Assembly: GCA_964424215.1 (NCBI GenBank)
Contig: CAYRIE010000001.1
Coordinates: 1 to 50,921 of the forward strand
DNA from: an uncultured Pseudobdellovibrionaceae bacterium
GTDB taxonomy: Bacteria; Bdellovibrionota; Bdellovibrionia; Bdellovibrionales; JAGQZY01
Direction of reading: 5' to 3'
Length of the DNA stretch: 50,921 nucleotides
How positions within the stretch are numbered: position 1 is the first letter of the stretch; the number at the start of each line of letters is the position of its first letter. The position numbers and the translations under genes were made by a program. Below, one piece after another: positions 1-50,921 of this stretch. Below the pieces are notes generated by a model. That model did not search any database. It was given only the letters and a program-made list of their open reading frames with translations, and had not been told where the DNA came from.

Positions 1-2
1 TC

Positions 3-929
3 AGCGTGGAAGAGGCGATGGCCCTCCGGCAGGCGGGAGTTCGGCTGGACATTCTTATTTTCGGCCACGTAGCTCAAAACGGTTGGGACCAGGTTGAGCA
101 GGGTGACTTCATTCCCGTAGTGGGCTCCCTCAGAGAGCTTGAGCAGATGCTGCTCGTCGGCGGAAACGTCAGGTTTCACCTCAAATTTAACACCGGGCTC
201 AACCGTCTGGGGATCCGCGCTGAAGACCTGGCAGCCACTCAAGAGTTGCTTAAAAAAACTAAGTCTCAAAGACTCGAAGGTCTTTGCACTCACCTGATTC
301 AATCCTGGGATATTGGATCAGGAGAGGTTTCAAGCGAGCAAATTCAGCAGTTTCGGGCCCTCGCAGAGGAGTTCAAAGCCAGCGCGCCCGCCACCCACGT
401 GCTCAACAGCATGGGTTTGTTTAAATCTCATGAGCATCACCCTGAGCAGCTCGGATTTTTGGGGGCGCGGCCCGGACTAGCCCTCTACGGTGTTAAATTG
501 CCAGGCTTCGGCCTCGCTGCAGATGGCCTCAAGCCCGTTATGCGCCTGGTTTCAAAAATTGTTCATGTGCAAAAAGTCCGTCAAGGCGAAGTGGTGTCTT
601 ACGATGGGTTGTGGCAAGCCCCCAGAGACTCTGTTATAGGCATAGTTCCAGCTGGCTACGGTGACGGGCTGCCGTGGTCTCTTCAAGGGAAAGGCCACGT
701 TCGTTACATGGGAAATCAACTCCCCATTGTCGGAAAGATATGCATGGACCACATTATGGTGGATATGACAGAGCATTTGGGCGAGCCCCTCTTTAACGAA
801 GAGGTGGAAATTTTCGGCGAGGAAATTTCAGTGGCCCGCGTTGCTGAAAACGCAGGTACGATTCCCTATGAAATTCTCGCAGGGCTGCATGGCCGCGTGG
901 AGCGCCACTGGCAGAGGAAGTCACCTTGA
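3..929 (+). CDS. alr: Alanine racemase, C-terminal ~309 aa (5' end cut by window edge)
   Basis: The frame is open from the window edge. The translation carries alanine racemase C-terminal motifs (VSYDGLW, VPAGYGDG, GKICMDHIMVD, GTIPYEILAGLHGRVER). The stop overlaps the TTG start of the next gene. Confidence 0.8.
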   Translation, partial: SVEEAMALRQAGVRLDILIFGHVAQNGWDQVEQGDFIPVVGSLRELEQMLLVGGNVRFHLKFNTGLNRLGIRAEDLAATQELLKKTKSQRLEGLCTHLIQSWDIGSGEVSSEQIQQFRALAEEFKASAPATHVLNSMGLFKSHEHHPEQLGFLGARPGLALYGVKLPGFGLAADGLKPVMRLVSKIVHVQKVRQGEVVSYDGLWQAPRDSVIGIVPAGYGDGLPWSLQGKGHVRYMGNQLPIVGKICMDHIMVDMTEHLGEPLFNEEVEIFGEEISVARVAENAGTIPYEILAGLHGRVERHWQRKSP

Positions 930-1765
930 GCACTTCCACTTATCAAAGATTCAGAGTCAGGGTGAACGAGAGCTTAGATTCCGTCGGCAGGGCCATCCTG
1001 GCAAGCGTCTCTGGCTTTGTTTCTGAAGTTGGCACCGTTTACAAATTCATGGTGGAAACAACTAGGTTGTTTTTCACTCAGCCCTTGCGCTGGAAAGAGC
1101 TTTTCCAGCACATGGAGTACATCGGCAACAGGTCGGTTTTCATCATTCTTCTCACGGGCCTTTTCACAGGTATGGCTCTCACCTTTCAGGTCTACCTCGG
1201 GTTTAAAATTGTCAATGTCACCTCCCTCGTTGGCCCAACGGTGGCTATGGGTATCACCAGGGAGCTCGGTCCCGTGCTCACAGGCCTCATTGTGGCCGCA
1301 AGGGCAGGCGGAGCCATGGCGGCTCGCATTGGCACCATGAGAGTTACCGAACAAATTGACGCCCTGGATGTGATGGCAGTTAACTCCAAGCAGTACCTTG
1401 TAAGTCCCCGGGTGGTTGCTGCCTTTTTGATCTTGCCCGTTCTCAATGGCGTGTTTATTTCCATTGCGATGGTGGGCTCTTATTTGCTCTCTTCAGGGGT
1501 GCTTGGACTTGATGAGGCGATCTTCTGGGATAAAACAGCCTTTTGGCTCAATCCCAATCACATCAACGAGGGCATGATCAAGTCCTGCATCTTTGGCTAT
1601 ATATTTGCCGTTATTTGTTGCTACGAAGGCTACACGGCCAAAGGGGGAGCCCGCGGCGTGGGCAACGCCACCAACCGCGGCGTGGTTCGCAGTATGGTGA
1701 TGATCATCATACTGGACTTTTTCTTGATGAACTTCATCGACCTCTATTACAGGTTTACCAAATGA
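926..1765 (+). CDS. mlaE: MlaE-family ABC transporter permease
   Basis: 279 aa multi-TM protein with an MlaE/Ttg2B-like core (GPVLTGLIVAARAGGAMAARIGTMRVTEQIDAL). It overlaps alr at the 5' end and overlaps the ATPase gene by ATGA at the 3' end. Confidence 0.8.
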   Translation: MSTSTYQRFRVRVNESLDSVGRAILASVSGFVSEVGTVYKFMVETTRLFFTQPLRWKELFQHMEYIGNRSVFIILLTGLFTGMALTFQVYLGFKIVNVTSLVGPTVAMGITRELGPVLTGLIVAARAGGAMAARIGTMRVTEQIDALDVMAVNSKQYLVSPRVVAAFLILPVLNGVFISIAMVGSYLLSSGVLGLDEAIFWDKTAFWLNPNHINEGMIKSCIFGYIFAVICCYEGYTAKGGARGVGNATNRGVVRSMVMIIILDFFLMNFIDLYYRFTK

Positions 1766-2523
1766 GCACAGAGTCCGCGATCGAGGTGATCGACCTTAAA
1801 AAAACCTTCAATGGGAAAGACTATATCCTGGACGGGATTAACCTTAAAATTCCCAAGGGTAAGATCACGGTCATCATCGGGTTTAGCGGTACGGGTAAAA
1901 GTGTACTCCTTAAGCACATTTTAGGCCTGATGACACCGACGTCCGGGGCTATCAATATTATGGGCCGGCCGCTGCACGAAATGTCAGAGACTGAGCAGAT
2001 CAAGGTTCGCATGAAATTTGGTGTGCTTTTTCAGAACGCCGCACTCTTTGACGATATGACGGTATTAGAAAATGTGCGCTTCCCTTTGGATGAGCATCGT
2101 AGAGACCTAAGTCTTAATCAGCGTGAAGAGATCGCCAAAGATAAGTTGATTCTGTCTGGATTGGCCGAAAAAGATTTTGATAAAACTCCCTCGGAGCTCA
2201 GCGGTGGCATGCGCAAACGTTGTGGTCTTGCCAGGGCCCTGGCCTTAGATCCCGACATTATGGTGTATGACGAGCCCACGACCGGATTGGACCCAATTTT
2301 AACTGAAATGGTAGATAATCTGATCTTCAAATCGCATAATCATAAGGAAGGAGCCTCCTCGTTGGTCGTCACTCATGATCTTCATGCGGCGTTCCGTATT
2401 GGAGACTATGTTGCGATGCTAGACAGCGGTAGAGTATTGCTCTACGGGGTGCCTCAGGACTTTTTTGAATCCGACATCGCGCTCGTGAAGAAGTTTGTGG
2501 CTAAAGGGGTAGGCAAGTCGTGA
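1762..2523 (+). CDS. mlaF: MlaF-like ABC transporter ATP-binding protein
   Basis: Walker A GFSGTGKS, ABC signature LSGGMRKR, Walker B IMVYDEPTTGLD. I used the internal ATG at 1762 (MSTESAIEV) rather than 1543. The upstream extension lies inside the permease gene, and 1762 gives an ATGA overlap. Confidence 0.85.
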   Translation: MSTESAIEVIDLKKTFNGKDYILDGINLKIPKGKITVIIGFSGTGKSVLLKHILGLMTPTSGAINIMGRPLHEMSETEQIKVRMKFGVLFQNAALFDDMTVLENVRFPLDEHRRDLSLNQREEIAKDKLILSGLAEKDFDKTPSELSGGMRKRCGLARALALDPDIMVYDEPTTGLDPILTEMVDNLIFKSHNHKEGASSLVVTHDLHAAFRIGDYVAMLDSGRVLLYGVPQDFFESDIALVKKFVAKGVGKS

Positions 2524-3905
2524 ATTTATTTAAGACTCCAGAATTCAAGGTGGGTGCGCTGGTTCTGATCGTGAGTCTGGTCGTTGGCTGGATTTCGATG
2601 AGCATCAGCGAAGACCCCAGCTTCTTTGGCTCCTCTCGCACCATAACCTTTCAGATGGAAGATGCCTCCGGTTTGATCGAGGGCAGCCCCATCTATATGG
2701 CCGGAATTCGCGTCGGGATGATTCGTAACATCGAGCTGTATGAGGGGCGCGCACGGATCGTGGCCGTTCTTCAAAGCGACCTTGAGCTGACCACCTCCAG
2801 CGGCGTGGAAGCGCGTCCGGCCGGCATCTTAGGTGACAAAAATATTGTCCTAGTGGCTGGAAACCCAGAGGATCCACTCCTTCCCGACGGAGGTGAGATC
2901 ACCAGGGTGAAAGATACGGCCTCCATAGACAAAGTCGTAGCCCAGGTAGGGGAGATAGCTGACAATCTCAAAGCCGTTGCGGAAAACATCCGCCTGGCTA
3001 CAGAAGGAGACGGTGAGACCGCACTTGGCCGAATCATTGGCAACCTCGAAAATCTCACCGGAGACCTAGCTCACCTGTCTGGGGAGCACCGCCAGCAGAT
3101 CTCACAGATCATTGACGACATCGGCGGCATCACTTCAGGTTTGAACTACTTTATCGGCGACAAAACAGAGGATGGCTTCCAGGCCGGCTGGAACAAGCTG
3201 GCCGCCAGCCTGGGTAATGTTGAGAGAACTCTTTCCAACTTTGAAGAGATCACCGATAAGATCAACCGCGGCGATGGCACCTTGGGCCGACTTGTCAATG
3301 ATGAGACGACCATCGAAGAAATCAATACCGCCGTTGCAGGCATCAACGAGTTCATTGGCGCAGGCCAGAGGCTGAAAACCAGCTTGGATTTCAACTCCTC
3401 GTTTATGTCGGCCGAAGATGCTTTCCGTACGACCGTAGGAGTGAAGATCCAGCCCGGCCTGGATCGCTACTACCTGCTTCAGGTGGTGGATACACCCGAG
3501 GGAGCCTTGGAGGAGCGGCAAATCCTGACCACGGTGGACAACAATCCCACAGTCACCGAAGAGCGGCGGGAATTTTTCAGAAACCGCGTTCGCTTTACGG
3601 CCTTGTTTGCCAAGAACTTTCACAACGTGACGCTCAAAGGCGGCATGATCGAAAGCTCCGGTGGCTTTGGGATGGATCTGCACTTTTTTCGCAGGAAACT
3701 CAGTTTGATCACCGAAGCCTACGAGCTTTCAGATTTCAAAGGCCGAGGCTACTTGCGCTACAACGTTATGAACGGCATATACATGCAGGCCGGAGTGGAT
3801 GATCTCTTTAACAATCAATACGATTCAGTGAACGGTTTCTTCGGATTGGGACTGTTGCTCGACAACGACGATCTGAAGGCCCTTCTTTCGGCGGTATCCT
3901 TTTGA
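2520..3905 (+). CDS. MCE/MlaD-domain protein with long C-terminal extension (461 aa)
   Basis: N-terminal TM helix (VGALVLIVSLVVGWI) followed by an MCE-like domain (GSPIYMAGIRVGMIRNIEL) and a long helical region. The GTG start overlaps the mlaF stop. Confidence 0.75.
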   Translation: MNLFKTPEFKVGALVLIVSLVVGWISMSISEDPSFFGSSRTITFQMEDASGLIEGSPIYMAGIRVGMIRNIELYEGRARIVAVLQSDLELTTSSGVEARPAGILGDKNIVLVAGNPEDPLLPDGGEITRVKDTASIDKVVAQVGEIADNLKAVAENIRLATEGDGETALGRIIGNLENLTGDLAHLSGEHRQQISQIIDDIGGITSGLNYFIGDKTEDGFQAGWNKLAASLGNVERTLSNFEEITDKINRGDGTLGRLVNDETTIEEINTAVAGINEFIGAGQRLKTSLDFNSSFMSAEDAFRTTVGVKIQPGLDRYYLLQVVDTPEGALEERQILTTVDNNPTVTEERREFFRNRVRFTALFAKNFHNVTLKGGMIESSGGFGMDLHFFRRKLSLITEAYELSDFKGRGYLRYNVMNGIYMQAGVDDLFNNQYDSVNGFFGLGLLLDNDDLKALLSAVSF

Positions 3906-5392
3906 TGGTTCTTAATGTTTTCGCTAGTGTCAGTGACAAGTCAGGATTGGCCGCAGCTTTGCGTGAGCTGAGCAAGCAGTACGACCTTAAGATCACATCG
4001 TCCGGCGGCACGGCAAAGCACCTCACCGATGAGGGCTTTGAGGTCGAGGATGTTCAGGCGCTTACGGGTTTTCAGGAAGTTTTTGGTGGGCGAGTCAAAA
4101 CCCTTCACCCCATGGTTCACATGGGGCTGCTTTACCGCAATGAGGAAGACCGCCGCGAGCTGGAACGGCAAGGAGGGCGACCCTTTCATGTGGTGATCGC
4201 CAATCTTTATCCCTTTGAAGAGGCGGCCGCTGCCGGCAGCAAAAATTTGGTGGAGTATATCGACATTGGCGGCGTGGCCCTTTTGCGTGCGGCCGCCAAG
4301 AACTTTGAACACGTCGCTGTTTTTTCAGATTCTCAAGACTACTGGCGTATGGCCGATGCGGTCGCCTCCTTAGAGATCCGTCAGGATTTAGCTCGGAAAG
4401 TTTTTCGGACCACAAGTCACCTCGATGATCAAATTGCACAAAAGCTTTTTGGTGAAGACACTCTCACCCAGAGATGGAGCTCTCACCGAACCTTGCGCTA
4501 CGGTGAAAACCCTCAGCAGCGCGGTTGGTGGCTCACCCAAGGGTCTCAGGGCTGGCAGCAGGCTAAAATCCTTCAGGGCAAGGAGATGTCGTTTAATAAC
4601 TTCTTAGATTTAGAGTCCTGCCTAAGAACCTTGCTGCTTCTGAACGCTCCGGCGGTTGTGGCCGTAAAGCACAACAACCCTTGCGGGGCGGCCGAAGCGG
4701 ATCAACTTCTTACGGCCCTAGATCGGGCCCTTAAGGCCGATCCCATTTCCGTTTTTGGTGGAGTGGTGGCTTTGTCTGGACCGGTCGGTGCGGCTGAGGC
4801 TGAACTTCTAAGCGGTCTTTTTCTGGAAGTGGTTTTAGCGCCCCAGTTTTTAGCCGACGGTTTAGAGGTGCTCCGCAAAAAAAAGAATCTGCGCTTGGTG
4901 GAGTGGCCCGAGATGCTTCAGAGCCAGGCACCGCTGGACGTGCGGCCCATCCGCGGGGGCGCCGTTCGGCAGGACGCGATGTTGGTTGAAGAGAACCCTG
5001 ACAACTGGGAAATCTTCGGTCAGCCTCTTAAGGCTCAGGAGAGGCAGGATGCACTCCTAGCTCTTAAGGTGGTGTCCGAGCTCCGCAGCAATGCTATTGC
5101 TATCGTTGCTGGTGGTCAGACTCTGGGGCTTGGCATGGGACAGGTGAACCGGGTGGATGCGGTGGAGCATGCGCTTCACAGAGCCAAGAAATTTCACGGC
5201 GACGTGCCCCACTGGACCTTGGCCTCCGACGCCTTCTTTCCGTTTCCAGACAGCATTGAGCTGATGGCACCTTATCCCGTACAAACAGTGATCCAGCCGG
5301 GAGGCTCCATCAAGGACGATGACGTTCTAGCTGCCAGTCAAAAGTTAGGACGCCGGATGATTTTAACCGGGCGAAGGTACTTCAGGCATTGA
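3902..5392 (+). CDS. purH: Bifunctional AICAR formyltransferase / IMP cyclohydrolase
   Basis: PurH motifs throughout: SVSDKSGL (MGS-like domain), GGRVKTLHPMVH, KHNNPCGAA, ASDAFFPFPD, IQPGGSIKDDDV, and C-terminal RYFRH. Confidence 0.9.
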   Translation: MMVLNVFASVSDKSGLAAALRELSKQYDLKITSSGGTAKHLTDEGFEVEDVQALTGFQEVFGGRVKTLHPMVHMGLLYRNEEDRRELERQGGRPFHVVIANLYPFEEAAAAGSKNLVEYIDIGGVALLRAAAKNFEHVAVFSDSQDYWRMADAVASLEIRQDLARKVFRTTSHLDDQIAQKLFGEDTLTQRWSSHRTLRYGENPQQRGWWLTQGSQGWQQAKILQGKEMSFNNFLDLESCLRTLLLLNAPAVVAVKHNNPCGAAEADQLLTALDRALKADPISVFGGVVALSGPVGAAEAELLSGLFLEVVLAPQFLADGLEVLRKKKNLRLVEWPEMLQSQAPLDVRPIRGGAVRQDAMLVEENPDNWEIFGQPLKAQERQDALLALKVVSELRSNAIAIVAGGQTLGLGMGQVNRVDAVEHALHRAKKFHGDVPHWTLASDAFFPFPDSIELMAPYPVQTVIQPGGSIKDDDVLAASQKLGRRMILTGRRYFRH

Positions 5393-5402
5393 ACAAAGGT
5401 TT

Positions 5403-7136
5403 GTGAACATCATGGATGGATCCACAAAAAAATGGCTCATCAACAAAGACGGCGAAATACTAGGACCGCTGACCGTTGAAGACGTTCTGAGTGGCATCCT
5501 AGCTGGCGACTTTGACGTTAGGATGGAGATCAAAGCACCGGGAAGCGGCTGGCGTTCCATGGCCTACTTCCCTGAAGTGGCAAGCTCCCTCAGAAGTGCT
5601 GGCCTGGATCTGCAGACAACCACGGACTCGTCAACCAACTCAACGGCTCATCTGACTGGAACGACCTCCGTTCAGAATGTCACCGTCACCGACCCCATGA
5701 TGGACGAGGGGAGCGGTGAGTTTCCGGAAACGACCGTGGTGTGGCCCCAGGGCGGCTCGTCCGCCGAGACAAAAAAAGCCAGCCAAGAGCCGAAGCCGAG
5801 CAGCACGCCCGTGCAGACGTCGTCCCAGGAAGTAAAAACCTATCAGTGGGAAACCTCAAAGCCTGCGCCTCGCTCCCAGCGGGTGGGCAGCTATCTTCTT
5901 TGGCTTTTAGTGATGGTTGTGGCCAGTGTGGGTCTTTGGAAGTATCTTGAATATCAAAATAAAGGGGTCACAGCCTCCGTCAACTCAGCTGCCGACTGGA
6001 GCCGTCAGGCCCAGGAGCAACTTGAACTGGGTAAGTTCCGAGAGGCGCTCTCACTTTACCGGCAGATCCTTCAGCAAGATCCCACTCACCTGGAGGCTCA
6101 GCGTAAACTGGTGCCGCTTCTTTTGGTGGTCGAAGGCCAGACCGTAGAGGCACAAAGAATCACCGAGCAGATGCAGATGTCGCTGACCCGGCCTGAGGAG
6201 CGCAGTGAGGCGTTCAACCTCAGAGGACTGATCGAGCTCTACGGCGGCCGCTGGCCTGAGGCCAAGGCCTTCTTTAACCAAAGCCTCGAGTTAGACTCCA
6301 TCAATGCTCTGGCTCGGTGGAATCGCGCCATGGCCTACTATATGGGTGAAGACTTTGATTCCGCGGCCACTGATTTTTCTATGCTAAAGGGTGCCTATCC
6401 GGAAGCTGCTCCCTTAATGAGCCTTCTGAGTTTGTCCCGCGCCGCCACGGCAGCTGCTCCGCTGGAGTTGGCACATGCTGGCCAGTTTGCATTTCAGCAA
6501 GAGGGATACCTTTTGGGCTTGTGGGCAGCCCTGTCTCAGGGGCGGGAGGAGGCGGCAGCAACTTTTGCCGACAGCTTGCTCACAAGCGACATGGATCTAA
6601 CGAGTCTGCATTACCGCGAACCCGCTCTTTTCATGGAGCCGCTAAGGTGGAAGAAGTTAAGCGAAATCTGTGGCGCTATGGATGGGGAGCCTTTGCAGAA
6701 GTGGCAGCACGAAGCGGTCCTTGGGGTTTGCGCTCTGAAAGTTCATAATCTCGTGGGAGCTAAAGGGTACTTTGAAAGGAGTCTAGCAAGGAATCAAAGT
6801 GAGGCCGTGCAAACTCTGTTAGCCAAGGTGTATATGGCGCAGGGAGAAAAAAGCCGTGCCCTCATGCTACTAAATCCCTTAAAAACTCCGCTGGCGGATG
6901 TTTTAGGGCTGCGCCTAGGGGAGAATGACAGCAGCTATAAGAAAGATCACCTTGAGCGCGCCAACCAGTTGAACGATCCGCGCTTTGCGCTTCAGCGTGA
7001 ATATTATTTGTCGGCCATAGCTCTTCAACAGCAAAACATCGACAAGGCCAAATACCACTTCCGCCGAGCCCAGGGGCTGTCAGCTGAGTTCCTGCCGCTT
7101 AAGTCCTTAGAAAGAAAAATATATCATGTGGAGTAG
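5403..7136 (+). CDS. GYF_2 (DUF4339)-domain / TPR-repeat membrane protein
   Basis: N-terminal GYF_2-like segment (KKWLINKDGEILGPLTVEDVL ... APGSGWRSMAYFPEV), an S/T/P-rich linker, one TM helix (YLLWLLVMVVASVGLW), then TPR-like repeats. GTG start at 5403; alternative ATG at 5412. Confidence 0.6.
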   Translation: MNIMDGSTKKWLINKDGEILGPLTVEDVLSGILAGDFDVRMEIKAPGSGWRSMAYFPEVASSLRSAGLDLQTTTDSSTNSTAHLTGTTSVQNVTVTDPMMDEGSGEFPETTVVWPQGGSSAETKKASQEPKPSSTPVQTSSQEVKTYQWETSKPAPRSQRVGSYLLWLLVMVVASVGLWKYLEYQNKGVTASVNSAADWSRQAQEQLELGKFREALSLYRQILQQDPTHLEAQRKLVPLLLVVEGQTVEAQRITEQMQMSLTRPEERSEAFNLRGLIELYGGRWPEAKAFFNQSLELDSINALARWNRAMAYYMGEDFDSAATDFSMLKGAYPEAAPLMSLLSLSRAATAAAPLELAHAGQFAFQQEGYLLGLWAALSQGREEAAATFADSLLTSDMDLTSLHYREPALFMEPLRWKKLSEICGAMDGEPLQKWQHEAVLGVCALKVHNLVGAKGYFERSLARNQSEAVQTLLAKVYMAQGEKSRALMLLNPLKTPLADVLGLRLGENDSSYKKDHLERANQLNDPRFALQREYYLSAIALQQQNIDKAKYHFRRAQGLSAEFLPLKSLERKIYHVE

Positions 7137-7806
7137 GCATCTTCTTTTTGCGGTCCTTGCCATGCTCATCTCCTGCACCAAGCCCTCTGCGCCCGAGCCC
7201 ACGAGCTGGTCCATCATAGATATGAGCCGTGAGCCCTCAGATGTACTACTTCCCATGGCCCTGTGGGATGAAATCGAAAAAAATCACCACGGACTGCATC
7301 CCACCAACTTCGATCCTCGCGGCACCCTGGAAGGCCAGGGTCCGGTGAAATTCTACACCAGTCTTCCCATGGTCGTAGAGATCACAGCCTCTCACCCCGA
7401 TACTTTCGAACATCCCAATTACCGACTGGTTTATCAGGACGGCGGTGGCACGCTGGACTTAGCCCGTTTTGTTCGTGCGGGCAGTGTGGGCAGCCTCAGG
7501 CTCTCCGTAGCTTTGCCACAGGAGTACGAGACCGCTCGTAGGAAAGTATTTTTCTTAAGTCAGTCACCTCAGCGCGACCTGGATGGAAAAACTTTCGGCA
7601 GCGGGTGCAACGTGTTCGTCGATGTCACAAGTTTCTTTGAGAAGTCGATGAAGGACGGCGGCTTGGAGCTTTTCCTGAAGGATGAAAGGCACTTGAGTGC
7701 CTTTGGCGGGACTTTTTTCCTTATGGCCAGCAAAGCCAGCCAACTGTTCTTAGCCCACCTGCGTTTGACAGATTCTCGTTACCCCGAGCGCTCCTGTGAC
7801 CCTTAA
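7126..7806 (+). CDS. Hypothetical lipoprotein
   Basis: Signal peptide with a lipobox (LAMLISC). It overlaps the preceding gene by 11 nt. No recognisable domain. Confidence 0.5.
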   Translation: MWSRHLLFAVLAMLISCTKPSAPEPTSWSIIDMSREPSDVLLPMALWDEIEKNHHGLHPTNFDPRGTLEGQGPVKFYTSLPMVVEITASHPDTFEHPNYRLVYQDGGGTLDLARFVRAGSVGSLRLSVALPQEYETARRKVFFLSQSPQRDLDGKTFGSGCNVFVDVTSFFEKSMKDGGLELFLKDERHLSAFGGTFFLMASKASQLFLAHLRLTDSRYPERSCDP

Positions 7807-7886
7807 GGCCGTTTAAAGCGGCCACCCGCCTGGGAGAGCCGTTAAATACCGTTGTCACCCTGAACTGACTGCGTTATGACCGAGTT

Positions 7887-8861
7887 ATGTCGGACAAGAT
7901 CTTCGTGAAAGACCTCGCACAAAACCAGTCGATCCTGAGCACTTTTCTGGTGAAAGAAAAGGGTTTGCTCGTTGGCAAAAATGGCAAGCCCTATATGGCA
8001 CTGGTTTTGTCGGATCGGTCTGGATCAGTGGATGCCAGGGTTTGGGATAACATTGAACTTCTACAAAATAAATTTGAAGCAGGAGACGTGATTCGGATTA
8101 AAGGCAACGTACAGCTGTTTCAGAACAGGCTGCAGCTCATTTTGCACAAATTGGACCGGGTTGAATCACCTGAGAATCTAGATGAGTTTATCTCCCAGTC
8201 GAGCAGAGATCCTGAGGAGCTTTATCAAGAGCTCAAAGCTGTGGTCGCCACAGTGGAAGACCGGCATGTCAGGGAGCTGCTTGAAAACACTTTGGCCGAC
8301 ACAGAAATTAGGCCGCTCCTTTTGAATGCCCCCGCGGCTAAGACCATTCATCACGCCCGGCGCGGCGGCCTGCTTGAGCACATTCTGTCCATTTGCGCGA
8401 TCCTGGATTTCCTGGCTGGGCATTACAAGATGGTGGACCGAAGCCTGCTTATTTTTGGCGCCATTTACCACGATCTCGGGAAAATTTGGGAGCTTGAATA
8501 CGACAAGGGCGTATCTTACACCACCGAAGGTCGCTTGATCGGACACCTGACCATGGGAGTGGAGCTGGTGGAGAAGAAAGCTTCTCAAATTATGGGCTTC
8601 CCGCAAGATTTGAAAATTCATCTGAAGCACATCGTTCTTAGCCATCACGGCAAACTCGAATACGGATCTCCCAAGCGGCCAAAAACTTTGGAAGCTTTCT
8701 TGGTGTCCTTTATTGATGATTTGGACAGCAAGATGGACGCTATCGTTGAATTTATGAAAAACGACACGATGGTAGGGGACAGTTGGACCAGGTACTCTCC
8801 TCTGTTTGATCGCTACTTTCTCACTTCGGCCCAGTTGCGACAGGACGAAACCTCCTTATGA
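7887..8861 (+). CDS. OB-fold + HD-domain protein, YhaM/Cbf1-like 3'-5' exoribonuclease
   Basis: N-terminal OB-like region followed by an HD domain ([33 protein letters not shown]). This is the YhaM-type architecture. Confidence 0.7.
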
Positions 8862-9358
8862 TCTCGTACTTAAAGGCCTACCGCCGGTTCGATCCAGCCG
8901 CAAAATCTCTGGCAGAAATTTTGTTTTTGTATCCTGGCGTGAGGGCTATGGCCCTTCACCGAGTGGCTCATTTCCTTTATAAGATCCGGTTGTTTTTTCT
9001 GGCCCGGCTGGTCTCGGAGTTGTCCCGCCTGATCTCGCTGATTGAAATCCACCCCGGTGCAAAAGTTGGTAAGAGATTTGTTATAGATCACGGCGCAGGT
9101 GTTGTGATCGGTGAGACAGCGATTATTGGTGACGACTGCGCTATTTATCACGGCGTGACTCTCGGTGGAGTGCACAGTGAAGAAGGTCGCCGTCACCCCC
9201 GCCTTGAGGACAACGTCCTGATCGGCGCAGGGGCTAAGGTTTTAGGCCCTATCACCATTGGAGCGGGGGCGCGCGTGGGCGCAGGTAGCGTCGTTCTTAA
9301 AGATGTTGAGCCTGGTTCCACTGTGACAGGAGTCCCGGCCCGGCCGGTCATCAGATAG
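8858..9358 (+). CDS. cysE: Serine O-acetyltransferase (short form)
   Basis: Hexapeptide-repeat left-handed beta-helix with a CysE-like core ([41 protein letters not shown] ... [19 protein letters not shown]). ATGA overlap with the upstream gene. Confidence 0.8.
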
Positions 9359-9367
9359 GGAGGCCCC

Positions 9368-9922
9368 ATGAGCCAGCGTTGGAAGTTGCTCAAAGAAGCG
9401 GAACTCATGCGTGCCAGCTTTTTCACCTTAAAAACTCAGCAGTACGAATTGCCCGACGGCAGAATCATGCCGGAGTACTACTCTGTTGAGTTTTTAGATT
9501 GGGTCAATGTCGTGGCGCTCACTCGCCATCAAGAAATAATCATGGTGAAGCAGTACCGACCTCCCGGTCAAAAAAGTTTCCTTGAAATCCCAGGAGGCGG
9601 AGTATCCAAAAGCGATTCGAACCCCTTGGTGGCAGCTCAGCGCGAATTGGAAGAAGAGACCGGGTACGTTAGCGAACTGTGGACGCTTTTAGGCTCCCAT
9701 TATCCGAACCCTTCACTGCTCACCAATCGCATGCACACTTATCTGGCGCTCGACTGCTCAGCCACGGGCCAAGTGGATTTTGATCCCTACGAAGACCTGA
9801 TAACGGAGCTGCACCCCATAACAGAACTCAGTCAGCTTCTTTTCAGTGGTCAAATTGATCACTCGGTGGTGATGGCCTCCCTGCTGCTATGTCTTAAGCA
9901 CTTAGGGCTCCAGCTGCCCTAA
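9368..9922 (+). CDS. NUDIX hydrolase (ADP-ribose pyrophosphatase-like)
   Basis: Nudix box GGGVSKSDSNPLVAAQRELEEETGY. GGGAGG-type RBS just upstream of the ATG. Confidence 0.8.
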   Translation: MSQRWKLLKEAELMRASFFTLKTQQYELPDGRIMPEYYSVEFLDWVNVVALTRHQEIIMVKQYRPPGQKSFLEIPGGGVSKSDSNPLVAAQRELEEETGYVSELWTLLGSHYPNPSLLTNRMHTYLALDCSATGQVDFDPYEDLITELHPITELSQLLFSGQIDHSVVMASLLLCLKHLGLQLP

Positions 9923-10641
9923 GCCCAGCCCTTTAGAGTGCGCCATGCAGGGTGAATGGCGACTCGTCCTGAATGAACCGAATCCATGCGGATCAGTCCC
10001 TCAGAAGACAAAATTTCCTGTGCAGCATGAAGGACGGTAGGCTCGTTATCGATCAAGTAGATGGGAGCTGAGGTTTCTTGAGTCAGCTGCCGGCACACCT
10101 GGGCCTTGAATTCAGCATCGGGCAGGGCCCTGGTGGGTTTAAGCCACAAACGGAATCTCGCCTCCACCGGGAAGTTTCTGGACTCAAAATCCAGACGCGT
10201 GGCCTCACCCATGCGCTCTTCATCCCTGGCCGTAAGATAAAACACCCGTGCTGAGGTGCTCTCTTTCACACCGTTTAAGAAAGCTGCGGCCCCTTCAAAT
10301 TCATAATCTTTATGAAGAAAGCGCCCCGAGAAAAAGTGCAGATCCCAAAAGGCCTCCATTTGGAGCATCAGGGGCTCGGGCCAAAGGAAGCCTGCGCGCT
10401 TAAAGGGCTCTTTCCAGCCCCAATCGGTCGCCTCAAACCTCAGGCTCGACAGTGCTGGAGTGCGCCGTAGAGCTTCTGCGCCTTCCGGGACTTCTCTAAG
10501 AAAGGAGTGAAAGATGGCCTCATTGCGCTTGTGTACGTGAAGAAGTGTAGAGTCCACATCCACCAAAACAGTAGGCGAATGCGCCGCTTCAGAGAGCGAC
10601 TGTAACTCCTCTAGCAAATCACTGGAGCGAAGCAAATTCAT
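9919..10641 (-). CDS. HAD-superfamily phosphatase-like protein
   Basis: HAD motif I (VLVDVDSTLL), motif II-like (YLTARDE) and a distal acidic motif (LIDNEP). I used the internal ATG at 10641 (MNLLRSSDLL). The 10866 start would run through the divergent phnD start region. Confidence 0.5.
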   Translation of the reverse strand: MNLLRSSDLLEELQSLSEAAHSPTVLVDVDSTLLHVHKRNEAIFHSFLREVPEGAEALRRTPALSSLRFEATDWGWKEPFKRAGFLWPEPLMLQMEAFWDLHFFSGRFLHKDYEFEGAAAFLNGVKESTSARVFYLTARDEERMGEATRLDFESRNFPVEARFRLWLKPTRALPDAEFKAQVCRQLTQETSAPIYLIDNEPTVLHAAQEILSSEGLIRMDSVHSGRVAIHPAWRTLKGWA

Positions 10642-10768
10642 GGCCCCAGTTAACCAGGGATCTGAGTTGGCGCAAAGGCTTTTGTCTTGGCCCCTACCTA
10701 TGAATCTGTTACAAGCAGGGCCTAACTTAAGGCTGAAGCCCCACGGGTAGGGGCTGGGGGAGCTCCTG

Positions 10769-11686
10769 ATGCGACAAATAGTCCTTTCCATCGTTGCGAC
10801 ACTTCTGTTCGCAAGTGGGTGCACCATTGACAGGGGTGAGCTGGGAACTGAGAAAAACCCCATCAAATTGTTCTTCGTTCCCTCTGTAGAGAGTCAGACG
10901 ATCAAAGACTCCTCGGGGGAGATTAAAAGACTTTTAGAGCAGTCCACCCCCTACAAGTATGAAATCCGAATTCCTGAAAGTTATGTGGCTGTCGTCGAGG
11001 CTTTCGGCGCCAAACGGGTGGACGTTGCGGCGTTGAACACCTTCGGTTACGTGCTGGCCCGAGAGAAGTTCGCTGCAGAGGCTAAGATCACAGTCATCCG
11101 CCACGGCCACTCCACCTACCGGGCTGCCTTTTATGCAAAAGCCGATGGACCTGTTCAGGCGCTGGCTGACTTGGAAGATCAGCCGATAGCCTACGTGGAC
11201 CCGGCCAGTGCCTCAGGTTACCTGCTCCCCAAAAAAGAGCTCAAAGAGCGCGGCATTGAGCCCTCCAATGAAGTGTTTGCCATGAGTCACGATGCCGTGA
11301 TCTCCATGATCTACCAGGGCAGGGTCCCCGCCGGCGCCGCCTTCTACTCTCCTCCCCAGGATGGCGAGGTCCAAGATGCGCGAAGGTTTGTGCAAACCCA
11401 GTTCCCCGACGTGATGGACAAGATAAAAATCCTCCACCTCACCGCAGACATTCCGAACGAGCCCATAGTGTTCCGCAAAGACATGCCTGAGGCTATGAAG
11501 GAAGAGGTTGTTACAGCGCTTCTTAAGCTGGCGCAAACAGATGATGGCAAGACCGCCCTCTTTCAGATGTTCGGTATCACGGAGCTAAAGAGGTCCACCG
11601 ACGCAGATTACGAAGGTGTCGTAAAGATGCTCCGAGATTTAGGTAAGTCAGCCACCGAGCTCGTGACACCCGAAGAGAAGAAATAA
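10769..11686 (+). CDS. phnD: Phosphonate/phosphite ABC transporter substrate-binding lipoprotein
   Basis: Lipoprotein signal (LLFASGC). PhnD-like periplasmic binding protein, immediately followed by phnC-like and phnE-like genes. Confidence 0.75.
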   Translation: MRQIVLSIVATLLFASGCTIDRGELGTEKNPIKLFFVPSVESQTIKDSSGEIKRLLEQSTPYKYEIRIPESYVAVVEAFGAKRVDVAALNTFGYVLAREKFAAEAKITVIRHGHSTYRAAFYAKADGPVQALADLEDQPIAYVDPASASGYLLPKKELKERGIEPSNEVFAMSHDAVISMIYQGRVPAGAAFYSPPQDGEVQDARRFVQTQFPDVMDKIKILHLTADIPNEPIVFRKDMPEAMKEEVVTALLKLAQTDDGKTALFQMFGITELKRSTDADYEGVVKMLRDLGKSATELVTPEEKK

Positions 11687-11688
11687 TA

Positions 11689-12459
11689 ATGGAAGACAAT
11701 ATCCTTTCGGTTAAGAATCTAGGCAAAGTCTACCCCAACGGAGTAGAGGCGCTTAAAGGCGTTAGCTTCGACGTAAAGAGGGGTGAATTTTTAGTGATTA
11801 TTGGTTTGAGCGGCTCGGGCAAATCGACTTTGCTCAGATGCTTAAACCGGCTCCACGACCCCACTTCTGGGGAGGTCTTTTTTGAGGGCCAGGACGTTGC
11901 CAAGGTGGAAGGTGCTGAAATCAAAGCCGTTCGCAAGAACATGGCAATGATCTTTCAGCAGTTCAATTTGATTGATCGCCACAGTGTTTTAAGCAACGTC
12001 CTGATGGGAGCACTTTCGCGCACATCCACTCTTCGCAGCATGCTCGGACTGTATGGCAAGGAGCAAGTAGCTAAAGCTACCGACTATCTGAAGCTAGTTG
12101 GCATCGCTGAAAAAAAGCACAACCGCGCAGGTCAGCTCTCCGGCGGACAGCAGCAGCGCGTGGCCATCGCCAGGGCCCTTACGCAAGAGCCCAAAGTTTT
12201 GTTAGCAGATGAGCCCGTCGCCAGCTTGGACCCTGCCACTTGTCACGTCGTGATGGACTACCTGAAAAAGGTCAATGAGGAGCTCGGGTTGACCATCGTG
12301 TGCAACCTGCACTTTCTTAGCCTGGTTCGTCAGTACGCTACGCGAGTGATTGCCCTTAAGGGCGGTGAGATCGTTTACGAGGGAAGCCCGGCTGCCATCG
12401 ACGACAGCTGGTTTGAAAAGATCTACGGTGAAGGCGCGCGCCAAGTGCATATCAATTGA
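11689..12459 (+). CDS. phnC: Phosphonate ABC transporter ATP-binding protein
   Basis: Walker A GLSGSGKST, signature LSGGQQQRVAIARAL, Walker B LLADEPVASLD. PhnC-like N-terminus (LSVKNLGKVYPNGVEALKGVSF). Confidence 0.85.
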   Translation: MEDNILSVKNLGKVYPNGVEALKGVSFDVKRGEFLVIIGLSGSGKSTLLRCLNRLHDPTSGEVFFEGQDVAKVEGAEIKAVRKNMAMIFQQFNLIDRHSVLSNVLMGALSRTSTLRSMLGLYGKEQVAKATDYLKLVGIAEKKHNRAGQLSGGQQQRVAIARALTQEPKVLLADEPVASLDPATCHVVMDYLKKVNEELGLTIVCNLHFLSLVRQYATRVIALKGGEIVYEGSPAAIDDSWFEKIYGEGARQVHIN

Positions 12460-12470
12460 GGGGATGAGCG

Positions 12471-13496
12471 GTGTATAAAAAGCTTCAAAGAGTCTTCTTT
12501 GACGGTTTCGTTTTTGCCTATTTTGGCTTTGTGGCCTGGGTGATCTTCTTGCGGCCCAGTGAAGATGTGTTGGTGGCGCTCAAGACTCCGGCCATCACCG
12601 CTCTTGTTCTGTTTGCTATCGGGAGTGTGCTCGCTGCCTTCTTATTAAAGGCACGGGTATCGACCCTGGGGCACATGCTGTTTGCACCTATCCACTTGCG
12701 GCCCTCGGAGCCAGTTCCCTGGTACCGCAGCTTTTGGGTGCTTCAAACGCTGCTCCTCACTCTCATTACGATTTATATCGGAATTCGCGTTGTGGACGTG
12801 AATCTACTCAGGCTTCTGGATCGGGACGCACTGGTGTCCGTGAGCCGTCTTTTTAGAGACATACTCAATCCCGACTGGGGTGTTTTGCCTGAGGCCATCG
12901 TTAAAATCATCGAGACTATATTAATAGCCTTTATGGCTACCTTGATCGCCGTGCCCGTGGCGTTCATCTTGAGTTTTTTCTGCGCCAAAAACATCATGGG
13001 CGGATCTGCTTTTGGGCTTTTCGTTTATGGATTTCTGCGCACTTCCTTTAACGTCATGCGCTCGATTGAACCCATTCTTTGGGCCATCATCTTTGCGGTT
13101 TGGGTGTCCTTTGGCCCCTTTGCAGGTATGCTCGCTCTGATGGTTCACTCCGTGGCCTCACTGGCTAAACAGTTTTCAGAGATTGTGGAGTGTGTGAACG
13201 ATGGCCCGCTGGAAGGGATCCGGGCCACAGGCGCAGGCTTTATGCAGGTGCTTTGGTTTGCAGTGGTACCCCAAGTGGTGCTGCCCTACATTTCTTTCAC
13301 GATCTATCGTTGGGACATCAACGTTCGCATGGCCACCATTTTGGGCTTTGTTGGCGGTGGAGGCATAGGGGAGATGCTTCTCAGATACCAGCGTCTGTCG
13401 AACTGGCCTCAGGTGGGAACCATCATTGTGGTCGTCGCTGTGGTTGTTTGGCTTATGGACAGCTTCTCAGCCTATGTGCGCGAAGCCATTAAGTAG
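12471..13496 (+). CDS. phnE: Phosphonate ABC transporter permease
   Basis: 341 aa multi-TM permease with a PhnE-like EAA region (LEGIRATGAGFMQVLWFAVVPQVVLPY). GTG start. Confidence 0.8.
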   Translation: MYKKLQRVFFDGFVFAYFGFVAWVIFLRPSEDVLVALKTPAITALVLFAIGSVLAAFLLKARVSTLGHMLFAPIHLRPSEPVPWYRSFWVLQTLLLTLITIYIGIRVVDVNLLRLLDRDALVSVSRLFRDILNPDWGVLPEAIVKIIETILIAFMATLIAVPVAFILSFFCAKNIMGGSAFGLFVYGFLRTSFNVMRSIEPILWAIIFAVWVSFGPFAGMLALMVHSVASLAKQFSEIVECVNDGPLEGIRATGAGFMQVLWFAVVPQVVLPYISFTIYRWDINVRMATILGFVGGGGIGEMLLRYQRLSNWPQVGTIIVVVAVVVWLMDSFSAYVREAIK

Positions 13497-13505
13497 CCGC
13501 TTTTA

Positions 13506-13613
13506 TTAGAGTCGCTGTCCCAGCAGCCGGGCGGAGCGTCCGGCTAAAGCGATGACGCTCAAACAGCTAAGAACCCAAACCATCAAAAGTGTGATCGTAC
13601 TGAAATCGTTCAT
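13506..13613 (-). CDS. Candidate 35-aa hydrophobic mini-protein (below the ORF-track size cutoff)
   Basis: The minus strand reads AAAGGAGGTCAGACG-ATG, a strong Shine-Dalgarno with a 7 nt spacer. It is followed by MNDFSTITLLMVWVLSCLSVIALAGRSARLLGQRL and a double stop (TAATAA). There is one predicted TM helix and no family assignment. Confidence 0.35.
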   Translation of the reverse strand: MNDFSTITLLMVWVLSCLSVIALAGRSARLLGQRL

Positions 13614-13682
13614 CGTCTGACCTCCTTTGTATGGAACCGTTTCCTTTGTCTGGCCCTCCGCGCCCGTTCAGCCGTCATGTAT

Positions 13683-13701
13683 ATTTAAAGTTACTTTAAA
13701 T
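13683..13701. promoter_or_regulatory. Perfect 9-1-9 palindrome ATTTAAAGT-T-ACTTTAAAT, a candidate operator in the divergent intergenic region
   Basis: Read directly from the sequence. It lies between the minus-strand mini-ORF (start 13613) and the plus-strand HTH gene (start 13776). Confidence 0.35.
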
Positions 13702-13775
13702 GTCTTTGGAAAACCGGGCCGTGTTGCTAAAACGCAAATCTTGCTCATCTGTGCAACATACGAAGGAAATTCCGA

Positions 13776-14186
13776 ATGACTTTAGAGCAGAAAATTCGAT
13801 TTCTCGTTAAAAGTAGCAACCAGTCCCTTCGTGAAATTGCCGCTGTGGCTGACATAACTCCCTCCTGCTTATCCCGTTATTTGGCTGGCAAAGCTCAGCT
13901 CCGATCCGATTCTTTCCTCAGATTGCTGAGCGCCTTGGGCATCCACCTTGAGAAGGATGTAGACAAGAGGCTCGCTCGGAAGCTGCATGTGCAGAGTCCC
14001 GCGAACGTAGAAGAGGCCTTAGGTTTTAGCTACCGCCTTTTGCCGAGTCTTGAGAAACGGCGGGTTTTAAAGGTGCTGCTTCGCCACCTTTCTAGCGGGA
14101 AAATCAGAGATCAGCACAGTGCTCAGATTGTGGCCAAGGAGTTAATGCACGAGCGAGGAACCCTTGAGCTTCGGCAGGAGGCTTAA
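13776..14186 (+). CDS. Helix-turn-helix protein (resembles the N-terminal half of TIGR02147/DUF4423-type regulators)
   Basis: HTH-like segment SLREIAAVADITPSCLSRYLAGKAQLRSDSFLRLLSALGI. The stop TAA shares its last base with the ATG of the next ORF (TAATG). Confidence 0.55.
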   Translation: MTLEQKIRFLVKSSNQSLREIAAVADITPSCLSRYLAGKAQLRSDSFLRLLSALGIHLEKDVDKRLARKLHVQSPANVEEALGFSYRLLPSLEKRRVLKVLLRHLSSGKIRDQHSAQIVAKELMHERGTLELRQEA

Positions 14187-14707
14187 TGACTGAAATGGAT
14201 GGTCTAACTTTAAAGGCGGGCTACAGGAAAGACTCCATGTCTTTAAGCGATGCCGATCGAATATTTTCTCAGTCGCTGTTCTGTAAGAAAATCTATCAGC
14301 TGATCCAGCTGGACAACTTCCAGCCCTCGGCCGCTTGGATCTCTAAGGCGGTGGGAGTTACCGAAAAAGAGGTGGCCGTCGCCCTGGACTCGCTGCTGAC
14401 CTTGGGGCTTATTGCCCGGACCAGTGCGGGCTATGAAGTGACGGATAAAGTATATGACAAGAAGAACTCTGAAGCCGAAGGCCATCTGGCCTTCACCGAG
14501 GAGCTTTTGAGCGAGCCGCTGAGCAAAGTGTCCGGTTTCGCTAACGGCAGTTTCGCTACCAACCTCGAAGCCATTTTGAAGTTTCACGATGCGATCAGAG
14601 AGGCCATTGACGGCTTGATGGAAGACTCTAAGAGCGCAGCTACAAAAGACTTCGTCTACAGCATGTCATTTTCTTCCTACAAAGACTCAAAGGAGAATCC
14701 GTCGTGA
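14186..14707 (+). CDS. DUF4423-like protein (resembles the C-terminal half of the TIGR02147 family)
   Basis: Winged-helix-like segment (AAWISKAVGVTEKEVAVALDSLLTLGLIARTSAGYEVTDK). It is translationally coupled to both neighbours. The assignment is from memory of the family pattern only. Confidence 0.45.
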   Translation: MTEMDGLTLKAGYRKDSMSLSDADRIFSQSLFCKKIYQLIQLDNFQPSAAWISKAVGVTEKEVAVALDSLLTLGLIARTSAGYEVTDKVYDKKNSEAEGHLAFTEELLSEPLSKVSGFANGSFATNLEAILKFHDAIREAIDGLMEDSKSAATKDFVYSMSFSSYKDSKENPS

Positions 14708-15318
14708 AGTACTTGATGGCCCTGTTTATGCTATTTTTTTCGGTGATAACTCTGGCCCAAATCAACACAGGTGGGCCAGACTTTCCCATATCTTTGACCG
14801 TCATCCAGGAAGGTTTTCCCAGCCTGAACTTTAAAGATCATCAAGTGGCGCCGGTGGTGATTCATGATGTAGTGGTGGATCAGTACAAAGTGGTCTCTAG
14901 CTCCGATCTGAACATCATCATTCAGACACTTAGACCCGAGTCCATGGCGGAGGTCTATGGGATGCTTTCAGATGCCAACCATTTTATTGAGACGGACTTA
15001 GAGCCCATCGATGGACCTCTTGAAGTTTACGGCTATCACTTGCCACCGGAAGACCCAGCGGAAAACATAGACACTCTCACCGCCTATGGCGATTTCGTTT
15101 TGAGAATGTTAAATTTCTATGAAATTTTCAGTCCGCTGATCGGCTACCCCATTGTTGTTCTTGCTCTGCCCAGAGAGGTCCAACTGTCTTGGATCTCTTT
15201 CCTGATAGCTCACAACGTTTTTGGAAGAAACACAGACGAGGTGATCTACGTTCCCGTCAAAAAACCTGAGAATCCTAAAGAGCAGCGAGCCAGCGGCTAC
15301 CCGCCAAAGGCCCAGTAG
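14704..15318 (+). CDS. Hypothetical secreted protein
   Basis: GTG start overlaps the upstream stop (GTGA). Signal peptide MKYLMALFMLFFSVITLAQ. No recognisable domain. Confidence 0.45.
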   Translation: MKYLMALFMLFFSVITLAQINTGGPDFPISLTVIQEGFPSLNFKDHQVAPVVIHDVVVDQYKVVSSSDLNIIIQTLRPESMAEVYGMLSDANHFIETDLEPIDGPLEVYGYHLPPEDPAENIDTLTAYGDFVLRMLNFYEIFSPLIGYPIVVLALPREVQLSWISFLIAHNVFGRNTDEVIYVPVKKPENPKEQRASGYPPKAQ

Positions 15319-15459
15319 ACGGAGTGCAATCTTTTAGGAAATGACCAAGTTCTTATCATCTTTCTGAGCGGCACTGGGTGAAGTGTTTCATTTGGGGCCG
15401 CTGAGGTCTAATTTTCCCCCACCTCCTTTAGTCTGAATCATATTTATCCGATTTTTAGC

Positions 15460-16299
15460 ATGAATCTGAAACTTTTTAAGGGTTTGAGGTACCTCATGCA
15501 AAAACAATTCTATGTGAGTCTAAAAGGTGAGCAGGCGGGACCCTTCAGCGTCGATGAGATAGTTGCCAAAGTAAGTCAGAAGGAGTTATCCGCTACCGAC
15601 TACTGCTATGACGACTCAAGTGAGGACTGGGTTCTCCTAGGGGAGCATCCCACCCTGTCAGATCATGTGAAAAAGGCTTCCGGAGATCTAGTACAGGTCA
15701 CAGAAGAGCTGGTGTCTCACGCATCGCCCCCTGGTGAGATCGAGTGGTTTGTTCTCAAAGGGGAGAACAAGTTTGGACCCTTCACCTTTAATGATCTTAT
15801 TAAAATGCTTCAAGAGAAGTCCATTTTCGAGTTCGACTATGTTTGGCACACAGACCTTACCACTTGGCAAAGAATTGCAGAGGTGGCCGAGTTTCGGCCG
15901 CATAACATTAAAAGGCTGAGAGATTCGGGCAAAGCCACTATTTCAGATATCTTCTTCCGACGCAGACACATGCGCGTTGACTGGGAATCCTCCATTATCA
16001 TCCATGACAATCGCCATTTATGGAGGGGTGAGAGCCTAGAGATCAGCGCAGGTGGCGCGGGAGTGGTGATTCAAAACGCCTCACTGAACCCGGGTCAGTC
16101 GCTTTACCTTCACTTTAAACCAGCAGACGGTGTGCCCGCCTTCAATGCGGTCTGTGAGATCGTCTCTAAGCAGTATGTGAAAGACGCCAAGGGGAGTGAT
16201 TCTCCCGTTAGATACGGTGTGAAATTCACTAAGATCAACACGACCACGCAGCGTGCACTTCAAGAGTACGCCGACAAGAAGGGAAGTGTGGCGGCTTAA
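15460..16299 (+). CDS. Tandem GYF_2 (DUF4339) domains + C-terminal PilZ domain protein (putative c-di-GMP receptor)
   Basis: Two GYF_2-like segments (FYVSLKGEQAGPFSVDEIV ... SEDWVLLGEHPTL, and WFVLKGENKFGPFTFNDLI ... TWQRIAEVAEF). PilZ motifs RRRHMR (15958-15975) and EISAGG (from 16039) are about 21 residues apart. An alternative ATG at 15496 (MQKQFYV) has a GAGG 8 nt upstream. Confidence 0.65.
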   Translation: MNLKLFKGLRYLMQKQFYVSLKGEQAGPFSVDEIVAKVSQKELSATDYCYDDSSEDWVLLGEHPTLSDHVKKASGDLVQVTEELVSHASPPGEIEWFVLKGENKFGPFTFNDLIKMLQEKSIFEFDYVWHTDLTTWQRIAEVAEFRPHNIKRLRDSGKATISDIFFRRRHMRVDWESSIIIHDNRHLWRGESLEISAGGAGVVIQNASLNPGQSLYLHFKPADGVPAFNAVCEIVSKQYVKDAKGSDSPVRYGVKFTKINTTTQRALQEYADKKGSVAA

Positions 16300-16372
16300 G
16301 ACCTGATCAGATTACTAGTTAGTCAGCTGTGCTCGAACCTATGCATGTACCCTCCAGAGCGCAACCAGCAAC

Positions 16373-17395
16373 ATGAAACGGAACGATATGGGTGCATGCA
16401 AATCAGAAAAACATTTTGAGCTATTGAGAGCGGGGCTATGGCTGTCCGTCATTTTCGTTCTGTCCTGCTCTACCGATCAGCAGTTTTCGATCATGCCTTC
16501 TCAGGAAGTTATCGAAACGAACCTAAGTTACAACAACGAAGTGGACGTGCTGTTTGTGGTTGATACTTCAGCCACCATGTCCGCCCATCAGGTGGATCTA
16601 TCAGAGCAGACACCTTACTTTCTGGAGGCTCTGATTGACACCAAACTGGACTTCCGGATCGCCGTGACCACTATGGACATGCGGCCCGCTGGAGAGCGCG
16701 GCCAGTTTGTCGGCTTCCCCAAAGTTCTGACAGCTCACACCCCTCAGCTTTACCGACTCCTTGAGGATCGAATCGCCCTTATGGGTGAGGGCGGTGGTTC
16801 TGTTGAGCGGGGGCTTGAGGCTATGCAAACGGCACTTGAGCGAGAAGCCGGCCTGGCTAGCAGTCAGTTTTTCAGGCCCGATGCACTCTTAGTCCTAGTG
16901 TTTCTGACCAACGAAGATGACACCAGTCCGGCCCTCGATTACGTGGCTCTGCTGGATGGCTTGAAGCCGCCCCTACCATCGGGGGAGCGCAGCTGGGTCA
17001 GTCACTTTATTGGTGTTCTTCCTGGTGGTTACAACTGCGCGGCCTTTGAGGGGCAGTATGTGCCCGGCTACAAGTATCTTCCACTTTCCCAAGCTTCAGG
17101 CGGGGTGATGGAAAACATATGCACGGCCGATCTAGGTGTGGCGGTGGGGTCCATCCGTAGCCGCGTCATTCAATATGTCACCGATATCCGTTTGGACCGG
17201 GTTCCTGATCTTAGCACCGTGCGGGTGAAGGTTAACGGTCAGGCTGTGCCCAAAAGCAGTGTCAATGGCTGGTCCTATGTCAGCGAGTTCAATTTGATTC
17301 GCTTTCACGGCTCGGCCATACCCAAGGCGGACGCACTTGTACAAATAGATTTTGATCCCATTGGAATTAAAGAAAGTCTTAAGAAGAGTTTTTAA
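16373..17395 (+). CDS. von Willebrand factor A-like lipoprotein
   Basis: Signal peptide with a lipobox-like VLSC. MIDAS-like DTSAT (D at 16562) in the context VDVLFVVDTSATMS. A later VLVFLTNEDD strand is typical of vWA folds. Confidence 0.55.
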   Translation: MKRNDMGACKSEKHFELLRAGLWLSVIFVLSCSTDQQFSIMPSQEVIETNLSYNNEVDVLFVVDTSATMSAHQVDLSEQTPYFLEALIDTKLDFRIAVTTMDMRPAGERGQFVGFPKVLTAHTPQLYRLLEDRIALMGEGGGSVERGLEAMQTALEREAGLASSQFFRPDALLVLVFLTNEDDTSPALDYVALLDGLKPPLPSGERSWVSHFIGVLPGGYNCAAFEGQYVPGYKYLPLSQASGGVMENICTADLGVAVGSIRSRVIQYVTDIRLDRVPDLSTVRVKVNGQAVPKSSVNGWSYVSEFNLIRFHGSAIPKADALVQIDFDPIGIKESLKKSF

Positions 17396-17417
17396 GGAAG
17401 GAATTTAGGGGGACACC

Positions 17418-18101
17418 ATGTTGCAGATGATTGTTGACTCAGGAGTGTTTGGTTACGTGATCGTAGGAATCGCGTTTGTTGCCGTGCTGCTCATAGCTGA
17501 GCGCAGTTACGTTCTTTTTAAGACGTACTCCATCCATGCGGACAGCTTTATGAAGAAGATTCAGGAGTTGATCGGTAAAGATCAGATTTCTGAAGCTGTT
17601 ACCTTGTGCGCCAAGGAAGACGAAAAACCCCTTCCCCACGTGATCAAAGCTGTCTTGGAGCGATCCGACCGTGATGATGAGTCCATCTATCAGGGTATGG
17701 ATATCGCCATGGCTGAGGTCATCCCCAAGCTTGGGAAAAGACTCAACTACCTTTCGCTGTTTGCCAACGTGTCCACTCTGTTCGGACTTTTAGGTACGAT
17801 CCAGGGTTTGATCATGTCCTTTGCGGCCGTGGCCCAAGCAGATGCTTCCCAAAAGAACGAGCTGCTGGCCCAGGGTATTTCCATTGCGATGTACACGACG
17901 GCCATGGGTCTGATCGTGGCGATCCCCTCTCTTGTGGTCTACACCTTTTTGCATAACAAACAGTCGCGCATGCTCGAGGAGATTATCGAGCACGCAGCTA
18001 AAGTTGTCGACACTCTAACAACTCGGCACTATGTGGCCCCGCAAAGCAGTGCAGCAGGTGGTGCTCCTCAAAAGGCCCCTCCTGTCCCACGGGCATCTTA
18101 A
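17418..18101 (+). CDS. MotA/TolQ/ExbB-family proton channel (AglR-like)
   Basis: Three TM helices and the family core (LFGLLGTIQGLIMSFAAV ... GISIAMYTTAMGLIVAIPSLVVYTFL). Confidence 0.85.
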   Translation: MLQMIVDSGVFGYVIVGIAFVAVLLIAERSYVLFKTYSIHADSFMKKIQELIGKDQISEAVTLCAKEDEKPLPHVIKAVLERSDRDDESIYQGMDIAMAEVIPKLGKRLNYLSLFANVSTLFGLLGTIQGLIMSFAAVAQADASQKNELLAQGISIAMYTTAMGLIVAIPSLVVYTFLHNKQSRMLEEIIEHAAKVVDTLTTRHYVAPQSSAAGGAPQKAPPVPRAS

Positions 18102-18127
18102 CCACTTTCCAATCGACGGAGTAGAAC

Positions 18128-18688
18128 GTGAGAAAGTCTAGGATTCAGCGCGAAGTGAAAGGGGAGGTTCAGAACGATCTGGATCTCACCCCGACGTTGT
18201 CCCTCATGATTGTGCTTATTCCGATGCTTTTGCTGACTGCTGCTTTCATCAAGATCAAAGTGATCGAGGCACCTCTTCCTCAGTTTATCGCCGAGGCTAT
18301 CGCCGAGAACGCTTCAGGAGAGGAGCTTATCACTCTGGATGTAGATGTGCTCCAAGACCGCAGTGTGCGTATTAACCTGAGCGTGAACGGGAAAGTCTCC
18401 AAAAACACCGTCGGGCCTCAGCGCAGTGAGGGAGCGGCTACTGTGAACCTGGATCAGCTCCGTTCAGAGCTAATCAGGATCAAGCGCGCCCATCCCACGG
18501 TCTTTTCGATGTCCGTTAACCCTGCACCAGCGGTGACCTATGACGAAATCGTAAAGGTGCTCGATGTAGCTCGAACTACGGGATCTAAAAGCGAAACTTT
18601 TGACATTATCAACAGAGAAACTGGCGAGAAAAACACCACGGAACTTATGTTTCCGGAGGTCATTTTTGGCAATTTGGTAGAGGGCTGA
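18128..18688 (+). CDS. ExbD/TolR-family protein, paralogue 1 (TM Asp replaced by Ser)
   Basis: ExbD-like N-terminus DLDLTPTLSLMIVLIPMLLL plus a periplasmic domain. The position aligned by eye with TolR D23 / ExbD D25 is Ser (codon 18200-18202). GTG start. Confidence 0.75.
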   Translation: MRKSRIQREVKGEVQNDLDLTPTLSLMIVLIPMLLLTAAFIKIKVIEAPLPQFIAEAIAENASGEELITLDVDVLQDRSVRINLSVNGKVSKNTVGPQRSEGAATVNLDQLRSELIRIKRAHPTVFSMSVNPAPAVTYDEIVKVLDVARTTGSKSETFDIINRETGEKNTTELMFPEVIFGNLVEG

Positions 18689-18689
18689 A

Positions 18690-19205
18690 ATGGGACGTTT
18701 ATCCGAAACGATGAAACGCTTTAATAAACAGGACAGCAGCGTGGGGGTGCAGCTCACCTCTATGGTGGACGTATTGACCATCCTGCTTGTTTTCCTGCTT
18801 AAAAGCTTCTCCTCAAGTGCAGTGGTTCCGCCTATGGGAGATGGAGTGCGTCTGCCCGATTCTACCGCGATGGTGGAGCCCATTGAAGCCCTCAAGTTGG
18901 TCGTCTCTCCCCTAGGGGTTTTCGTCAACGATGAGATGGTTATCACGTTTCAGGACTCCAAGATTTTGGAGACGGACCTCTCCGGTCAGGATCCAGATTT
19001 GATAGTCAAGCTTCATGAGAAGATGGAATCTGAAGCTAAGAGAGCTGAAGAGATCGCCAAGGTGAATCCAACCTTAGATTTTAAGGGCGAGGTTCTGATG
19101 CAGGCAGATAGAAGCCTCTCTTATGAGGTCTTAAGAAAGATTATGTACACATCCTCGTTAGCTGGTTACGGCGATTTGAAATTGGCTACGATGTTGGCGG
19201 AGTGA
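18690..19205 (+). CDS. ExbD/TolR-family protein, paralogue 2 (TM Asp retained)
   Basis: VQLTSMVDVLTILLVFLL with the conserved Asp (codon 18768-18770). It starts 1 nt after the previous stop. Confidence 0.8.
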   Translation: MGRLSETMKRFNKQDSSVGVQLTSMVDVLTILLVFLLKSFSSSAVVPPMGDGVRLPDSTAMVEPIEALKLVVSPLGVFVNDEMVITFQDSKILETDLSGQDPDLIVKLHEKMESEAKRAEEIAKVNPTLDFKGEVLMQADRSLSYEVLRKIMYTSSLAGYGDLKLATMLAE

Positions 19206-22132
19206 GAATGCACAGCAGAGTTTGGACCCTCATTTTAGTACTATTTCTCGGGGGAGCCGTCACGGCTCAGGCGCCGCTGGAATCCATCCGGCTCACTCCC
19301 GGAGATGAGATGAGCAACGAGAAAAAGTCGCTGCAAGCCGAACTGCTGATTAGAAAATCTGAGGATCAAGCGCTCGCTCAGATTAAAGATTTGCTCAGAA
19401 AGCATCGCGGAGAGGCTCTTGAAGTGGAACTTTTGTTCCGTTTAGCGGAGCTGCACATGCGCCGGGCTAAGACCGAAAGATTTTTTGAAATCCATCGGCA
19501 CAGCGATACAGTGACCAAGCTCGCACCTCAACATGTTAAAAAGGCCTCTCAGAAGCGAGAAATCCAGCAGGCGATCAGCACCTATGACAACATCCGCCGC
19601 CGGTTCCCTAAGTACCAACAAATGGACTTAGTGCTTTTCAACAGCGGCTTTGCTCGGCAGCTGATCAACGACGACCGCTCTGCTGAAAAGCTCTACTGGG
19701 AGATTATCGCACAGCACCCCAACTCTTACCTTGTGCCCGATGCCCACCTAGCTATCGGCGAGATCAATTTCGAGCGGCGTGGCTATCAAAAGGCGCTGGA
19801 GCATTTTCTAAAGATCGAGGACTATCCCGCATCCAGAGCTTACTCCTACGGGATGTATAAAGCCTCCTGGGCCTACTACAACCTTCAGAGGTCCGTAGAT
19901 GCTATGAAAAAGCTTGAGCAAGTGGTCACCTACGGTCAGTACGTCAAAGACAACAATCTCGATAGCCGGTTGGATTTGCGTGCAGAGGCTCTTAAGGATT
20001 TAGCGCTTTTCTATAGCGACGTTATGAAGGCTAAAGGCGCTGTGGCCTATTTTATGAAGTGGTCCAGGGAGCTGAGCGCCTGGCCTCAGGTTCACATGCT
20101 CACAGAAATCTACAAGCGTCACGGTAAGCACGAGGACATTGAAGTGGTCCTGCTGGACGTTATCAATATGATTCCCGATAAGAGTGCCGTGATTGCAGCC
20201 TATGATGAGCTGCTCATGACCCATGAGCGCGCCCTCAACAGAGACAAGGCTGTGGAGCGCCTCAACCTTTTTGTCAGATACTGTAAGGGACTGGCCCCGC
20301 GCGGGAAAATGCCCGCCGAAGAAGCTGTGGAGCTTTTCGACAGCTGTAAAGGCAAGGTTGTGGAGAGCTCCCACCACCTTGCATCTAAATGGCATGGGCT
20401 ATGGATTAAAAACAACAAGCATGAACTCTTCCAAAAGAGCGCCTCGCTGGCCTATTTGGCTTACTTAGAGTTTGCGGATCCGGTGACCGAGGAAATGGCT
20501 CAGGTGCGCTTTAACTACGGTGAGCTCCTCTTTAACGGCGAAGAGTTTCGTAAGGCCTCAGGCAGTTACGCCCTTGTAAGAACCGCTAAGCCCTCTCAGC
20601 AGCTGCTTCACGACGGGAACTACGCTGCCATTGTTAGCCTTGAGCGCGCCACAGGCGATACTTGGAACGATAAGGACGAGCAGCACTTTAAAAAGCTCGT
20701 GACCTCCTACCTTGAGGATTCACCTAAGGGAAAGTACAGCCTGGATCTGCGGTTTAAAGTGGCCTTTATCGCCTATCAAAAAGGTCGCTACGATGAAGCT
20801 ATGCCTCAACTGAAAGAGCTGGGCTGGGCGCATAAGGGGACTGAGAACGGAGAGCGTGCGCAGGATCTTTATCTGGATATTCTGAACATCAAAAAAAGGT
20901 ACGGAGATTTGAAGCAAGCCGCTGCGGAAGTAGGGGAGATGACCCGATCTTCAGAGCGCAAGGCCAAGGTCAAAAACATCTATCAAGAAGCTTACTTCGC
21001 CGAAGTGCAGACCTCAGTAGAAGCGGGTGCTGGCATCCAGGCAGCCCAAAGCTTTTTGGCCTTCTCTAAAGAGAACCCTAAATCTCCTTTGGCCTCTAAA
21101 GCCTGGTGGAATGCCACGCAAATTCTCTTTGACGCTGAAGAGTACAAAGAGGGATCCCAGAAGTGTCTGGAGTTTGCCGCAGCCTACCCTAAGGACGATC
21201 AGGCCAAAGAGTGCCTCGTCCAGGCAGCTTTGCATTTTGAAAAAATGGGTCATCTTGATCAAGCCGCACACGCACTGGAGATGGGTGCAAAGCTGAGCCA
21301 GGGAGCTGAGGCGCAAAAGACCTTAGAGCTTGCGGCTGACTTTTGGGCTCTCGGCGGAGCTGATAGCAAGGCCGATGGTCTTTACGATAAACTCTTTTCA
21401 TCATCTGCGGCGGCCGATCAGGACAGAGTTTTAACCAAATGGCACCGTTTGGCTCAGAGCAGAGGCATGAAGGCTCGGGAAAGGCTTTTGCGTGAGAGAG
21501 TTTTGGCCCTACCCAAGTCGGCCTACAAGTTTGAGCTCCTTGCCGAACAGGTCGAAAGTAGCTTTTCCAAGGGCGACCTCCCTGGTGCCTTTAGGGCGGC
21601 TAGCGGAATTGTGGGCAGCTCAGCAGCGCCAAGTCACCTCAAAGCCAAGGCCAGGTACTTTCAAGCACGAGTGCTCCAGGACGAGTTTGAAAAGCAGAGT
21701 GTGAAGGCGCGGCCCGAAAGGTTAGCTCTGGTTTTAGGCATCAAAACGGAAAAGCTGGAAAAGGCTCAGCAGGCTTTTCAGGCCACAATTTCCTACCGCG
21801 ACTCCGAGTATTCTTTAAAAGCCCTTGAAGGCCTAGCTCAGATCTACCTGACCTATGCCCAAGACATGCGAACGATCAGTGCGCCCCAGGAGCTGAGCGC
21901 TCAAGAGCAGGCTCAGTTCCGCGCGGAACTTGAGAACTTGGCTATCCCCATGGAGGAAAAGGGCATCGAAGGTGTAGAGCAGGCACTCCGTTTTGCCAAA
22001 GACGTTAAACTTCGCGACGATTCGGCCCACAGGATTCAAACTTGGCTGGACCAACTGAACCACCAACCAGCCGGATTAGATGTAAGATCTTTCCAGCCTC
22101 AGCCCTATCTACCTCGGGGAGGTGATGCATGA
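19202..22132 (+). CDS. Large secreted TPR-repeat protein (GltD/AgmU-like by position and architecture)
   Basis: 976 aa. Signal peptide (VLFLGGAVTAQA) followed by TPR-like repeats throughout. The start overlaps the ExbD stop. Same position as gltD after the aglRQS-type genes. Confidence 0.6.
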   Translation: MRMHSRVWTLILVLFLGGAVTAQAPLESIRLTPGDEMSNEKKSLQAELLIRKSEDQALAQIKDLLRKHRGEALEVELLFRLAELHMRRAKTERFFEIHRHSDTVTKLAPQHVKKASQKREIQQAISTYDNIRRRFPKYQQMDLVLFNSGFARQLINDDRSAEKLYWEIIAQHPNSYLVPDAHLAIGEINFERRGYQKALEHFLKIEDYPASRAYSYGMYKASWAYYNLQRSVDAMKKLEQVVTYGQYVKDNNLDSRLDLRAEALKDLALFYSDVMKAKGAVAYFMKWSRELSAWPQVHMLTEIYKRHGKHEDIEVVLLDVINMIPDKSAVIAAYDELLMTHERALNRDKAVERLNLFVRYCKGLAPRGKMPAEEAVELFDSCKGKVVESSHHLASKWHGLWIKNNKHELFQKSASLAYLAYLEFADPVTEEMAQVRFNYGELLFNGEEFRKASGSYALVRTAKPSQQLLHDGNYAAIVSLERATGDTWNDKDEQHFKKLVTSYLEDSPKGKYSLDLRFKVAFIAYQKGRYDEAMPQLKELGWAHKGTENGERAQDLYLDILNIKKRYGDLKQAAAEVGEMTRSSERKAKVKNIYQEAYFAEVQTSVEAGAGIQAAQSFLAFSKENPKSPLASKAWWNATQILFDAEEYKEGSQKCLEFAAAYPKDDQAKECLVQAALHFEKMGHLDQAAHALEMGAKLSQGAEAQKTLELAADFWALGGADSKADGLYDKLFSSSAAADQDRVLTKWHRLAQSRGMKARERLLRERVLALPKSAYKFELLAEQVESSFSKGDLPGAFRAASGIVGSSAAPSHLKAKARYFQARVLQDEFEKQSVKARPERLALVLGIKTEKLEKAQQAFQATISYRDSEYSLKALEGLAQIYLTYAQDMRTISAPQELSAQEQAQFRAELENLAIPMEEKGIEGVEQALRFAKDVKLRDDSAHRIQTWLDQLNHQPAGLDVRSFQPQPYLPRGGDA

Positions 22133-23037
22133 ACCTACTCCGTGTTTGGCTTATCAGCTTGGCTCTTGCAGGATGTGCCTCAACGGGTCCTAAAGCGAAG
22201 TCCGGCTCGGCCAAGAGCGTGCCCTTCGTTCAGGGGGTTCACGGCACTGAAGCTCACTCTGTTTCGGGTACGTGCACAGTGAACCGAGAAGCTTGGCTTT
22301 CCATGACGTGGAAGCGTCTTAACGATGTAGCCAACAAGTGTGTTCAGGAGCAGAAGTGGTCGACAGTGAAAGATCTGGGTCACTTTCTTGCTGAAAAGTT
22401 CTATCACAGCCCCTGGGGACTTTATTATCTGTCCTTATACTACGATCAGGCCAAGGACGCCGATAGATCCCTATGGTTCATTGAGGCCGCTTTGGCCAAA
22501 ACAGCTGTGGACCTGGGTCTTCTGAACTACCAAAAAGCTAAAGTTCTTCTGAGTGTGGGTGATTTGCCTGGAGCCTACCAGTTTTTTGAAAAAGCAGTTC
22601 GGCTAGACGACAACTTGGTGGACGCCCACATTTACTTGGGACAGCAAGCTTATCTGGACCGAGACTTGGGGCGCGCCGAAAAGCATTTGGCCAAAGCCTT
22701 CGGAAAAAACAAACTCCAGGAGGTCGTGCACTTTCAGATGCTCGCCCAGTCCTACGAAGCGCGGAAAAAGTGGGCCGAGTCAGTGGACGTTCTGGAGCGA
22801 GGGTTAAGGGCTCATAAGGACAGCTTGGAGCTCAAACTCCAGCGGGCCTCTGTGCTCGAGCAGGGGTTGAAGGATCTCCGAGCCGCACTGAAAGCCTACG
22901 AGGATGTTCTCAAGCTTCAGGCGAAAAGATCCCAAAATTCATCGCCTGTGAAAGATAAGATCGATCAAATTAAAAAGTTACTCGAGCAGAACGACCAAAA
23001 CGAACGAGCACCAGCGACTCGAGAGGAAAGGGCCTAA
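22129..23037 (+). CDS. TPR-repeat lipoprotein (GltE-like by position)
   Basis: ATGA overlap with the upstream gene. Lipobox LALAGC. TPR-like repeats. Confidence 0.55.
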   Translation: MNLLRVWLISLALAGCASTGPKAKSGSAKSVPFVQGVHGTEAHSVSGTCTVNREAWLSMTWKRLNDVANKCVQEQKWSTVKDLGHFLAEKFYHSPWGLYYLSLYYDQAKDADRSLWFIEAALAKTAVDLGLLNYQKAKVLLSVGDLPGAYQFFEKAVRLDDNLVDAHIYLGQQAYLDRDLGRAEKHLAKAFGKNKLQEVVHFQMLAQSYEARKKWAESVDVLERGLRAHKDSLELKLQRASVLEQGLKDLRAALKAYEDVLKLQAKRSQNSSPVKDKIDQIKKLLEQNDQNERAPATREERA

Positions 23038-23039
23038 GG

Positions 23040-23279
23040 ATGATTAAATTCATTGTGACTTTGGCTTTGAGCTTAGCTTGCGCCACCGTATTCGCCCAAT
23101 CGGGGCGTAGCAAAAAGGTGCAAGAGGTGAATTTTGACGGGGTCGACATCGACGGGAAGGTGAAGAACCCCGACGGGGCCTACCTCCTGCAAAAAAAGGG
23201 AGTGGACTTTCTGCCCCTTTATAAAGTGAAGACCGAATTTGATAACAACATCAAAGAGTCCATCGAGTACTTGAGGTGA
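23040..23279 (+). CDS. Small secreted protein, 79 aa (position-equivalent to gltF)
   Basis: Signal peptide MIKFIVTLALSLACATVFAQ. It lies 2 nt after the previous stop and 4 nt before the next start. The assignment rests on gene order only. Confidence 0.4.
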   Translation: MIKFIVTLALSLACATVFAQSGRSKKVQEVNFDGVDIDGKVKNPDGAYLLQKKGVDFLPLYKVKTEFDNNIKESIEYLR

Positions 23280-23283
23280 CCAA

Positions 23284-24792
23284 ATGAGTCGGCGTGAGTT
23301 GCTGGTCGAGCATTATTACAACAAGAGATTTCTGAAGTCTCGGCGGTTTAAGTCCAATCAGAGCCAAGTCATCTTTGGCTCTTCGCCCTCGGCGGACATT
23401 CGGCTGATGGGTCAGGACGTTAATGGCATTCACGCTCTGGTGGAGCATGTGGACGACACATGGCTCCTGATGGACCTTGCCAGTCCCACGGGCACCCGTG
23501 TGGACGGTGAGAACATCATCGAAAAAACCATTCAGGAGCCAACGTCCGTTAGAATCGGAAGCCATGAGATCCGCCTGATTCCCATTCACATTGAATCCAC
23601 GCTCTTTAAGCCGGAGGAGACTCCGGCTGCCCAGGCAGGGGAGACTCTGCACCAAGTGGTCGTTCGGCGAAACGGTGAGATTTTGCGAACGGCCGTTCTT
23701 AAGCCCCAGGAGAGCTTCATCTGGGGCGCTCAGGACATGATTTTTGCGCCTCCCACCACAAGAGAGTGGGTCGTAAGTAGGTTCGATGGACTCAGTGTGC
23801 AGCAGCGCCTAACCTCAGCTCCCCAGGTGGAGCTTGAAAAGGTCAAACTCCAACTCACTGAAAGCGAAAAGATCTCCTTGGTCGGTGTGGGGACCTTTGC
23901 ACTGCTATGCTTTCTTTTGTTGGTACTAAAGCCAGCTACGGAGGCAAAGCCCCTTCAGGAGCAGTCCAACGTCTATGCCAAGATGGTGCTAGATCCTGAG
24001 GTGTTGAAAGAAAAACGAAACGACGCTCAACAAAACCGTAGAAAACTGGTTCAACAGAAAGTAGCAAAAACCGCTCAGCAGAAGGCTGGACCCACCAGCA
24101 AAATACCAAGTAAAGCCGCACCCTCATCGGGTGCGCCCACAGCAAGAGTGCAGGATGGACCCAAGGTTCTGACCAACATCCGCACCGCCCAGCTCGGACA
24201 GATCATCGGGCGCATCAGCCAAAGAGCTGACAGTTCACGAGGGCTCGCATCCGCCCAAGGGCCCAACGCACCCACCTCATCTAGCCGGCTCCGAGGCAGC
24301 GGCCTCCCTTCAGTGGAGGGCAGCGGGGTGAAGCGTGGAAATGGAACAGCAGCCTCCAGTCCGTATCAAATTGCGGCAGTGGGGACCTCCGGTAGAGGAG
24401 GGGGAGTTTCAGATTTTAAAGGGGTAGGCAGTCTCTCCTCAGGCTCTGTGGGAACGGCTGACGTGGGAATTATGGAGGATGAGGCTGAGGTGGATGGCGG
24501 CTTAGACCGCGAAGTTATCGCCAACTATATTAAAAGTCAGCTCGGACAAATCCGATACTGCTATGAACGACAACTGAGTGCGAATCCTGATCTTTATGGC
24601 AAGGTTCAAATTCAGTTTACGATTGCTGCCCATGGGGGTGTGTCAGCACACTCCATTGGACAGACAACATTAAAAGACGCCACGGTAGAGGGATGTATTT
24701 TGCGGCGTGTGGCTCAGTGGAAGTTTCCGGAACCGAAAGGCGGGACGCAGGTCAAAGTCACCTACCCCTTCCTGTTCAAGAGTACTAACTGA
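23284..24792 (+). CDS. FHA domain - TM - AgmX/PglI-type TonB-C-like domain protein (GltG-like)
   Basis: N-terminal FHA-like segment (VIFGSSPSADIRLMGQDVNGIHALVEH ... WLLMDLASPTGTRVDGENI). TM helix (ISLVGVGTFALLCFLLLVL) and a low-complexity linker. C-terminal domain: GGLDREVIANYIKSQLGQIRYCYERQL ... GKVQIQFTI ... VEGCILRRVAQWKFPEP ... VTYPFLFK. Confidence 0.65.
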   Translation: MSRRELLVEHYYNKRFLKSRRFKSNQSQVIFGSSPSADIRLMGQDVNGIHALVEHVDDTWLLMDLASPTGTRVDGENIIEKTIQEPTSVRIGSHEIRLIPIHIESTLFKPEETPAAQAGETLHQVVVRRNGEILRTAVLKPQESFIWGAQDMIFAPPTTREWVVSRFDGLSVQQRLTSAPQVELEKVKLQLTESEKISLVGVGTFALLCFLLLVLKPATEAKPLQEQSNVYAKMVLDPEVLKEKRNDAQQNRRKLVQQKVAKTAQQKAGPTSKIPSKAAPSSGAPTARVQDGPKVLTNIRTAQLGQIIGRISQRADSSRGLASAQGPNAPTSSSRLRGSGLPSVEGSGVKRGNGTAASSPYQIAAVGTSGRGGGVSDFKGVGSLSSGSVGTADVGIMEDEAEVDGGLDREVIANYIKSQLGQIRYCYERQLSANPDLYGKVQIQFTIAAHGGVSAHSIGQTTLKDATVEGCILRRVAQWKFPEPKGGTQVKVTYPFLFKSTN

Positions 24793-24825
24793 CGCTAGAG
24801 CCACTCACCCCAAAAGGAGCACGTT

Positions 24826-25638
24826 ATGCTAAAATTTCTCTACCCCGCGCTGGGCCAACTAGGGTCCGCGGCCGCCGTCGCCCTGTTCGCTTTAAGTCTG
24901 TCGGCTCAATCTAAAGCACCTGCCAAAGCACCCGCCAAAGGAGCGAATGCGCCGGCGGGGGATTATGAAAAGCTCGATGTGAGTGACCTTGAGCAAAGGT
25001 ACTGGACCCCCAGAGACACGGAGTTCAACGTCGTGCAAAACCGCACCTACTCCAAGGTCAAGCGGCTGGGCGTGGGCTTAAGCTTGGGGACGGTCATCAC
25101 AGACACCTATGTGGACACTACTGACATGACCCTTACGCTCAACTACTTTCCAACCGAGCGCTACGGTATAGAAGTGAACTACACGGACCACAGTGGAAAG
25201 CCCTCAAAGGCTGTCAGTGACTTTATTAACTCACATGGCACCATACCCAACCACAACCTGATCCAACAATCCATTGGAGCCAGCTTTAACTGGGTTCCTC
25301 TCTACGCCAAGATGAGCTTTCTTGAGAAACGAATTTTGTACTACGACATGTACATTTCCCCCGGGATTCAGTACGTGACCTACAAGCAGCATTACCGCGA
25401 CCAAGTCAACACGGCACTGAACCGGGAAAAAGAGAACTCAGTTCTGGGCTTCTCTCTGGACGTCTCTCAGGTGGTGTTTCTCAATCGAAATTTCGCCTTC
25501 CGACTCGACTTTAAGAACCGTTGGTACAAAAACGACGTCTTAAGGCACAGCACTGGGGAGACCGATAGCTCGGTTGTGATCAACTCCAACTCATTGCTCT
25601 TTGGGTTCACCTACCTTTTCGGAGGCGGAGGACAGTGA
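24826..25638 (+). CDS. Outer-membrane beta-barrel protein (GltA/GltB/NfsA-like candidate)
   Basis: Signal peptide. Alternating hydrophobic beta-strand pattern. C-terminal beta-signal-like LLFGFTYLF. 270 aa, similar in size to GltA/GltB. Confidence 0.55.
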   Translation: MLKFLYPALGQLGSAAAVALFALSLSAQSKAPAKAPAKGANAPAGDYEKLDVSDLEQRYWTPRDTEFNVVQNRTYSKVKRLGVGLSLGTVITDTYVDTTDMTLTLNYFPTERYGIEVNYTDHSGKPSKAVSDFINSHGTIPNHNLIQQSIGASFNWVPLYAKMSFLEKRILYYDMYISPGIQYVTYKQHYRDQVNTALNREKENSVLGFSLDVSQVVFLNRNFAFRLDFKNRWYKNDVLRHSTGETDSSVVINSNSLLFGFTYLFGGGGQ

Positions 25639-28064
25639 TGCGCAGCTCGAGAATTCTACCCTTACTGCTTTTTTTGCTGGTGCTTGCCGCCGCACCTGCT
25701 GAGGCTCGCTTTGTCGATCCTGCAGGTGAGGTGGAATTCACCTCCGATCCGGTGCCCCCGGCTCCGCCGACCAGCTCCTGGTCGAAGCTGAAGTCTTGGA
25801 CGAAGGAAAAAATTGAAACTGTCAAAGCGGAGGCGCGCAGCCGCGGCTGGCTGCCCTCTGAAGAAGAGCGCAATGAAGCTCTGGCCAAAAAAGTTCAAAA
25901 AGAGGCCGGTGTTGAGCCCGTGGTCACAGACGAGCTGACGGCGATCGCTGAGAGCTACTCGCCTGAACAGGTGGCTGAGGCCACCGAGCGGGTCCGCAGC
26001 TCTTCAATCCTTACGGAGCAAGGTAAGGCAAGGCCTCACGGGCCGGAGCTGGAAGCTAGTGAAACCGGAGTGCCGCGCTACCAAGTCCGCGTTCCAGCGG
26101 GTGAGAAGGTGCACCTTCCCCGATTGAATGTGGGTAGAGAGCCCAAACTGAGCCGTAAAGACTTAAAGGTCCCAAGCTTTGATATGGCTCGCATCACCAA
26201 AGACATGTCGCTTAAGATTCACCAAGATCGGGAGCTGAGCGCACAGGACGAGAAGTTTTTAGCCAACATGACCCTGCAGGCCCATCGACCCATCAAGACC
26301 TACGAGGTTGAGATTCTCACCAACAAGCAGATCGATGATCTAAAAGTGAGGGTGGCTGAAATTAAGGCCGCTATTGAGCCTTTGGCGGCTCTTGAACTTA
26401 AAGAATTTAACGAATTCACTCAAGACGACAAAGACATGCTCAGTGCCCTGATTCTGATTCAGAACCACAACCAGTGCTCAGCTGCCGTCTCGCTGCTTCA
26501 CAGGCTGACCAAGACAGATCACGCCGGCGAGGCTTATTATCATCTGTCCATGTGCCAGAAGAGTCTGGATCTAAAGTCTGAGGCCGCCTTCAGCGCCGTT
26601 GAGGTGATGAATCGAGGCCAAGCTGAATATGTGGCCGACGTTGTGGGTGCTCTTGGAAGCGATATTGCGTACGAACATCTGGAGGCTTACTCGCGTGGCC
26701 TTTTAAGGTCCATCACTCAGCCCGCACTTAAAATTATGGAAGATCCCAAGCGCGCCGCTGACGTTGCTATGGTTCTTACTGAGTACGGTGCGGCCACGGG
26801 CAGGTACAAACTGGCGCGGGACTGGGGCGCTAAGGTCCCCTCGGCTCACCCCAAATACTTTCAAGCACTCTATATGAAGGCCGTGGCTGAATACGCTTTG
26901 GGAAGTGAAAAGCAAAGTCTATCGACCCAAGAAAAGTTAATGGAGCTGCTTAAGGCCTCCACGGATCAAGACGTTCGGACTTTGGCTGCTGTGAATTTAG
27001 GGCGGCTTCAGTTCCAAAGCGGCAAATTCCAGGCTGCTCAAAAGAGCCTCCATGCCGTGGATAAAAACCATCCGCTTTGGATCCAGTCCCTACTTGAAAT
27101 GGGCTGGAGCCAACTGCAGTACGGTGACTTTGCTGGTGCCATCGGAAATATGTATTCGATCCACTCGCCCTTTTTTCAGTACGTCTACAAGCCGGAGTCC
27201 TACGTTGTCCGCACCATCGGCTACCTGAACCTGTGCCAGTACGCTGACGCTTACCGAACGCTTTCCACCCTGGAGAAGGACTATCGCCCAGCGCTGGCAA
27301 AAATAGAGAGCTATATCAAGGAAAACCGGCATGCCAAAAACTTCTATCAGACGGTGAGAACCTATATGCGGTCTAAGTCCACCAGCGACATCGATGGGCT
27401 TCCGCCCCAAGTGATTCGCGAGATGGCGCGGCATAAAGACTTTTTGAACCTTCAAGGAGCATTCAACCGCAACGTGGACGAAAAGCAGAAGGTTCAAAAC
27501 TTAGATGGCGCCATTCGCAGAAATATGAATAGGGCCAATCACCTCATCAGCTCTACTCAGGAGCGGCTAGCTCGCCTAGATCAAGAGTTAAAATCCCTGG
27601 GCACAGCTCAGAGCAAGTCGGTGCGAACCGAGCTACAGGTTCAGGCAGAGATTCAGTCTGAGCAGCAGCGTCTGGCAAGCTACAAATACATCCTAGAAAT
27701 TCATAAGCGCACGCGCACCTTGCTGCCCTCTTACGCTAGGGCCGCCAGCGTAAGAACCGCGCGCGTTTTGGACCGTACTCGCGCGGACATTGAGAAAAAG
27801 TTGGCCGCTCGCCTTTACCGGATGCGAGACGGACTGGCACGCATTTTAGAAGCCAACGAGTTTTTGCGCTACGAGGTGTTCTCTGGCAGTGGAGAGAACA
27901 TTCGGTTCGAACTGGCCGGTGGTGAGAAGGCGGGCAAACGGGTTCCCGCAAGTGTCATGCCCAGGTCTAAGGAGCTGCGGTGGTCCTTTGATGGCGAATA
28001 CTGGGCAGATGAAATCGGCCACTACCGCTCCTCACTGAAAAGCAATTGTCCGGAAAGAAATTAG
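25635..28064 (+). CDS. Large secreted TPR-like / helical repeat protein (GltC/NfsC-like candidate)
   Basis: 809 aa. Signal peptide (LLLFLLVLAAAPAEA), helical repeat content, and a coiled-coil-like C-terminal third. The start overlaps the OMP stop. Confidence 0.45.
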   Translation: MMRSSRILPLLLFLLVLAAAPAEARFVDPAGEVEFTSDPVPPAPPTSSWSKLKSWTKEKIETVKAEARSRGWLPSEEERNEALAKKVQKEAGVEPVVTDELTAIAESYSPEQVAEATERVRSSSILTEQGKARPHGPELEASETGVPRYQVRVPAGEKVHLPRLNVGREPKLSRKDLKVPSFDMARITKDMSLKIHQDRELSAQDEKFLANMTLQAHRPIKTYEVEILTNKQIDDLKVRVAEIKAAIEPLAALELKEFNEFTQDDKDMLSALILIQNHNQCSAAVSLLHRLTKTDHAGEAYYHLSMCQKSLDLKSEAAFSAVEVMNRGQAEYVADVVGALGSDIAYEHLEAYSRGLLRSITQPALKIMEDPKRAADVAMVLTEYGAATGRYKLARDWGAKVPSAHPKYFQALYMKAVAEYALGSEKQSLSTQEKLMELLKASTDQDVRTLAAVNLGRLQFQSGKFQAAQKSLHAVDKNHPLWIQSLLEMGWSQLQYGDFAGAIGNMYSIHSPFFQYVYKPESYVVRTIGYLNLCQYADAYRTLSTLEKDYRPALAKIESYIKENRHAKNFYQTVRTYMRSKSTSDIDGLPPQVIREMARHKDFLNLQGAFNRNVDEKQKVQNLDGAIRRNMNRANHLISSTQERLARLDQELKSLGTAQSKSVRTELQVQAEIQSEQQRLASYKYILEIHKRTRTLLPSYARAASVRTARVLDRTRADIEKKLAARLYRMRDGLARILEANEFLRYEVFSGSGENIRFELAGGEKAGKRVPASVMPRSKELRWSFDGEYWADEIGHYRSSLKSNCPERN

Positions 28065-28080
28065 ATTAAGGGAGAGTTTC

Positions 28081-28716
28081 ATGAAATTTAGACTACTAAC
28101 CATCGCTGTGTTCGCTGTAGCTGCCTCCGTGGCCTGGGCCAAAACTGAAATTGCGGCCGAGGTGGAGCGCCTGAAAGCTAATGCCGAAAACAGCAATCAC
28201 AACTTAAAGCAATACGAAGAGAACCTGGAAGTCGTTAAGCATAACGTCAAAGAGGTTCGCCAGGCGCTAAAAGGAGTGGAAGAGTCCAGAGCCCAGGTGG
28301 CCAGTAACATCCGGTCCGTGGAAGAGAACGAGCAGCTCATTATGAAAACGATTGCTGATCTGAACACCGAGATTTCGGCGGAACGCTCGGTGATCAATGA
28401 AGATCAGAAAAAGATGGCTGAGATCGAAAAGATTCTTGAGCGCCTGCGCGCTAACATTCAGAAACGCGAAGACAATATCAAAGTCTACCAGGCCCGCACT
28501 GAGGAGCTTAAGCAGATGAAATCTCAGCTTGCTGAGCGCAACCGGTCCGTTCAGGAGCTGACGGCTAGCCTCAATGACAAGAATAAAGCTCTTCTGGAAG
28601 AGCAAAAACTCTGGGCCGAAAAAGAAAAAGAGTATGCTGCCGAAGTTTCCAAATGGCGCAAGCACCGGGCGGAATCTCAGCAGATGCACAAAGATTTTGA
28701 TCGGCTGAAGAAGTAG
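28081..28716 (+). CDS. Secreted coiled-coil protein, 211 aa
   Basis: Signal peptide (LLTIAVFAVAASVAWA), then continuous heptad-like E/K/Q/L-rich sequence. It is the last gene of the same-strand cluster. Confidence 0.5.
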   Translation: MKFRLLTIAVFAVAASVAWAKTEIAAEVERLKANAENSNHNLKQYEENLEVVKHNVKEVRQALKGVEESRAQVASNIRSVEENEQLIMKTIADLNTEISAERSVINEDQKKMAEIEKILERLRANIQKREDNIKVYQARTEELKQMKSQLAERNRSVQELTASLNDKNKALLEEQKLWAEKEKEYAAEVSKWRKHRAESQQMHKDFDRLKK

Positions 28717-28718
28717 TT

Positions 28719-30524
28719 TTAGCCGCTCGTGGTGGAGGTGCTGGGTGAGCCAACTAAGGTCTGCCCAGCAAGGCCCTGGGCTCGGTACAGGTCTGCATAG
28801 ATCCCACCGCGCGCAAGAAGTTCAGTGTGGGAGCCTTGTTCCTTTAGCTCCCCATCCTTGAGCACTAATATCTTATCGCAGTGAAGAATCGTCGAGAGTC
28901 GGTGCGCAATGATCAGGCTGGTCCGATCCTTGGTCACCTCTTTTGTGGCAAACTGAATGGCGGCCTCACTCTCTGAATCGATGTTGGCCGTTGCCTCATC
29001 TAATATCAAGATCTCAGGATCATAAGCCAGCACCCGAGCGAAAGCGAGAAGCTGGCGCTCGCCGTGACTAAAGTTAGAGCCCTTCTCTTCGACTTTAGCT
29101 CCAAGGCCGCCCCTGCGGTCCATAAGGCGGGTGGCATGGGCGCGCTCTAGTGCTTCCTGGATCCTCTCCGTTGAAATCGCAGGATTGTTCAGCGAGATGT
29201 TCTCACCTAAGGTGCCTCGAAAAAGGAAGTTATCCTGCAAGACCACCCCAATCCTAGCGCGCACAAAGCGGCGCGGGATGGATTTAAGAGGGGTTCCGTC
29301 AAAGTAGATCTCGCCCTCATTGTAGTCATAAAGACGCTGAAGCAGGGAGATAATGCTCGTTTTGCCACTGCCTGTTCGGCCCACGAGCGCAATGCTCTGC
29401 CCTGGCTGAACTTCAAAGGAGAGATCCTTAAGGACCGGCTCCGAGTAGCCTGGATAGGTAAAGCCGACCCGGTCAAAGACGATGTGACCTTTAAGCTCCT
29501 TGGGGCGCTCCGGAAGAGCGGGCGGGGCTTCAGGCTTTTCATCTAACAGAGTGAAGATCCTTTCAGCGCCCGTAAGCGAGTTCTGAAACTGCTGAAACCT
29601 TTCCAGAATGATGCGCATGGGATGCACAAAGTCCTGAACGTGAAGGATAAAGGCCACCAAAAGACCCAGCGCCAGACCTTCGGTGCGGTTCAAATAGCCG
29701 CCGTAGAGCAGGGCTGCAATGATTGCGGCAGCGTTGAAAAACGCTACCGACGGCCATAGAAGTGCAAAGAGTTTGACGGTGCGCCACTGAGCCAGCTTGT
29801 AGTCCTCCGAGCGAGATTCAAAGCGGGCGATCTGTTTGGGCACTTGAGAGTAGGCCTGAATGATCTTCATGCCGTTGATGTTTTCGGCCACAAAGGCGTT
29901 AATCCTTGCCAGGTGACGTTTGGTCTCTCGCATGGCCAGCCGGATGAGGTGGCTTAAGAAAAGACCTGCGCCCACCATCAGAGGCATGCTGATCATGGCC
30001 ACCGCAGTCAGCTTGGGTGATATCAGCAGCATAGCTATCAAAATAAAGATCAAGCTCAGAAGCTGAGCGAACACTTCGATAAGTCCCTGGGTGAAGAGCT
30101 CACCTAAGGACTCCACGTCGTTCGTCATCCGGGTCACAATGCGCCCAGATGGGTTCCGGTCAAAGTAGCTCATCGGCAAACTTTGCAGGTGAACGATAAG
30201 TTGGTGGCGAAGATCGTGGAGCACTCGGTTGCCCAGCTTAAAGAACAGATAGCGATGGGCAAAAAGCAAAAACGCTTTTAGAACTTCCAGCGCAAAGTAA
30301 ATGCCAGCTAGCACCAGCACGGTCCGGTAGCTGTTTTGTAAGAATCCATCATCAATAGCTCGGCCCACGATGTTCGGCAGCAGCCGCCCCACAAGCGCAA
30401 AGGTAACGATGGCTAGGACGGTTCCCCACAGGAGCCAGCGGTAGCGAGCCATAAAGGGCCACAGCTTCATGAACAGCCGGGGTAGGGAAATGCGGTTGGT
30501 CACCTCATCGTCGTAGATACTCAC
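28719..30524 (-). CDS. ABC exporter, fused TMD-NBD half-transporter (MdlB/MsbA-like)
   Basis: Six-TM exporter domain, then Walker A GRTGSGKTS, signature FSHGERQLLAFARVL, Walker B ILILDEATANID. Confidence 0.85.
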   Translation of the reverse strand: MSIYDDEVTNRISLPRLFMKLWPFMARYRWLLWGTVLAIVTFALVGRLLPNIVGRAIDDGFLQNSYRTVLVLAGIYFALEVLKAFLLFAHRYLFFKLGNRVLHDLRHQLIVHLQSLPMSYFDRNPSGRIVTRMTNDVESLGELFTQGLIEVFAQLLSLIFILIAMLLISPKLTAVAMISMPLMVGAGLFLSHLIRLAMRETKRHLARINAFVAENINGMKIIQAYSQVPKQIARFESRSEDYKLAQWRTVKLFALLWPSVAFFNAAAIIAALLYGGYLNRTEGLALGLLVAFILHVQDFVHPMRIILERFQQFQNSLTGAERIFTLLDEKPEAPPALPERPKELKGHIVFDRVGFTYPGYSEPVLKDLSFEVQPGQSIALVGRTGSGKTSIISLLQRLYDYNEGEIYFDGTPLKSIPRRFVRARIGVVLQDNFLFRGTLGENISLNNPAISTERIQEALERAHATRLMDRRGGLGAKVEEKGSNFSHGERQLLAFARVLAYDPEILILDEATANIDSESEAAIQFATKEVTKDRTSLIIAHRLSTILHCDKILVLKDGELKEQGSHTELLARGGIYADLYRAQGLAGQTLVGSPSTSTTSG

Positions 30525-32281
30525 GCCTGTAGCTCCCTGAAAGCCCCCTGAAGGCGTGCAATGTTCTGAAACGTCGAAGAGGTTTCCATAAGTTCCGTTG
30601 CCGTGCCCACAGCCTCCACCTGGCCATCCTTTAATACCAGAATCTTGTCAGCGTGCTTAAGTGTTGCCAGACGGTGACTGATAATGATGCTGATCTGGCC
30701 TGACTCTCTCTCGTTAAGGTTCTCTAAGATACGGCTTTCCGTGCGGCCATCGACGGCGCTCAACGAGTCGTCAAAAATTGTGACGTCACTTTGCCGTATC
30801 AGGGCTCGTGCTAAAGCCAATCGCTGCTTTTGCCCGCCAGAGAGATTTACGCCTCGCTCGCCGATCACGGATTCGGCCCCATGAACCATGGAGCTGGCCT
30901 CATCCAGAAGGTTCACCTGATCCAAAACCCGTCTGAGGGCAGATTCAGAGGCGCGGCTTTTCAGACCAAAGCTTACGTTGTCTACGAGGGTGTCCGTAAA
31001 AAGAAAAGCTTCCTGGGGGATGAGCGAAATCCTTTGTCCCAGGGTAGAGCGTTGATACTCCTCCAGCGGGAGGCCATTGAGGAAGATGGACTGAGGCGGC
31101 ACGGGCCACAGATGGCAAAGAGCTTGAACAAGGGTGGATTTGCCAGCGCCGACAGGACCGACAATTCCTAAGGTCTCTCCTTCTCTGATCGTCAGACTCA
31201 CATCTTTAAGAGCGGGGACCGCCTCTCCGGGGTAGGTGAACGTTAGGTCGCGAAATTCGATGGACTTTACCGGGCCTAGGCTGTGCTCGCCCCCCTCTGG
31301 TAGATCCAGCGGCTCCTGAATGAGCTTGTTGATGCGCTGATAGGAGGCCTTGGCTTGCTGAACAAAGGTCACCCCTGCTCCGAGGGCAGCCATGGGCCAG
31401 ATCATTCTTTGAATGTACTGCTGAAAGGCCACCAACGTCCCAAGGGACGCGGCACCTGAAATCACGTCATCTGAGCTAACCACCAGAAGAATGGCAACGC
31501 CGCAGGCCACGGCAAATTCCAAAATCGGGTGAAACATGGAATCGACCAGCGCCACGCGGTTACTGGCTTTTTCCAGAGCCTTGCTCTTCACATCGTAAAA
31601 GGAGGTCTGATGATCTTCCTGGGCGTAGCTTTTGATCACCTTGATTCCTGAAGCCACCTCCTGGGTCATACCCGAAAGGTCGGCAAATTTATCTTGGCGC
31701 ACCTTAAAGGTCTCGTGGATCAGGTGCTCGATTTTTTGAATTACAAACGGTGTAAAGGGCAGCAGCACCAGCGTTTTTAAGGTCCACTCCCAATTGAGCC
31801 AAAACATCACCGGCAAAATGAAGATGGTTAGGAAAGCGCCATCAAAGAGAATGAGCGTTCCAGGACCTATTCCCATTCGGAAGGCATTCACATCATTGGT
31901 GACTAGACTCATCAACTCGCCGGTGGGGCTTTTCTGGAAAAATGAAGAGCCCAGGCGGGTGAGCTTGTGAAAGATGACATTGCGAAGGTCATCGGCCACA
32001 CCGTGGTGAAAGCGCCCAAAGAAGATTCGCCATAAATACCGAAACAAGGCCACAGCTGCTAAAGTTCCAGTAAAGATCAGGCAGGTCCGCAGCAGATCGG
32101 AAAACGGCACTTGCGCTTGAATCTGATCGAGCGCCTGCTTTAAGAGTAAGGGCGCCACCACATCCAAGAGGTTGGTGAAAAACAGGGCCGCGATTCCCAG
32201 GGAAAACAGCCGGCGGTATTTTTTGAAGTAATAGCGGAAGGGTCGGTCCGAGGCCGGCGTTTCCAAATCCAGTTCGAGCAT
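30521..32281 (-). CDS. ABC exporter, fused TMD-NBD half-transporter (MdlA-like partner)
   Basis: Walker A GPVGAGKST, signature LSGGQKQRLALARAL, Walker B VTIFDDSLSAVD. 4 nt overlap with the downstream partner. I used the ATG at 32281 (MLELDLE); the ORF-track TTG at 32317 is an alternative. Confidence 0.8.
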   Translation of the reverse strand: MLELDLETPASDRPFRYYFKKYRRLFSLGIAALFFTNLLDVVAPLLLKQALDQIQAQVPFSDLLRTCLIFTGTLAAVALFRYLWRIFFGRFHHGVADDLRNVIFHKLTRLGSSFFQKSPTGELMSLVTNDVNAFRMGIGPGTLILFDGAFLTIFILPVMFWLNWEWTLKTLVLLPFTPFVIQKIEHLIHETFKVRQDKFADLSGMTQEVASGIKVIKSYAQEDHQTSFYDVKSKALEKASNRVALVDSMFHPILEFAVACGVAILLVVSSDDVISGAASLGTLVAFQQYIQRMIWPMAALGAGVTFVQQAKASYQRINKLIQEPLDLPEGGEHSLGPVKSIEFRDLTFTYPGEAVPALKDVSLTIREGETLGIVGPVGAGKSTLVQALCHLWPVPPQSIFLNGLPLEEYQRSTLGQRISLIPQEAFLFTDTLVDNVSFGLKSRASESALRRVLDQVNLLDEASSMVHGAESVIGERGVNLSGGQKQRLALARALIRQSDVTIFDDSLSAVDGRTESRILENLNERESGQISIIISHRLATLKHADKILVLKDGQVEAVGTATELMETSSTFQNIARLQGAFRELQA

Positions 32282-32371
32282 GGGAATTAAGATGCAGAGG
32301 CCCAGCTCTGTAGGCAAGAGCTTTTTCTTGATCCTCCTAATGATTTGGGTACTCTATGAACTACAGCCGGG

Positions 32372-33205
32372 GTGCCCATGTTGACCGATAAGATTCCCTT
32401 TCTTAACAACCCAATGATGCTCAACACGATCTTGCTTTTGGTGGGGCTGCTGATCGTTAGGTATTTGGTGGTTCGAAGCATTCAAAACTCCAAGATCGGC
32501 TCCTTTGATCATCGCCGCCGGCTCATCGTTCACGTCAAAAACCTTGCGATGTTCCTGCTGTTCTTTGGACTCTTCTTGATCTGGGGTGCTGAGCTTCGCA
32601 ACTTTGCGCTCTCCATGGCAGCTGTTGCCGTGGCCTTTGCCGTGGCCAGCCGCGAGATCATCGTTTGTGTTCTTGGGGGCTTTTACCGGGTCAGCACCCG
32701 TCCTTTTGAGGTAGGGGACCGAATTGCCGTGGGTGATTACCGCGGGGATGTGATCGATCATGACTTTTTAAGCACCAAGTTGGTTGAAATCGGTCCAGGG
32801 ACTCAAACTCACCAGTTCACGGGGCGCATCGTTTCGGTGCCCAACTCCTTTTTTCTCTCCCACCCGGTTTTAAACGAAAGCAGGGAGCGTTATCAGCTGC
32901 ACGCCTTTCATGTGGTGGCGCCTTTGGATAAAGACTGGAAGGTGCGTCAGAGCTCACTTTTAGAGGCTGCTAAGGAAGAAAGCGCCGCTTACCTGAGTGA
33001 AGCTCAACGATTTTTAGAAAGAATCAGTCAAAAAGAGGGTTTTGAAGCCCCAAACGCCGAACCGAGGGTGAGTTTCCATTTCGATAAGCCCGACGAAGTC
33101 ACTTACGTGGTGCGGGTTCCGACCCCTGGGCTTCGCAAAGGACGTGTGGAGCAGGCCATCTTGCACAAGTACCTGGAGCGCACGACGCATCTGCTGGAAA
33201 CCTAA
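32372..33205 (+). CDS. Small-conductance mechanosensitive channel family protein
   Basis: TM helices followed by an MscS beta-domain signature (VSTRPFEVGDRIAVGDYRGDVIDHDFLSTKLVE). Confidence 0.75.
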   Translation: MPMLTDKIPFLNNPMMLNTILLLVGLLIVRYLVVRSIQNSKIGSFDHRRRLIVHVKNLAMFLLFFGLFLIWGAELRNFALSMAAVAVAFAVASREIIVCVLGGFYRVSTRPFEVGDRIAVGDYRGDVIDHDFLSTKLVEIGPGTQTHQFTGRIVSVPNSFFLSHPVLNESRERYQLHAFHVVAPLDKDWKVRQSSLLEAAKEESAAYLSEAQRFLERISQKEGFEAPNAEPRVSFHFDKPDEVTYVVRVPTPGLRKGRVEQAILHKYLERTTHLLET

Positions 33206-33429
33206 GTTAGGTACAGCGTTTTTATTAAGCCCTCCGGGCCCCAAAGCTGGGTTATTATTCGCCGCATAAGCCAATCTCCCAGGGGCTCCTTTTCCTGGAT
33301 AAATTCCTGTAATTCAAGTAGTTTTCAGCTACAAGAAAACTGAGCCGCCTTTCGGAATTCTCCGGCGGGCTCAAATGCTGAAACCTCTGACGGGTGACGG
33401 TGGGATTATCAATGGGAAAAGGTGATCAA

Positions 33430-33969
33430 ATGAGTCACGCAGTGACAAAGGAAAAGGACGAACACGAAGGGCTTATCTCGTCGTTTGGCCTGACCACGAA
33501 GTTCGAAACTTTTATCAACTGGGGGCGCAAAAACTCCTTGTGGCCGCTCCCCTACGGTACGGCCTGCTGTGGAATCGAGTTCATGTCCGTAGTGGGACCT
33601 CGGTACGACTTAGCTCGCTACGGGGCTGAGGTGGTGAGATTCTCTCCTCGTCAAGCGGACATGCTCATTGTCGCTGGGACCATCACAGAGAAAATGGCGC
33701 CTGTTCTTGTGCACATTTACGAGCAGATGCTCGAGCCAAAGTATGTGATTTCCATGGGTGCTTGCGCCAGCTCCGGTGGTTTTTACCGAGCCTATCACGT
33801 GCTTCAAGGTGTGGATAAGGTGATCCCTGTGGATGTTTATGTCCCTGGGTGTCCGCCCACTCCAGAAGCTGTCATCGACGGAATTATGCTACTTCAAAAA
33901 ATGATCGGCGATAACGCTCCTCGTCCGTGGAAAGATAATTGGGTGAACCCGTATGACAAACATCGATAG
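33430..33969 (+). CDS. nuoB: NADH-quinone oxidoreductase subunit B
   Basis: [22 protein letters not shown] ... GACASSGG ... VYVPGCPP (N2 cluster ligands). I chose the ATG at 33430 because of an AAGGTG 5-6 nt upstream. In-frame alternatives are at 33394 (GTG) and 33412 (ATG). Confidence 0.88.
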
Positions 33970-35638
33970 CCTCAAACAAGACCTCTTAAGTAAATTCCCA
34001 GCGGAGTTTCCAGACTTTGTATGGAACCATCAGTTTGGCGATCACTCTCTGACCGTTCCAAGAGGCATGATTCATCCTATCGTGGCTCACTTTAAAGCGG
34101 CGGGGCACTTTGACTTTCTGATGGATGTTTGCGGAGCCGACTACCCTGAAAGGCCGGCACGCTTTGAAGTGGTTTATCACTTTTTCTCCTCGCGCAACGC
34201 CCAGCGCCTGCGCCTTAAGACCCAGCTGCGAGAAAATGAAAGCGTTCGAACCGTGACGGATATCTGGCGCGGAGCCAATTGGTTCGAGCGCGAAGCGTGG
34301 GATATGTTCGGGATTCAGTTTGACGGACACCTTAATTTGAAGCGTCTGCTGAACCACCATCAATTTGTGGGTCACCCGCTAAGAAAGGACTACGATGCCG
34401 ACCACCAGCAGTCCTGCGACTCGGCACTGCCCATGCACTTTGATTTTGATCCCGCTTACAAGGCCCCCCAGGACATCAACCTAATTCCATTGAACATCGG
34501 GCCTTCGCATCCGTCCACTCACGGCACCTTACGCATCATGGCCGAGCTGGATGGCGAAACGGTTCACAGAGCAGGAGTTGAACTAGGGTTTCTCCACCGC
34601 TGTTTTGAAAAGATGGCAGAGACCCATCCTTACAACCAGGTGATCCCGTACACAGACCGGCTGAACTACTGCTCGGCTCCGATCAATAACATCGGCTACT
34701 GTAAAACCGTCGAGCGCATGATGGGGATTGAGATACCGCCCAAAGCTCAGGCCATGAGAATTATCTTAGCTGAGCTTTCTAGAATCATTGACCACATCGT
34801 TTGCCTCGGTGCCAATGCTGTGGACCTGGGTGCTCTAACTGGGTTCTTCCATCTGTTCACCTACCGCGAAAAGGTTTACACCTTGTTCGAAAAGCTATGT
34901 GGCGCGCGCTTGACCGTATCCCTCACACGTGTGGGCGGAATGGCACAAGAGGCTCCTCCGGGGTGGCTGCAGGATGTGCTGAACACCTGTAAAGAAATCC
35001 GTAAAGGGATCGATGAGATCGAAACACTGCTTTCTGGCAACCAGATTTGGATCCAGAGAACTCAAGGCATTGGCGCCATCTCTGCAGAGCAGGCCATTCA
35101 GTGGGGTTACACAGGGCCCTTGCTGCGAGCTGCAGGCGTAAGTCTTGATCTTCGCAAAACGGCTCCCTACTACGGTTACGAAACTCTCGACTTTGATATT
35201 CCCGTAGGATCCACGGGCGATTGCTATGAGCGCTACCTGGTTCGCGTTGAAGAGATGAAGCAATCTCTTAAGATCGTTGAACAGGTGGCCAAGAACGTTC
35301 CCTCTGGAGATTACATCGTTAGAGATCGCGGCGTAGCGCTTCCAGAAAAGCGCGACGTTTATGGCAACATCGAAGGTCTGATGAACCACTTCATGCTGGT
35401 GATTAAAGGTCTTCGCCCACCCGTGGGTGAGATTTATGACGCCACGGAAGCAGCTAACGGCGAGCTTGGGTTTTATCTGGTAAGCGATGGCTCGGCCAAT
35501 CCCTACCGTTTAAAAGTAAGGCCTCCCTGCTTTGCGATTTATCAGTCCTTTTCTGAGCAGGTGAAGGGTAGACAGGTGGCCGACGTGATCTCTGTGTTGG
35601 GCAGCATGAACTTAATTGCTGGCGAGCTGGACAGGTAG
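33953..35638 (+). CDS. nuoCD: NADH-quinone oxidoreductase fused subunits C/D
   Basis: 561 aa. NuoC-like N-terminus ([22 protein letters not shown]) and NuoD-like C-terminus ([16 protein letters not shown] ... DRLNYCSAP ... [10 protein letters not shown]). Confidence 0.9.
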
Positions 35639-35648
35639 GGGGTTGGAG

Positions 35649-36122
35649 ATGTTTCAACTAAATGATGAGACCAAAGCCTATGTGCAAAGCGAAATGAAAC
35701 GCTATGAAACCATAGAGTCGGCCATTATACCGGCACTCTTTAAGGTTCAGGAGCAGAACAAGGGTTGGGTTCCAGCCGAAGCGATCGCTTCGTTGAGCCT
35801 TGAGATGGGAATTCCCGAATCTCGAATCCACGAAGTGTTTCATTTTTATACCATGTTCAACAAAGATCCCTCGGGAAACTACCACGTGCAGGTTTGCACG
35901 AACGTGGCCTGCGCCATGGCCGGCTCTCGAGAGTTGCTCTCCCAGTTCCTTAAAACCTTTCAAGTCAGACCTGGTGAAGTGACCGCCGATGGGAAGTTCA
36001 AATTCAGCGCCGTTGAATGCCTGGGATCCTGTGACACGGCTCCCATGATGCAGGTGAACGAGGACTACGTTGAGAACCTCACCACCGAAAGTGCCTTGGA
36101 CCATCTGAAGGAGCTCAAATAA
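35649..36122 (+). CDS. nuoE: NADH-quinone oxidoreductase subunit E
   Basis: Thioredoxin-like 2Fe-2S pattern (HVQVCTNVACAMAG ... VECLGSCDTAPMMQVN). ATG at 35649 follows GGAG; the ORF-track 35616 start overlaps nuoCD. Confidence 0.9.
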   Translation: MFQLNDETKAYVQSEMKRYETIESAIIPALFKVQEQNKGWVPAEAIASLSLEMGIPESRIHEVFHFYTMFNKDPSGNYHVQVCTNVACAMAGSRELLSQFLKTFQVRPGEVTADGKFKFSAVECLGSCDTAPMMQVNEDYVENLTTESALDHLKELK

Positions 36123-37411
36123 TGGAAGTCAAATTACTTACCGAGCATTATCACGAGGACTCCTACCGCACGCTTGACGGCTATAAGGCCCGCGGCGGTT
36201 ACGAAACGCTAGCTAAAGCGCTTAAGATGCCCAAGGCAGATCTTCTAAAAGAAGTTATGGACTCAGGCCTGAGGGGCCGGGGCGGGGCGGGCTTTCCCAC
36301 GGGTAGAAAGTGGTCCTTTTTGCCTCAAAACAATGAAACGCGCTATCTGCTTTGCAACGCCGATGAAGGCGAGCCTTGCACCTTTAAAGATCGGCTGATG
36401 ATGGAGCGGGCTCCTCACCAGCTGATCGAAGGAATGATCATCTCAGCTTTCACCATCGGCTCTCCCAAGTCCTATATATATGTGCGGGGCGAGTACGTTA
36501 AAGCCCGCAAGATTTTGCGAGCCGCACTTGATGAGGCCTACGCAGCCGGTCTGCTGGGTAAAAACATCCTGGGCTCTGGTTTTGATCACGATATGGATGT
36601 CTACGGCGGCGCCGGAGCCTATATCTGCGGAGAAGAGACGGGAATGATCTCCTCGCTTGAGGGCAAAAAGGGTCAACCTAAACTTAAGCCCCCATTCCCT
36701 GCAGTGAAGGGCTATTTGGGTAAGCCCACGATTGTGAACAACGTGGAAACGCTGGCCGCTGTGGTGCCCATCGTTCGCGACGGCGCAAGCGCCTACAAGA
36801 AGTTTGGTACGGAAAAATCACCCGGCACCAAACTTTTCAGTGTCAGTGGAGACGTGCAAAAGCCGGGCAACTACGAGCTGCCGTTGGGCTTCCCTATGAA
36901 AAGGTTGATCGAAGAGGTTTGCGGCGGCCTTCGCTCTGGGCGAACTCTTAAGGCTGTGATTCCTGGCGGAACCTCAGCACCGGTGCTGACCAAGGCCGAA
37001 GCCGAAGCTGCCACGCTCGATTACGAAAGCTTGGCTGAAATGGGGAGCATGCTCGGCTCCGGCTCTATCGTGATCATCGACGACACCCGCTGCATGGTGG
37101 ATCTGCTTGAAGTTATCACTCATTTTTATCAGCACGAATCCTGTGGTCAGTGCACACCTTGTCGAGAGGGCACGGGCTGGCTGCACAAGATCGTAAACAG
37201 CATCACCCAGGGCCGGGGCCGACTTCAGGACCTGGACACCATTTGCAAGGTGGCTGACAACATGAAGGGCCGGACCATTTGTGCACTTTCCGATGCAGCG
37301 GCCTTCCCCGTATTAAGTTTTGTTCCAAAATTCCGCGGCGAGTTTGAATTCTTTATTCGCGAAGGTCGCTCACAAGTTAAGGGAAAAGCACATGCTGAAA
37401 TGTACTCTTAA
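36122..37411 (+). CDS. nuoF: NADH-quinone oxidoreductase subunit F
   Basis: GLRGRGGAGFPTGRKW (FMN site), CNADEGEPCTFKDR, ESCGQCTPCREG (N3 cluster). Confidence 0.92.
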   Translation: MEVKLLTEHYHEDSYRTLDGYKARGGYETLAKALKMPKADLLKEVMDSGLRGRGGAGFPTGRKWSFLPQNNETRYLLCNADEGEPCTFKDRLMMERAPHQLIEGMIISAFTIGSPKSYIYVRGEYVKARKILRAALDEAYAAGLLGKNILGSGFDHDMDVYGGAGAYICGEETGMISSLEGKKGQPKLKPPFPAVKGYLGKPTIVNNVETLAAVVPIVRDGASAYKKFGTEKSPGTKLFSVSGDVQKPGNYELPLGFPMKRLIEEVCGGLRSGRTLKAVIPGGTSAPVLTKAEAEAATLDYESLAEMGSMLGSGSIVIIDDTRCMVDLLEVITHFYQHESCGQCTPCREGTGWLHKIVNSITQGRGRLQDLDTICKVADNMKGRTICALSDAAAFPVLSFVPKFRGEFEFFIREGRSQVKGKAHAEMYS

Positions 37412-38987
37412 TGGCAGACAGGTTGAAGTTAAAGAAGGCACGACCATCATCGAAGCCTTCAAGCAGTCAGGTCAGGACATAGCTCACTACTGTTGGCATC
37501 CCGGACTTTCTGTGGCCGGCGTTTGCCGCCTGTGCATGGTGAAAATTGAAGGCAACCCGAAGCTTCAGATTGCCTGCAACACCGAAGTGCAAGAGGGAAT
37601 GGTCATCTCTAACCAAATCGATGAGGTGAAAGAGGCCGTTCGTTGGGGACTTGATTTTCACCTGATCAACCACCCGCTGGACTGCCCCATTTGTGATCAA
37701 GCAGGGGAGTGTGAGCTTCAGAACCAGTACATGCAGTTTGGTAAGTACGACCCGGAGATGGCAGAGCACAAGGTCACCAAGCGCAAAGTCGTCGATTTGG
37801 GTGAGCGCGTGGTTTTGGACTCTGAGCGCTGTATTCTGTGCGCTCGCTGCGTAAGGTTCACTGATGAAGTGAGCAAGACCCACGAGCTGGGGATTTTCAA
37901 TCGCGGTGACCGCTCTGAAATCGGCACGTATGAAGACAAGCCGCTCAATAACAACTACTCGCTCAACACCGTAGACATCTGCCCGGTGGGCGCGCTGACC
38001 TCTAAGGACTTCAGATTCAAGCAGCGCGTATGGTTCCTGCAAAAGTCAGCCACCGTTTGCACCGGCTGCTCAACGGGTTGCAACGTTGATATTTCCCACA
38101 ATAAGCAGGGCTTTTTCCGTTTGCAGCCTAGATTCAACCCAGAGATCAACGGCCACTGGATGTGTGACAAAGGGCGCGACACCTACAAACATTTGAACGC
38201 CACAGAACAACGCATCGAAGGCCCCAGGGACGATAAGAAGGTGGGTGTGTATCCCCTTAGGCTCACCGAAGGTCAAAAGATAACCGCCTCAGGCACTGAG
38301 TACCTGTCGGTTGAGGACACGCTGGCTCAGGCCAAAAAGCTTTTTAAGAGCTACTCTGCAAGCGAAATTGCCTTGGTGGTCACCGGGCAACAGACCACCG
38401 AGGAGATCTCAGCCATGGTGGGCCTGTTTAGTAAAGATCTTGGCTCCTCTAATATTTTCTATTGGATCAACAACCCAGAAGATTTTGATAAGTTCGATGG
38501 CCTCCTCTTTAGAGGCGATCGAAATCCGAACTCCAAGGGTGCTATGAAAGTTCTAGCCGATCACAAGGCTGAAAAGCCTTGGGCTGAGCTCTCCTCGGGC
38601 CTCACCGCAGGTTCCATCAAGTTGGTTTTAGTTATGGGACCAGAAAACATCAGTGTGTACCCTGACTTTGATGCCAAGTGGAGCGAGCTCTCCGCTGCTG
38701 AGACGGTGATTTGGGCTTCGGCCTCTCTTCACCCAAGCTTTAGAGCTGCCAAAACTCAGAGCCTGCTCGTACCTTTAAGAACCTATGTCGAGAAGTTCGG
38801 AACTTTTATCAACTTCCAAGGCAAAGAGCAGGCCATCAGCCCGGTCAGGGTTTTGGTGGACGCTGCGGTCACGGGTGTGGAGCTGGCCAGTGCCCTGAAG
38901 GGCGAGAGCTTACCCGAGAGCCGGCCTGAATCATCACCTGTGGAGCAGGTTAAAAACGAATTTGTTTACGTGCGAGGTGAGTTATGA
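37392..38987 (+). CDS. nuoG: NADH-quinone oxidoreductase subunit G (short, ~531 aa)
   Basis: 2Fe-2S ligands (CWHPGLSVAGVCRLCMV ... IACNT), HPLDCPICDQAGECELQ, SERCILCARCVRF ... DICPVGAL, and CTGCSTGCNV ... WMCDKGR. ATG at 37392 (MLKCTLNGRQVEV) overlaps the nuoF end. Confidence 0.85.
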   Translation: MLKCTLNGRQVEVKEGTTIIEAFKQSGQDIAHYCWHPGLSVAGVCRLCMVKIEGNPKLQIACNTEVQEGMVISNQIDEVKEAVRWGLDFHLINHPLDCPICDQAGECELQNQYMQFGKYDPEMAEHKVTKRKVVDLGERVVLDSERCILCARCVRFTDEVSKTHELGIFNRGDRSEIGTYEDKPLNNNYSLNTVDICPVGALTSKDFRFKQRVWFLQKSATVCTGCSTGCNVDISHNKQGFFRLQPRFNPEINGHWMCDKGRDTYKHLNATEQRIEGPRDDKKVGVYPLRLTEGQKITASGTEYLSVEDTLAQAKKLFKSYSASEIALVVTGQQTTEEISAMVGLFSKDLGSSNIFYWINNPEDFDKFDGLLFRGDRNPNSKGAMKVLADHKAEKPWAELSSGLTAGSIKLVLVMGPENISVYPDFDAKWSELSAAETVIWASASLHPSFRAAKTQSLLVPLRTYVEKFGTFINFQGKEQAISPVRVLVDAAVTGVELASALKGESLPESRPESSPVEQVKNEFVYVRGEL

Positions 38988-39514
38988 GTCTAGTTAAAAA
39001 GCCTGAGAATGCCTCAAGCTGGATACTTCCTGGCATCTTTAGTGGCATGGCTCTGACGCTAAAGAAGCTCGTAAAGAATATGTTCAACAAGGATAAGATG
39101 GTGACCCTCAATTATCCGGAGGAGAAGTACGAATACTCTCCGCGGTTTAAGGGCAACCACGTTTTGACTGTGAACAAAGAGGGCAAAGTGCGCTGCACAG
39201 CCTGTATGCTGTGTGCCACCGCCTGTCCCGCGGATTGCATCTCCATCGTGGCTTCCGAAGACGAAGATCCCAACGTGGAAAAGTATCCTATCTCCTATGA
39301 GATTGATATTCTTCGCTGTGTATTTTGTGGCATGTGTGAAGAGGCCTGTCCTGTGGATGCCATCCGCATGGGGCCTGAGTGGCAAACTCCCGGATCCAAC
39401 GGCGAGTCCTTCATCTACGACATTCAGCACCTGGCTTACCGGAAAAATCTCAACGGCGGTAAAGGCATTCAGTCCCTCGTCGATGATGAGGAACGCCACA
39501 AGCTCGGAATTTAA
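38984..39514 (+). CDS. nuoI: NADH-quinone oxidoreductase subunit I
   Basis: Two 4Fe-4S ferredoxin motifs (CTACMLCATACP and CVFCGMCEEACP). NuoI-like size. ATGA overlap with nuoG. Confidence 0.85.
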   Translation: MSLVKKPENASSWILPGIFSGMALTLKKLVKNMFNKDKMVTLNYPEEKYEYSPRFKGNHVLTVNKEGKVRCTACMLCATACPADCISIVASEDEDPNVEKYPISYEIDILRCVFCGMCEEACPVDAIRMGPEWQTPGSNGESFIYDIQHLAYRKNLNGGKGIQSLVDDEERHKLGI

Positions 39515-41574
39515 GGCAGCATAAGCGACTTAAACAGCTCGCCCGTTGTGCCGGAGGTCCAAAACTCCGTCTGCTCTGCGGGCTGTAGGCCCCGCTGCCT
39601 CAGCAGCTCCTCGGCCACCTGAGAGGTTTCTTGACTGGTCACTCTCAGCTCAGGTGAGCCTGCCTGAATCGTAAAGGCCCAAACTCTGGATTCAGCAAAA
39701 TCATAGAAAGTCTCTGCGAGGTACTGCCAGCCCTTCCCCCCAAAGGTGGGGTAAAGTAGGGCCTGGGGCGGCACAAACCTGTGAAGCTCCAGCGGAATCA
39801 GATAAAAGCTCTGGTCCAGAGCTAGCTGCCCATCCAGGGTGGCTCCAAGGTCCCATGGTGAGAGGATCTCCTCGGTGATATCGCACACCTCAACGGGGGT
39901 GCGCTCATCCATTCGGGCCATCGTCGCCAGGGGGAAAAACCTAAGGTTTTTAAACTGCTCATAATAAATTCGGTCGCCGCCGCCGGGGACCAGCTCATCG
40001 ATCTCTCCAGAGACCTTGTTCAGTGCGAAGATGTACTGCTGCTCTGAAAGTTCGGCTGCATCTACAAATCGCAGCGCCGGAAACAAAAGAGTGATGTTTT
40101 TATAAAGCTGCTCGGCTTTGTCCTTAAGTTGTCGGTAGGCTTCAGCCGGCTCAGCCAAACTGCTAAGCTCGGCAAGAACACCGCGAAGGATGGCCGTTTC
40201 GGCCTCCGTGAGCTCTTCAGGATTTCCCCAATGGTCGATATCGCTGGATTTTCGCATCAGGTTTTTAAGCGGGTTGTAGTAGGTCTTAAGATTCCACAGC
40301 TCAGGCGAGTGGGAAAGCTTCGTGCTGAAAAAGCAGGCTTGATTATCAGCCCAGTCTCCCACGGCGGTTTGGCAGCGGTTTCTCTCATCAGCCAAAGAGA
40401 TGGCCAGAGCCAGCCGCTGCAGCTGGTGCGCGCGCTGATGAATTTCAAACGTCGACTCATACTCCTGACAGCCGGTGGTGCTTTGACCCTCTAGGCACAT
40501 TTGGGAAAGGCTAAGGCTTGCCCGCGAGTCCACCGTCATTTGGAACACATGAGACATGCTGTGCTCAAAAACTTCCTTAGCTGTGGCCACACTCAAAAAG
40601 GCCAGCTGATCCCTACTCACCACGGAGTGGGCGGTTAAAGGATCTATCCCCTTCTCAAATTCCACTTCGGCCAGGACATCATAAAAGGGAAACTCATAGT
40701 TTATGTTGTGGGACTCATAGGTATCTTTGGCATCTAAAAGTGCCAGGGGAGAGTACACATCCACGTTCCCAAGGCCCGGAACAAAGGCCATCCCGATGGG
40801 GCGCGTTCGTAAGATGCGGTCGCTCCAATGGGGCCAGTGAGTCTGAACTGTTGCCTCTTCAGTTCCCGAGCAGCGCGGGATACGAAAGTACTCTCGACTC
40901 TCAGCAGTTACCTCTCGAGGAGTCAGACCTGAAAGGTAATGGTCAAAGCGTTCTGAAAATCTTCCGTAGGCTGGAGACATTCGAAAAGGAATGCGCAGGC
41001 TGCGATCGGCACGTTCGAAAATCGCAGCGGCATGGGGGTTTCTAAACTCGGGGCCTGCGTCTAAAGCCACAGGAGCGAGCGGTGCAGCTTCGCCTAGGGG
41101 CTCTTCAGGCGTTCGATCTTCTTCTACGACGGCCGGTGACTCATCAAGGACGGGCGGAACTTCAATATGGATTTCTTCAGGGGCCTCTTCCGGCGCAGAT
41201 ACGGGCGGCTCCTCTACTCTTGGAACTTGGGCAGGGGCCGCTCCAGCCACACGGGCATCCCGCTCTTCCTGATCCATGTCGATCGGTGCTGGTCCTTCGG
41301 GCGACTCACTTTGGGCCTCAGCAGGGCTGTGCCCCTCGCCAATAAAGGTGGGAAACTCCGCAACTGGGCCCTCATCGGTACGAGAATCGTCACTGGAGCC
41401 CTCCTCAGCCTGCGTGGGAGCTTGATCTTGGCTGCTAAACAAATCTCCCAGATCTTCGCCCGCGGGTTGAGTATTATCCTGTGTTTTCAGGGGGTTAGCA
41501 ATAGGATCGCCGGCCTCAAACCCAGGTGAGCAAGCCGCCAGTGCCAGTACTAAAATGTAGATCCAAGACTTCAT
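39511..41574 (-). CDS. Hypothetical lipoprotein with acidic/proline-rich disordered N-terminal region
   Basis: Lipobox LALAAC after MKSWIYILV, with the ATG at 41574 preceded by AAGGA at 8 nt. About 170 aa of E/P/A/D-rich low complexity is followed by a ~500 aa region with no family I recognise. The ORF track extends to a TTG at 41601. Confidence 0.5.
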   Translation of the reverse strand: MKSWIYILVLALAACSPGFEAGDPIANPLKTQDNTQPAGEDLGDLFSSQDQAPTQAEEGSSDDSRTDEGPVAEFPTFIGEGHSPAEAQSESPEGPAPIDMDQEERDARVAGAAPAQVPRVEEPPVSAPEEAPEEIHIEVPPVLDESPAVVEEDRTPEEPLGEAAPLAPVALDAGPEFRNPHAAAIFERADRSLRIPFRMSPAYGRFSERFDHYLSGLTPREVTAESREYFRIPRCSGTEEATVQTHWPHWSDRILRTRPIGMAFVPGLGNVDVYSPLALLDAKDTYESHNINYEFPFYDVLAEVEFEKGIDPLTAHSVVSRDQLAFLSVATAKEVFEHSMSHVFQMTVDSRASLSLSQMCLEGQSTTGCQEYESTFEIHQRAHQLQRLALAISLADERNRCQTAVGDWADNQACFFSTKLSHSPELWNLKTYYNPLKNLMRKSSDIDHWGNPEELTEAETAILRGVLAELSSLAEPAEAYRQLKDKAEQLYKNITLLFPALRFVDAAELSEQQYIFALNKVSGEIDELVPGGGDRIYYEQFKNLRFFPLATMARMDERTPVEVCDITEEILSPWDLGATLDGQLALDQSFYLIPLELHRFVPPQALLYPTFGGKGWQYLAETFYDFAESRVWAFTIQAGSPELRVTSQETSQVAEELLRQRGLQPAEQTEFWTSGTTGELFKSLMLP

Positions 41575-41648
41575 CCACATCATCCTTCGTAGGTGGTGCA
41601 AGACCTATTCCTCTTGACCCTAGGGCTCTGTCATCGAAAATAAAGAGA

Positions 41649-42611
41649 GTGACTCATCAACTTCCGCTACCAGAAAACTACTACGATTTAACAAAGACGC
41701 TACGGGCGTCATGGCAGGTGGAGTCTTCGACTCTTATGGAGTTGTTCCCGAGTCCCTATCAAGCTCTGTTTGAAATCACCCTTGGTTTACAACAAATCTT
41801 CACCACACGAAAGGTATGTTTATTCCAGCGAGGTTTTCATCCCTACGCCGAAGAGATTGCGCTGCGATTTGCAAGGCTTGGCTTTAGAATCGAATGGATT
41901 GAGCGGGACGGTGCCAACCTTACTGCCCTTAGAGAAAAGAGCAGAGAAGTGCTTTTTGTGCTCTACAGTGAAGATCACCCATTCACCGGCGAGCACCTTT
42001 CTGCAGAAGCTTTAGATAGATTTCTAAAATTTCCAGCCTATAGCTTGGGCTTATCCTTTGCCGCTCACCGCAGACCGAAGCTCTGGACAACGCCTTTGCC
42101 TCTTCAGGGATTTATCTACGTGCTCGCTGACGGCCGAACCGTGGCCACGCTCGGGCAGAGGTTCAAAATTTCACTCACGCTCTCAGCCCATTTACTCACC
42201 TTATGTCTTGATCTTTCGGAGTGGCAGAACGCCAGATCCTATATTAACGAAAGCCGTGTGTTGGTGGAAGAGTTTGAACAGTTTGCTCAGACTCAGTTGG
42301 CTGCTCAAAGCTTTGCCTTCAAAGGTCCACGAATTTATGACCGATCTGTTTTGCGTTTTCCTCGTGTGGATAGCACGGCCATAAGAGAGCACCTGGTGGA
42401 GAAAGACTCAAAGTACGAGGATATTTTACCCTTTGGGTTGAACTTTCATCGATCCGAAAAATCAGTCAAATGGATGCTGCAGGCTGGGCACACACTGGAA
42501 TCTCTGCAGGGGCTGGTGGCTATTCCACTGCCCCTGCTAACTGCTGAGTTTAAAGAAGAACTTAGGGAGTCGGTTCAGAGAGTGGCGCAGCTTCAAGACT
42601 TAAATTTTTAA
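41649..42611 (+). CDS. Hypothetical protein
   Basis: A long ORF with coding-like composition and no recognisable motifs. I chose the GTG at 41649 to avoid overlapping the divergent lipoprotein gene. Alternatives are 41526 (GTG) and 41736 (ATG). Confidence 0.4.
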   Translation: MTHQLPLPENYYDLTKTLRASWQVESSTLMELFPSPYQALFEITLGLQQIFTTRKVCLFQRGFHPYAEEIALRFARLGFRIEWIERDGANLTALREKSREVLFVLYSEDHPFTGEHLSAEALDRFLKFPAYSLGLSFAAHRRPKLWTTPLPLQGFIYVLADGRTVATLGQRFKISLTLSAHLLTLCLDLSEWQNARSYINESRVLVEEFEQFAQTQLAAQSFAFKGPRIYDRSVLRFPRVDSTAIREHLVEKDSKYEDILPFGLNFHRSEKSVKWMLQAGHTLESLQGLVAIPLPLLTAEFKEELRESVQRVAQLQDLNF

Positions 42612-43524
42612 AGTAGTTCAAGGTCTCTGTGAGGCCCCACTCAAGCTCTGTCTGAGGCTCCCACTGAAGCTCCTTGCGCGCGCGCTCGATCACCGGCCGC
42701 CGCACCTTAGGATCGTTTTCCGGCAGCGGCTGATGCTCCACCTTAAGCTCCACGCCCGCAAGCTTTGAGACCACCTGAGCGATTTCTAAAATGGTCATCT
42801 CCTGCGGGTTGCCGATATTTACAGGCGCAGAGAACTCGCTCTCCATCAGGCGGTAGATGCCATCAACTAAGTCCTTCACGTAACAGAGACTTCGCGTCTG
42901 ACTGCCATCACCGTAAACTGTGAGCGCCTCTCCCCTCAGGGCTTGGTTCATAAAGTTCGGAATCACGCGGCCATCATCAGCGCGCATACGGGGGCCGTAG
43001 GTGTTAAAGATTCTAACAACTCGCACATCAAGTCCGTGCTCTCTTTGGTAAGCGTAGCTCAGGGCCTCTCCCACACGCTTTGCCTCATCGTAACAGCTGC
43101 GCGGCCCAATGGGATTGACGTTGCCAAAATAGGACTCCCGCTGAGGGTGCTCCAAAGCATCCCCATAAACTTCACTTGAGGAGGCCAGTAAAACTCGGCT
43201 TTGGTGCTCTTTTGCGTACTCGAGCAAATGGGTGTGCCCAAAGCAGGCCGTCTTAAGAATCGCTACGGGGATTTTGTCAAAGTCCTTGGGTGAAGCAGGT
43301 GAGGCCAAGTTGTAAATGCGGTCAAATTTTTTAAGTTGGGGGAGGGGGGCTGCGATGTCATGGCGGATGAACTCAATTTGGGATCTGAATGATTCCATAT
43401 TGGCCGTGCGACCCGTGACCAAATTGTCCATCACGGTGACCTGGTAGCCCTTTTCTAAAAGCAGCTCAGTTAGATGGCTTCCCACAAAGCCTGCGCCGCC
43501 CACTACAAGTGCCGTTTTAGCCAT
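42562..43524 (-). CDS. uxs: UDP-glucuronate decarboxylase (UDP-xylose synthase-type SDR)
   Basis: GGAGFVGSH Rossmann motif. Strong UXS-like core (LASSSEVYGDALEHPQRESYFGNVNPIGPRSCYDEAKR ... RIFNTYGPRM ... DGRVIPNF ... VYGDGSQTRSLCYV). Confidence 0.85.
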   Translation of the reverse strand: MAKTALVVGGAGFVGSHLTELLLEKGYQVTVMDNLVTGRTANMESFRSQIEFIRHDIAAPLPQLKKFDRIYNLASPASPKDFDKIPVAILKTACFGHTHLLEYAKEHQSRVLLASSSEVYGDALEHPQRESYFGNVNPIGPRSCYDEAKRVGEALSYAYQREHGLDVRVVRIFNTYGPRMRADDGRVIPNFMNQALRGEALTVYGDGSQTRSLCYVKDLVDGIYRLMESEFSAPVNIGNPQEMTILEIAQVVSKLAGVELKVEHQPLPENDPKVRRPVIERARKELQWEPQTELEWGLTETLNYFKNLSLEAAPLSEPTP

Positions 43525-44830
43525 TTACGCCTCCGACGCTGTCGCGTCCCATACAAGTGTATTTAAAACCCATGGCCTTCATATGGGCAGGATCCAAAAC
43601 ATTGCGCCCATCCAGCACCACAGGTGTTTTAAGTGCTTCCCTAAGCTGAAGAAGGGGCGGGTTTTGAAACTCGTTCCACTCCGTTAAGATCACCAGAGCA
43701 TGTGCGCCCTGGGCCGCTGCCATTTTATCATTCATCAAAGTGAACTTATCACCCATAAGAGCCTGAGCGTTTGGGCCTGCCACCGGATCGTACGCTCTGA
43801 CTTGGGCCCCGGCATGGTGGAGCTGATCTATAAGCACCAGCGAGGGAGCCTCGCGCATATCATCCGTGCGCGGCTTAAAGCTCAGGCCCCAGATCGCAAT
43901 GCTCTTGCCTTCAAGCTCTCCTAGCAGCTTCTTGAGTTTTTCAAAAGGCATGCGCTTTTGATCTTCATTCACCTGGTAGGCCGCCTCAACGATATTCATA
44001 GGAGACCTGTTGCTGTTTCCAAGCTGAATCAACTCGCGAATGTCTTTGGGAAAACAGCTGCCGCCAAAACCTACGCCGGGATAAAAGAACTTTGGATTGA
44101 TGCGGCTGTCAGAGGTGAAGCCCTTCCGCACCTGATCGATATCGGCACCCACTTGGTCAGCAAGACGCGCCAGCTCGTTGATGAAGCTGATCTTAAGCGA
44201 CAAAAAGGCGTTGGCAGCGTACTTGGTGAGTTCCGCCGAAGTGTTGTCCATTACAAAAATCGGGTGACCGTTTTTAACAAACGGGCTGTAAAGCTCCTGC
44301 ATCACCTGGGCAGCCTTTTCGCTCTGACATCCGATCACAACGCGGTCGGGCCTGAGGAAATCGTCAATGGCCGTGCCCTCTTTGAGAAATTCCGGATTGT
44401 TGATCACTTCGATAGGGTGGGGGGAGCCCTTTTCAAATATTTCCATAACGGTCTTATGGGTTCCCACCGGTACGGTGCTTTTGAGCACCACATACTTGGG
44501 GCCATCTGCGGCCCGGGCGATCTGCTCAACCACCTGCAAAGTCGGCTCAAGATCGGCATGACCATCGGCGCGAGAGGGAGTTCCCACCGCAATAAATATG
44601 ATTTCACTCTCTTTAACTGCTAAATCAAGATCCGTAGTGAACACCAATCGGTCCTTGGCCGTTTCCAGGATGTTCTCAAGGCCCGGCTCATAGATGGGGA
44701 CCTCACCACGCTGGAGCCTTTCGATCTTAGAGCTGTCCTTGTCGACACAGTGAACTTTATGTCCCGCGTCAGCAAAGCCCACTCCGGCCACTAGCCCTAC
44801 GTAACCTGTACCGACCACGGCAATTTTCAT
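43517..44830 (-). CDS. ugd: UDP-glucose 6-dehydrogenase
   Basis: MKIAVVGTGYVGLV N-terminus, catalytic region GFGGSCFPKD, 437 aa. 8 nt overlap with uxs. Confidence 0.9.
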   Translation of the reverse strand: MKIAVVGTGYVGLVAGVGFADAGHKVHCVDKDSSKIERLQRGEVPIYEPGLENILETAKDRLVFTTDLDLAVKESEIIFIAVGTPSRADGHADLEPTLQVVEQIARAADGPKYVVLKSTVPVGTHKTVMEIFEKGSPHPIEVINNPEFLKEGTAIDDFLRPDRVVIGCQSEKAAQVMQELYSPFVKNGHPIFVMDNTSAELTKYAANAFLSLKISFINELARLADQVGADIDQVRKGFTSDSRINPKFFYPGVGFGGSCFPKDIRELIQLGNSNRSPMNIVEAAYQVNEDQKRMPFEKLKKLLGELEGKSIAIWGLSFKPRTDDMREAPSLVLIDQLHHAGAQVRAYDPVAGPNAQALMGDKFTLMNDKMAAAQGAHALVILTEWNEFQNPPLLQLREALKTPVVLDGRNVLDPAHMKAMGFKYTCMGRDSVGGVNG

Positions 44831-44893
44831 GAGGCTCCAACCTTGTTATCAAGTATCTTAAAAGGTAAATATTGAATTTTATGTTGGGTTACC

Positions 44894-45856
44894 ATGAGCA
44901 AAAATGCAAAACAAGTCGTTATCACCGCCCTCAAAATAGGGCTGGCTCTGGGGCTTATACTCTGGCTGGTCGCCAAGGGTGTGCTGGATTTGGGTTCGCT
45001 TCAGCGGATCTTCAGTTGGCCTCTGGCACTAGCAGGTCTGACTCTGCTCGGCCTCACGCTGGCGCTGAACAACACACGTTGGTGGCTGCTGCTTAAAAGC
45101 CAAAACTTTCACCACCCTTGGTCCTTTGTTTTCTCCCTGACCCTTATCGGAAACTTTTTTAACTTTGCTATCCCTGGCGGAGTGGGCGGCGACTTTGTCA
45201 AAGGCTACTACTTACTGAGGGGCCAGAAGCAGGGGAGTCTTAAGGCAGCTAGCTCCATTTTGCTCGACCGCGCACTGGGGTTTTATGTGTTGTTCTTGCT
45301 CGCCTACGTAGCTCTTCTTTTGGCTCCCGATGTGAGAGCGCAGATGCTCTCCATCTTTCAGATCACAACTGTGCTGTTTTGGTCATTCACCTTGGGCGGT
45401 GCACTTTTTGTTTTTAGACCCAATCTTTTCGTAAGCATCACGGGGCGACTGGGCCGCCTAAGCCCTCGGCTCACACCTCTTGCGACCGTGATTCAGGACT
45501 GGGCCGCAGCCCGCAGCACACTTTTTGCCGCTCTCCTCTTAAGCATTCTTTGTCAGTGTTTGCAGGTTCTGGTGGTTCTTCTCACCGGATTAGCACTTGG
45601 GGCAGATATTCCCATTCTAGTTTACTTTTTGCTTGTGCCTCTAGCCTCTGCCACCACGGTTCTTCCCATCTCGCCAGCGGGGGTGGGAGTGGGGCAGGCA
45701 GCAGCGTACTTTCTTTTCAATCTGTACTCTCCAGAGGCTGCCGCCGTCGGTCCGCTAGGTTTTACGGTTTTGCAGGCCAGTCTTTTGGCATGGGGCCTCG
45801 GGGGTGCTATGCTCTACGTTCGACAAAAACGCCTACCAATTGAGGCCCTACCTTGA
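44894..45856 (+). CDS. UPF0104 / lysylphosphatidylglycerol-synthase-TM-region-like (flippase-like) membrane protein
   Basis: 320 aa polytopic membrane protein with a PGGVGGDFVKGYYL motif and a second PAGVGVGQ motif, both typical of the family. Confidence 0.6.
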   Translation: MSKNAKQVVITALKIGLALGLILWLVAKGVLDLGSLQRIFSWPLALAGLTLLGLTLALNNTRWWLLLKSQNFHHPWSFVFSLTLIGNFFNFAIPGGVGGDFVKGYYLLRGQKQGSLKAASSILLDRALGFYVLFLLAYVALLLAPDVRAQMLSIFQITTVLFWSFTLGGALFVFRPNLFVSITGRLGRLSPRLTPLATVIQDWAAARSTLFAALLLSILCQCLQVLVVLLTGLALGADIPILVYFLLVPLASATTVLPISPAGVGVGQAAAYFLFNLYSPEAAAVGPLGFTVLQASLLAWGLGGAMLYVRQKRLPIEALP

Positions 45857-47199
45857 TGGATTCACGCACGCGCATGCTCAAAGCCACGGTCTCTAAGCTC
45901 CACCGCCGCGGGGCTGAGGGGAACATTCGGCGCATCCTTGAGCGCACCCACACGGCTGATGCCGCCTCCCTGCTGGAGAATCTGAACACTGAGCTTCGGC
46001 TGACCGTGTTTTCCCTTCTAAGTGACCATCAGCAAAAAGCCGACGTGATCTCTTATCTTAAAGAGACCACCCAAGAGGAAGTCTTAAGCGTTCTAACCAC
46101 CGGTGAGGTTCGTGAGATCGTCAGCCTGATGGACCGCGATGATGCGGCCGATCTGCTCAGGCGGCTTCCAGAGGAAACTTCCAAGGCCATCCTCAACTCC
46201 ATGGTGACCACCCACTCCAAGGAAGTGGAAGAGCTGATGGCCTATCCCGAGGGGACGGCAGGCTCCATGATGAGCTCAGAGATCATAGCACTTGCTGAAA
46301 ACCTAACGGTGGGGGAGGCGATCTCAGCCATCCAGCGCGAAGAGGACGATCAAGTCGCCTTTTACATCTACGTCGTCAACAAAAGAGAGCAGCTCGTGGG
46401 AGTGCTCAGTCTCAAGCAGCTGATCTTATCTCGGCCCAGCCAGATGCTAAGAGACATCATGTCCACAGACGTGATCAGCGTTCAGCTGACCACGAGTGCC
46501 ACCGAGGTGGCCCACGTCGTAGAAAAGTACGACTTTCTCTCCCTTCCCGTAGTGGACACCGAACACAAACTCATGGGGCTGATCACCGTAGATGACGTCA
46601 TAGATGTCATCAGGGAGGAGGCCACCGAGGACTTTCTCTCTATGGGACGAGCGGGCTGGTCAGGTGAGACGGGACTTTGGCACCACGTGCGAGCGCGGTT
46701 TCCTTGGCTCTTGCTCGCCTATGGCACCGGAGTGCTTTGTTTTGCACTGATCTATGTGTTTTTAACCCGCGTCTCCCACCTGGACACAGCCTATTGGCTT
46801 GAGACTCTGTCTTTTATCCCGCTGCTTCTTTTCGTCAGCTCAACACTGGCTCAGCAGACGGCCACCTTCACCGTGGAGGGGCTGCGCTCAGGTCAGCTCA
46901 CCCACCGTTGGGGTGGGCATGTCGCCGTTGAGGTGGGCTTTGGCGCCCTTATGGCCCTCGTGCTGGGCGCACTGAGCTTTTCATTCTTGTGGTTTGTTGA
47001 ATCTGAAATCAGTCTGTGGCTGGCCGTGGCACTGGCGCTGCAAGCGATCCTGTCGGTTCTTCTTGGAAGCTTAATACCGCTGCTGATTCACCGTACGGGC
47101 GGTGACCCCGCGGTCAGCTCCCTTCCCTTTCTGACGGCGATAGCGGACGTTGCCGCCATCGGGCTGCTTCTGATGACGCTAAAGTTTGTACTGTTTTAG
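45853..47199 (+). CDS. mgtE: Magnesium transporter MgtE
   Basis: MgtE N-domain, tandem CBS domains (VVNKREQLVGVLSLKQLI, VVDTEHKLMGLITVDDVIDVI) and a C-terminal five-TM domain (DPAVSSLPFLTAIADV). Confidence 0.85.
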   Translation: MMDSRTRMLKATVSKLHRRGAEGNIRRILERTHTADAASLLENLNTELRLTVFSLLSDHQQKADVISYLKETTQEEVLSVLTTGEVREIVSLMDRDDAADLLRRLPEETSKAILNSMVTTHSKEVEELMAYPEGTAGSMMSSEIIALAENLTVGEAISAIQREEDDQVAFYIYVVNKREQLVGVLSLKQLILSRPSQMLRDIMSTDVISVQLTTSATEVAHVVEKYDFLSLPVVDTEHKLMGLITVDDVIDVIREEATEDFLSMGRAGWSGETGLWHHVRARFPWLLLAYGTGVLCFALIYVFLTRVSHLDTAYWLETLSFIPLLLFVSSTLAQQTATFTVEGLRSGQLTHRWGGHVAVEVGFGALMALVLGALSFSFLWFVESEISLWLAVALALQAILSVLLGSLIPLLIHRTGGDPAVSSLPFLTAIADVAAIGLLLMTLKFVLF

Positions 47200-47201
47200 T
47201 C

Positions 47202-47783
47202 ATGGAAAAAGAACGCGTTATCCTTTTAAAGCGCACCAAGTACTCAGAGGCTGACTTGATCCTGAGGGGGATCAACTCCACGGGTGCCAAGGTCCACTTG
47301 TTTGCAAGAGCCGCCCTTAAAAGCAAAAAAAGATTTGGCGGCGGCGTGCTTGAGCCGTTTCACTACGTAGAGGTTATCTACCAGCGGGGCAAGTCCGGTG
47401 AGGGGGATGGAAAGCTCAGACCCATCAACGATGCGCTTTTGATAAGAGACTTCCAAGGAGTCCGCTCAGAGTACGCCCGGCTTCAGGTGGGAATGTTCAT
47501 GCTCCAGACCGTGGATCACTGGTGCAAAGAGGGCGATCAGGACGGACGGGACCTGTTTCATCTTTTAGGGCAAAGTCTTATCGCCTTAGAAAAGGTTCAG
47601 AACATCCAAGGTCTGAGGATTCAGTTTTGGGCCAAGCTGTTATGGCTGCAGGGTGTGCTGGAAAATGCACAGGACTTTGGCCAGTTGCTCTCTCGTCCTG
47701 TGGCTGAGGCGGATCAACTGGGACTTACTCCGCGCCAGCTAGAGCCGATGGCAGGTCAGCTGGCCAGGATCCATGCTCAGTAA
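47202..47783 (+). CDS. recO: DNA repair protein RecO (short form)
   Basis: N-terminal OB-fold pattern (ERVILLKRTKYSEADLIL ... GAKVHLFARAALKSKKRFGGGVLEPFHY) and a helical C-terminal region. 193 aa. Confidence 0.7.
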   Translation: MEKERVILLKRTKYSEADLILRGINSTGAKVHLFARAALKSKKRFGGGVLEPFHYVEVIYQRGKSGEGDGKLRPINDALLIRDFQGVRSEYARLQVGMFMLQTVDHWCKEGDQDGRDLFHLLGQSLIALEKVQNIQGLRIQFWAKLLWLQGVLENAQDFGQLLSRPVAEADQLGLTPRQLEPMAGQLARIHAQ

Positions 47784-49897
47784 GAAAACCCAAACGACGT
47801 CAGTGCATTCCATTTGGAGTAGGAGTAGCTGCTCTCAGAAGCTGTGTTACGGGTGTAGCTGGTGTGCACACTCCAGGTCCAACTCTTTCCTAAGGGCTTA
47901 GTAAAGCCCAGGCCCAGCGCCGCATTCTGCTCAGACCTGGAGGAGGTGGTCTCCTCCACAGGGTCGGGCACACCGTCCGGGTAGGTAGCTAAAAAGTAAG
48001 AGCCTTGCAGGTTCCAGTGAGCTCCCCAGATCCAGGGGAAGATGTAGGCTAGAGATAAGTTGATGCGGTAGTAGGTCTGCTCCTCACCTTCGGCGGCGTT
48101 ATAGATATAACCCACTTCAGGTAGAAGGAAGCTCCCCCTCGTTCGCTGTGTGTAGTAAATGTTGGAGTACTTCAGCTCCACCTTGAAGGCGTCGGCATTG
48201 GTGGCGGGATCTGCCGTGGCCACATGAGAGTCATCGTGCCGGAGTTTCAGATGGTAGCTGCTGATCCAGTCCTCGCGCATGACCACGCTCGCTGAAAGAT
48301 CTAAGGTGGCTGAGTTTAATATGGTTTTAGTTCCTGTGCCATCTAGATTCATCAGGATGGTTTCATAGCCGGGCGTGATCTCCCACCTGGAGGGGCGCTG
48401 GCCCCACTTTCCTTTGATGGTGTAGGGAGCTGTAACAGTGAAGATGGTGGGATCGGCTTTTTGCAAATCGGCCGAGCTGGCAAGGCCTGGTTCCATGCTG
48501 TAAAGATTCAGAAAACCCAGCCGCGCAGCCCACTCAGTTTTTTCAGTGTAGTGGGGCCGGTAGCCAGCCTCCACTTGCACCAAACTTCTTAACGCCTCTG
48601 AGTCGGTCGCAAGTCCCAGATCCCTGAGCGAGTCGGAGGTGAGCAGAACGTTAGAGTCATAAATTCCGCCCAGAGCGCCAGCTAAGGACCACTTCTTGTT
48701 TCGAGTTTTGTGATAGGTTTCCAGTCGATCCGTGTAGACAAGATACTCACGGGACCTCTCTTTAAGACTGGCCTCCTGAGTGGTTTCCGTTACAGCCTGA
48801 AATCCGGCCCGAGCCGCATCCAGGTTAAGGAGTCTTAAGTTCACAAGGGCCACGTAAAAGGTCGCCGAAGGCGCCAGCTTTGAGCTCTTCAAGCCGCTGA
48901 CTTTTTCAAAGCTCTCCCGTGCAGCTATAAGATCATTCATCTGATAGTAATTAAGCCCCAGGTAGTACCAAAGCTCATCCGCCGGAACTTTGTCATGATG
49001 AACCATCCTAAGGATGGCCAGCGAAGCCACGTAACGCTCCAGTCGGTAAAGAGAGGCACCGTACTGGAAGTCATAGTCGCTTAAGCTCGGATCCAGCTTG
49101 CGGCTCTGCTCAAACTTTAAGGCAGCCTCCTCTATATTGTTTTGATGAAAGAAGGCCAGACCCTCAGCACCCAAAGCTTTGGCCTTTTCAGCCTGTGAGC
49201 GGCGAGTTGCCGCAGGTAGCATGCGGTAGGCACTGAGCCGCTCGATGCGGGCTTGCCTTTCGAGCTGCTCCTGGCGCAGCACTTCCGCACGGAGCTGACT
49301 GAGCTTGCGCTGCTCCTCTACACTCAGAGCTCGCTTTAGGAAGTGCTCATCTGCATGAACACCCTCAAGGCCTTCACCGCTTCTTCTCATCACGTTGGTG
49401 GCAAAGTCCCTCAGGCGCATTTCCTCTTCAAAGAGGGCCCGGGCCTGCGCTGCTTGCTCTGCCGTATCGAAGATCTCAATCACATGATCACCGACCTCAC
49501 TGAGGCGCAGGATAAAGGGCTTAGGCTTTAACTCCCCAGCCAAGACGATGCGTTGCAACTCTCGAAAGCCCTCTTTTTCGTCCAGCAGATTTTGCGGCGG
49601 GATATAAAACTCCGTAGCCAGCTGAGCGGCGTCATCCCAGCGAATAGAGAAGATCCCGGAAAATATAGAGCTATCGGGCGCCGTCTCCTGCAGCATGATC
49701 TGCACCAGGCGGCCCGTGTTTTTATCGCGCATCAGGATGCTAGCTGAGTCGATCGCTGCAGGGTCAAGGTTCCAGGCGCGGTAGCCATAGCGCAAATGAT
49801 AGAGTCCGGTGCGCTGATCTTCGCCGCCGTCTTGAGCGTATCCAAAGGGCGTTAGGATAAGCGCCAAAAGCATCACAGATAGGGTGTTTCGATTCAT
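47777..49897 (-). CDS. Outer-membrane protein: N-terminal domain + TPR repeats + C-terminal beta-barrel (DUF560/Slam-like candidate)
   Basis: Signal peptide (LLALILTPFGYAQ). TPR-like repeats in the middle. The C-terminal half has alternating beta-strand patterning that begins KKWSLAGALGGIYDSNVLL and ends FGFSY. Confidence 0.55.
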   Translation of the reverse strand: MNRNTLSVMLLALILTPFGYAQDGGEDQRTGLYHLRYGYRAWNLDPAAIDSASILMRDKNTGRLVQIMLQETAPDSSIFSGIFSIRWDDAAQLATEFYIPPQNLLDEKEGFRELQRIVLAGELKPKPFILRLSEVGDHVIEIFDTAEQAAQARALFEEEMRLRDFATNVMRRSGEGLEGVHADEHFLKRALSVEEQRKLSQLRAEVLRQEQLERQARIERLSAYRMLPAATRRSQAEKAKALGAEGLAFFHQNNIEEAALKFEQSRKLDPSLSDYDFQYGASLYRLERYVASLAILRMVHHDKVPADELWYYLGLNYYQMNDLIAARESFEKVSGLKSSKLAPSATFYVALVNLRLLNLDAARAGFQAVTETTQEASLKERSREYLVYTDRLETYHKTRNKKWSLAGALGGIYDSNVLLTSDSLRDLGLATDSEALRSLVQVEAGYRPHYTEKTEWAARLGFLNLYSMEPGLASSADLQKADPTIFTVTAPYTIKGKWGQRPSRWEITPGYETILMNLDGTGTKTILNSATLDLSASVVMREDWISSYHLKLRHDDSHVATADPATNADAFKVELKYSNIYYTQRTRGSFLLPEVGYIYNAAEGEEQTYYRINLSLAYIFPWIWGAHWNLQGSYFLATYPDGVPDPVEETTSSRSEQNAALGLGFTKPLGKSWTWSVHTSYTRNTASESSYSYSKWNALTSFGFSY

Positions 49898-49977
49898 GCT
49901 GAAGCCTCAAAGGTAGAAAGGTCCAAGGACCTATCGTCACTCAAAGGCTTAGCTCTTAACGAGACGTCCGAAGGGTT

Positions 49978-50921
49978 TTACTCGCCGGGAATGATTCGCA
50001 CCTTCAGATGGGCGGGGCCATCTGCAATTCTGTCCTCGCAAAAATCACAAAGAATGGGCGGGGGAAGGTGGCCTCTAACGGGCTCTTTAAGCAGAAGATC
50101 CGGCGGCCCCGTTAGGGAGCTCGTAGGAGGTGGTGCCATATCAGCTGGAGCTACCATGGTTGGTGGACTCACGCTGGCCGGCTCACGGCTCTCGCTGGAG
50201 CTATCGGGCGCTGGCGGCTGTGCACCTGCTTCAGCTTGCGACTCAGAGCCTGCTGACACCTCTGCCTGTGGGGAGGGCTCTTCACTGGGGGCTGCTGCTG
50301 AAGTGGTATCGTCAATTCCGCGAACCTCGTCCACGGGAAGATCCCTTGGAGGTGTAGGCGGCATCTGCGGTGTAGCCATGGTGCGCTGACCTGTTCGAAC
50401 CATCACGGACTGAGTAAAGTTAAAGCTTTTTCCCACAGGTTTACCCACCTCAACCTGGCCGCGAAGAGTGACCACTTCCGAAGCTTTGGTTTTAGGTGAA
50501 TAGCTCATAACAAACTGAGTGCCGCGGACTCCAGCCACAGCTGTCTCTGAGCGAATTCGAAACTGAGTGTCTGAGGATTTGTAGCTGTCCGGCGGGATGT
50601 TCGCACGAACCTTACCGTTGATAAGGTTCATAAGTGCTTTTTTCTTTTTTGAATGGATCTCACTTTCCATCGCATGGACCACAAGACGGGTGTTCGGGGA
50701 GATGTGAAGCTCCTCGCCTGCGGGAAACTGAATCGTTGCTCTGCCGCTCGAGGCTGTGGCCACGGAGCCCCCGGGGCAAATGGATGCTCCCTGGGTAACC
50801 TGGAGCCACTGGGACTTTTCAGAGTCGCTCACAAACTTGGCATCACCTTCCACATGGCTGAAGGTGCCGCAGGTAGAAGCCACCGCTTGGAGCGGTAGGG
50901 TCATAGCCAATAGCACACAGC
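49978..50921 (-). CDS. FecR-domain secreted protein with proline-rich C-terminal region (5' end beyond window)
   Basis: FecR-like segment (GDAKFVSDSEKSQWLQVTQGASICPGGSVATASSGRATIQFPAGEELHISPNTRLVV). P/S/A/E-rich low complexity follows. The frame is still open at the window edge, inside what looks like a signal-peptide h-region. Confidence 0.55.
   Translation of the reverse strand, partial: CVLLAMTLPLQAVASTCGTFSHVEGDAKFVSDSEKSQWLQVTQGASICPGGSVATASSGRATIQFPAGEELHISPNTRLVVHAMESEIHSKKKKALMNLINGKVRANIPPDSYKSSDTQFRIRSETAVAGVRGTQFVMSYSPKTKASEVVTLRGQVEVGKPVGKSFNFTQSVMVRTGQRTMATPQMPPTPPRDLPVDEVRGIDDTTSAAAPSEEPSPQAEVSAGSESQAEAGAQPPAPDSSSESREPASVSPPTMVAPADMAPPPTSSLTGPPDLLLKEPVRGHLPPPILCDFCEDRIADGPAHLKVRIIPGE

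Follow-up and report, generated by a model that had tools for sequence, protein, structure and literature searches.

A divergent twelve-gene case of the Bdellovibrio-type Agl-Glt operon in an uncultured Pseudobdellovibrionaceae bacterium

Which envelope machine is encoded by a compact run of stator, TPR and outer-membrane barrel genes in an uncultured Pseudobdellovibrionaceae bacterium? The run occupies positions 15460–28716 of the window, the whole stretch of 50,921 nucleotides analysed here (contig CAYRIE010000001.1 of assembly GCA_964424215.1, forward strand). Twelve consecutive open reading frames were listed, all on the plus strand (as are all coordinates below), spaced in order by 73, 22, 26, 1, -4, -4, 2, 4, 33, -4 and 16 nt. 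The initial annotation had counted thirteen genes, while its own product list names twelve; spacings of -4 to 73 nt leave no room for a thirteenth. Its description of a same-strand run with small gaps or 4-nt overlaps agrees with the list. Its twelve product descriptions also held when each was checked by Pfam or NCBIfam profiles, structure search or the reading of signal peptides and lipoboxes, and the families it had proposed for profile searches (MotA_ExbB, ExbD, FHA, the AgmX/PglI C-terminal domain, OMP barrel and TPR) were all matched. The cluster is a fresh, well-resolved and divergent case of the known Bdellovibrio-type Agl-Glt operon, not a new system.

The conservation survey covered 80 loci. 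Layout counts were taken from the 51 Bdellovibrionota loci whose upstream sequence was long enough, and counts of the barrel, GltC and coiled-coil genes from 41 loci. Synteny is conserved, the gene order being kept in the 51 loci, 12 of which have the exact layout of the window. The arrangement goes far beyond what chance would give, since dozens of independent Bdellovibrionota genomes share this order. Throughout the 80-locus survey, the PilZ gene, GltD-E-F-G, the barrel, GltC and the coiled-coil gene are constant; the vWA lipoprotein is optional, as is the presence of the stator inside the cluster. The HTH, DUF4423 and 204-aa genes just upstream (13776–15318) were considered as operon members and rejected, as they lie beside the cluster in no related locus. 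A riboswitch was sought upstream of the operon because cGAMP alters gliding-gene transcript levels in Bdellovibrio bacteriovorus HD100. No Rfam match to a c-di-GMP or cGAMP riboswitch was obtained at gathering scores in the window, or at E<=1 in positions 13400–17500. A consensus scan for promoters and terminators returned sites in numbers lower than or equal to those of shuffled sequence, and gave no operon boundaries.

The stator is encoded by three adjoining genes, whose MotA_ExbB and ExbD matches all exceed the Pfam cut-offs. The third gene of the cluster (17418–18101) specifies an AglR-like proton channel of the TolQ/ExbB/MotA family (MotA_ExbB, 3.8e-26), which matched ExbB and TolQ at 2.5e-11 to 1e-8 in a PDB sequence search. 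It is followed by two TolR/ExbD-like stator subunits, one in the AglQ position (gene 4, 18128–18688; ExbD, 1.5e-10) and one in the AglS position (gene 5, 18690–19205; ExbD, 3.1e-12). Gene 4 has a Ser in place of the transmembrane Asp, a column that varies among its 44 homologues (D in 19, A in 18, S in 7). Gene 5 keeps the Asp, as do all 46 of its homologues. The pair fits the heterodimer that AglQ and AglS form in the Myxococcus xanthus model.

The likely force transducer, encoded by gene 9 (23284–24792), is GltG-like. Its layout comprises a cytoplasmic FHA domain (Pfam, 2.1e-7), one membrane helix seen in the sequence itself, an extended linker of low complexity and, last, a TonB-C-like AgmX/PglI domain, which the NCBIfam model myxo_SS_tail recognized at 114.3 bits for a cut-off of 40. 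The GltG equivalog model also matched (4.7e-58), at 197 bits and thus below its cut-off of 650. Judged by these profiles, the protein is a homologue of GltG rather than an equivalog. A PDB sequence search gave only insignificant FHA matches. Nearly all the named members among its 902 homologues are metagenome-assembled Bdellovibrionales, and the nearest genome relatives share only ~45% identity with it, which marks the lineage as divergent.

Between stator and transducer lie the genes of three predicted periplasmic components. Gene 6 (19202–22132) encodes a large secreted TPR protein of 976 aa in the GltD position, with a signal peptide and TPR matches to YbgF/CpoB-like proteins (2.4e-21) and BamD. 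Gene 7 (22129–23037), whose start overlaps the end of gene 6 by 4 nt, encodes a TPR lipoprotein in the GltE position with the lipobox LAGC. Of 57 loci, 56 have them as distinct genes, and one (L041) carries a fusion. The location and size of the two products, like their signal peptide, lipobox and TPR content, are compatible with GltD and GltE, and the profiles are generic: an NCBIfam scan of both proteins at E<=10 returned YbgF, BamD and other TPR models, with no Glt-specific model among them. The labels GltD and GltE are thus positional, drawn from position, size and TPR content together with the published HD100 table, in which Bd1478, similar to gene 6 in position and size, is GltD (Luciano et al. 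2011, PMC3169522 supplement). Gene 8 (23040–23279) encodes a small secreted GltF/CglF-like protein of 79 aa. It matched the model of CglF, which is the same protein as GltF, at 7e-9 and 35.6 bits (cut-off 90, hence below), and it has a signal peptide and a motif, KxQEVxFDGxDxDG, conserved among 62 homologues. The D-E-F-G order of the initial annotation therefore stands on specific profiles for F and G, and on position, size and TPR content for D and E.

Downstream of the transducer, gene 10 (24826–25638) encodes an outer-membrane beta-barrel of the GltA/GltB type, with a signal peptide and an NCBIfam OMP_myx_plus score of 73.7 bits (cut-off 60). The barrel is present in 41 of 41 related loci, and no second copy occurs within the 51-kb window. 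Gene 11 (25635–28064), found just as regularly (41/41), encodes an 809-aa GltC-like periplasmic TPR connector, also with a signal peptide (NCBIfam GltC, 1.9e-30; 106 bits, short of the 450-bit cut-off). The last gene (gene 12, 28081–28716) encodes a secreted protein recognized only by generic coiled-coil matches and a signal peptide. It is nevertheless conserved, lying after GltC in 38 of 41 loci, and its homologues (median 213 aa) share the signal peptide and a conserved N-terminus. Since the Glt equivalog scores of genes 8, 9 and 11 all fall under the NCBI curated cut-offs, these proteins are distant homologues. The specific profiles for stator, GltG, GltF, GltC and barrel bear out the earlier proposal of an Agl-Glt/Nfs-type machine rather than a TonB uptake system.

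Gene 2 (16373–17395) encodes a vWA/MIDAS-domain lipoprotein, a candidate surface adhesin. The record's own product P0241 (335 aa) fits translation from the second Met (16388). No match was found in the Pfam profile search. The NCBIfam models of the Bdellovibrio MIDAS adhesin (5.1e-15) and of CglD (1.4e-6) matched weakly, both below cut-off; the model of CglB, the adhesin of M. xanthus, was not among the matches. The AlphaFold model (pLDDT 84) has a vWA/integrin I-like fold, with 165 PDB matches at E<=1e-3 that include the vWA domains of ITIH1, the pilus adhesin SpaC, integrin beta and ANTXR2, so that the predicted vWA fold is confirmed by the structure search. The MIDAS Asp is invariant across homologues (DTSAT in the window), and a lipobox, VLSC, can be read. 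The gene is present in 14 of the 51 loci.

The first gene (15496–16299) encodes a cytoplasmic GYF-GYF-PilZ protein. Its reading frame opens at 15460, and the likely start is 15496, where the homologues begin and which has a GAGG 6 nt upstream. Two copies of GYF_2 (6.7e-21) and one PilZ domain (2.8e-13) exceed the Pfam cut-offs. The AlphaFold model (pLDDT 85.6) gave the c-di-GMP-binding PilZ proteins MotI/DgrA and YcgR as top matches, and its fold resembles PilZ structures in the PDB with c-di-GMP bound. PilZ receptors of c-di-GMP carry the motifs RxxxR and (D/N)xSxxG. In gene 1 the RxxxR motif is invariant (57 of 57 homologues), whereas the second reads ExSxxG. Its S and G are conserved, and Glu, found in 51 of the 57, replaces Asp/Asn; nucleotide binding is putative. 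YcgR and MotI/DgrA, structurally nearest to this PilZ domain, are brakes or declutchers of MotA-family flagellar stators. Gene 1 is likewise encoded beside a MotA/TolQ-family channel, with which it may make contact, but its N-terminus consists of two GYF_2 domains instead of the YcgR-N/PilZN domain of those proteins. The first GYF domain matched that of GltJ (7z3c). A specific kinship with GltJ was discounted, because the PDB matches included no GYF structure other than 7z3c and such domains are common in bacteria.

The closest described counterpart of the cluster is found in B. bacteriovorus HD100, where Bd1481-Bd1474 correspond to AglR, AglQ, AglS, GltD, GltF, GltG, GltB and GltC (Luciano et al. 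2011, PMC3169522 supplement). The window has the same order, AglR-Q-S-D(-E)-F-G-barrel-C, with products of 227, 186, 171, 976+302, 79, 502, 270 and 809 aa, against 236, 185, 167, 1237, 82, 488, 254 and 713 aa in HD100. This orthology is based on the published table of order and size, as three protein searches listed only matches from uncultured Bdellovibrionota. The GltD- and GltE-like genes are separate in the window, while Bd1478, at 1237 aa, resembles a fusion. The HD100 operon, named tonB/agl, likewise carries a PilZ gene (Bd1482) at the head and a gene for a MIDAS lipoprotein (Bd1483), both already in the literature. Its span, Bd1473-1483, includes one gene past GltC (Bd1474), which by locus-tag numbering would match the coiled-coil gene. 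Going by locus-tag order, HD100 apparently has vWA-PilZ-AglR, where the window and 12 related loci have PilZ-vWA-AglR. The initial annotation had suggested that the all-in-one layout with PilZ, vWA and coiled-coil genes might be new. This does not hold: the HD100 table, Bd1482 and Bd1483 precede it, and in the survey the PilZ gene occurs in 50 of 51 loci, the coiled coil in 38 of 41 and the full layout in 12 of 51. The literature searched has at most one mention each of Bd1482-type PilZ proteins and of the terminal coiled-coil gene.

The Agl-Glt machinery of M. xanthus is built along the same lines. It has a TolQ/TolR-type motor with two TolR paralogues, a GltG made of FHA domain, membrane helix, linker and TonB-C-like domain, GltF, GltC, GltA/B-type barrels, large TPR proteins and a vWA lipoprotein adhesin. 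Its genes are distributed over three clusters (G1, G2 and M1), compared with one operon in the window, and it needs both GltA and GltB, where the window has a single barrel, as in the HD100 clusters. In place of the membrane-anchored ZnR-GYF protein GltJ, the window encodes the soluble GYF-GYF-PilZ protein. Profile searches found none of GltH, GltI, GltJ, GltK, AglZ and CglB in the cluster or the 51-kb window; Bdellovibrio lacks them as well. The seven-gene core complex of Gammaproteobacteria, Geobacter and Fibrobacter (Luciano et al. 2011) is a single operon of AglRQS with GltD, E, G and C, which occurs in non-gliders and has neither GltF nor the GltA/B barrel. The window has both. With AglR and two TolR-like proteins, a GltG of FHA-helix-AgmX/PglI type, GltF/CglF, and barrel plus GltC, it presents the features of the "expanded core complex".

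We therefore consider it probable that the cluster is an Agl-Glt-type "expanded core complex", a trans-envelope machine like that of HD100 Bd1473-Bd1483, and that surface gliding is what it most likely powers. Domain identities, gene order and conservation are observed directly in these loci. The interactions and the motility output are those we infer from the M. xanthus model. The TolQ-like pentamer would hold the TolR-like heterodimer and turn proton flow into movement; of the two TolR-like proteins, one alone keeps the proton-carrying Asp. This movement would be taken up by the membrane helix of the GltG-like protein, whose long linker would span the peptidoglycan and whose TonB-C-like domain would dock on the periplasmic TPR scaffold of GltD-, GltE- and GltF-like proteins. 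The GltC-like protein would link this scaffold with the outer-membrane barrel. The surface adhesin, a role held by CglB in M. xanthus, is likely the vWA/MIDAS lipoprotein, and the GYF-GYF-PilZ protein would probably engage or disengage the motor as its cyclic-dinucleotide input.

The same type of machinery could do a non-gliding job, such as entering or leaving prey, remodelling the envelope or transporting surface material. Motility and non-motility paralogues are indistinguishable from sequence alone. In M. xanthus, the Nfs spore-coat machinery and other Glt-like clusters share the core-complex origin and depend on an AglRQS-type motor, yet they serve non-motility roles (sporulation for Nfs) and do not replace the motility set; no tie to sporulation is seen in the window. 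HD100 itself has four paralogous clusters under different regulation, of which Bd0412-0420 is induced during predation, and Luciano et al. preferred Bd0828-0838 over Bd1473-1483 for gliding. Deletion of bd1483 causes no predation defect. Nevertheless, HD100 glides, and in its matching operon bd1480 is induced on surfaces, its expression requiring the Bd0367 dinucleotide cyclase, while transposon hits in Bd1481 and Bd1483 lower biofilm predation, an effect that was taken to reflect impaired gliding. The presence of a vWA adhesin gene also suits traction on a substratum. We regard the non-gliding role as unlikely.

Far less probable is a Tol-Pal-like system for envelope integrity or cell division. 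The best stator scores are indeed to TolQ/TolR models, and the 976-aa protein matches YbgF/CpoB TPR, but all Tol scores fall far under the equivalog cut-offs, Glt-specific domain models exceed theirs, and profile searches of the cluster found no TolB beta-propeller, no Pal/OmpA-like peptidoglycan-binding lipoprotein and no TolA. A TonB uptake system would be expected to have its own TonB-dependent receptor, and its TonB a Pro-rich spacer but no FHA domain. Energy transduction by TonB-ExbB-ExbD for outer-membrane nutrient uptake, to which the ExbB/ExbD-family stator and the weak TonB_C matches of gene 9 (Pfam, 0.0066; TIGR01352, 3.2e-4; both below cut-off) might point, is effectively refuted, since gene 9 bears a cytoplasmic FHA domain and the AgmX/PglI-specific C-terminus, the partners in related loci are always TPR, barrel and GltC genes, and, as initially annotated, no receptor gene exists anywhere in the 51-kb window (Plug/TonB_dep_Rec searched in frames of >=150 aa), nor any siderophore gene.

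Within the Agl-Glt-type machine, the PilZ gene deserves attention. A homologue is present in 50 of the 51 loci. The gene leads four cluster layouts, among them a minimal five-gene "motor cassette" of PilZ, stator and GltG as well as Glt clusters that lack a stator, as at locus L009 on the complete chromosome OZ241329.1. This pattern suggests a modular motor common to several envelope machines. Bdellovibrionota have no GltJ, GltI or AglZ, and in Myxococcus the GYF domain of GltJ is the cytoplasmic switch. Tentatively, and with some doubt, the GYF-GYF-PilZ protein may be an integral, near-universal part of the Agl-Glt machinery of Bdellovibrionota, a cyclic-dinucleotide (c-di-GMP/cGAMP) clutch or adaptor in place of that switch, with the AglR-type stator or the FHA domain of GltG as its candidate target. 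The cluster leaves the understanding of gliding motors unchanged; its list of constant and optional parts is useful in picking targets for B. bacteriovorus genetics.

The cluster at 15460-28716 consists of twelve consecutive plus-strand ORFs, numbered here as genes 1 to 12 in the 5' to 3' direction. The successive spacings of 73, 22, 26, 1, -4, -4, 2, 4, 33, -4 and 16 nt leave no room for another gene, so that the thirteen genes counted in the initial annotation are reduced to twelve; its description of a same-strand cluster and of the product order is otherwise right. The cluster boundaries are sound. A 141-nt gap separates the cluster from three plus-strand genes on its 5' side, and on its 3' side two ABC exporter genes converge on it, with 2 nt between the facing stop codons. 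The GC content is uniform. The start of gene 1 is probably located at 15496, because the methionine there is preceded by GAGG at a distance of 6 nt and the alignment of every homologue begins with it.

Of the adjoining upstream genes (13776-15318), a small HTH_3 gene and a DUF4423 gene share 1 nt, and the third codes for a 204-aa product that has a predicted signal peptide. By tblastn of the window proteins, none of the three adjoins the cluster in the related loci. Downstream, the tandem exporter genes (28719-32317, minus strand) each carry ABC_membrane and ABC_tran domains. Exporter homologues are also found on this side in 14 of 41 related loci, an adjacency that is probably owed more to synteny within the lineage than to function. 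The wider neighbourhood is made of housekeeping genes (Mla, purH, phosphonate ABC transport, nuo, UDP-glucose dehydrogenase, MgtE and RecO). On the minus strand at 47777-50916, the gene of a FecR-domain protein directly precedes one for a 706-aa product with TPR repeats and a weak Omp85-family match at its C-terminus. Two large ORFs, of 696 aa (39511-41601, minus strand) and 361 aa (41526-42611, plus strand), match no Pfam family at E<=1e-4; because they overlap, one of them may not be a real gene.

The genes were assigned by Pfam and NCBIfam profile searches. Gene 1 encodes two GYF_2 domains and a PilZ domain, all above the Pfam cut-offs. Gene 2, a vWA/MIDAS lipoprotein, has no Pfam match and matches the NCBIfam models of the Bdellovibrio MIDAS adhesin (5e-15) and CglD (1e-6) below their cut-offs. 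Its AlphaFold model (38 homologues, pLDDT 84) gave 165 PDB matches at E<=1e-3 and resembles the vWA domains of ITIH1, the pilus adhesin SpaC, integrin beta subunits and ANTXR2, and the MIDAS aspartate is invariant in the homologue alignment. Gene 3 is a TolQ/ExbB-like channel (MotA_ExbB), and genes 4 (18128-18688, plus strand) and 5 (18690-19205, plus strand) are TolR/ExbD-like (ExbD). Genes 6 and 7 (19202-23037), GltD-like and GltE-like by position, size and TPR content, overlap by 4 nt; the former encodes a secreted TPR protein with matches limited to the YbgF/CpoB and BamD TPR models, and the latter a TPR lipoprotein with the lipobox LAGC. The secreted product of gene 8 matches the CglF (GltF) model at 7e-9. 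Gene 9 is GltG-like (4.7e-58), with an FHA domain, a membrane helix and an AgmX/PglI C-terminal domain (114 bits, cut-off 40). It is followed by an outer-membrane barrel (gene 10, OMP_myx_plus, 73.7 bits, cut-off 60), a GltC-like gene (gene 11, 1.9e-30) and a secreted coiled-coil protein with generic coiled-coil matches only (gene 12).

The closest described relative is the 'tonB/agl' gliding operon of Bdellovibrio bacteriovorus HD100, usually given as Bd1473-Bd1483. Genes 3 to 11 follow an order identical to that of Bd1481 to Bd1474. In the supplementary table of Luciano et al. 2011 (PMC3169522), these are assigned to AglR (Bd1481, 236 aa; 227 aa in the window), AglQ (Bd1480, 185 and 186 aa), AglS (Bd1479, 167 and 171 aa), GltD (Bd1478, 1237 aa; 976 and 302 aa in two window products), GltF (Bd1477, 82 and 79 aa), GltG (Bd1476, 488 and 502 aa), a GltB-type barrel (Bd1475, 254 and 270 aa) and GltC (Bd1474, 713 and 809 aa). 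Bd1478 has the size of a GltD-GltE-like fusion; among 57 loci, the two genes form one ORF in a single case (L041:5995-9726), and the other 56 keep them apart. As the one gene left after GltC in the HD100 span, Bd1473 can be inferred to be the coiled-coil gene. The 5' end of the HD100 operon carries Bd1482, which encodes a PilZ protein proposed to receive the gliding signal from DgcA (Hobley et al. 2012). Biofilm predation is lowered by transposon insertions in aglR or in Bd1483, described as a MIDAS lipoprotein 'in the gliding cluster'; a clean Bd1483 deletion has no predation defect. Expression of bd1480 is surface-induced and depends on the cGAMP/c-di-GMP synthase Bd0367.

The seven-gene core complex (AglRQS, GltD, E, G and C) forms a single operon in Gammaproteobacteria and Geobacter, and a form enlarged by GltF and GltA/B, the 'expanded core complex', occurs in four copies in B. 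bacteriovorus, which has no GltH, I, J or K (PMC3169522). Published precedents therefore exist for the compact arrangement and for the two accessory genes at its 5' end, which the initial annotation suggested might be new, and the window cluster is a divergent further member of the HD100-type operon.

Domain identities, conserved synteny and the HD100 order all support the proposed Agl-Glt/Nfs-type motor. The same machinery might serve a use other than motility, as paralogous clusters in Myxococcus and Bdellovibrio have functionally diverged, but this is rather improbable. A Tol-Pal system shares the TolQ/TolR-like genes and fails for want of TolB, Pal and TolA in the cluster. TonB uptake, also dismissed initially, fails since no receptor occurs among the window ORFs of at least 150 aa and the TonB-like protein carries an FHA domain.

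By analogy with the structural model of the M. xanthus gliding machinery, and with all interactions and the motility output inferred, an AglR-like pentamer would enclose a heterodimer of the two TolR-like proteins, and proton flow would move the GltG membrane helix. The long GltG linker would span the cell wall, its TonB-C-like domain binding a GltD/E/F-like periplasmic scaffold that GltC would couple to the outer-membrane barrel. The vWA lipoprotein would act as the adhesin, as CglB does in M. xanthus. The asymmetry of the TolR-like pair fits the heterodimer idea: the membrane aspartate is kept in 46/46 homologues of gene 5, and the position is degenerate in gene 4 (D 19, A 18, S 7; serine in the window).

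The protein collection contains 902 homologues of the GltG-like protein. After the window's own copy, the best matches are 63% and 48% identical, and the named ones are almost all from metagenome-assembled Bdellovibrionales or Bdellovibrionaceae genomes. Species-representative genomes gave 80 loci, nearly all with Bdellovibrionota or Pseudobdellovibrionaceae in the title, and tblastn with the proteins of the window revealed strongly conserved synteny across them. Layouts were counted in the 51 that have at least 8.2 kb of sequence before the GltG-like gene. The window arrangement, PilZ-vWA-stator-D-E-F-G (then barrel, GltC and coiled coil where the contig extends), was found in 12; 14 lack only the vWA gene, and one has the vWA gene and no PilZ match. 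In 13 loci, PilZ directly precedes the GltD-like gene with no stator found between (L028 has a stator upstream of PilZ), and L019 has PilZ-vWA before it, again with no stator. Twelve of these stator-less clusters (L009, L011, L029, L030, L038, L040, L041, L043, L050, L051, L066 and L076; about 5.0-15 kb in each) have no ExbB/ExbD genes within 10 kb upstream and must rely on a motor encoded in another part of the genome. Downstream, barrel and GltC genes are present in 41/41 loci and the coiled-coil gene in 38/41.

The remaining ten loci (L068:7088-11482, L036, L045, L048, L052, L062, L065, L069, L075 and L081) hold a five-gene cassette, PilZ-ExbB-ExbD-ExbD-GltG-like, standing alone without TPR, barrel or GltC genes. 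In L068, the one inspected, its flanks are unrelated (PBP transpeptidase, pseudouridine synthase and ankyrin protein). The cassette may correspond to the HD100 Bd0417-0420-type 'TonB/Agl' unit.

The GYF-GYF-PilZ gene is carried by 50 of the 51 loci. In its PilZ domain the RxxxR motif is invariant, and the second nucleotide-binding motif (16075-16098, residues 194-201 of the 267-aa product) reads ExSxxG rather than (D/N)xSxxG, with glutamate in 51/57 homologues. In the AlphaFold model (pLDDT 85.6) a PilZ barrel is accompanied by two small modules that resemble GYF domains. Among solved structures it comes closest to MotI/DgrA of B. subtilis, a PilZ domain from P. aeruginosa and YcgR of E. coli. 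Both MotI and YcgR are receptors for c-di-GMP that act on flagellar motors with MotA-family stators. Among PDB sequences, the family profile matches only the GYF domain of GltJ (AgmX; 7z3c, E 2.5e-4); since GYF domains are common in bacteria and no other GYF structure was found, this match does not establish a specific link to GltJ. Because the gene is near-universal at the head of four layouts, one of them the bare PilZ-stator-GltG cassette, a possible clutch or adaptor controlled by a cyclic dinucleotide (c-di-GMP or cGAMP) is its most interesting open reading, albeit a tentative one. What the comparison of loci shows for the PilZ gene, the coiled-coil gene and the modular layouts is a useful by-product.

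Follow-up and report, generated by a model that had tools for sequence, protein, structure and literature searches.

The GYF-GYF-PilZ gene and its promoter-like motif

The open reading frame at 15460-16299 (forward strand, 279 aa) of the window, meaning the whole 50.9-kb stretch of DNA analyzed, was confirmed as a mechanical extent, but its true start is probably the ATG at 15496 (M13), which yields a GYF-GYF-PilZ coding sequence of 267 aa (15496-16299, +). The starts of homologues align with M13, and a Shine-Dalgarno-like GAGG read from the sequence (15484-15487, +) stands 6 nt ahead of this ATG; inspection of the sequence ahead of ATG 15460 revealed no comparable element. The upstream ATG was rejected on these grounds and on that of a sigma-28-like -10 element, which ends at ~15452, ~8 nt 5' of it.

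The -10 element belongs to a predicted sigma-28 (FliA)-like promoter motif, TTTAGTC-N14-CCGAT (15427-15452, +), which is a consensus match only. A search of both strands of the window with the pattern T[AT][AT]AGT-N12-17-CCGA[TA] returned this site as the single match. Across homologous loci, such a motif lies at most 150 nt upstream of the PilZ gene in 44 of 83 cases, versus 8 of 3482 control windows; since the 83 loci comprise all those with enough upstream sequence, Glt-adjacent or not, the motif may belong to the gene rather than to the cluster. Between positions 13400 and 17500, a sigma-70 scan gave no promoter-like site, and a terminator scan gave terminator-like sites at or below chance level, none of them between the PilZ gene and the next gene. 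At gathering thresholds, no Rfam family, riboswitches included, matched anywhere in the window, and the region around the PilZ gene (15250-16450) gave no match at E<=1 either.

A gliding-type gene cluster lies downstream

The next gene (16373-17395, +) encodes a MIDAS/vWA-like lipoprotein with a VLSC lipobox and a DTSAT motif. Its product matches the NCBIfam models for a MIDAS family adhesin (E 5.1e-15) and for CglD (E 1.4e-6), both far under the equivalog cut-offs, and Pfam VWA_2 at E 0.11 only. It is followed by a gene for an AglR-like stator channel of the MotA/ExbB/TolQ family (17418-18101, +; Pfam MotA_ExbB, E 3.8e-26) and by two ExbD/TolR-type, AglQ/AglS-like genes (18128-18688 and 18690-19205, +; Pfam ExbD, E 1.5e-10 and 3.1e-12). 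From the stop codon of the PilZ gene to the start of the ExbB-like gene the distance is 1,119 nt, in agreement with the 1.1 kb given in an earlier note on this DNA.

Two TPR protein genes occupy the GltD/GltE positions (19202-22132 and 22129-23037, +; TPR matches, YbgF-like E 2.4e-21), and this pair (19202-23037) is syntenic in relatives. A secreted small protein of 79 aa (23040-23279, +) matched no family and is GltF-like by position alone; genes of 78-83 aa are found at the matching place in four other loci (L010, L011, L013 and L014). The GltG-like protein (23284-24792, +) combines an FHA domain, a TM segment and an AgmX/PglI C-terminal domain by NCBIfam and Pfam (gliding_GltG, E 4.7e-58, under the equivalog cut-off; myxo_SS_tail, E 2e-33; Pfam FHA, E 2.1e-7). 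The block at 24826-28716 (+), with matches to TIGR04565 (E 1.7e-20) and gliding_GltC (E 1.9e-30), encodes an OM beta-barrel (24826-25638), a GltC-like TPR protein (25635-28064) and a secreted coiled-coil protein (28081-28716). Although a GltG-like gene is present, no GltJ-like gene was found in the window; GltH, I, J and K are absent in Bdellovibrio (PMC3169522).

Domain architecture and predicted fold

The earlier note had read the protein as two DUF4339/GYF_2-like modules followed by a PilZ domain, and this reading holds, as every domain of the GYF_2 + GYF_2 + PilZ architecture scores above its Pfam threshold. The whole-protein scan matched GYF_2 over two stretches (E 6.7e-21). Scanned separately, both halves exceed the gathering score of 25.8 bits: domain 1 (15511-15657, +; PF14237, DUF4339) with 35.4 bits (E 9.3e-9), and domain 2 (15745-15894, +) with 46.5 bits (E 3.1e-12). 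The two halves share 25% identity (E 2e-7). The PilZ domain (15958-16272, +; PF07238, E 2.8e-13) reaches 50.5 bits, where the gathering score is 22.5, covering residues 167-271 of the 279-aa ORF and profile positions 2-100 of 102.

The AlphaFold2 model (mean pLDDT 85.7) shows exactly the two small GYF folds and the six-stranded PilZ barrel that had been anticipated. Both GYF copies are modelled as beta-beta-alpha-beta-beta-alpha folds, with a four-stranded sheet and two helices (pLDDT ~84-95; in GYF1, strands 4-9, 12-18, 36-39 and 44-47, helices 19-27 and 55-61). They are separated by a disordered linker (15685-15726, +; residues 64-77 in the 267-aa numbering, pLDDT <50), which is variable in length and Pro/Lys-rich in most homologues, with the consensus KPxxPP. 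The PilZ barrel (strands 161-170, 175-183, 187-192, 202-207, 216-227 and 238-247; pLDDT ~85-96) is completed by a C-terminal helix. The model contains no TM segment, and no zinc-ribbon family is among the domain matches of the protein.

GYF1 is less conserved than GYF2 and is missing from family variants of ~180-200 aa. In GYF2, residues W84, L87, G94, P95, Q106, W117 and W124 are invariant, and the closest solved relative by family profile is the GYF domain of GltJ (PDB 7z3c, E 1.2e-4), onto which Foldseek superimposes it with an rmsd of 2.2 Å over 56 columns (E 6e-3). Together with this domain, the best Foldseek matches of the protein are c-di-GMP-binding PilZ structures: all 33 PDB matches at E<=1e-3 are PilZ, in the order MotI/DgrA (5vx6, E 4.7e-7), YcgR, Alg44, MapZ and BcsA. 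A phmmer search of the PDB sequences with the single PilZ-domain sequence gave no match; solved structures were reached only with the profile of the family and by fold comparison.

The putative nucleotide site is nearly invariant

Two motifs mark the putative nucleotide site of the PilZ domain: an RRxxxR motif (RRRHMR, 15958-15975, +; residues 167-172 of the 279-aa ORF) and an ExSxGG motif (EISAGG, 16039-16056, +; starting at residue 194 of the same ORF), the latter being the family's form of (D/N)xSxxG. Their positions, and the 21 residues between them, are exactly those first reported from the sequence. In an alignment of 148 homologues spanning about 35-89% identity, R156 and R160 are present in all 148 sequences, R155 in 143 and R157 in 146; in the second motif, the Glu and the Ser are each kept in 147/148, the first Gly in 144/148 and the second in 148/148. 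The Glu that had been noted as the one departure from the consensus is thus systematic: spacing, Ser and Gly-Gly are kept, and the first position carries a conservative change, MotI/YpfA having N there and PP4397 D. Both motifs are also kept in representatives of ~30% identity. Judged from these alignments, the nucleotide-site motifs are under strong constraint. The RRxxxR segment has a pLDDT of ~68 in the AlphaFold2 model, a lower value that is expected for a loop ordering upon binding.

A search of 90%-identity clusters gave at least 700 matches; among 50%-identity clusters, 712 matched at E<=1e-3, 113 of them at E<=1e-30. Going by the organism names attached to the homologues, which are all Bdellovibrionota save for a single partial protein whose MAG is labelled Flavobacteriales, this family of small cytoplasmic proteins is confined to Bdellovibrio-like predatory bacteria with that one exception. 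No B. bacteriovorus protein appears among the homologue matches listed, nor in the clusters of 30 diverse representatives. The literature searched held no relevant paper on the GYF + PilZ combination.

The lipoprotein gene, not the stator, is the most constant neighbor

Genomic neighborhoods were compared over 55 informative loci, each with at least 4 kb of downstream sequence. The PilZ gene adjoins Agl/Glt-like genes in 31 of them, in at least five different arrangements. In L011 it lies between the stator and TPR genes (order B-D-D/PZ/TPR), in L014 it overlaps the large (first) TPR gene by 4 bp, and in L011, L017, L020, L027 and L029 it has been relocated within the gliding cluster.

The synteny with the motor cluster that the earlier note had proposed therefore stands for these 31 loci, but 20 of the 55 keep the lipoprotein gene only. 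The more specific tie to the stator was not borne out: the ExbB/ExbD genes are missing from 12 of the 31 Glt-adjacent loci, and the whole stator and Glt block is missing from the 20. The conserved link of the PilZ gene is not the one to the stator. Its most constant neighbor is the MIDAS/vWA lipoprotein gene, which is directly downstream in 36/55 loci and overlaps it by 4 bp in L009. Where the block is missing, the PilZ gene is still paired with the lipoprotein gene, and two ABC-exporter genes and/or the nuo operon come next, as they flank the block in the window; depending on the locus, the segment corresponding to 17418-28716 separates the lipoprotein gene from the ABC(-)/nuo genes or is missing there. 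These 20 loci fall largely into one clade by NJ ordering, with the phn-to-nuo backbone otherwise conserved, and L095, a 31%-identical member, is a further case of PilZ and lipoprotein genes without the block. Four more of the 55 loci have lost the lipoprotein gene too. In 15 of the 55, the lipoprotein gene is lost and the PilZ gene still adjoins stator or TPR genes.

Because the block is so often absent, part of the adjacency may reflect inherited order in the phn-to-nuo backbone rather than functional linkage, and since the loci are phylogenetically related, the counts rest on few separate events. In L009, pilMNOPQ comes next, which suggested a connection to type IV pili; as no other locus shows this arrangement, that connection was rejected.

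Comparison with known motility regulators

YcgR of E. coli and MotI/DgrA of B. subtilis, PilZ brake or clutch proteins, are soluble and either are encoded alongside a motility motor or act on one; they provide the best structural matches to the PilZ fold (5vx6, E 4.7e-7; 5y6g; 5y6f). They act on MotA-family stators, the superfamily to which the AglR/ExbB-like gene belongs. Their sequence similarity to the window protein is marginal (E 0.04-0.6 by family profile), their N-terminal YcgR-N/PilZN domain is replaced here by two GYF_2 domains, their motor is flagellar whereas the system here is Agl/Glt gliding, and here the D/N position of the binding motif holds Glu. Membership in this family was rejected, as no PilZN/YcgR match was found and the N-terminal half consists of the two GYF_2 domains. 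By analogy, the window protein may still function like these brakes.

GltJ (AgmX) of Myxococcus xanthus likewise has a GYF_2 domain of the bacterial type, on the cytoplasmic side of an Agl/Glt gliding machine, where it binds a proline-rich sequence of AglZ (PMC11135422). GltJ, however, is an integral membrane protein built from a zinc ribbon, a TM segment and, on the periplasmic side, a TonB-C-like domain, while the window protein is soluble, has two GYF domains and no zinc ribbon, and adds a PilZ output or input. Membership in the GltJ family (NCBIfam NF033761) was rejected because the protein scores 16.5 bits, where the cut-off is 450, and aligns over the GYF region alone. MglA-GTP drives the GltJ switch; in the window protein, a nucleotide second messenger would take that role.

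Among the PilZ proteins of M. xanthus, PixA, PixB and PlpA have other architectures (PilZ-receiver, tandem PilZ-acetyltransferase and PilZ alone, respectively). To our knowledge, none carries GYF domains or heads an agl/glt cluster. What they share with the window protein is that they are PilZ motility regulators, in the other phylum with Agl/Glt gliding (PMC8844925). MapZ (PA4608), a single-domain PilZ protein, also combines a PilZ barrel with a C-terminal helix and is a nucleotide-gated protein-protein adaptor, and its complexes with CheR1 (5xly, 5y4r) are among the best fold matches; it differs in having no extra docking domains and in its target, a chemotaxis methyltransferase.

The closest parallel by position is Bd1482, a PilZ gene located 5' in a B. 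bacteriovorus gliding operon, which Hobley et al. (2012) named as the candidate receiver of the DgcA (Bd0367) signal (PMC3271064). The earlier note knew of no characterized case of this architecture at this position; the position itself had been described, and the idea of a signal receiver is not new. As in the window, a PilZ-domain gene heads an Agl/Glt-type gliding operon; its neighbors in the HD100 gliding cluster are the MIDAS lipoprotein gene Bd1483, beside Bd1482, and aglR (Bd1481), the same trio as here (PMC3271064, PMC2277423, PMC11003981, PMC9140294). Judging by locus numbers, the lipoprotein gene would be on the opposite side of the PilZ gene. On published gene order, Bd1482 is a candidate ortholog of the window protein. 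No functional study of Bd1482 was found in the literature.

According to Lowry et al. (2022), Bdellovibrio gliding needs 3',3'-cGAMP made by Bd0367 and not the c-di-GMP made by the same enzyme (PMC9140294), so that c-di-GMP is no longer the obvious input that it had seemed to be from the sequence. The observation made in the earlier note is correct, and its interpretation is supported in part. The reported effect of cGAMP in B. bacteriovorus is on the transcript levels of bd1480 and of the vWA gene bd3099, both of which are surface-induced and Bd0367-dependent (PMC9140294).

A candidate signal receptor for the gliding machine

The gap addressed by these data is the route from second messengers to the Agl/Glt gliding machine. 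Bdellovibrio gliding and exit from the dead prey cell depend on Bd0367-made cGAMP, for which no receptor has been identified (PMC9140294). Because it joins GYF and PilZ domains in one protein and usually heads gliding genes, the window gene is a good candidate for the missing signal receptor of the gliding motor. It defines an easily purified protein of 267 aa from a large, narrow family, with near-invariant ligand-site motifs and a type of docking domain that is known to connect the Myxococcus gliding machine with its platform in the cytoplasm. With such a candidate, the 2012 suggestion for Bd1482 becomes concretely testable.

The reading that we prefer, and to which we give about an even chance, is that the protein is a soluble, cyclic-dinucleotide-gated cytoplasmic adaptor that supplies GYF docking to the Bdellovibrio-type gliding machine. 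A sigma-28/FliA-type promoter would drive the gene, and the transcript would probably extend into the MIDAS-type lipoprotein gene downstream and, in the genome at hand, further into the AglRQS/GltD-E-F-G-A/B-C-type gliding genes. The C-terminal PilZ domain would be the sensor, with c-di-GMP as its default ligand and 3',3'-cGAMP as a possible one. The two N-terminal GYF_2 domains would dock proline-rich segments of partners, as the GltJ GYF domain does on AglZ in Myxococcus. Nucleotide binding would order the linker that carries RRxxxR and joins GYF2 to the PilZ barrel, and would thereby alter the binding options of the GYF domains or of the barrel surface. On the cytoplasmic side of the gliding machine, its assembly or its activity would in this way be coupled to the second-messenger level. 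Because Bdellovibrio-type clusters are without GltJ, the adaptor would provide the GYF module in trans. Within this reading, the architecture, the modelled fold, the conserved motifs, the promoter motif and the neighborhood counts are observed, whereas nucleotide binding, the choice of ligand, the partner of the GYF domains, co-transcription and an influence on gliding are inferred.

Putative GYF ligands are the Pro-rich inter-GYF linker of many homologues and, as a speculative one, the proline-rich stretch that forms the C-terminal tail of the AglR-like protein (APQKAPPVPRAS; 18063-18098, +). In 24 loci, the AglR-like tails mostly close with K-[VIM]-[AS], preceded by a short Pro-rich stretch. 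This tail would also be an example of a docking site if the PilZ domain reads cGAMP.

Several observations run counter to a motor adaptor: the neighbor most constantly paired with the gene encodes a secreted lipoprotein, out of reach of a cytoplasmic protein; the PilZ motif carries Glu where Asp/Asn is canonical; the stator and Glt block is missing from 20/55 loci; and the gliding messenger of B. bacteriovorus is cGAMP. A possible alternative, though one we regard as doubtful, is that this second-messenger receptor serves the MIDAS lipoprotein or a general attack-phase program, for example surface adhesion or the export and placement of an adhesin, and not the Agl/Glt motor directly; adjacency to the motor would then come from an Agl/Glt block inserted into, or lost from, a conserved backbone. 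The PilZ and lipoprotein genes do form the deepest conserved pair (36/55 loci and L095, with the 4-bp overlap in L009), the block at 17418-28716 comes and goes beyond them, the sigma-28-like motif may be a property of the gene and not of the cluster, and the upstream HAD/phnDCE genes are equally syntenic without a plausible functional link. Against this, the PilZ gene keeps stator or TPR neighbors in the 15/55 loci without the lipoprotein gene and moves inside the cluster in the five loci with relocations. MIDAS/vWA adhesins are themselves gliding components, as the weak CglD match and the place of Bd1483 in the HD100 gliding cluster (PMC3271064, PMC11003981, PMC2277423) illustrate, and the vWA gene bd3099 responds to surfaces and to Bd0367 as bd1480 does.

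It is unlikely, in our estimate, that the protein is the missing effector downstream of the Hypr-GGDEF enzyme Bd0367, the controller of Bdellovibrio gliding. The requirement for cGAMP rather than c-di-GMP, with no receptor identified (PMC9140294), speaks for this, as do the lack of an Rfam riboswitch in the window and the family's fixed Glu, a non-canonical residue at the D/N position that contacts the base. The rest of the site (RRxxxR, Ser and GG) is, on the other hand, canonical for c-di-GMP, and the reported effect on bd1480 and bd3099 mRNA is not obviously explained by a cytoplasmic adaptor. A carboxylate at the D/N position suits the N1/N2 edge of guanine, not adenine, which also counts against cGAMP, as does the fact that we know of no PilZ domain with a cGAMP preference; none was found in the accessible literature. 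The fuller version, in which the Glu-variant PilZ site would read 3',3'-cGAMP, alone or with c-di-GMP, while the GYF domains dock a Pro-rich motif of the machine or platform and so replace the GltJ switch in trans, is improbable to the same degree. If true, the protein would be the first of the PilZ type to respond to cGAMP, and its machine the first focal-adhesion gliding motor under direct cyclic-dinucleotide control; should it instead prove to bind c-di-GMP in the usual PilZ manner and to have no gliding phenotype, the finding would be ordinary.

A protein that acts as a constitutive scaffold, its PilZ domain having lost all nucleotide binding, is very unlikely. The Glu in place of D/N would fit, and non-binding PilZ proteins that regulate motility exist, such as M. 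xanthus PlpA, which does not bind c-di-GMP in vitro (PMC8844925). Against a scaffold, PilZ proteins of M. xanthus described as having no conserved c-di-GMP-binding motifs are listed in the same work, and in the present family both Arg, the Ser and the Gly-Gly are kept in 147-148 of 148 sequences over about 35-89% identity, the pattern expected of a working site.

Domain architecture and predicted fold of the GYF-PilZ protein

The open reading frame at 15460-16299 (+) was confirmed, and its product has the architecture proposed in the earlier note. Pfam searches with the whole protein matched GYF_2 in two stretches (E 6.7e-21) and PilZ at residues 167-271 (E 2.8e-13), all over the gathering scores. 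Scanned one by one, the two GYF halves, which share 25% identity, scored 35.4 and 46.5 bits against a threshold of 25.8. The RRRHMR motif was read at 15958-15975 (+), and EISAGG begins at 16039 (+), with 21 residues between the two, as that note had placed them.

An AlphaFold2 model generated from an alignment of 148 homologues (mean pLDDT 85.7; pTM 0.48) also agrees with the expected arrangement of two GYF folds and a six-stranded PilZ barrel. It contains two beta-beta-alpha-beta-beta-alpha GYF folds, a disordered linker (residues 64-77), the RRxxxR motif in a moderately confident segment, and then the six-stranded barrel with a C-terminal helix. The pTM fits a model of three beads on a flexible string. 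In a Foldseek search of the PDB the top matches were exclusively PilZ structures, led by MotI/DgrA (5vx6, E 4.7e-7) and followed by YcgR, Alg44, MapZ and BcsA; the GltJ GYF domain (7z3c, E 6e-3) ranked below them.

The true start codon is probably ATG 15496, giving a protein of 267 aa, because M13, which this codon encodes, aligns with the first residue of the homologues, a GAGG lies 6 nt 5' of it, and a sigma-28-like -10 element ends only about 8 nt before ATG 15460.

Gene neighbourhood and synteny

Upstream lies a phosphonate-type ABC transporter (phnD/C/E-like, 10769-13496). Between phnE and the GYF-PilZ gene are three genes (13776-15318, +) encoding an HTH_3 protein (136 aa), a DUF4423 protein (173 aa) and an unknown protein (204 aa); these have no counterpart in any of the 94 mapped loci and may have been inserted as a small mobile or regulatory element. 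Directly downstream (+) is a lipoprotein gene (16373-17395); its product carries a lipobox and a MIDAS-like DxSxT motif and has weak matches to CglD and to the Bdellovibrio MIDAS-adhesin model of NCBIfam. This gene is followed on the same strand by AglR/Q/S-like genes (one of ExbB/MotA type, 17418-18101, and two of ExbD type), two TPR protein genes, a 79-aa ORF (23040-23279) whose product has a signal peptide, an FHA/GltG-like gene (NF033760, E 4.7e-58) and, closing the cluster, outer-membrane barrel, GltC-like and coiled-coil genes. The 79-aa ORF has no family match and is GltF-like by position only; its slot, after the second TPR gene and ahead of the GltG-like one, is filled by genes of 78-83 aa in L010, L011, L013 and L014. 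Beyond the cluster are two minus-strand genes for MsbA-like ABC proteins, followed by the nuo operon. The cluster is the same set as that described for Bdellovibrio by Luciano et al. (AglRQS, GltD/E/F/G, GltA/B and GltC types; PMC3169522), likewise without GltH, I, J and K.

Conservation of this neighbourhood was assessed in 95 loci carrying the GYF-PilZ gene. Window proteins were mapped by tblastn onto the first 94, L095 was examined apart, and the counts are restricted to the 55 loci whose downstream sequence extends for 4 kb or more. The gene adjoins Glt-like genes in 31 of these (stator genes present in 19, absent in 12), is followed by the lipoprotein gene only in 20, and has neither in 4. 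With PZ for the GYF-PilZ gene, vWA for the lipoprotein gene, and B and D for the ExbB- and ExbD-type genes, the Glt-adjacent orders are PZ-vWA-B-D-D-TPR (as in the window), PZ-B-D-D-TPR, PZ-vWA-TPR, PZ-TPR (with a 4-bp overlap in L014) and B-D-D-PZ-TPR (L011, L017, L020, L027 and L029). That contact with Glt-like genes is kept despite these rearrangements argues for a functional linkage.

Other loci count against such a linkage. In the lipoprotein-only loci, the genes after the lipoprotein gene are those that border the block on its far side in the window, namely the two minus-strand ABC genes and/or orthologues of nuoB/nuoCD. In L095, whose family member is 31% identical, an orthologue of the lipoprotein gene (39% identity, E 1e-76) comes after the GYF-PilZ gene, with nuo next in line. 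Compared across the window and L021, L024-L031, L040, L058, L062, L069 and L095, the stator and Glt block (17418-28716, about 11.3 kb) is, on gene order, a present-or-absent cassette in an otherwise conserved phn-to-nuo backbone, sited between the MIDAS lipoprotein gene and the ABC genes with the nuo operon. In a neighbour-joining ordering of the PilZ proteins, block-present and block-absent members largely form two big clades, so few events lie behind the counts. By this comparison the deepest conserved unit is the GYF-PilZ gene with the MIDAS lipoprotein gene, not with the stator. The protein could serve the lipoprotein or a general attack-phase function, its adjacency to the motor being historical, a reading we consider unlikely. 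In the lipoprotein-only genomes, Agl/Glt clusters may be present at other sites; four are known in B. bacteriovorus (PMC3271064, PMC9140294, PMC3169522). The proposed synteny with the motor cluster extends to only about half of the sampled lineages, and what the gene is tied to is a gliding/adhesin gene set, not the stator in particular.

In one Bdellovibrio-like assembly (L009, 11883-19261) genes for an ABC-2 transporter and a prepilin peptidase, together with pilMNOPQ, come after the GYF-PilZ and lipoprotein pair in place of gliding genes; this pil neighbourhood was found in no other locus.

The trio of MIDAS lipoprotein, PilZ and AglR genes is already on record in B. bacteriovorus HD100, given the published identities of Bd1483 (a lipobox MIDAS protein within a gliding cluster; PMC11003981, PMC2277423), Bd1482 (PilZ, a possible orthologue of the window gene) and Bd1481 (aglR; PMC2277423), although by published gene order the lipoprotein is apparently on the other side. 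Bd1480, called aglQ, is induced on surfaces in a Bd0367-dependent manner (PMC9140294). Bd1482 lies at the 5' end of one of the four gliding operons and was tentatively named as a receiver of the DgcA (Bd0367) signal (Hobley et al. 2012, PMC3271064). A PilZ gene at this position was thus flagged in 2012, and the earlier view of it as uncharacterised stands in that the literature searched, where Bd1482 appears in a single paper, yielded no functional study of it and no paper on GYF and PilZ combined in one protein. Among PilZ adaptors, a well-known class, the GYF-PilZ protein represents a new combination of domains. In L003, a second, diverged vWA-lipoprotein-like gene lies just 5' of the GYF-PilZ gene on the opposite strand (about 8814-9257, -), a layout that recalls the Bd1483/Bd1482 order.

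A putative sigma-28-like promoter

Across loci, the hexamers most strongly over-represented 5' of the GYF-PilZ gene were CCGATA and TTAAGT/TAAGTC, which combine into T[AT][AT]AGT-N12-17-CCGA[TA], a match to the sigma-28/FliA consensus. Of 83 loci, 44 (53%) have this motif in the 150 nt preceding the gene, compared with 8 of 3482 control windows (0.23%), and its copy at 15427-15452 (+) is the sole match on both strands of the 50.9-kb window. No terminator-like site was found between the GYF-PilZ and lipoprotein genes, and in relatives the next gene overlaps by 4 bp or lies 17 bp away. In the passage of Lowry et al. (PMC9140294) citing Karunker et al., FliA controls a large attack-phase regulon in Bdellovibrio. 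Together, these features indicate, by an argument from consensus, that the gene probably heads an attack-phase transcription unit, and the promoter pattern suggests attack-phase, FliA-dependent expression across the family.

Conservation of the family and its nucleotide site

A word-indexed search returned at least 700 homologues, with GYF_2 and PilZ in every one among the matches listed. An exhaustive search of 50%-identity representatives gave 712 clusters at E<=1e-3, of which 113 reached E<=1e-30. Named sources are Bdellovibrionaceae, Pseudobdellovibrionaceae, Bdellovibrionia, Bdellovibrio sp. and Oligoflexia, the sole exception being one partial protein, whose MAG carries the label Flavobacteriales. 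Most members have 250-300 aa; a short form of ~180-200 aa retains only GYF2, the second GYF domain, and PilZ. Some members have inter-GYF linkers of 200-300 residues, such as the homologues P0142 (485 aa) and P0179 (552 aa); the P0179 linker is a tandem repeat with a unit of ~35 residues (QNLQERVPAAQGVEKRNDNLSDVRVREVQVHHQEA).

Across an alignment of 148 members reaching down to about 35% identity, both arginines of RxxxR are invariant and the second motif is E(147/148)-x-S(147/148)-x-G-G(148/148)-A-G; both motifs persist in representatives at about 30% identity. This conservation makes the nucleotide site look functional, and a nucleotide-blind scaffold correspondingly highly improbable. The Glu noted earlier at the first position of D/N-x-S-x-x-G is, across this alignment, a fixed trait of the family rather than a one-off substitution; in profile alignments with solved c-di-GMP-binding PilZ domains it aligns with Asn in MotI/YpfA and Asp in PP4397.

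The earlier interpretation is partly supported, and the messenger may not be the c-di-GMP proposed in it. With an S214D enzyme, c-di-GMP was still made, cGAMP was not, and gliding was lost; cGAMP is therefore the relevant messenger in B. bacteriovorus (Lowry et al. 2022, PMC9140294). The downstream effect reported there was lower bd1480 and bd3099 mRNA, and no receptor was proposed. That the PilZ site reads cGAMP would accord with this gliding result and with the fixed Glu, but the remaining site residues are canonical for guanine, and we consider it improbable. We know of no PilZ domain that prefers cGAMP.

A candidate nucleotide-gated adaptor for gliding

MotI and YcgR, the closest in fold to the PilZ barrel, act on stators of the MotA family and are gated by nucleotide. 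The closest solved relative of GYF2 is the GYF domain of GltJ. This domain binds a proline-rich sequence of AglZ through its sheet surface and helps link the machine of Myxococcus with the platform on its cytoplasmic side (PMC11135422). GltJ is absent from Bdellovibrio-type clusters, including that of the window. These likenesses, in clusters without GltJ, lead us to favour a nucleotide-gated adaptor for gliding, with roughly an even chance of being correct. Supported by sequence, fold and neighbourhood, the protein is a concrete and cheaply testable candidate for an open question.

In such an adaptor, the PilZ domain would sense a dinucleotide while the GYF domains dock onto a proline-rich element, and nucleotide bound at the RRxxxR linker, directly after GYF2, would change the choice of partners. 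One candidate ligand is the Pro/Lys-rich inter-GYF linker of many homologues, which could act as an internal competitor. The other is a short proline-rich motif at the C-terminus of the AglR-like protein, an end predicted to be cytoplasmic; judged by its sequence, this motif resembles a short linear motif conserved at that end. In the window this tail is encoded at 18063-18098. Across 24 loci, AglR/ExbB-like proteins end in a variable tail that mostly closes in a short proline-rich run followed by K-[VIM]-[AS]; examples of such tails are PPKAPPRAA, LPPPTNGKVA and VPPPPAKVS.

Follow-up and report, generated by a model that had tools for sequence, protein, structure and literature searches.

A lipoprotein with a vWA domain and a MIDAS site is encoded at the head of a cluster of stator and Glt-type genes in the window, the whole stretch of 50,921 nucleotides of Pseudobdellovibrionaceae DNA analysed here, and is a good candidate for a surface adhesin of the Bdellovibrio-type gliding machine. 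By its sequence the protein belongs to a Bdellovibrionota/Myxococcota family of MIDAS lipoproteins that includes Bd0875 and the probable Bd1483 of Bdellovibrio bacteriovorus. The preferred reading, with a probability of roughly 0.55 on the combined analysis, is that it serves the Glt machinery as an adhesin or coupler, accessory and exchangeable, that docks on the outer-membrane module.

Which motor drives Bdellovibrio gliding, which adhesins it uses and how force is transmitted were named as an open challenge in a 2026 review, which lists the gliding adhesins as unidentified (PMC13104615). The present analysis joins observations that are kept apart in the cited literature: the description of Bd1483 as a MIDAS lipoprotein (2024) is connected to its place as the first gene of a gliding operon that must be intact for full biofilm predation (2008, 2010), and further to the recurrence of the same kind of protein, from two clades, at the head of orthologous clusters across the Bdellovibrionales and to its CglB-like C-terminal domain. 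These observations combined yield a concrete and testable gliding-adhesin candidate. The MIDAS lipoproteins Bd1483 and Bd0875, the working analogues CglB and CglD and, uninterpreted, the gene arrangement in strain HD100 are already known, and the window gene on its own is an ordinary member of the Bd1483/Bd0875 family; the recurrence across the order, the origin in two clades, the absence from half of the sampled clusters and the CglB-like C-terminal domain are not stated in the cited literature.

Gene, domain organisation and the MIDAS site

The open reading frame occupies positions 16373-17395 of the plus strand. Its first start codon is an alternative that would add five residues, while the second ATG, at 16388, is the one used by the gene callers and by the closest homologues; residues are numbered here from the latter (Table 1). 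A protein search identified 50 homologues at E ≤ 1e-24, almost all of which are unnamed, 300-340 aa long and encoded in MAGs of Bdellovibrionota, and the list of open reading frames holds none of 80 aa or more on the opposite strand under the gene. The lipoprotein-type signal ending in VLSC, noted in the original prediction, is well founded, as the N-terminus MGACKSEKHFELLRAGLWLSVIFVLSC satisfies the lipobox pattern (LWLSVIFVLSC, PROSITE-type) and the predicted lipidated residue, Cys27 (nt 16466-16468), is a cysteine in each of the 36 homologues whose sequence extends to it. The mature lipoprotein would have about 310 residues.

Table 1. Features of the vWA/MIDAS lipoprotein gene and its neighbours in the window
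Feature	Position	Strand	Basis
GYF_2 + PilZ cytoplasmic protein, 279 aa, upstream neighbour	15460..16299	+	Pfam
vWA/MIDAS lipoprotein gene, 335 aa	16388..17395	+	ORF list, 50 homologues, identical called protein P0001
Predicted lipoprotein signal peptide, lipobox VLSC at its end	16388..16468	+	Pattern match, Cys conservation
N-terminal segment, residues 28-50, QxFxL..., F33 in at least 90 %	16469..16534	+	Alignment, pLDDT 48-58
vWA (Rossmann-like) domain, residues ~50-265	16535..17182	+	AlphaFold pLDDT mostly > 85, Foldseek
MIDAS loop 1, D59-T-S61-A-T63	16562..16576	+	Sequence and alignment; family consensus DxSxS
Acidic loop N-E-D-D after strand beta-4	16910..16921	+	Alignment; PMC11003981
Span between invariant cysteines C217 (17036-17038) and C245 (17120-17122)	17036..17122	+	38/38 sequences
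C-terminal small beta domain, residues ~266-330	17183..17377	+	AlphaFold strands, CglB profile alignment
Stator genes downstream of the vWA gene	17418..19205	+	Pfam, NCBIfam
ExbB/TolQ/AglR-like gene	17418-18101	+	Pfam, NCBIfam
Two ExbD/TolR-like genes	18128-18688, 18690-19205	+	Pfam, NCBIfam
Glt-type genes, including 976-aa TPR protein and 302-aa TPR lipoprotein	19202..28064	+	NCBIfam, synteny
GltG-like FHA + TonB-C protein	23284-24792	+	gliding_GltG 197 bits, below curated cut-off
OMP_myx_plus beta barrel	24826-25638	+	TIGR04565 74 bits, cut-off 60
GltC-like protein	25635-28064	+	gliding_GltC 106 bits, below curated cut-off

The AlphaFold model, obtained with the alignment of 38 family sequences (mean pLDDT 84, pTM 0.79), consists of three parts, namely an N-terminal segment, a domain of alternating beta strands and alpha helices and a five-stranded C-terminal beta domain. 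Of the 165 PDB matches that Foldseek found for this model at E ≤ 0.001, the top ones are all vWA or integrin I-like domains, which upholds the vWA fold proposed from the sequence motifs. The best hit is ITIH1 (6fpy, 8e-8), and the pilus adhesin SpaC (6m48), integrin beta I-like domains, ANTXR2, vWF A1 and collagen VI are also matched. The best matches are proteins in which the vWA domain is inserted into a beta domain, the topology that has been published for Bd0875 and Bd1483 (PMC11003981). At the level of sequence the window protein itself has no match in Pfam, and the VWA and VWA_2 models match weakly in only 4-6 of the 38 family members; a sequence search of the PDB with the window protein as the single query found nothing, and the family profile gave three matches only (E 0.3-1.1, not significant), all of which lie on the DxSxS strand of vWA adhesins and are consistent with a vWA domain.

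The C-terminal beta domain comprises five predicted strands (residues 279-321, pLDDT 80-95) with G294-W295, F306, G308 and P312 invariant in the family, and the two invariant cysteines of the vWA domain may, judging from their conservation, form a C217-C245 disulfide. The N-terminal segment is conserved in sequence and modelled with low confidence, the latter of which counts against the preferred reading; the same combination is, on the other hand, what a strand would show if complex formation were needed to order it. In Bd0875/Bd1483 and CglB the N-terminus associates with the small domain or with outer-membrane barrels (PMC11003981, PMC11761067), and in the window protein the segment may likewise serve as a tether or docking strand by pairing with the beta domain at the C-terminus.

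The motifs put forward in the original prediction are present. DTSAT (residues 59-63) comes directly after a predicted strand (51-58), and VLVFLTNEDD corresponds to strand 167-173 and the following loop, which carries the invariant D178; E176 is kept in 34 of the 38 homologues. The loop-3 acidic residue of Bd0875, E213, is the counterpart of the acidic position in this loop (PMC11003981). In the family the DxSxS motif has Asp in 37, the first Ser in 36 and the second Ser in 34 of 38 sequences, and the replacement of the second Ser by Thr, already remarked upon in the original prediction, is confined to the window protein and the two relatives nearest to it. A further deviation, which the original prediction had missed, concerns the position of the MIDAS Thr, occupied by Ser (S137) in 32 of the 38 homologues and by Gly in the window protein, where a Ser follows one residue later.

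The site thus appears, from the alignment, to be near canonical without being exactly so, and the two deviations (S63T, and S137G with Ser138) count against the preferred reading. They raise the question of a decayed MIDAS site, with the protein being kept as a metal-independent scaffold or on its way to being lost; in the window protein, as in its nearest relatives, two of the five canonical coordinating positions depart from the family consensus, and related lineages have lost the gene. However, the change from Ser to Thr retains the hydroxyl, a Ser adjoins the Gly, D59, S61 and D178 are intact, and the protein, its frame undamaged, shares 68-78 % identity with three relatives, so that decay is considered very improbable.

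Relationship to Bd1483, Bd0875, CglB and CglD

The best NCBIfam match of the window protein is NF052240, 'MIDAS family adhesin', the equivalog model of Bd0875 (55.5 bits, E 5e-15); its cut-off of 700 bits is reached neither by the window protein nor by any gene in the whole genome. The build typical of Bd0875 and Bd1483 is present, with a conserved lipobox, a conserved N-terminal segment and the five-strand C-terminal beta domain. [quoted passage not shown] 2024) and both were detected in a surface secretome study (PMC11003981).

The closest comparison in a described gliding locus is with what is probably B. bacteriovorus HD100, where the sampled locus (L116) carries on its minus strand genes for a 353-aa lipoprotein (3509-4570), a 206-aa GYF+PilZ protein, a 244-aa ExbB-like protein, two ExbD-like proteins and a TPR protein. 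The 353-aa lipoprotein is most probably Bd1483, the first gene of the gliding operon Bd1473-Bd1483 (PMC2277423, PMC2797640), and the window protein aligns with it over its full length (BLASTP, 27 % identity over 317 aa, E 2e-24). Like the window protein, Bd1483 combines a lipobox, a vWA/MIDAS domain and a small beta domain, in 353 as against 335 residues, and heads a cluster of the order ExbB-ExbD-ExbD-TPR(~1000 aa)-...-GltG-OMP-GltC. The two differ in that Bd1483 falls in another clade of the family tree (AU test of a single clade, p = 0.035), in the gene order, which is vWA-PilZ-ExbB in HD100 and PilZ-vWA-ExbB in the window, and in the PilZ protein, which in HD100 has one GYF domain and 206 residues as compared with 279 residues for its counterpart in the window. 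A mariner transposon insertion in Bd1483 lowered biofilm predation, as did an insertion in aglR (PMC2277423), which speaks for the preferred reading; against it, deletion of bd1483 left invasion unimpaired in a study that did not report on gliding of the mutant (PMC11003981).

Bd0875 has the same architecture, and its conserved small-domain aromatic residue and loop-3 acidic residue are also found in the window protein (PMC11003981). It differs by a unique cap region, which the window protein lacks, and by its known role in prey invasion; the cited literature does not describe Bd0875 as part of the agl/gliding clusters. Its function depends on its MIDAS Asp (PMC11003981).

An analogy with CglB, the substratum adhesin of the Agl-Glt machine of Myxococcus xanthus, had been drawn in the original prediction. 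What stands of this analogy is the two-domain build and a profile match of the C-terminal beta domain; orthology does not stand. The CglB model NF033757 (gliding_CglB, cut-off 200 bits) does not match the window protein at E ≤ 0.1, and a search of the window genome (86 % complete) with the same model found no CglB, while in five myxococcal genomes it recovered CglB at 260-455 bits. The same five genomes also hold separate members of the window family that the CglB model does not recognise, and thus CglB and the window family are paralogous families. Myxococcal homologues of 370-410 aa, considered as possible CglB proteins, were ruled out as such by NCBIfam. When the alignment of 38 family members was compared by hhalign with one of seven CglB orthologues, the alignment was confined to the last helix and the beta domain at the C-terminus (probability 86 %, E 5e-6).

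CglB itself, which is essential for gliding, has a lipobox, a vWA/MIDAS domain and a small beta (jellyroll) domain, and both it and the window protein are associated with a machine of the Agl-Glt type. It is a surface lipoprotein that is recruited and unmasked by the GltABCHK outer-membrane platform (PMC9946355), and in a structural model the strands at its two termini lie against GltK and between the barrels GltA and GltB (PMC11761067). CglB differs in having 16 cysteines beyond the lipobox (PMC9946355), whereas the window family conserves only C217 and C245; the open reading frames of the CglB orthologues hold 13-24 cysteines, some of these frames being uncut upstream. The recovered cglB loci lie on different contigs from the window-family members of the same genomes; that cglB is encoded away from the motor genes is stated in the original prediction.

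CglD, the integrin-like gliding adhesin of M. xanthus, gives the second-best curated match (NF033765, 26 bits over model positions 639-704, cut-off 400), and homologues linked to Bdellovibrio-type clusters score up to 59 bits with this model. The likeness is limited to the vWA module (model positions ~635-950), since CglD is a protein of ~1100 aa with large extra domains and the window protein has 335 aa. The window protein thus resembles CglD in its vWA module, and its resemblance to CglB is more distant.

Linkage to Glt clusters and the proposed role

The vWA gene ends 22 nt before the ATG of the ExbB-like gene, exactly as had been noted, and no terminator-like site occurs in this gap. A promoter scan of positions 15200-17600 found no sigma-70-like site, and the three terminator-like sites lie within coding sequence and are at chance level. 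The vWA gene is probably co-transcribed with the AglRQS-type stator genes and the Glt-type trans-envelope genes, the latter of which keep their order in relatives.

The conservation of this arrangement was examined in 80 loci from species-representative genomes, two loci from assemblies and 40 regions around homologues of the 976-aa TPR gene, all of them scanned with the cluster proteins of the window. A maximum-likelihood tree of 93 family members resolves four groups. Clade A, which includes the window protein, has 19 rows (support 98), of which 14 lie at the head of a Glt cluster, four have only the GYF-PilZ gene beside them and one stands alone. The order in this clade is GYF-PilZ, then vWA, followed by ExbB-ExbD-ExbD-TPR976 or directly by TPR976, many orthologues adjoining the 976-aa TPR gene with no ExbB or ExbD between them, and the stator is therefore not a constant neighbour. 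The constant partners of the vWA gene are the Glt/TPR module and the GYF-PilZ gene, the latter lying next to it in 15 of the 19 loci of clade A and, with the order reversed, in every Bdellovibrio-type locus.

Clade B (12 rows, support 99) branches from within a set of unlinked Bdellovibrio paralogues, and ten of its members are linked in the order vWA, PilZ, ExbB, ExbD, ExbD, TPR976, an order that recurs in all ten additional Bdellovibrio-type genomes sampled. The Myxococcota clade (38 rows) shows no linkage to Glt genes. The window genome holds at least eight paralogues, on other contigs and all unlinked, and for the family as a whole linkage is the minority condition, 63 of the 93 tree rows being without it. 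A single origin of the cluster-linked genes was tried and rejected, as the tree separates them into two clades and an AU test gives p = 0.035, which is marginal; a tree in which A and B are joined is worse by 58 log-likelihood units, for groups that were named after the tree had been seen. This is weak evidence that the cluster head was occupied twice or that the unlinked paralogues are derived from a linked ancestor.

In the reverse direction, 23 orthologous clusters were sampled in the same taxonomic order. A vWA gene stands at the head of 11 (one of clade A, ten of clade B), and the other 12 have none, the GYF-PilZ gene lying directly before the stator or TPR976 with gaps too short for a gene. 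Five of the genomes with such clusters, each 99-100 % complete, were checked and none holds a clade-A orthologue anywhere, the best matches, with 26-35 % identity, being paralogues encoded far from the cluster or on other contigs. A gliding machine can therefore exist without the vWA gene, which counts against the preferred reading, and the vWA protein is to be regarded as an accessory component, with loss or replacement being frequent. Orthologous clusters without the gene had been named beforehand as evidence that would refute the original prediction, and this is in part what was found. Two earlier expectations are qualified by these data. The co-occurrence of vWA lipoproteins with Agl/Glt-like clusters holds for most clade-A orthologues but not for the 12 clusters without the gene, and the claim that the adhesin is here hard-wired into the motor operon is right in that the head position is kept in many relatives and wrong in treating it as special to this genome, Bd1483 being placed likewise in HD100.

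The mechanism proposed in the preferred reading is drawn by analogy from CglB. The small beta domain would dock the lipoprotein on the outer-membrane Glt module, that is the beta barrel and the GltC-like protein, while the MIDAS face would bind a ligand on the substratum or the prey and the proton-driven force of the stator would reach the lipoprotein by way of the GltG-like TonB-C protein and the TPR proteins. The fold, the lipobox, the conserved motifs, the place in the family and the synteny counts are established here; beyond these, the protein would be expected to lie in the outer membrane or at the surface, to bind metal, to dock and to take part in gliding. Docking is proposed because the C-terminal domain is the sole region with profile similarity to CglB, the N-terminal segment is conserved though modelled with low confidence, and the cluster encodes the barrel, GltC-like, GltG-like and TPR proteins. 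The status of an exchangeable accessory would also explain weak phenotypes of single mutants.

An alternative is that the protein is a stand-alone adhesin for prey or surfaces of the kind of Bd0875, one of many paralogues, co-regulated with the gliding genes but not coupled to the motor. The scattered paralogues of the window genome, the large and mostly unlinked family, the loci that consist of the pair alone and the lack of a vWA gene in half of the sampled related clusters all agree with it, as does Bd0875, which works at the predator-prey interface and is not described within the Glt machine (PMC11003981). It accounts less readily for the occupation of the cluster head by members of two separate clades, for the very short gaps by which close orthologues are set between the PilZ gene and the stator, and for the resemblance of the C-terminal domain to the domain by which CglB docks on the Glt module of the outer membrane (PMC11761067), and is therefore regarded as rather unlikely.

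The loss and replacement of the gene bear also on a second alternative, a periplasm-facing structural or assembly lipoprotein of the Glt complex whose MIDAS would clamp an acidic residue of a partner and have no external ligand. The periplasm is the default orientation of outer-membrane lipoproteins, the vWA gene is tightly set among genes for periplasmic TPR and TonB-C-like proteins, and vWA-MIDAS domains often bind proteins, integrin beta I and ITIH1 being among the top folds. A core structural component would not, however, be lacking in 12 of the 23 orthologous clusters sampled, and Bd1483 and Bd0875 were reported at the cell surface (PMC11003981), which together make this explanation improbable; the pattern of loss and replacement fits an adhesin better than a core structural part.

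Clusters of a second, paralogous type (OMP-GltC-TPR), including that of the window genome (on contig C99), have no vWA gene within 8 kb upstream. A point against the accessory adhesin or coupler is that two genomes with a lone GYF-PilZ and vWA pair carry, elsewhere, only a Glt cluster of this second type. A more speculative idea, to which little likelihood is attached, is that the GYF-PilZ protein and the MIDAS lipoprotein form a two-gene unit, a cytoplasmic cyclic-dinucleotide receptor functionally paired with a surface adhesin on the far side of the envelope, that would control exposure from the inside out and may have been recruited to the cluster more than once. If true, adhesin exposure would be under integrin-like 'inside-out' control, exerted by way of the Glt machine. 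The two genes are adjacent in both clades, in opposite order, and the pair is kept in at least four loci with no other Glt-cluster genes beside it.

Association of the vWA gene with the GYF-PilZ gene

Comparison of the loci (L010, L024 and L025 among them) shows that the vWA gene adjoins a GYF-PilZ gene in both clades of the vWA family, with the order reversed between them: PilZ-vWA in clade A, which holds the window protein, and vWA-PilZ in the Bdellovibrio-type genomes. The pair is retained at some loci from which the Glt genes are absent, and the GYF-PilZ gene heads the cluster even where the cluster has no vWA gene.

Two MIDAS lipoprotein paralogues occur in tandem on another contig of the window's genome, one of them with an in-frame TAA within the homology match; this copy is possibly a pseudogene or an assembly error.

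Coordinates of the features compared
Feature	Location	Strand	Remark
GYF-PilZ gene	window 15460-16299	+	adjoins vWA gene
GYF-PilZ gene	L116 2877-3497	-	Bdellovibrio-type locus
ExbB-ExbD-ExbD trio	window 17418-19205	+
Second Glt-like cluster	G000:C99:948-3599	-	26% identity to 976-aa TPR protein
Second-type Glt-like cluster	L137
Tandem paralogues (L002/L006)	G000:C14:9802-12245

Mobility of the stator genes and the second Glt-like cluster

The ExbB-ExbD-ExbD trio of the window is absent from the Glt cluster in many close relatives (L013-L022), where the vWA gene abuts the gene for the 976-aa TPR protein, and in two genomes (L121, L122) it is found on the upstream side of the GYF-PilZ gene. It follows that the stator module enters and leaves the cluster.

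The window's genome also carries a second, paralogous Glt-like cluster with the order OMP, GltC-like, TPR, and both types are present in most genomes of the order. No vWA gene was found upstream of the second-type cluster (8 kb scanned) in 16 loci.

Family members in the Myxococcota

In Myxococcota, the vWA and beta module forms the C-terminus of proteins some 800-1200 aa in length, preceded by long N-terminal regions, and these proteins recall the larger adhesin CglD; their genes are frequently found two in tandem (L032, L036, L039, L054, L056, L074, L075, L078, L085). Some members come from contigs that bear the label of Klebsiella pneumoniae, Enterobacterales, Rickettsiales or Gammaproteobacteria MAGs (L062, L080, L084, L091, L060); in the tree they nest within the Myxococcota clade, and these contigs are probably mis-binned or mislabelled.
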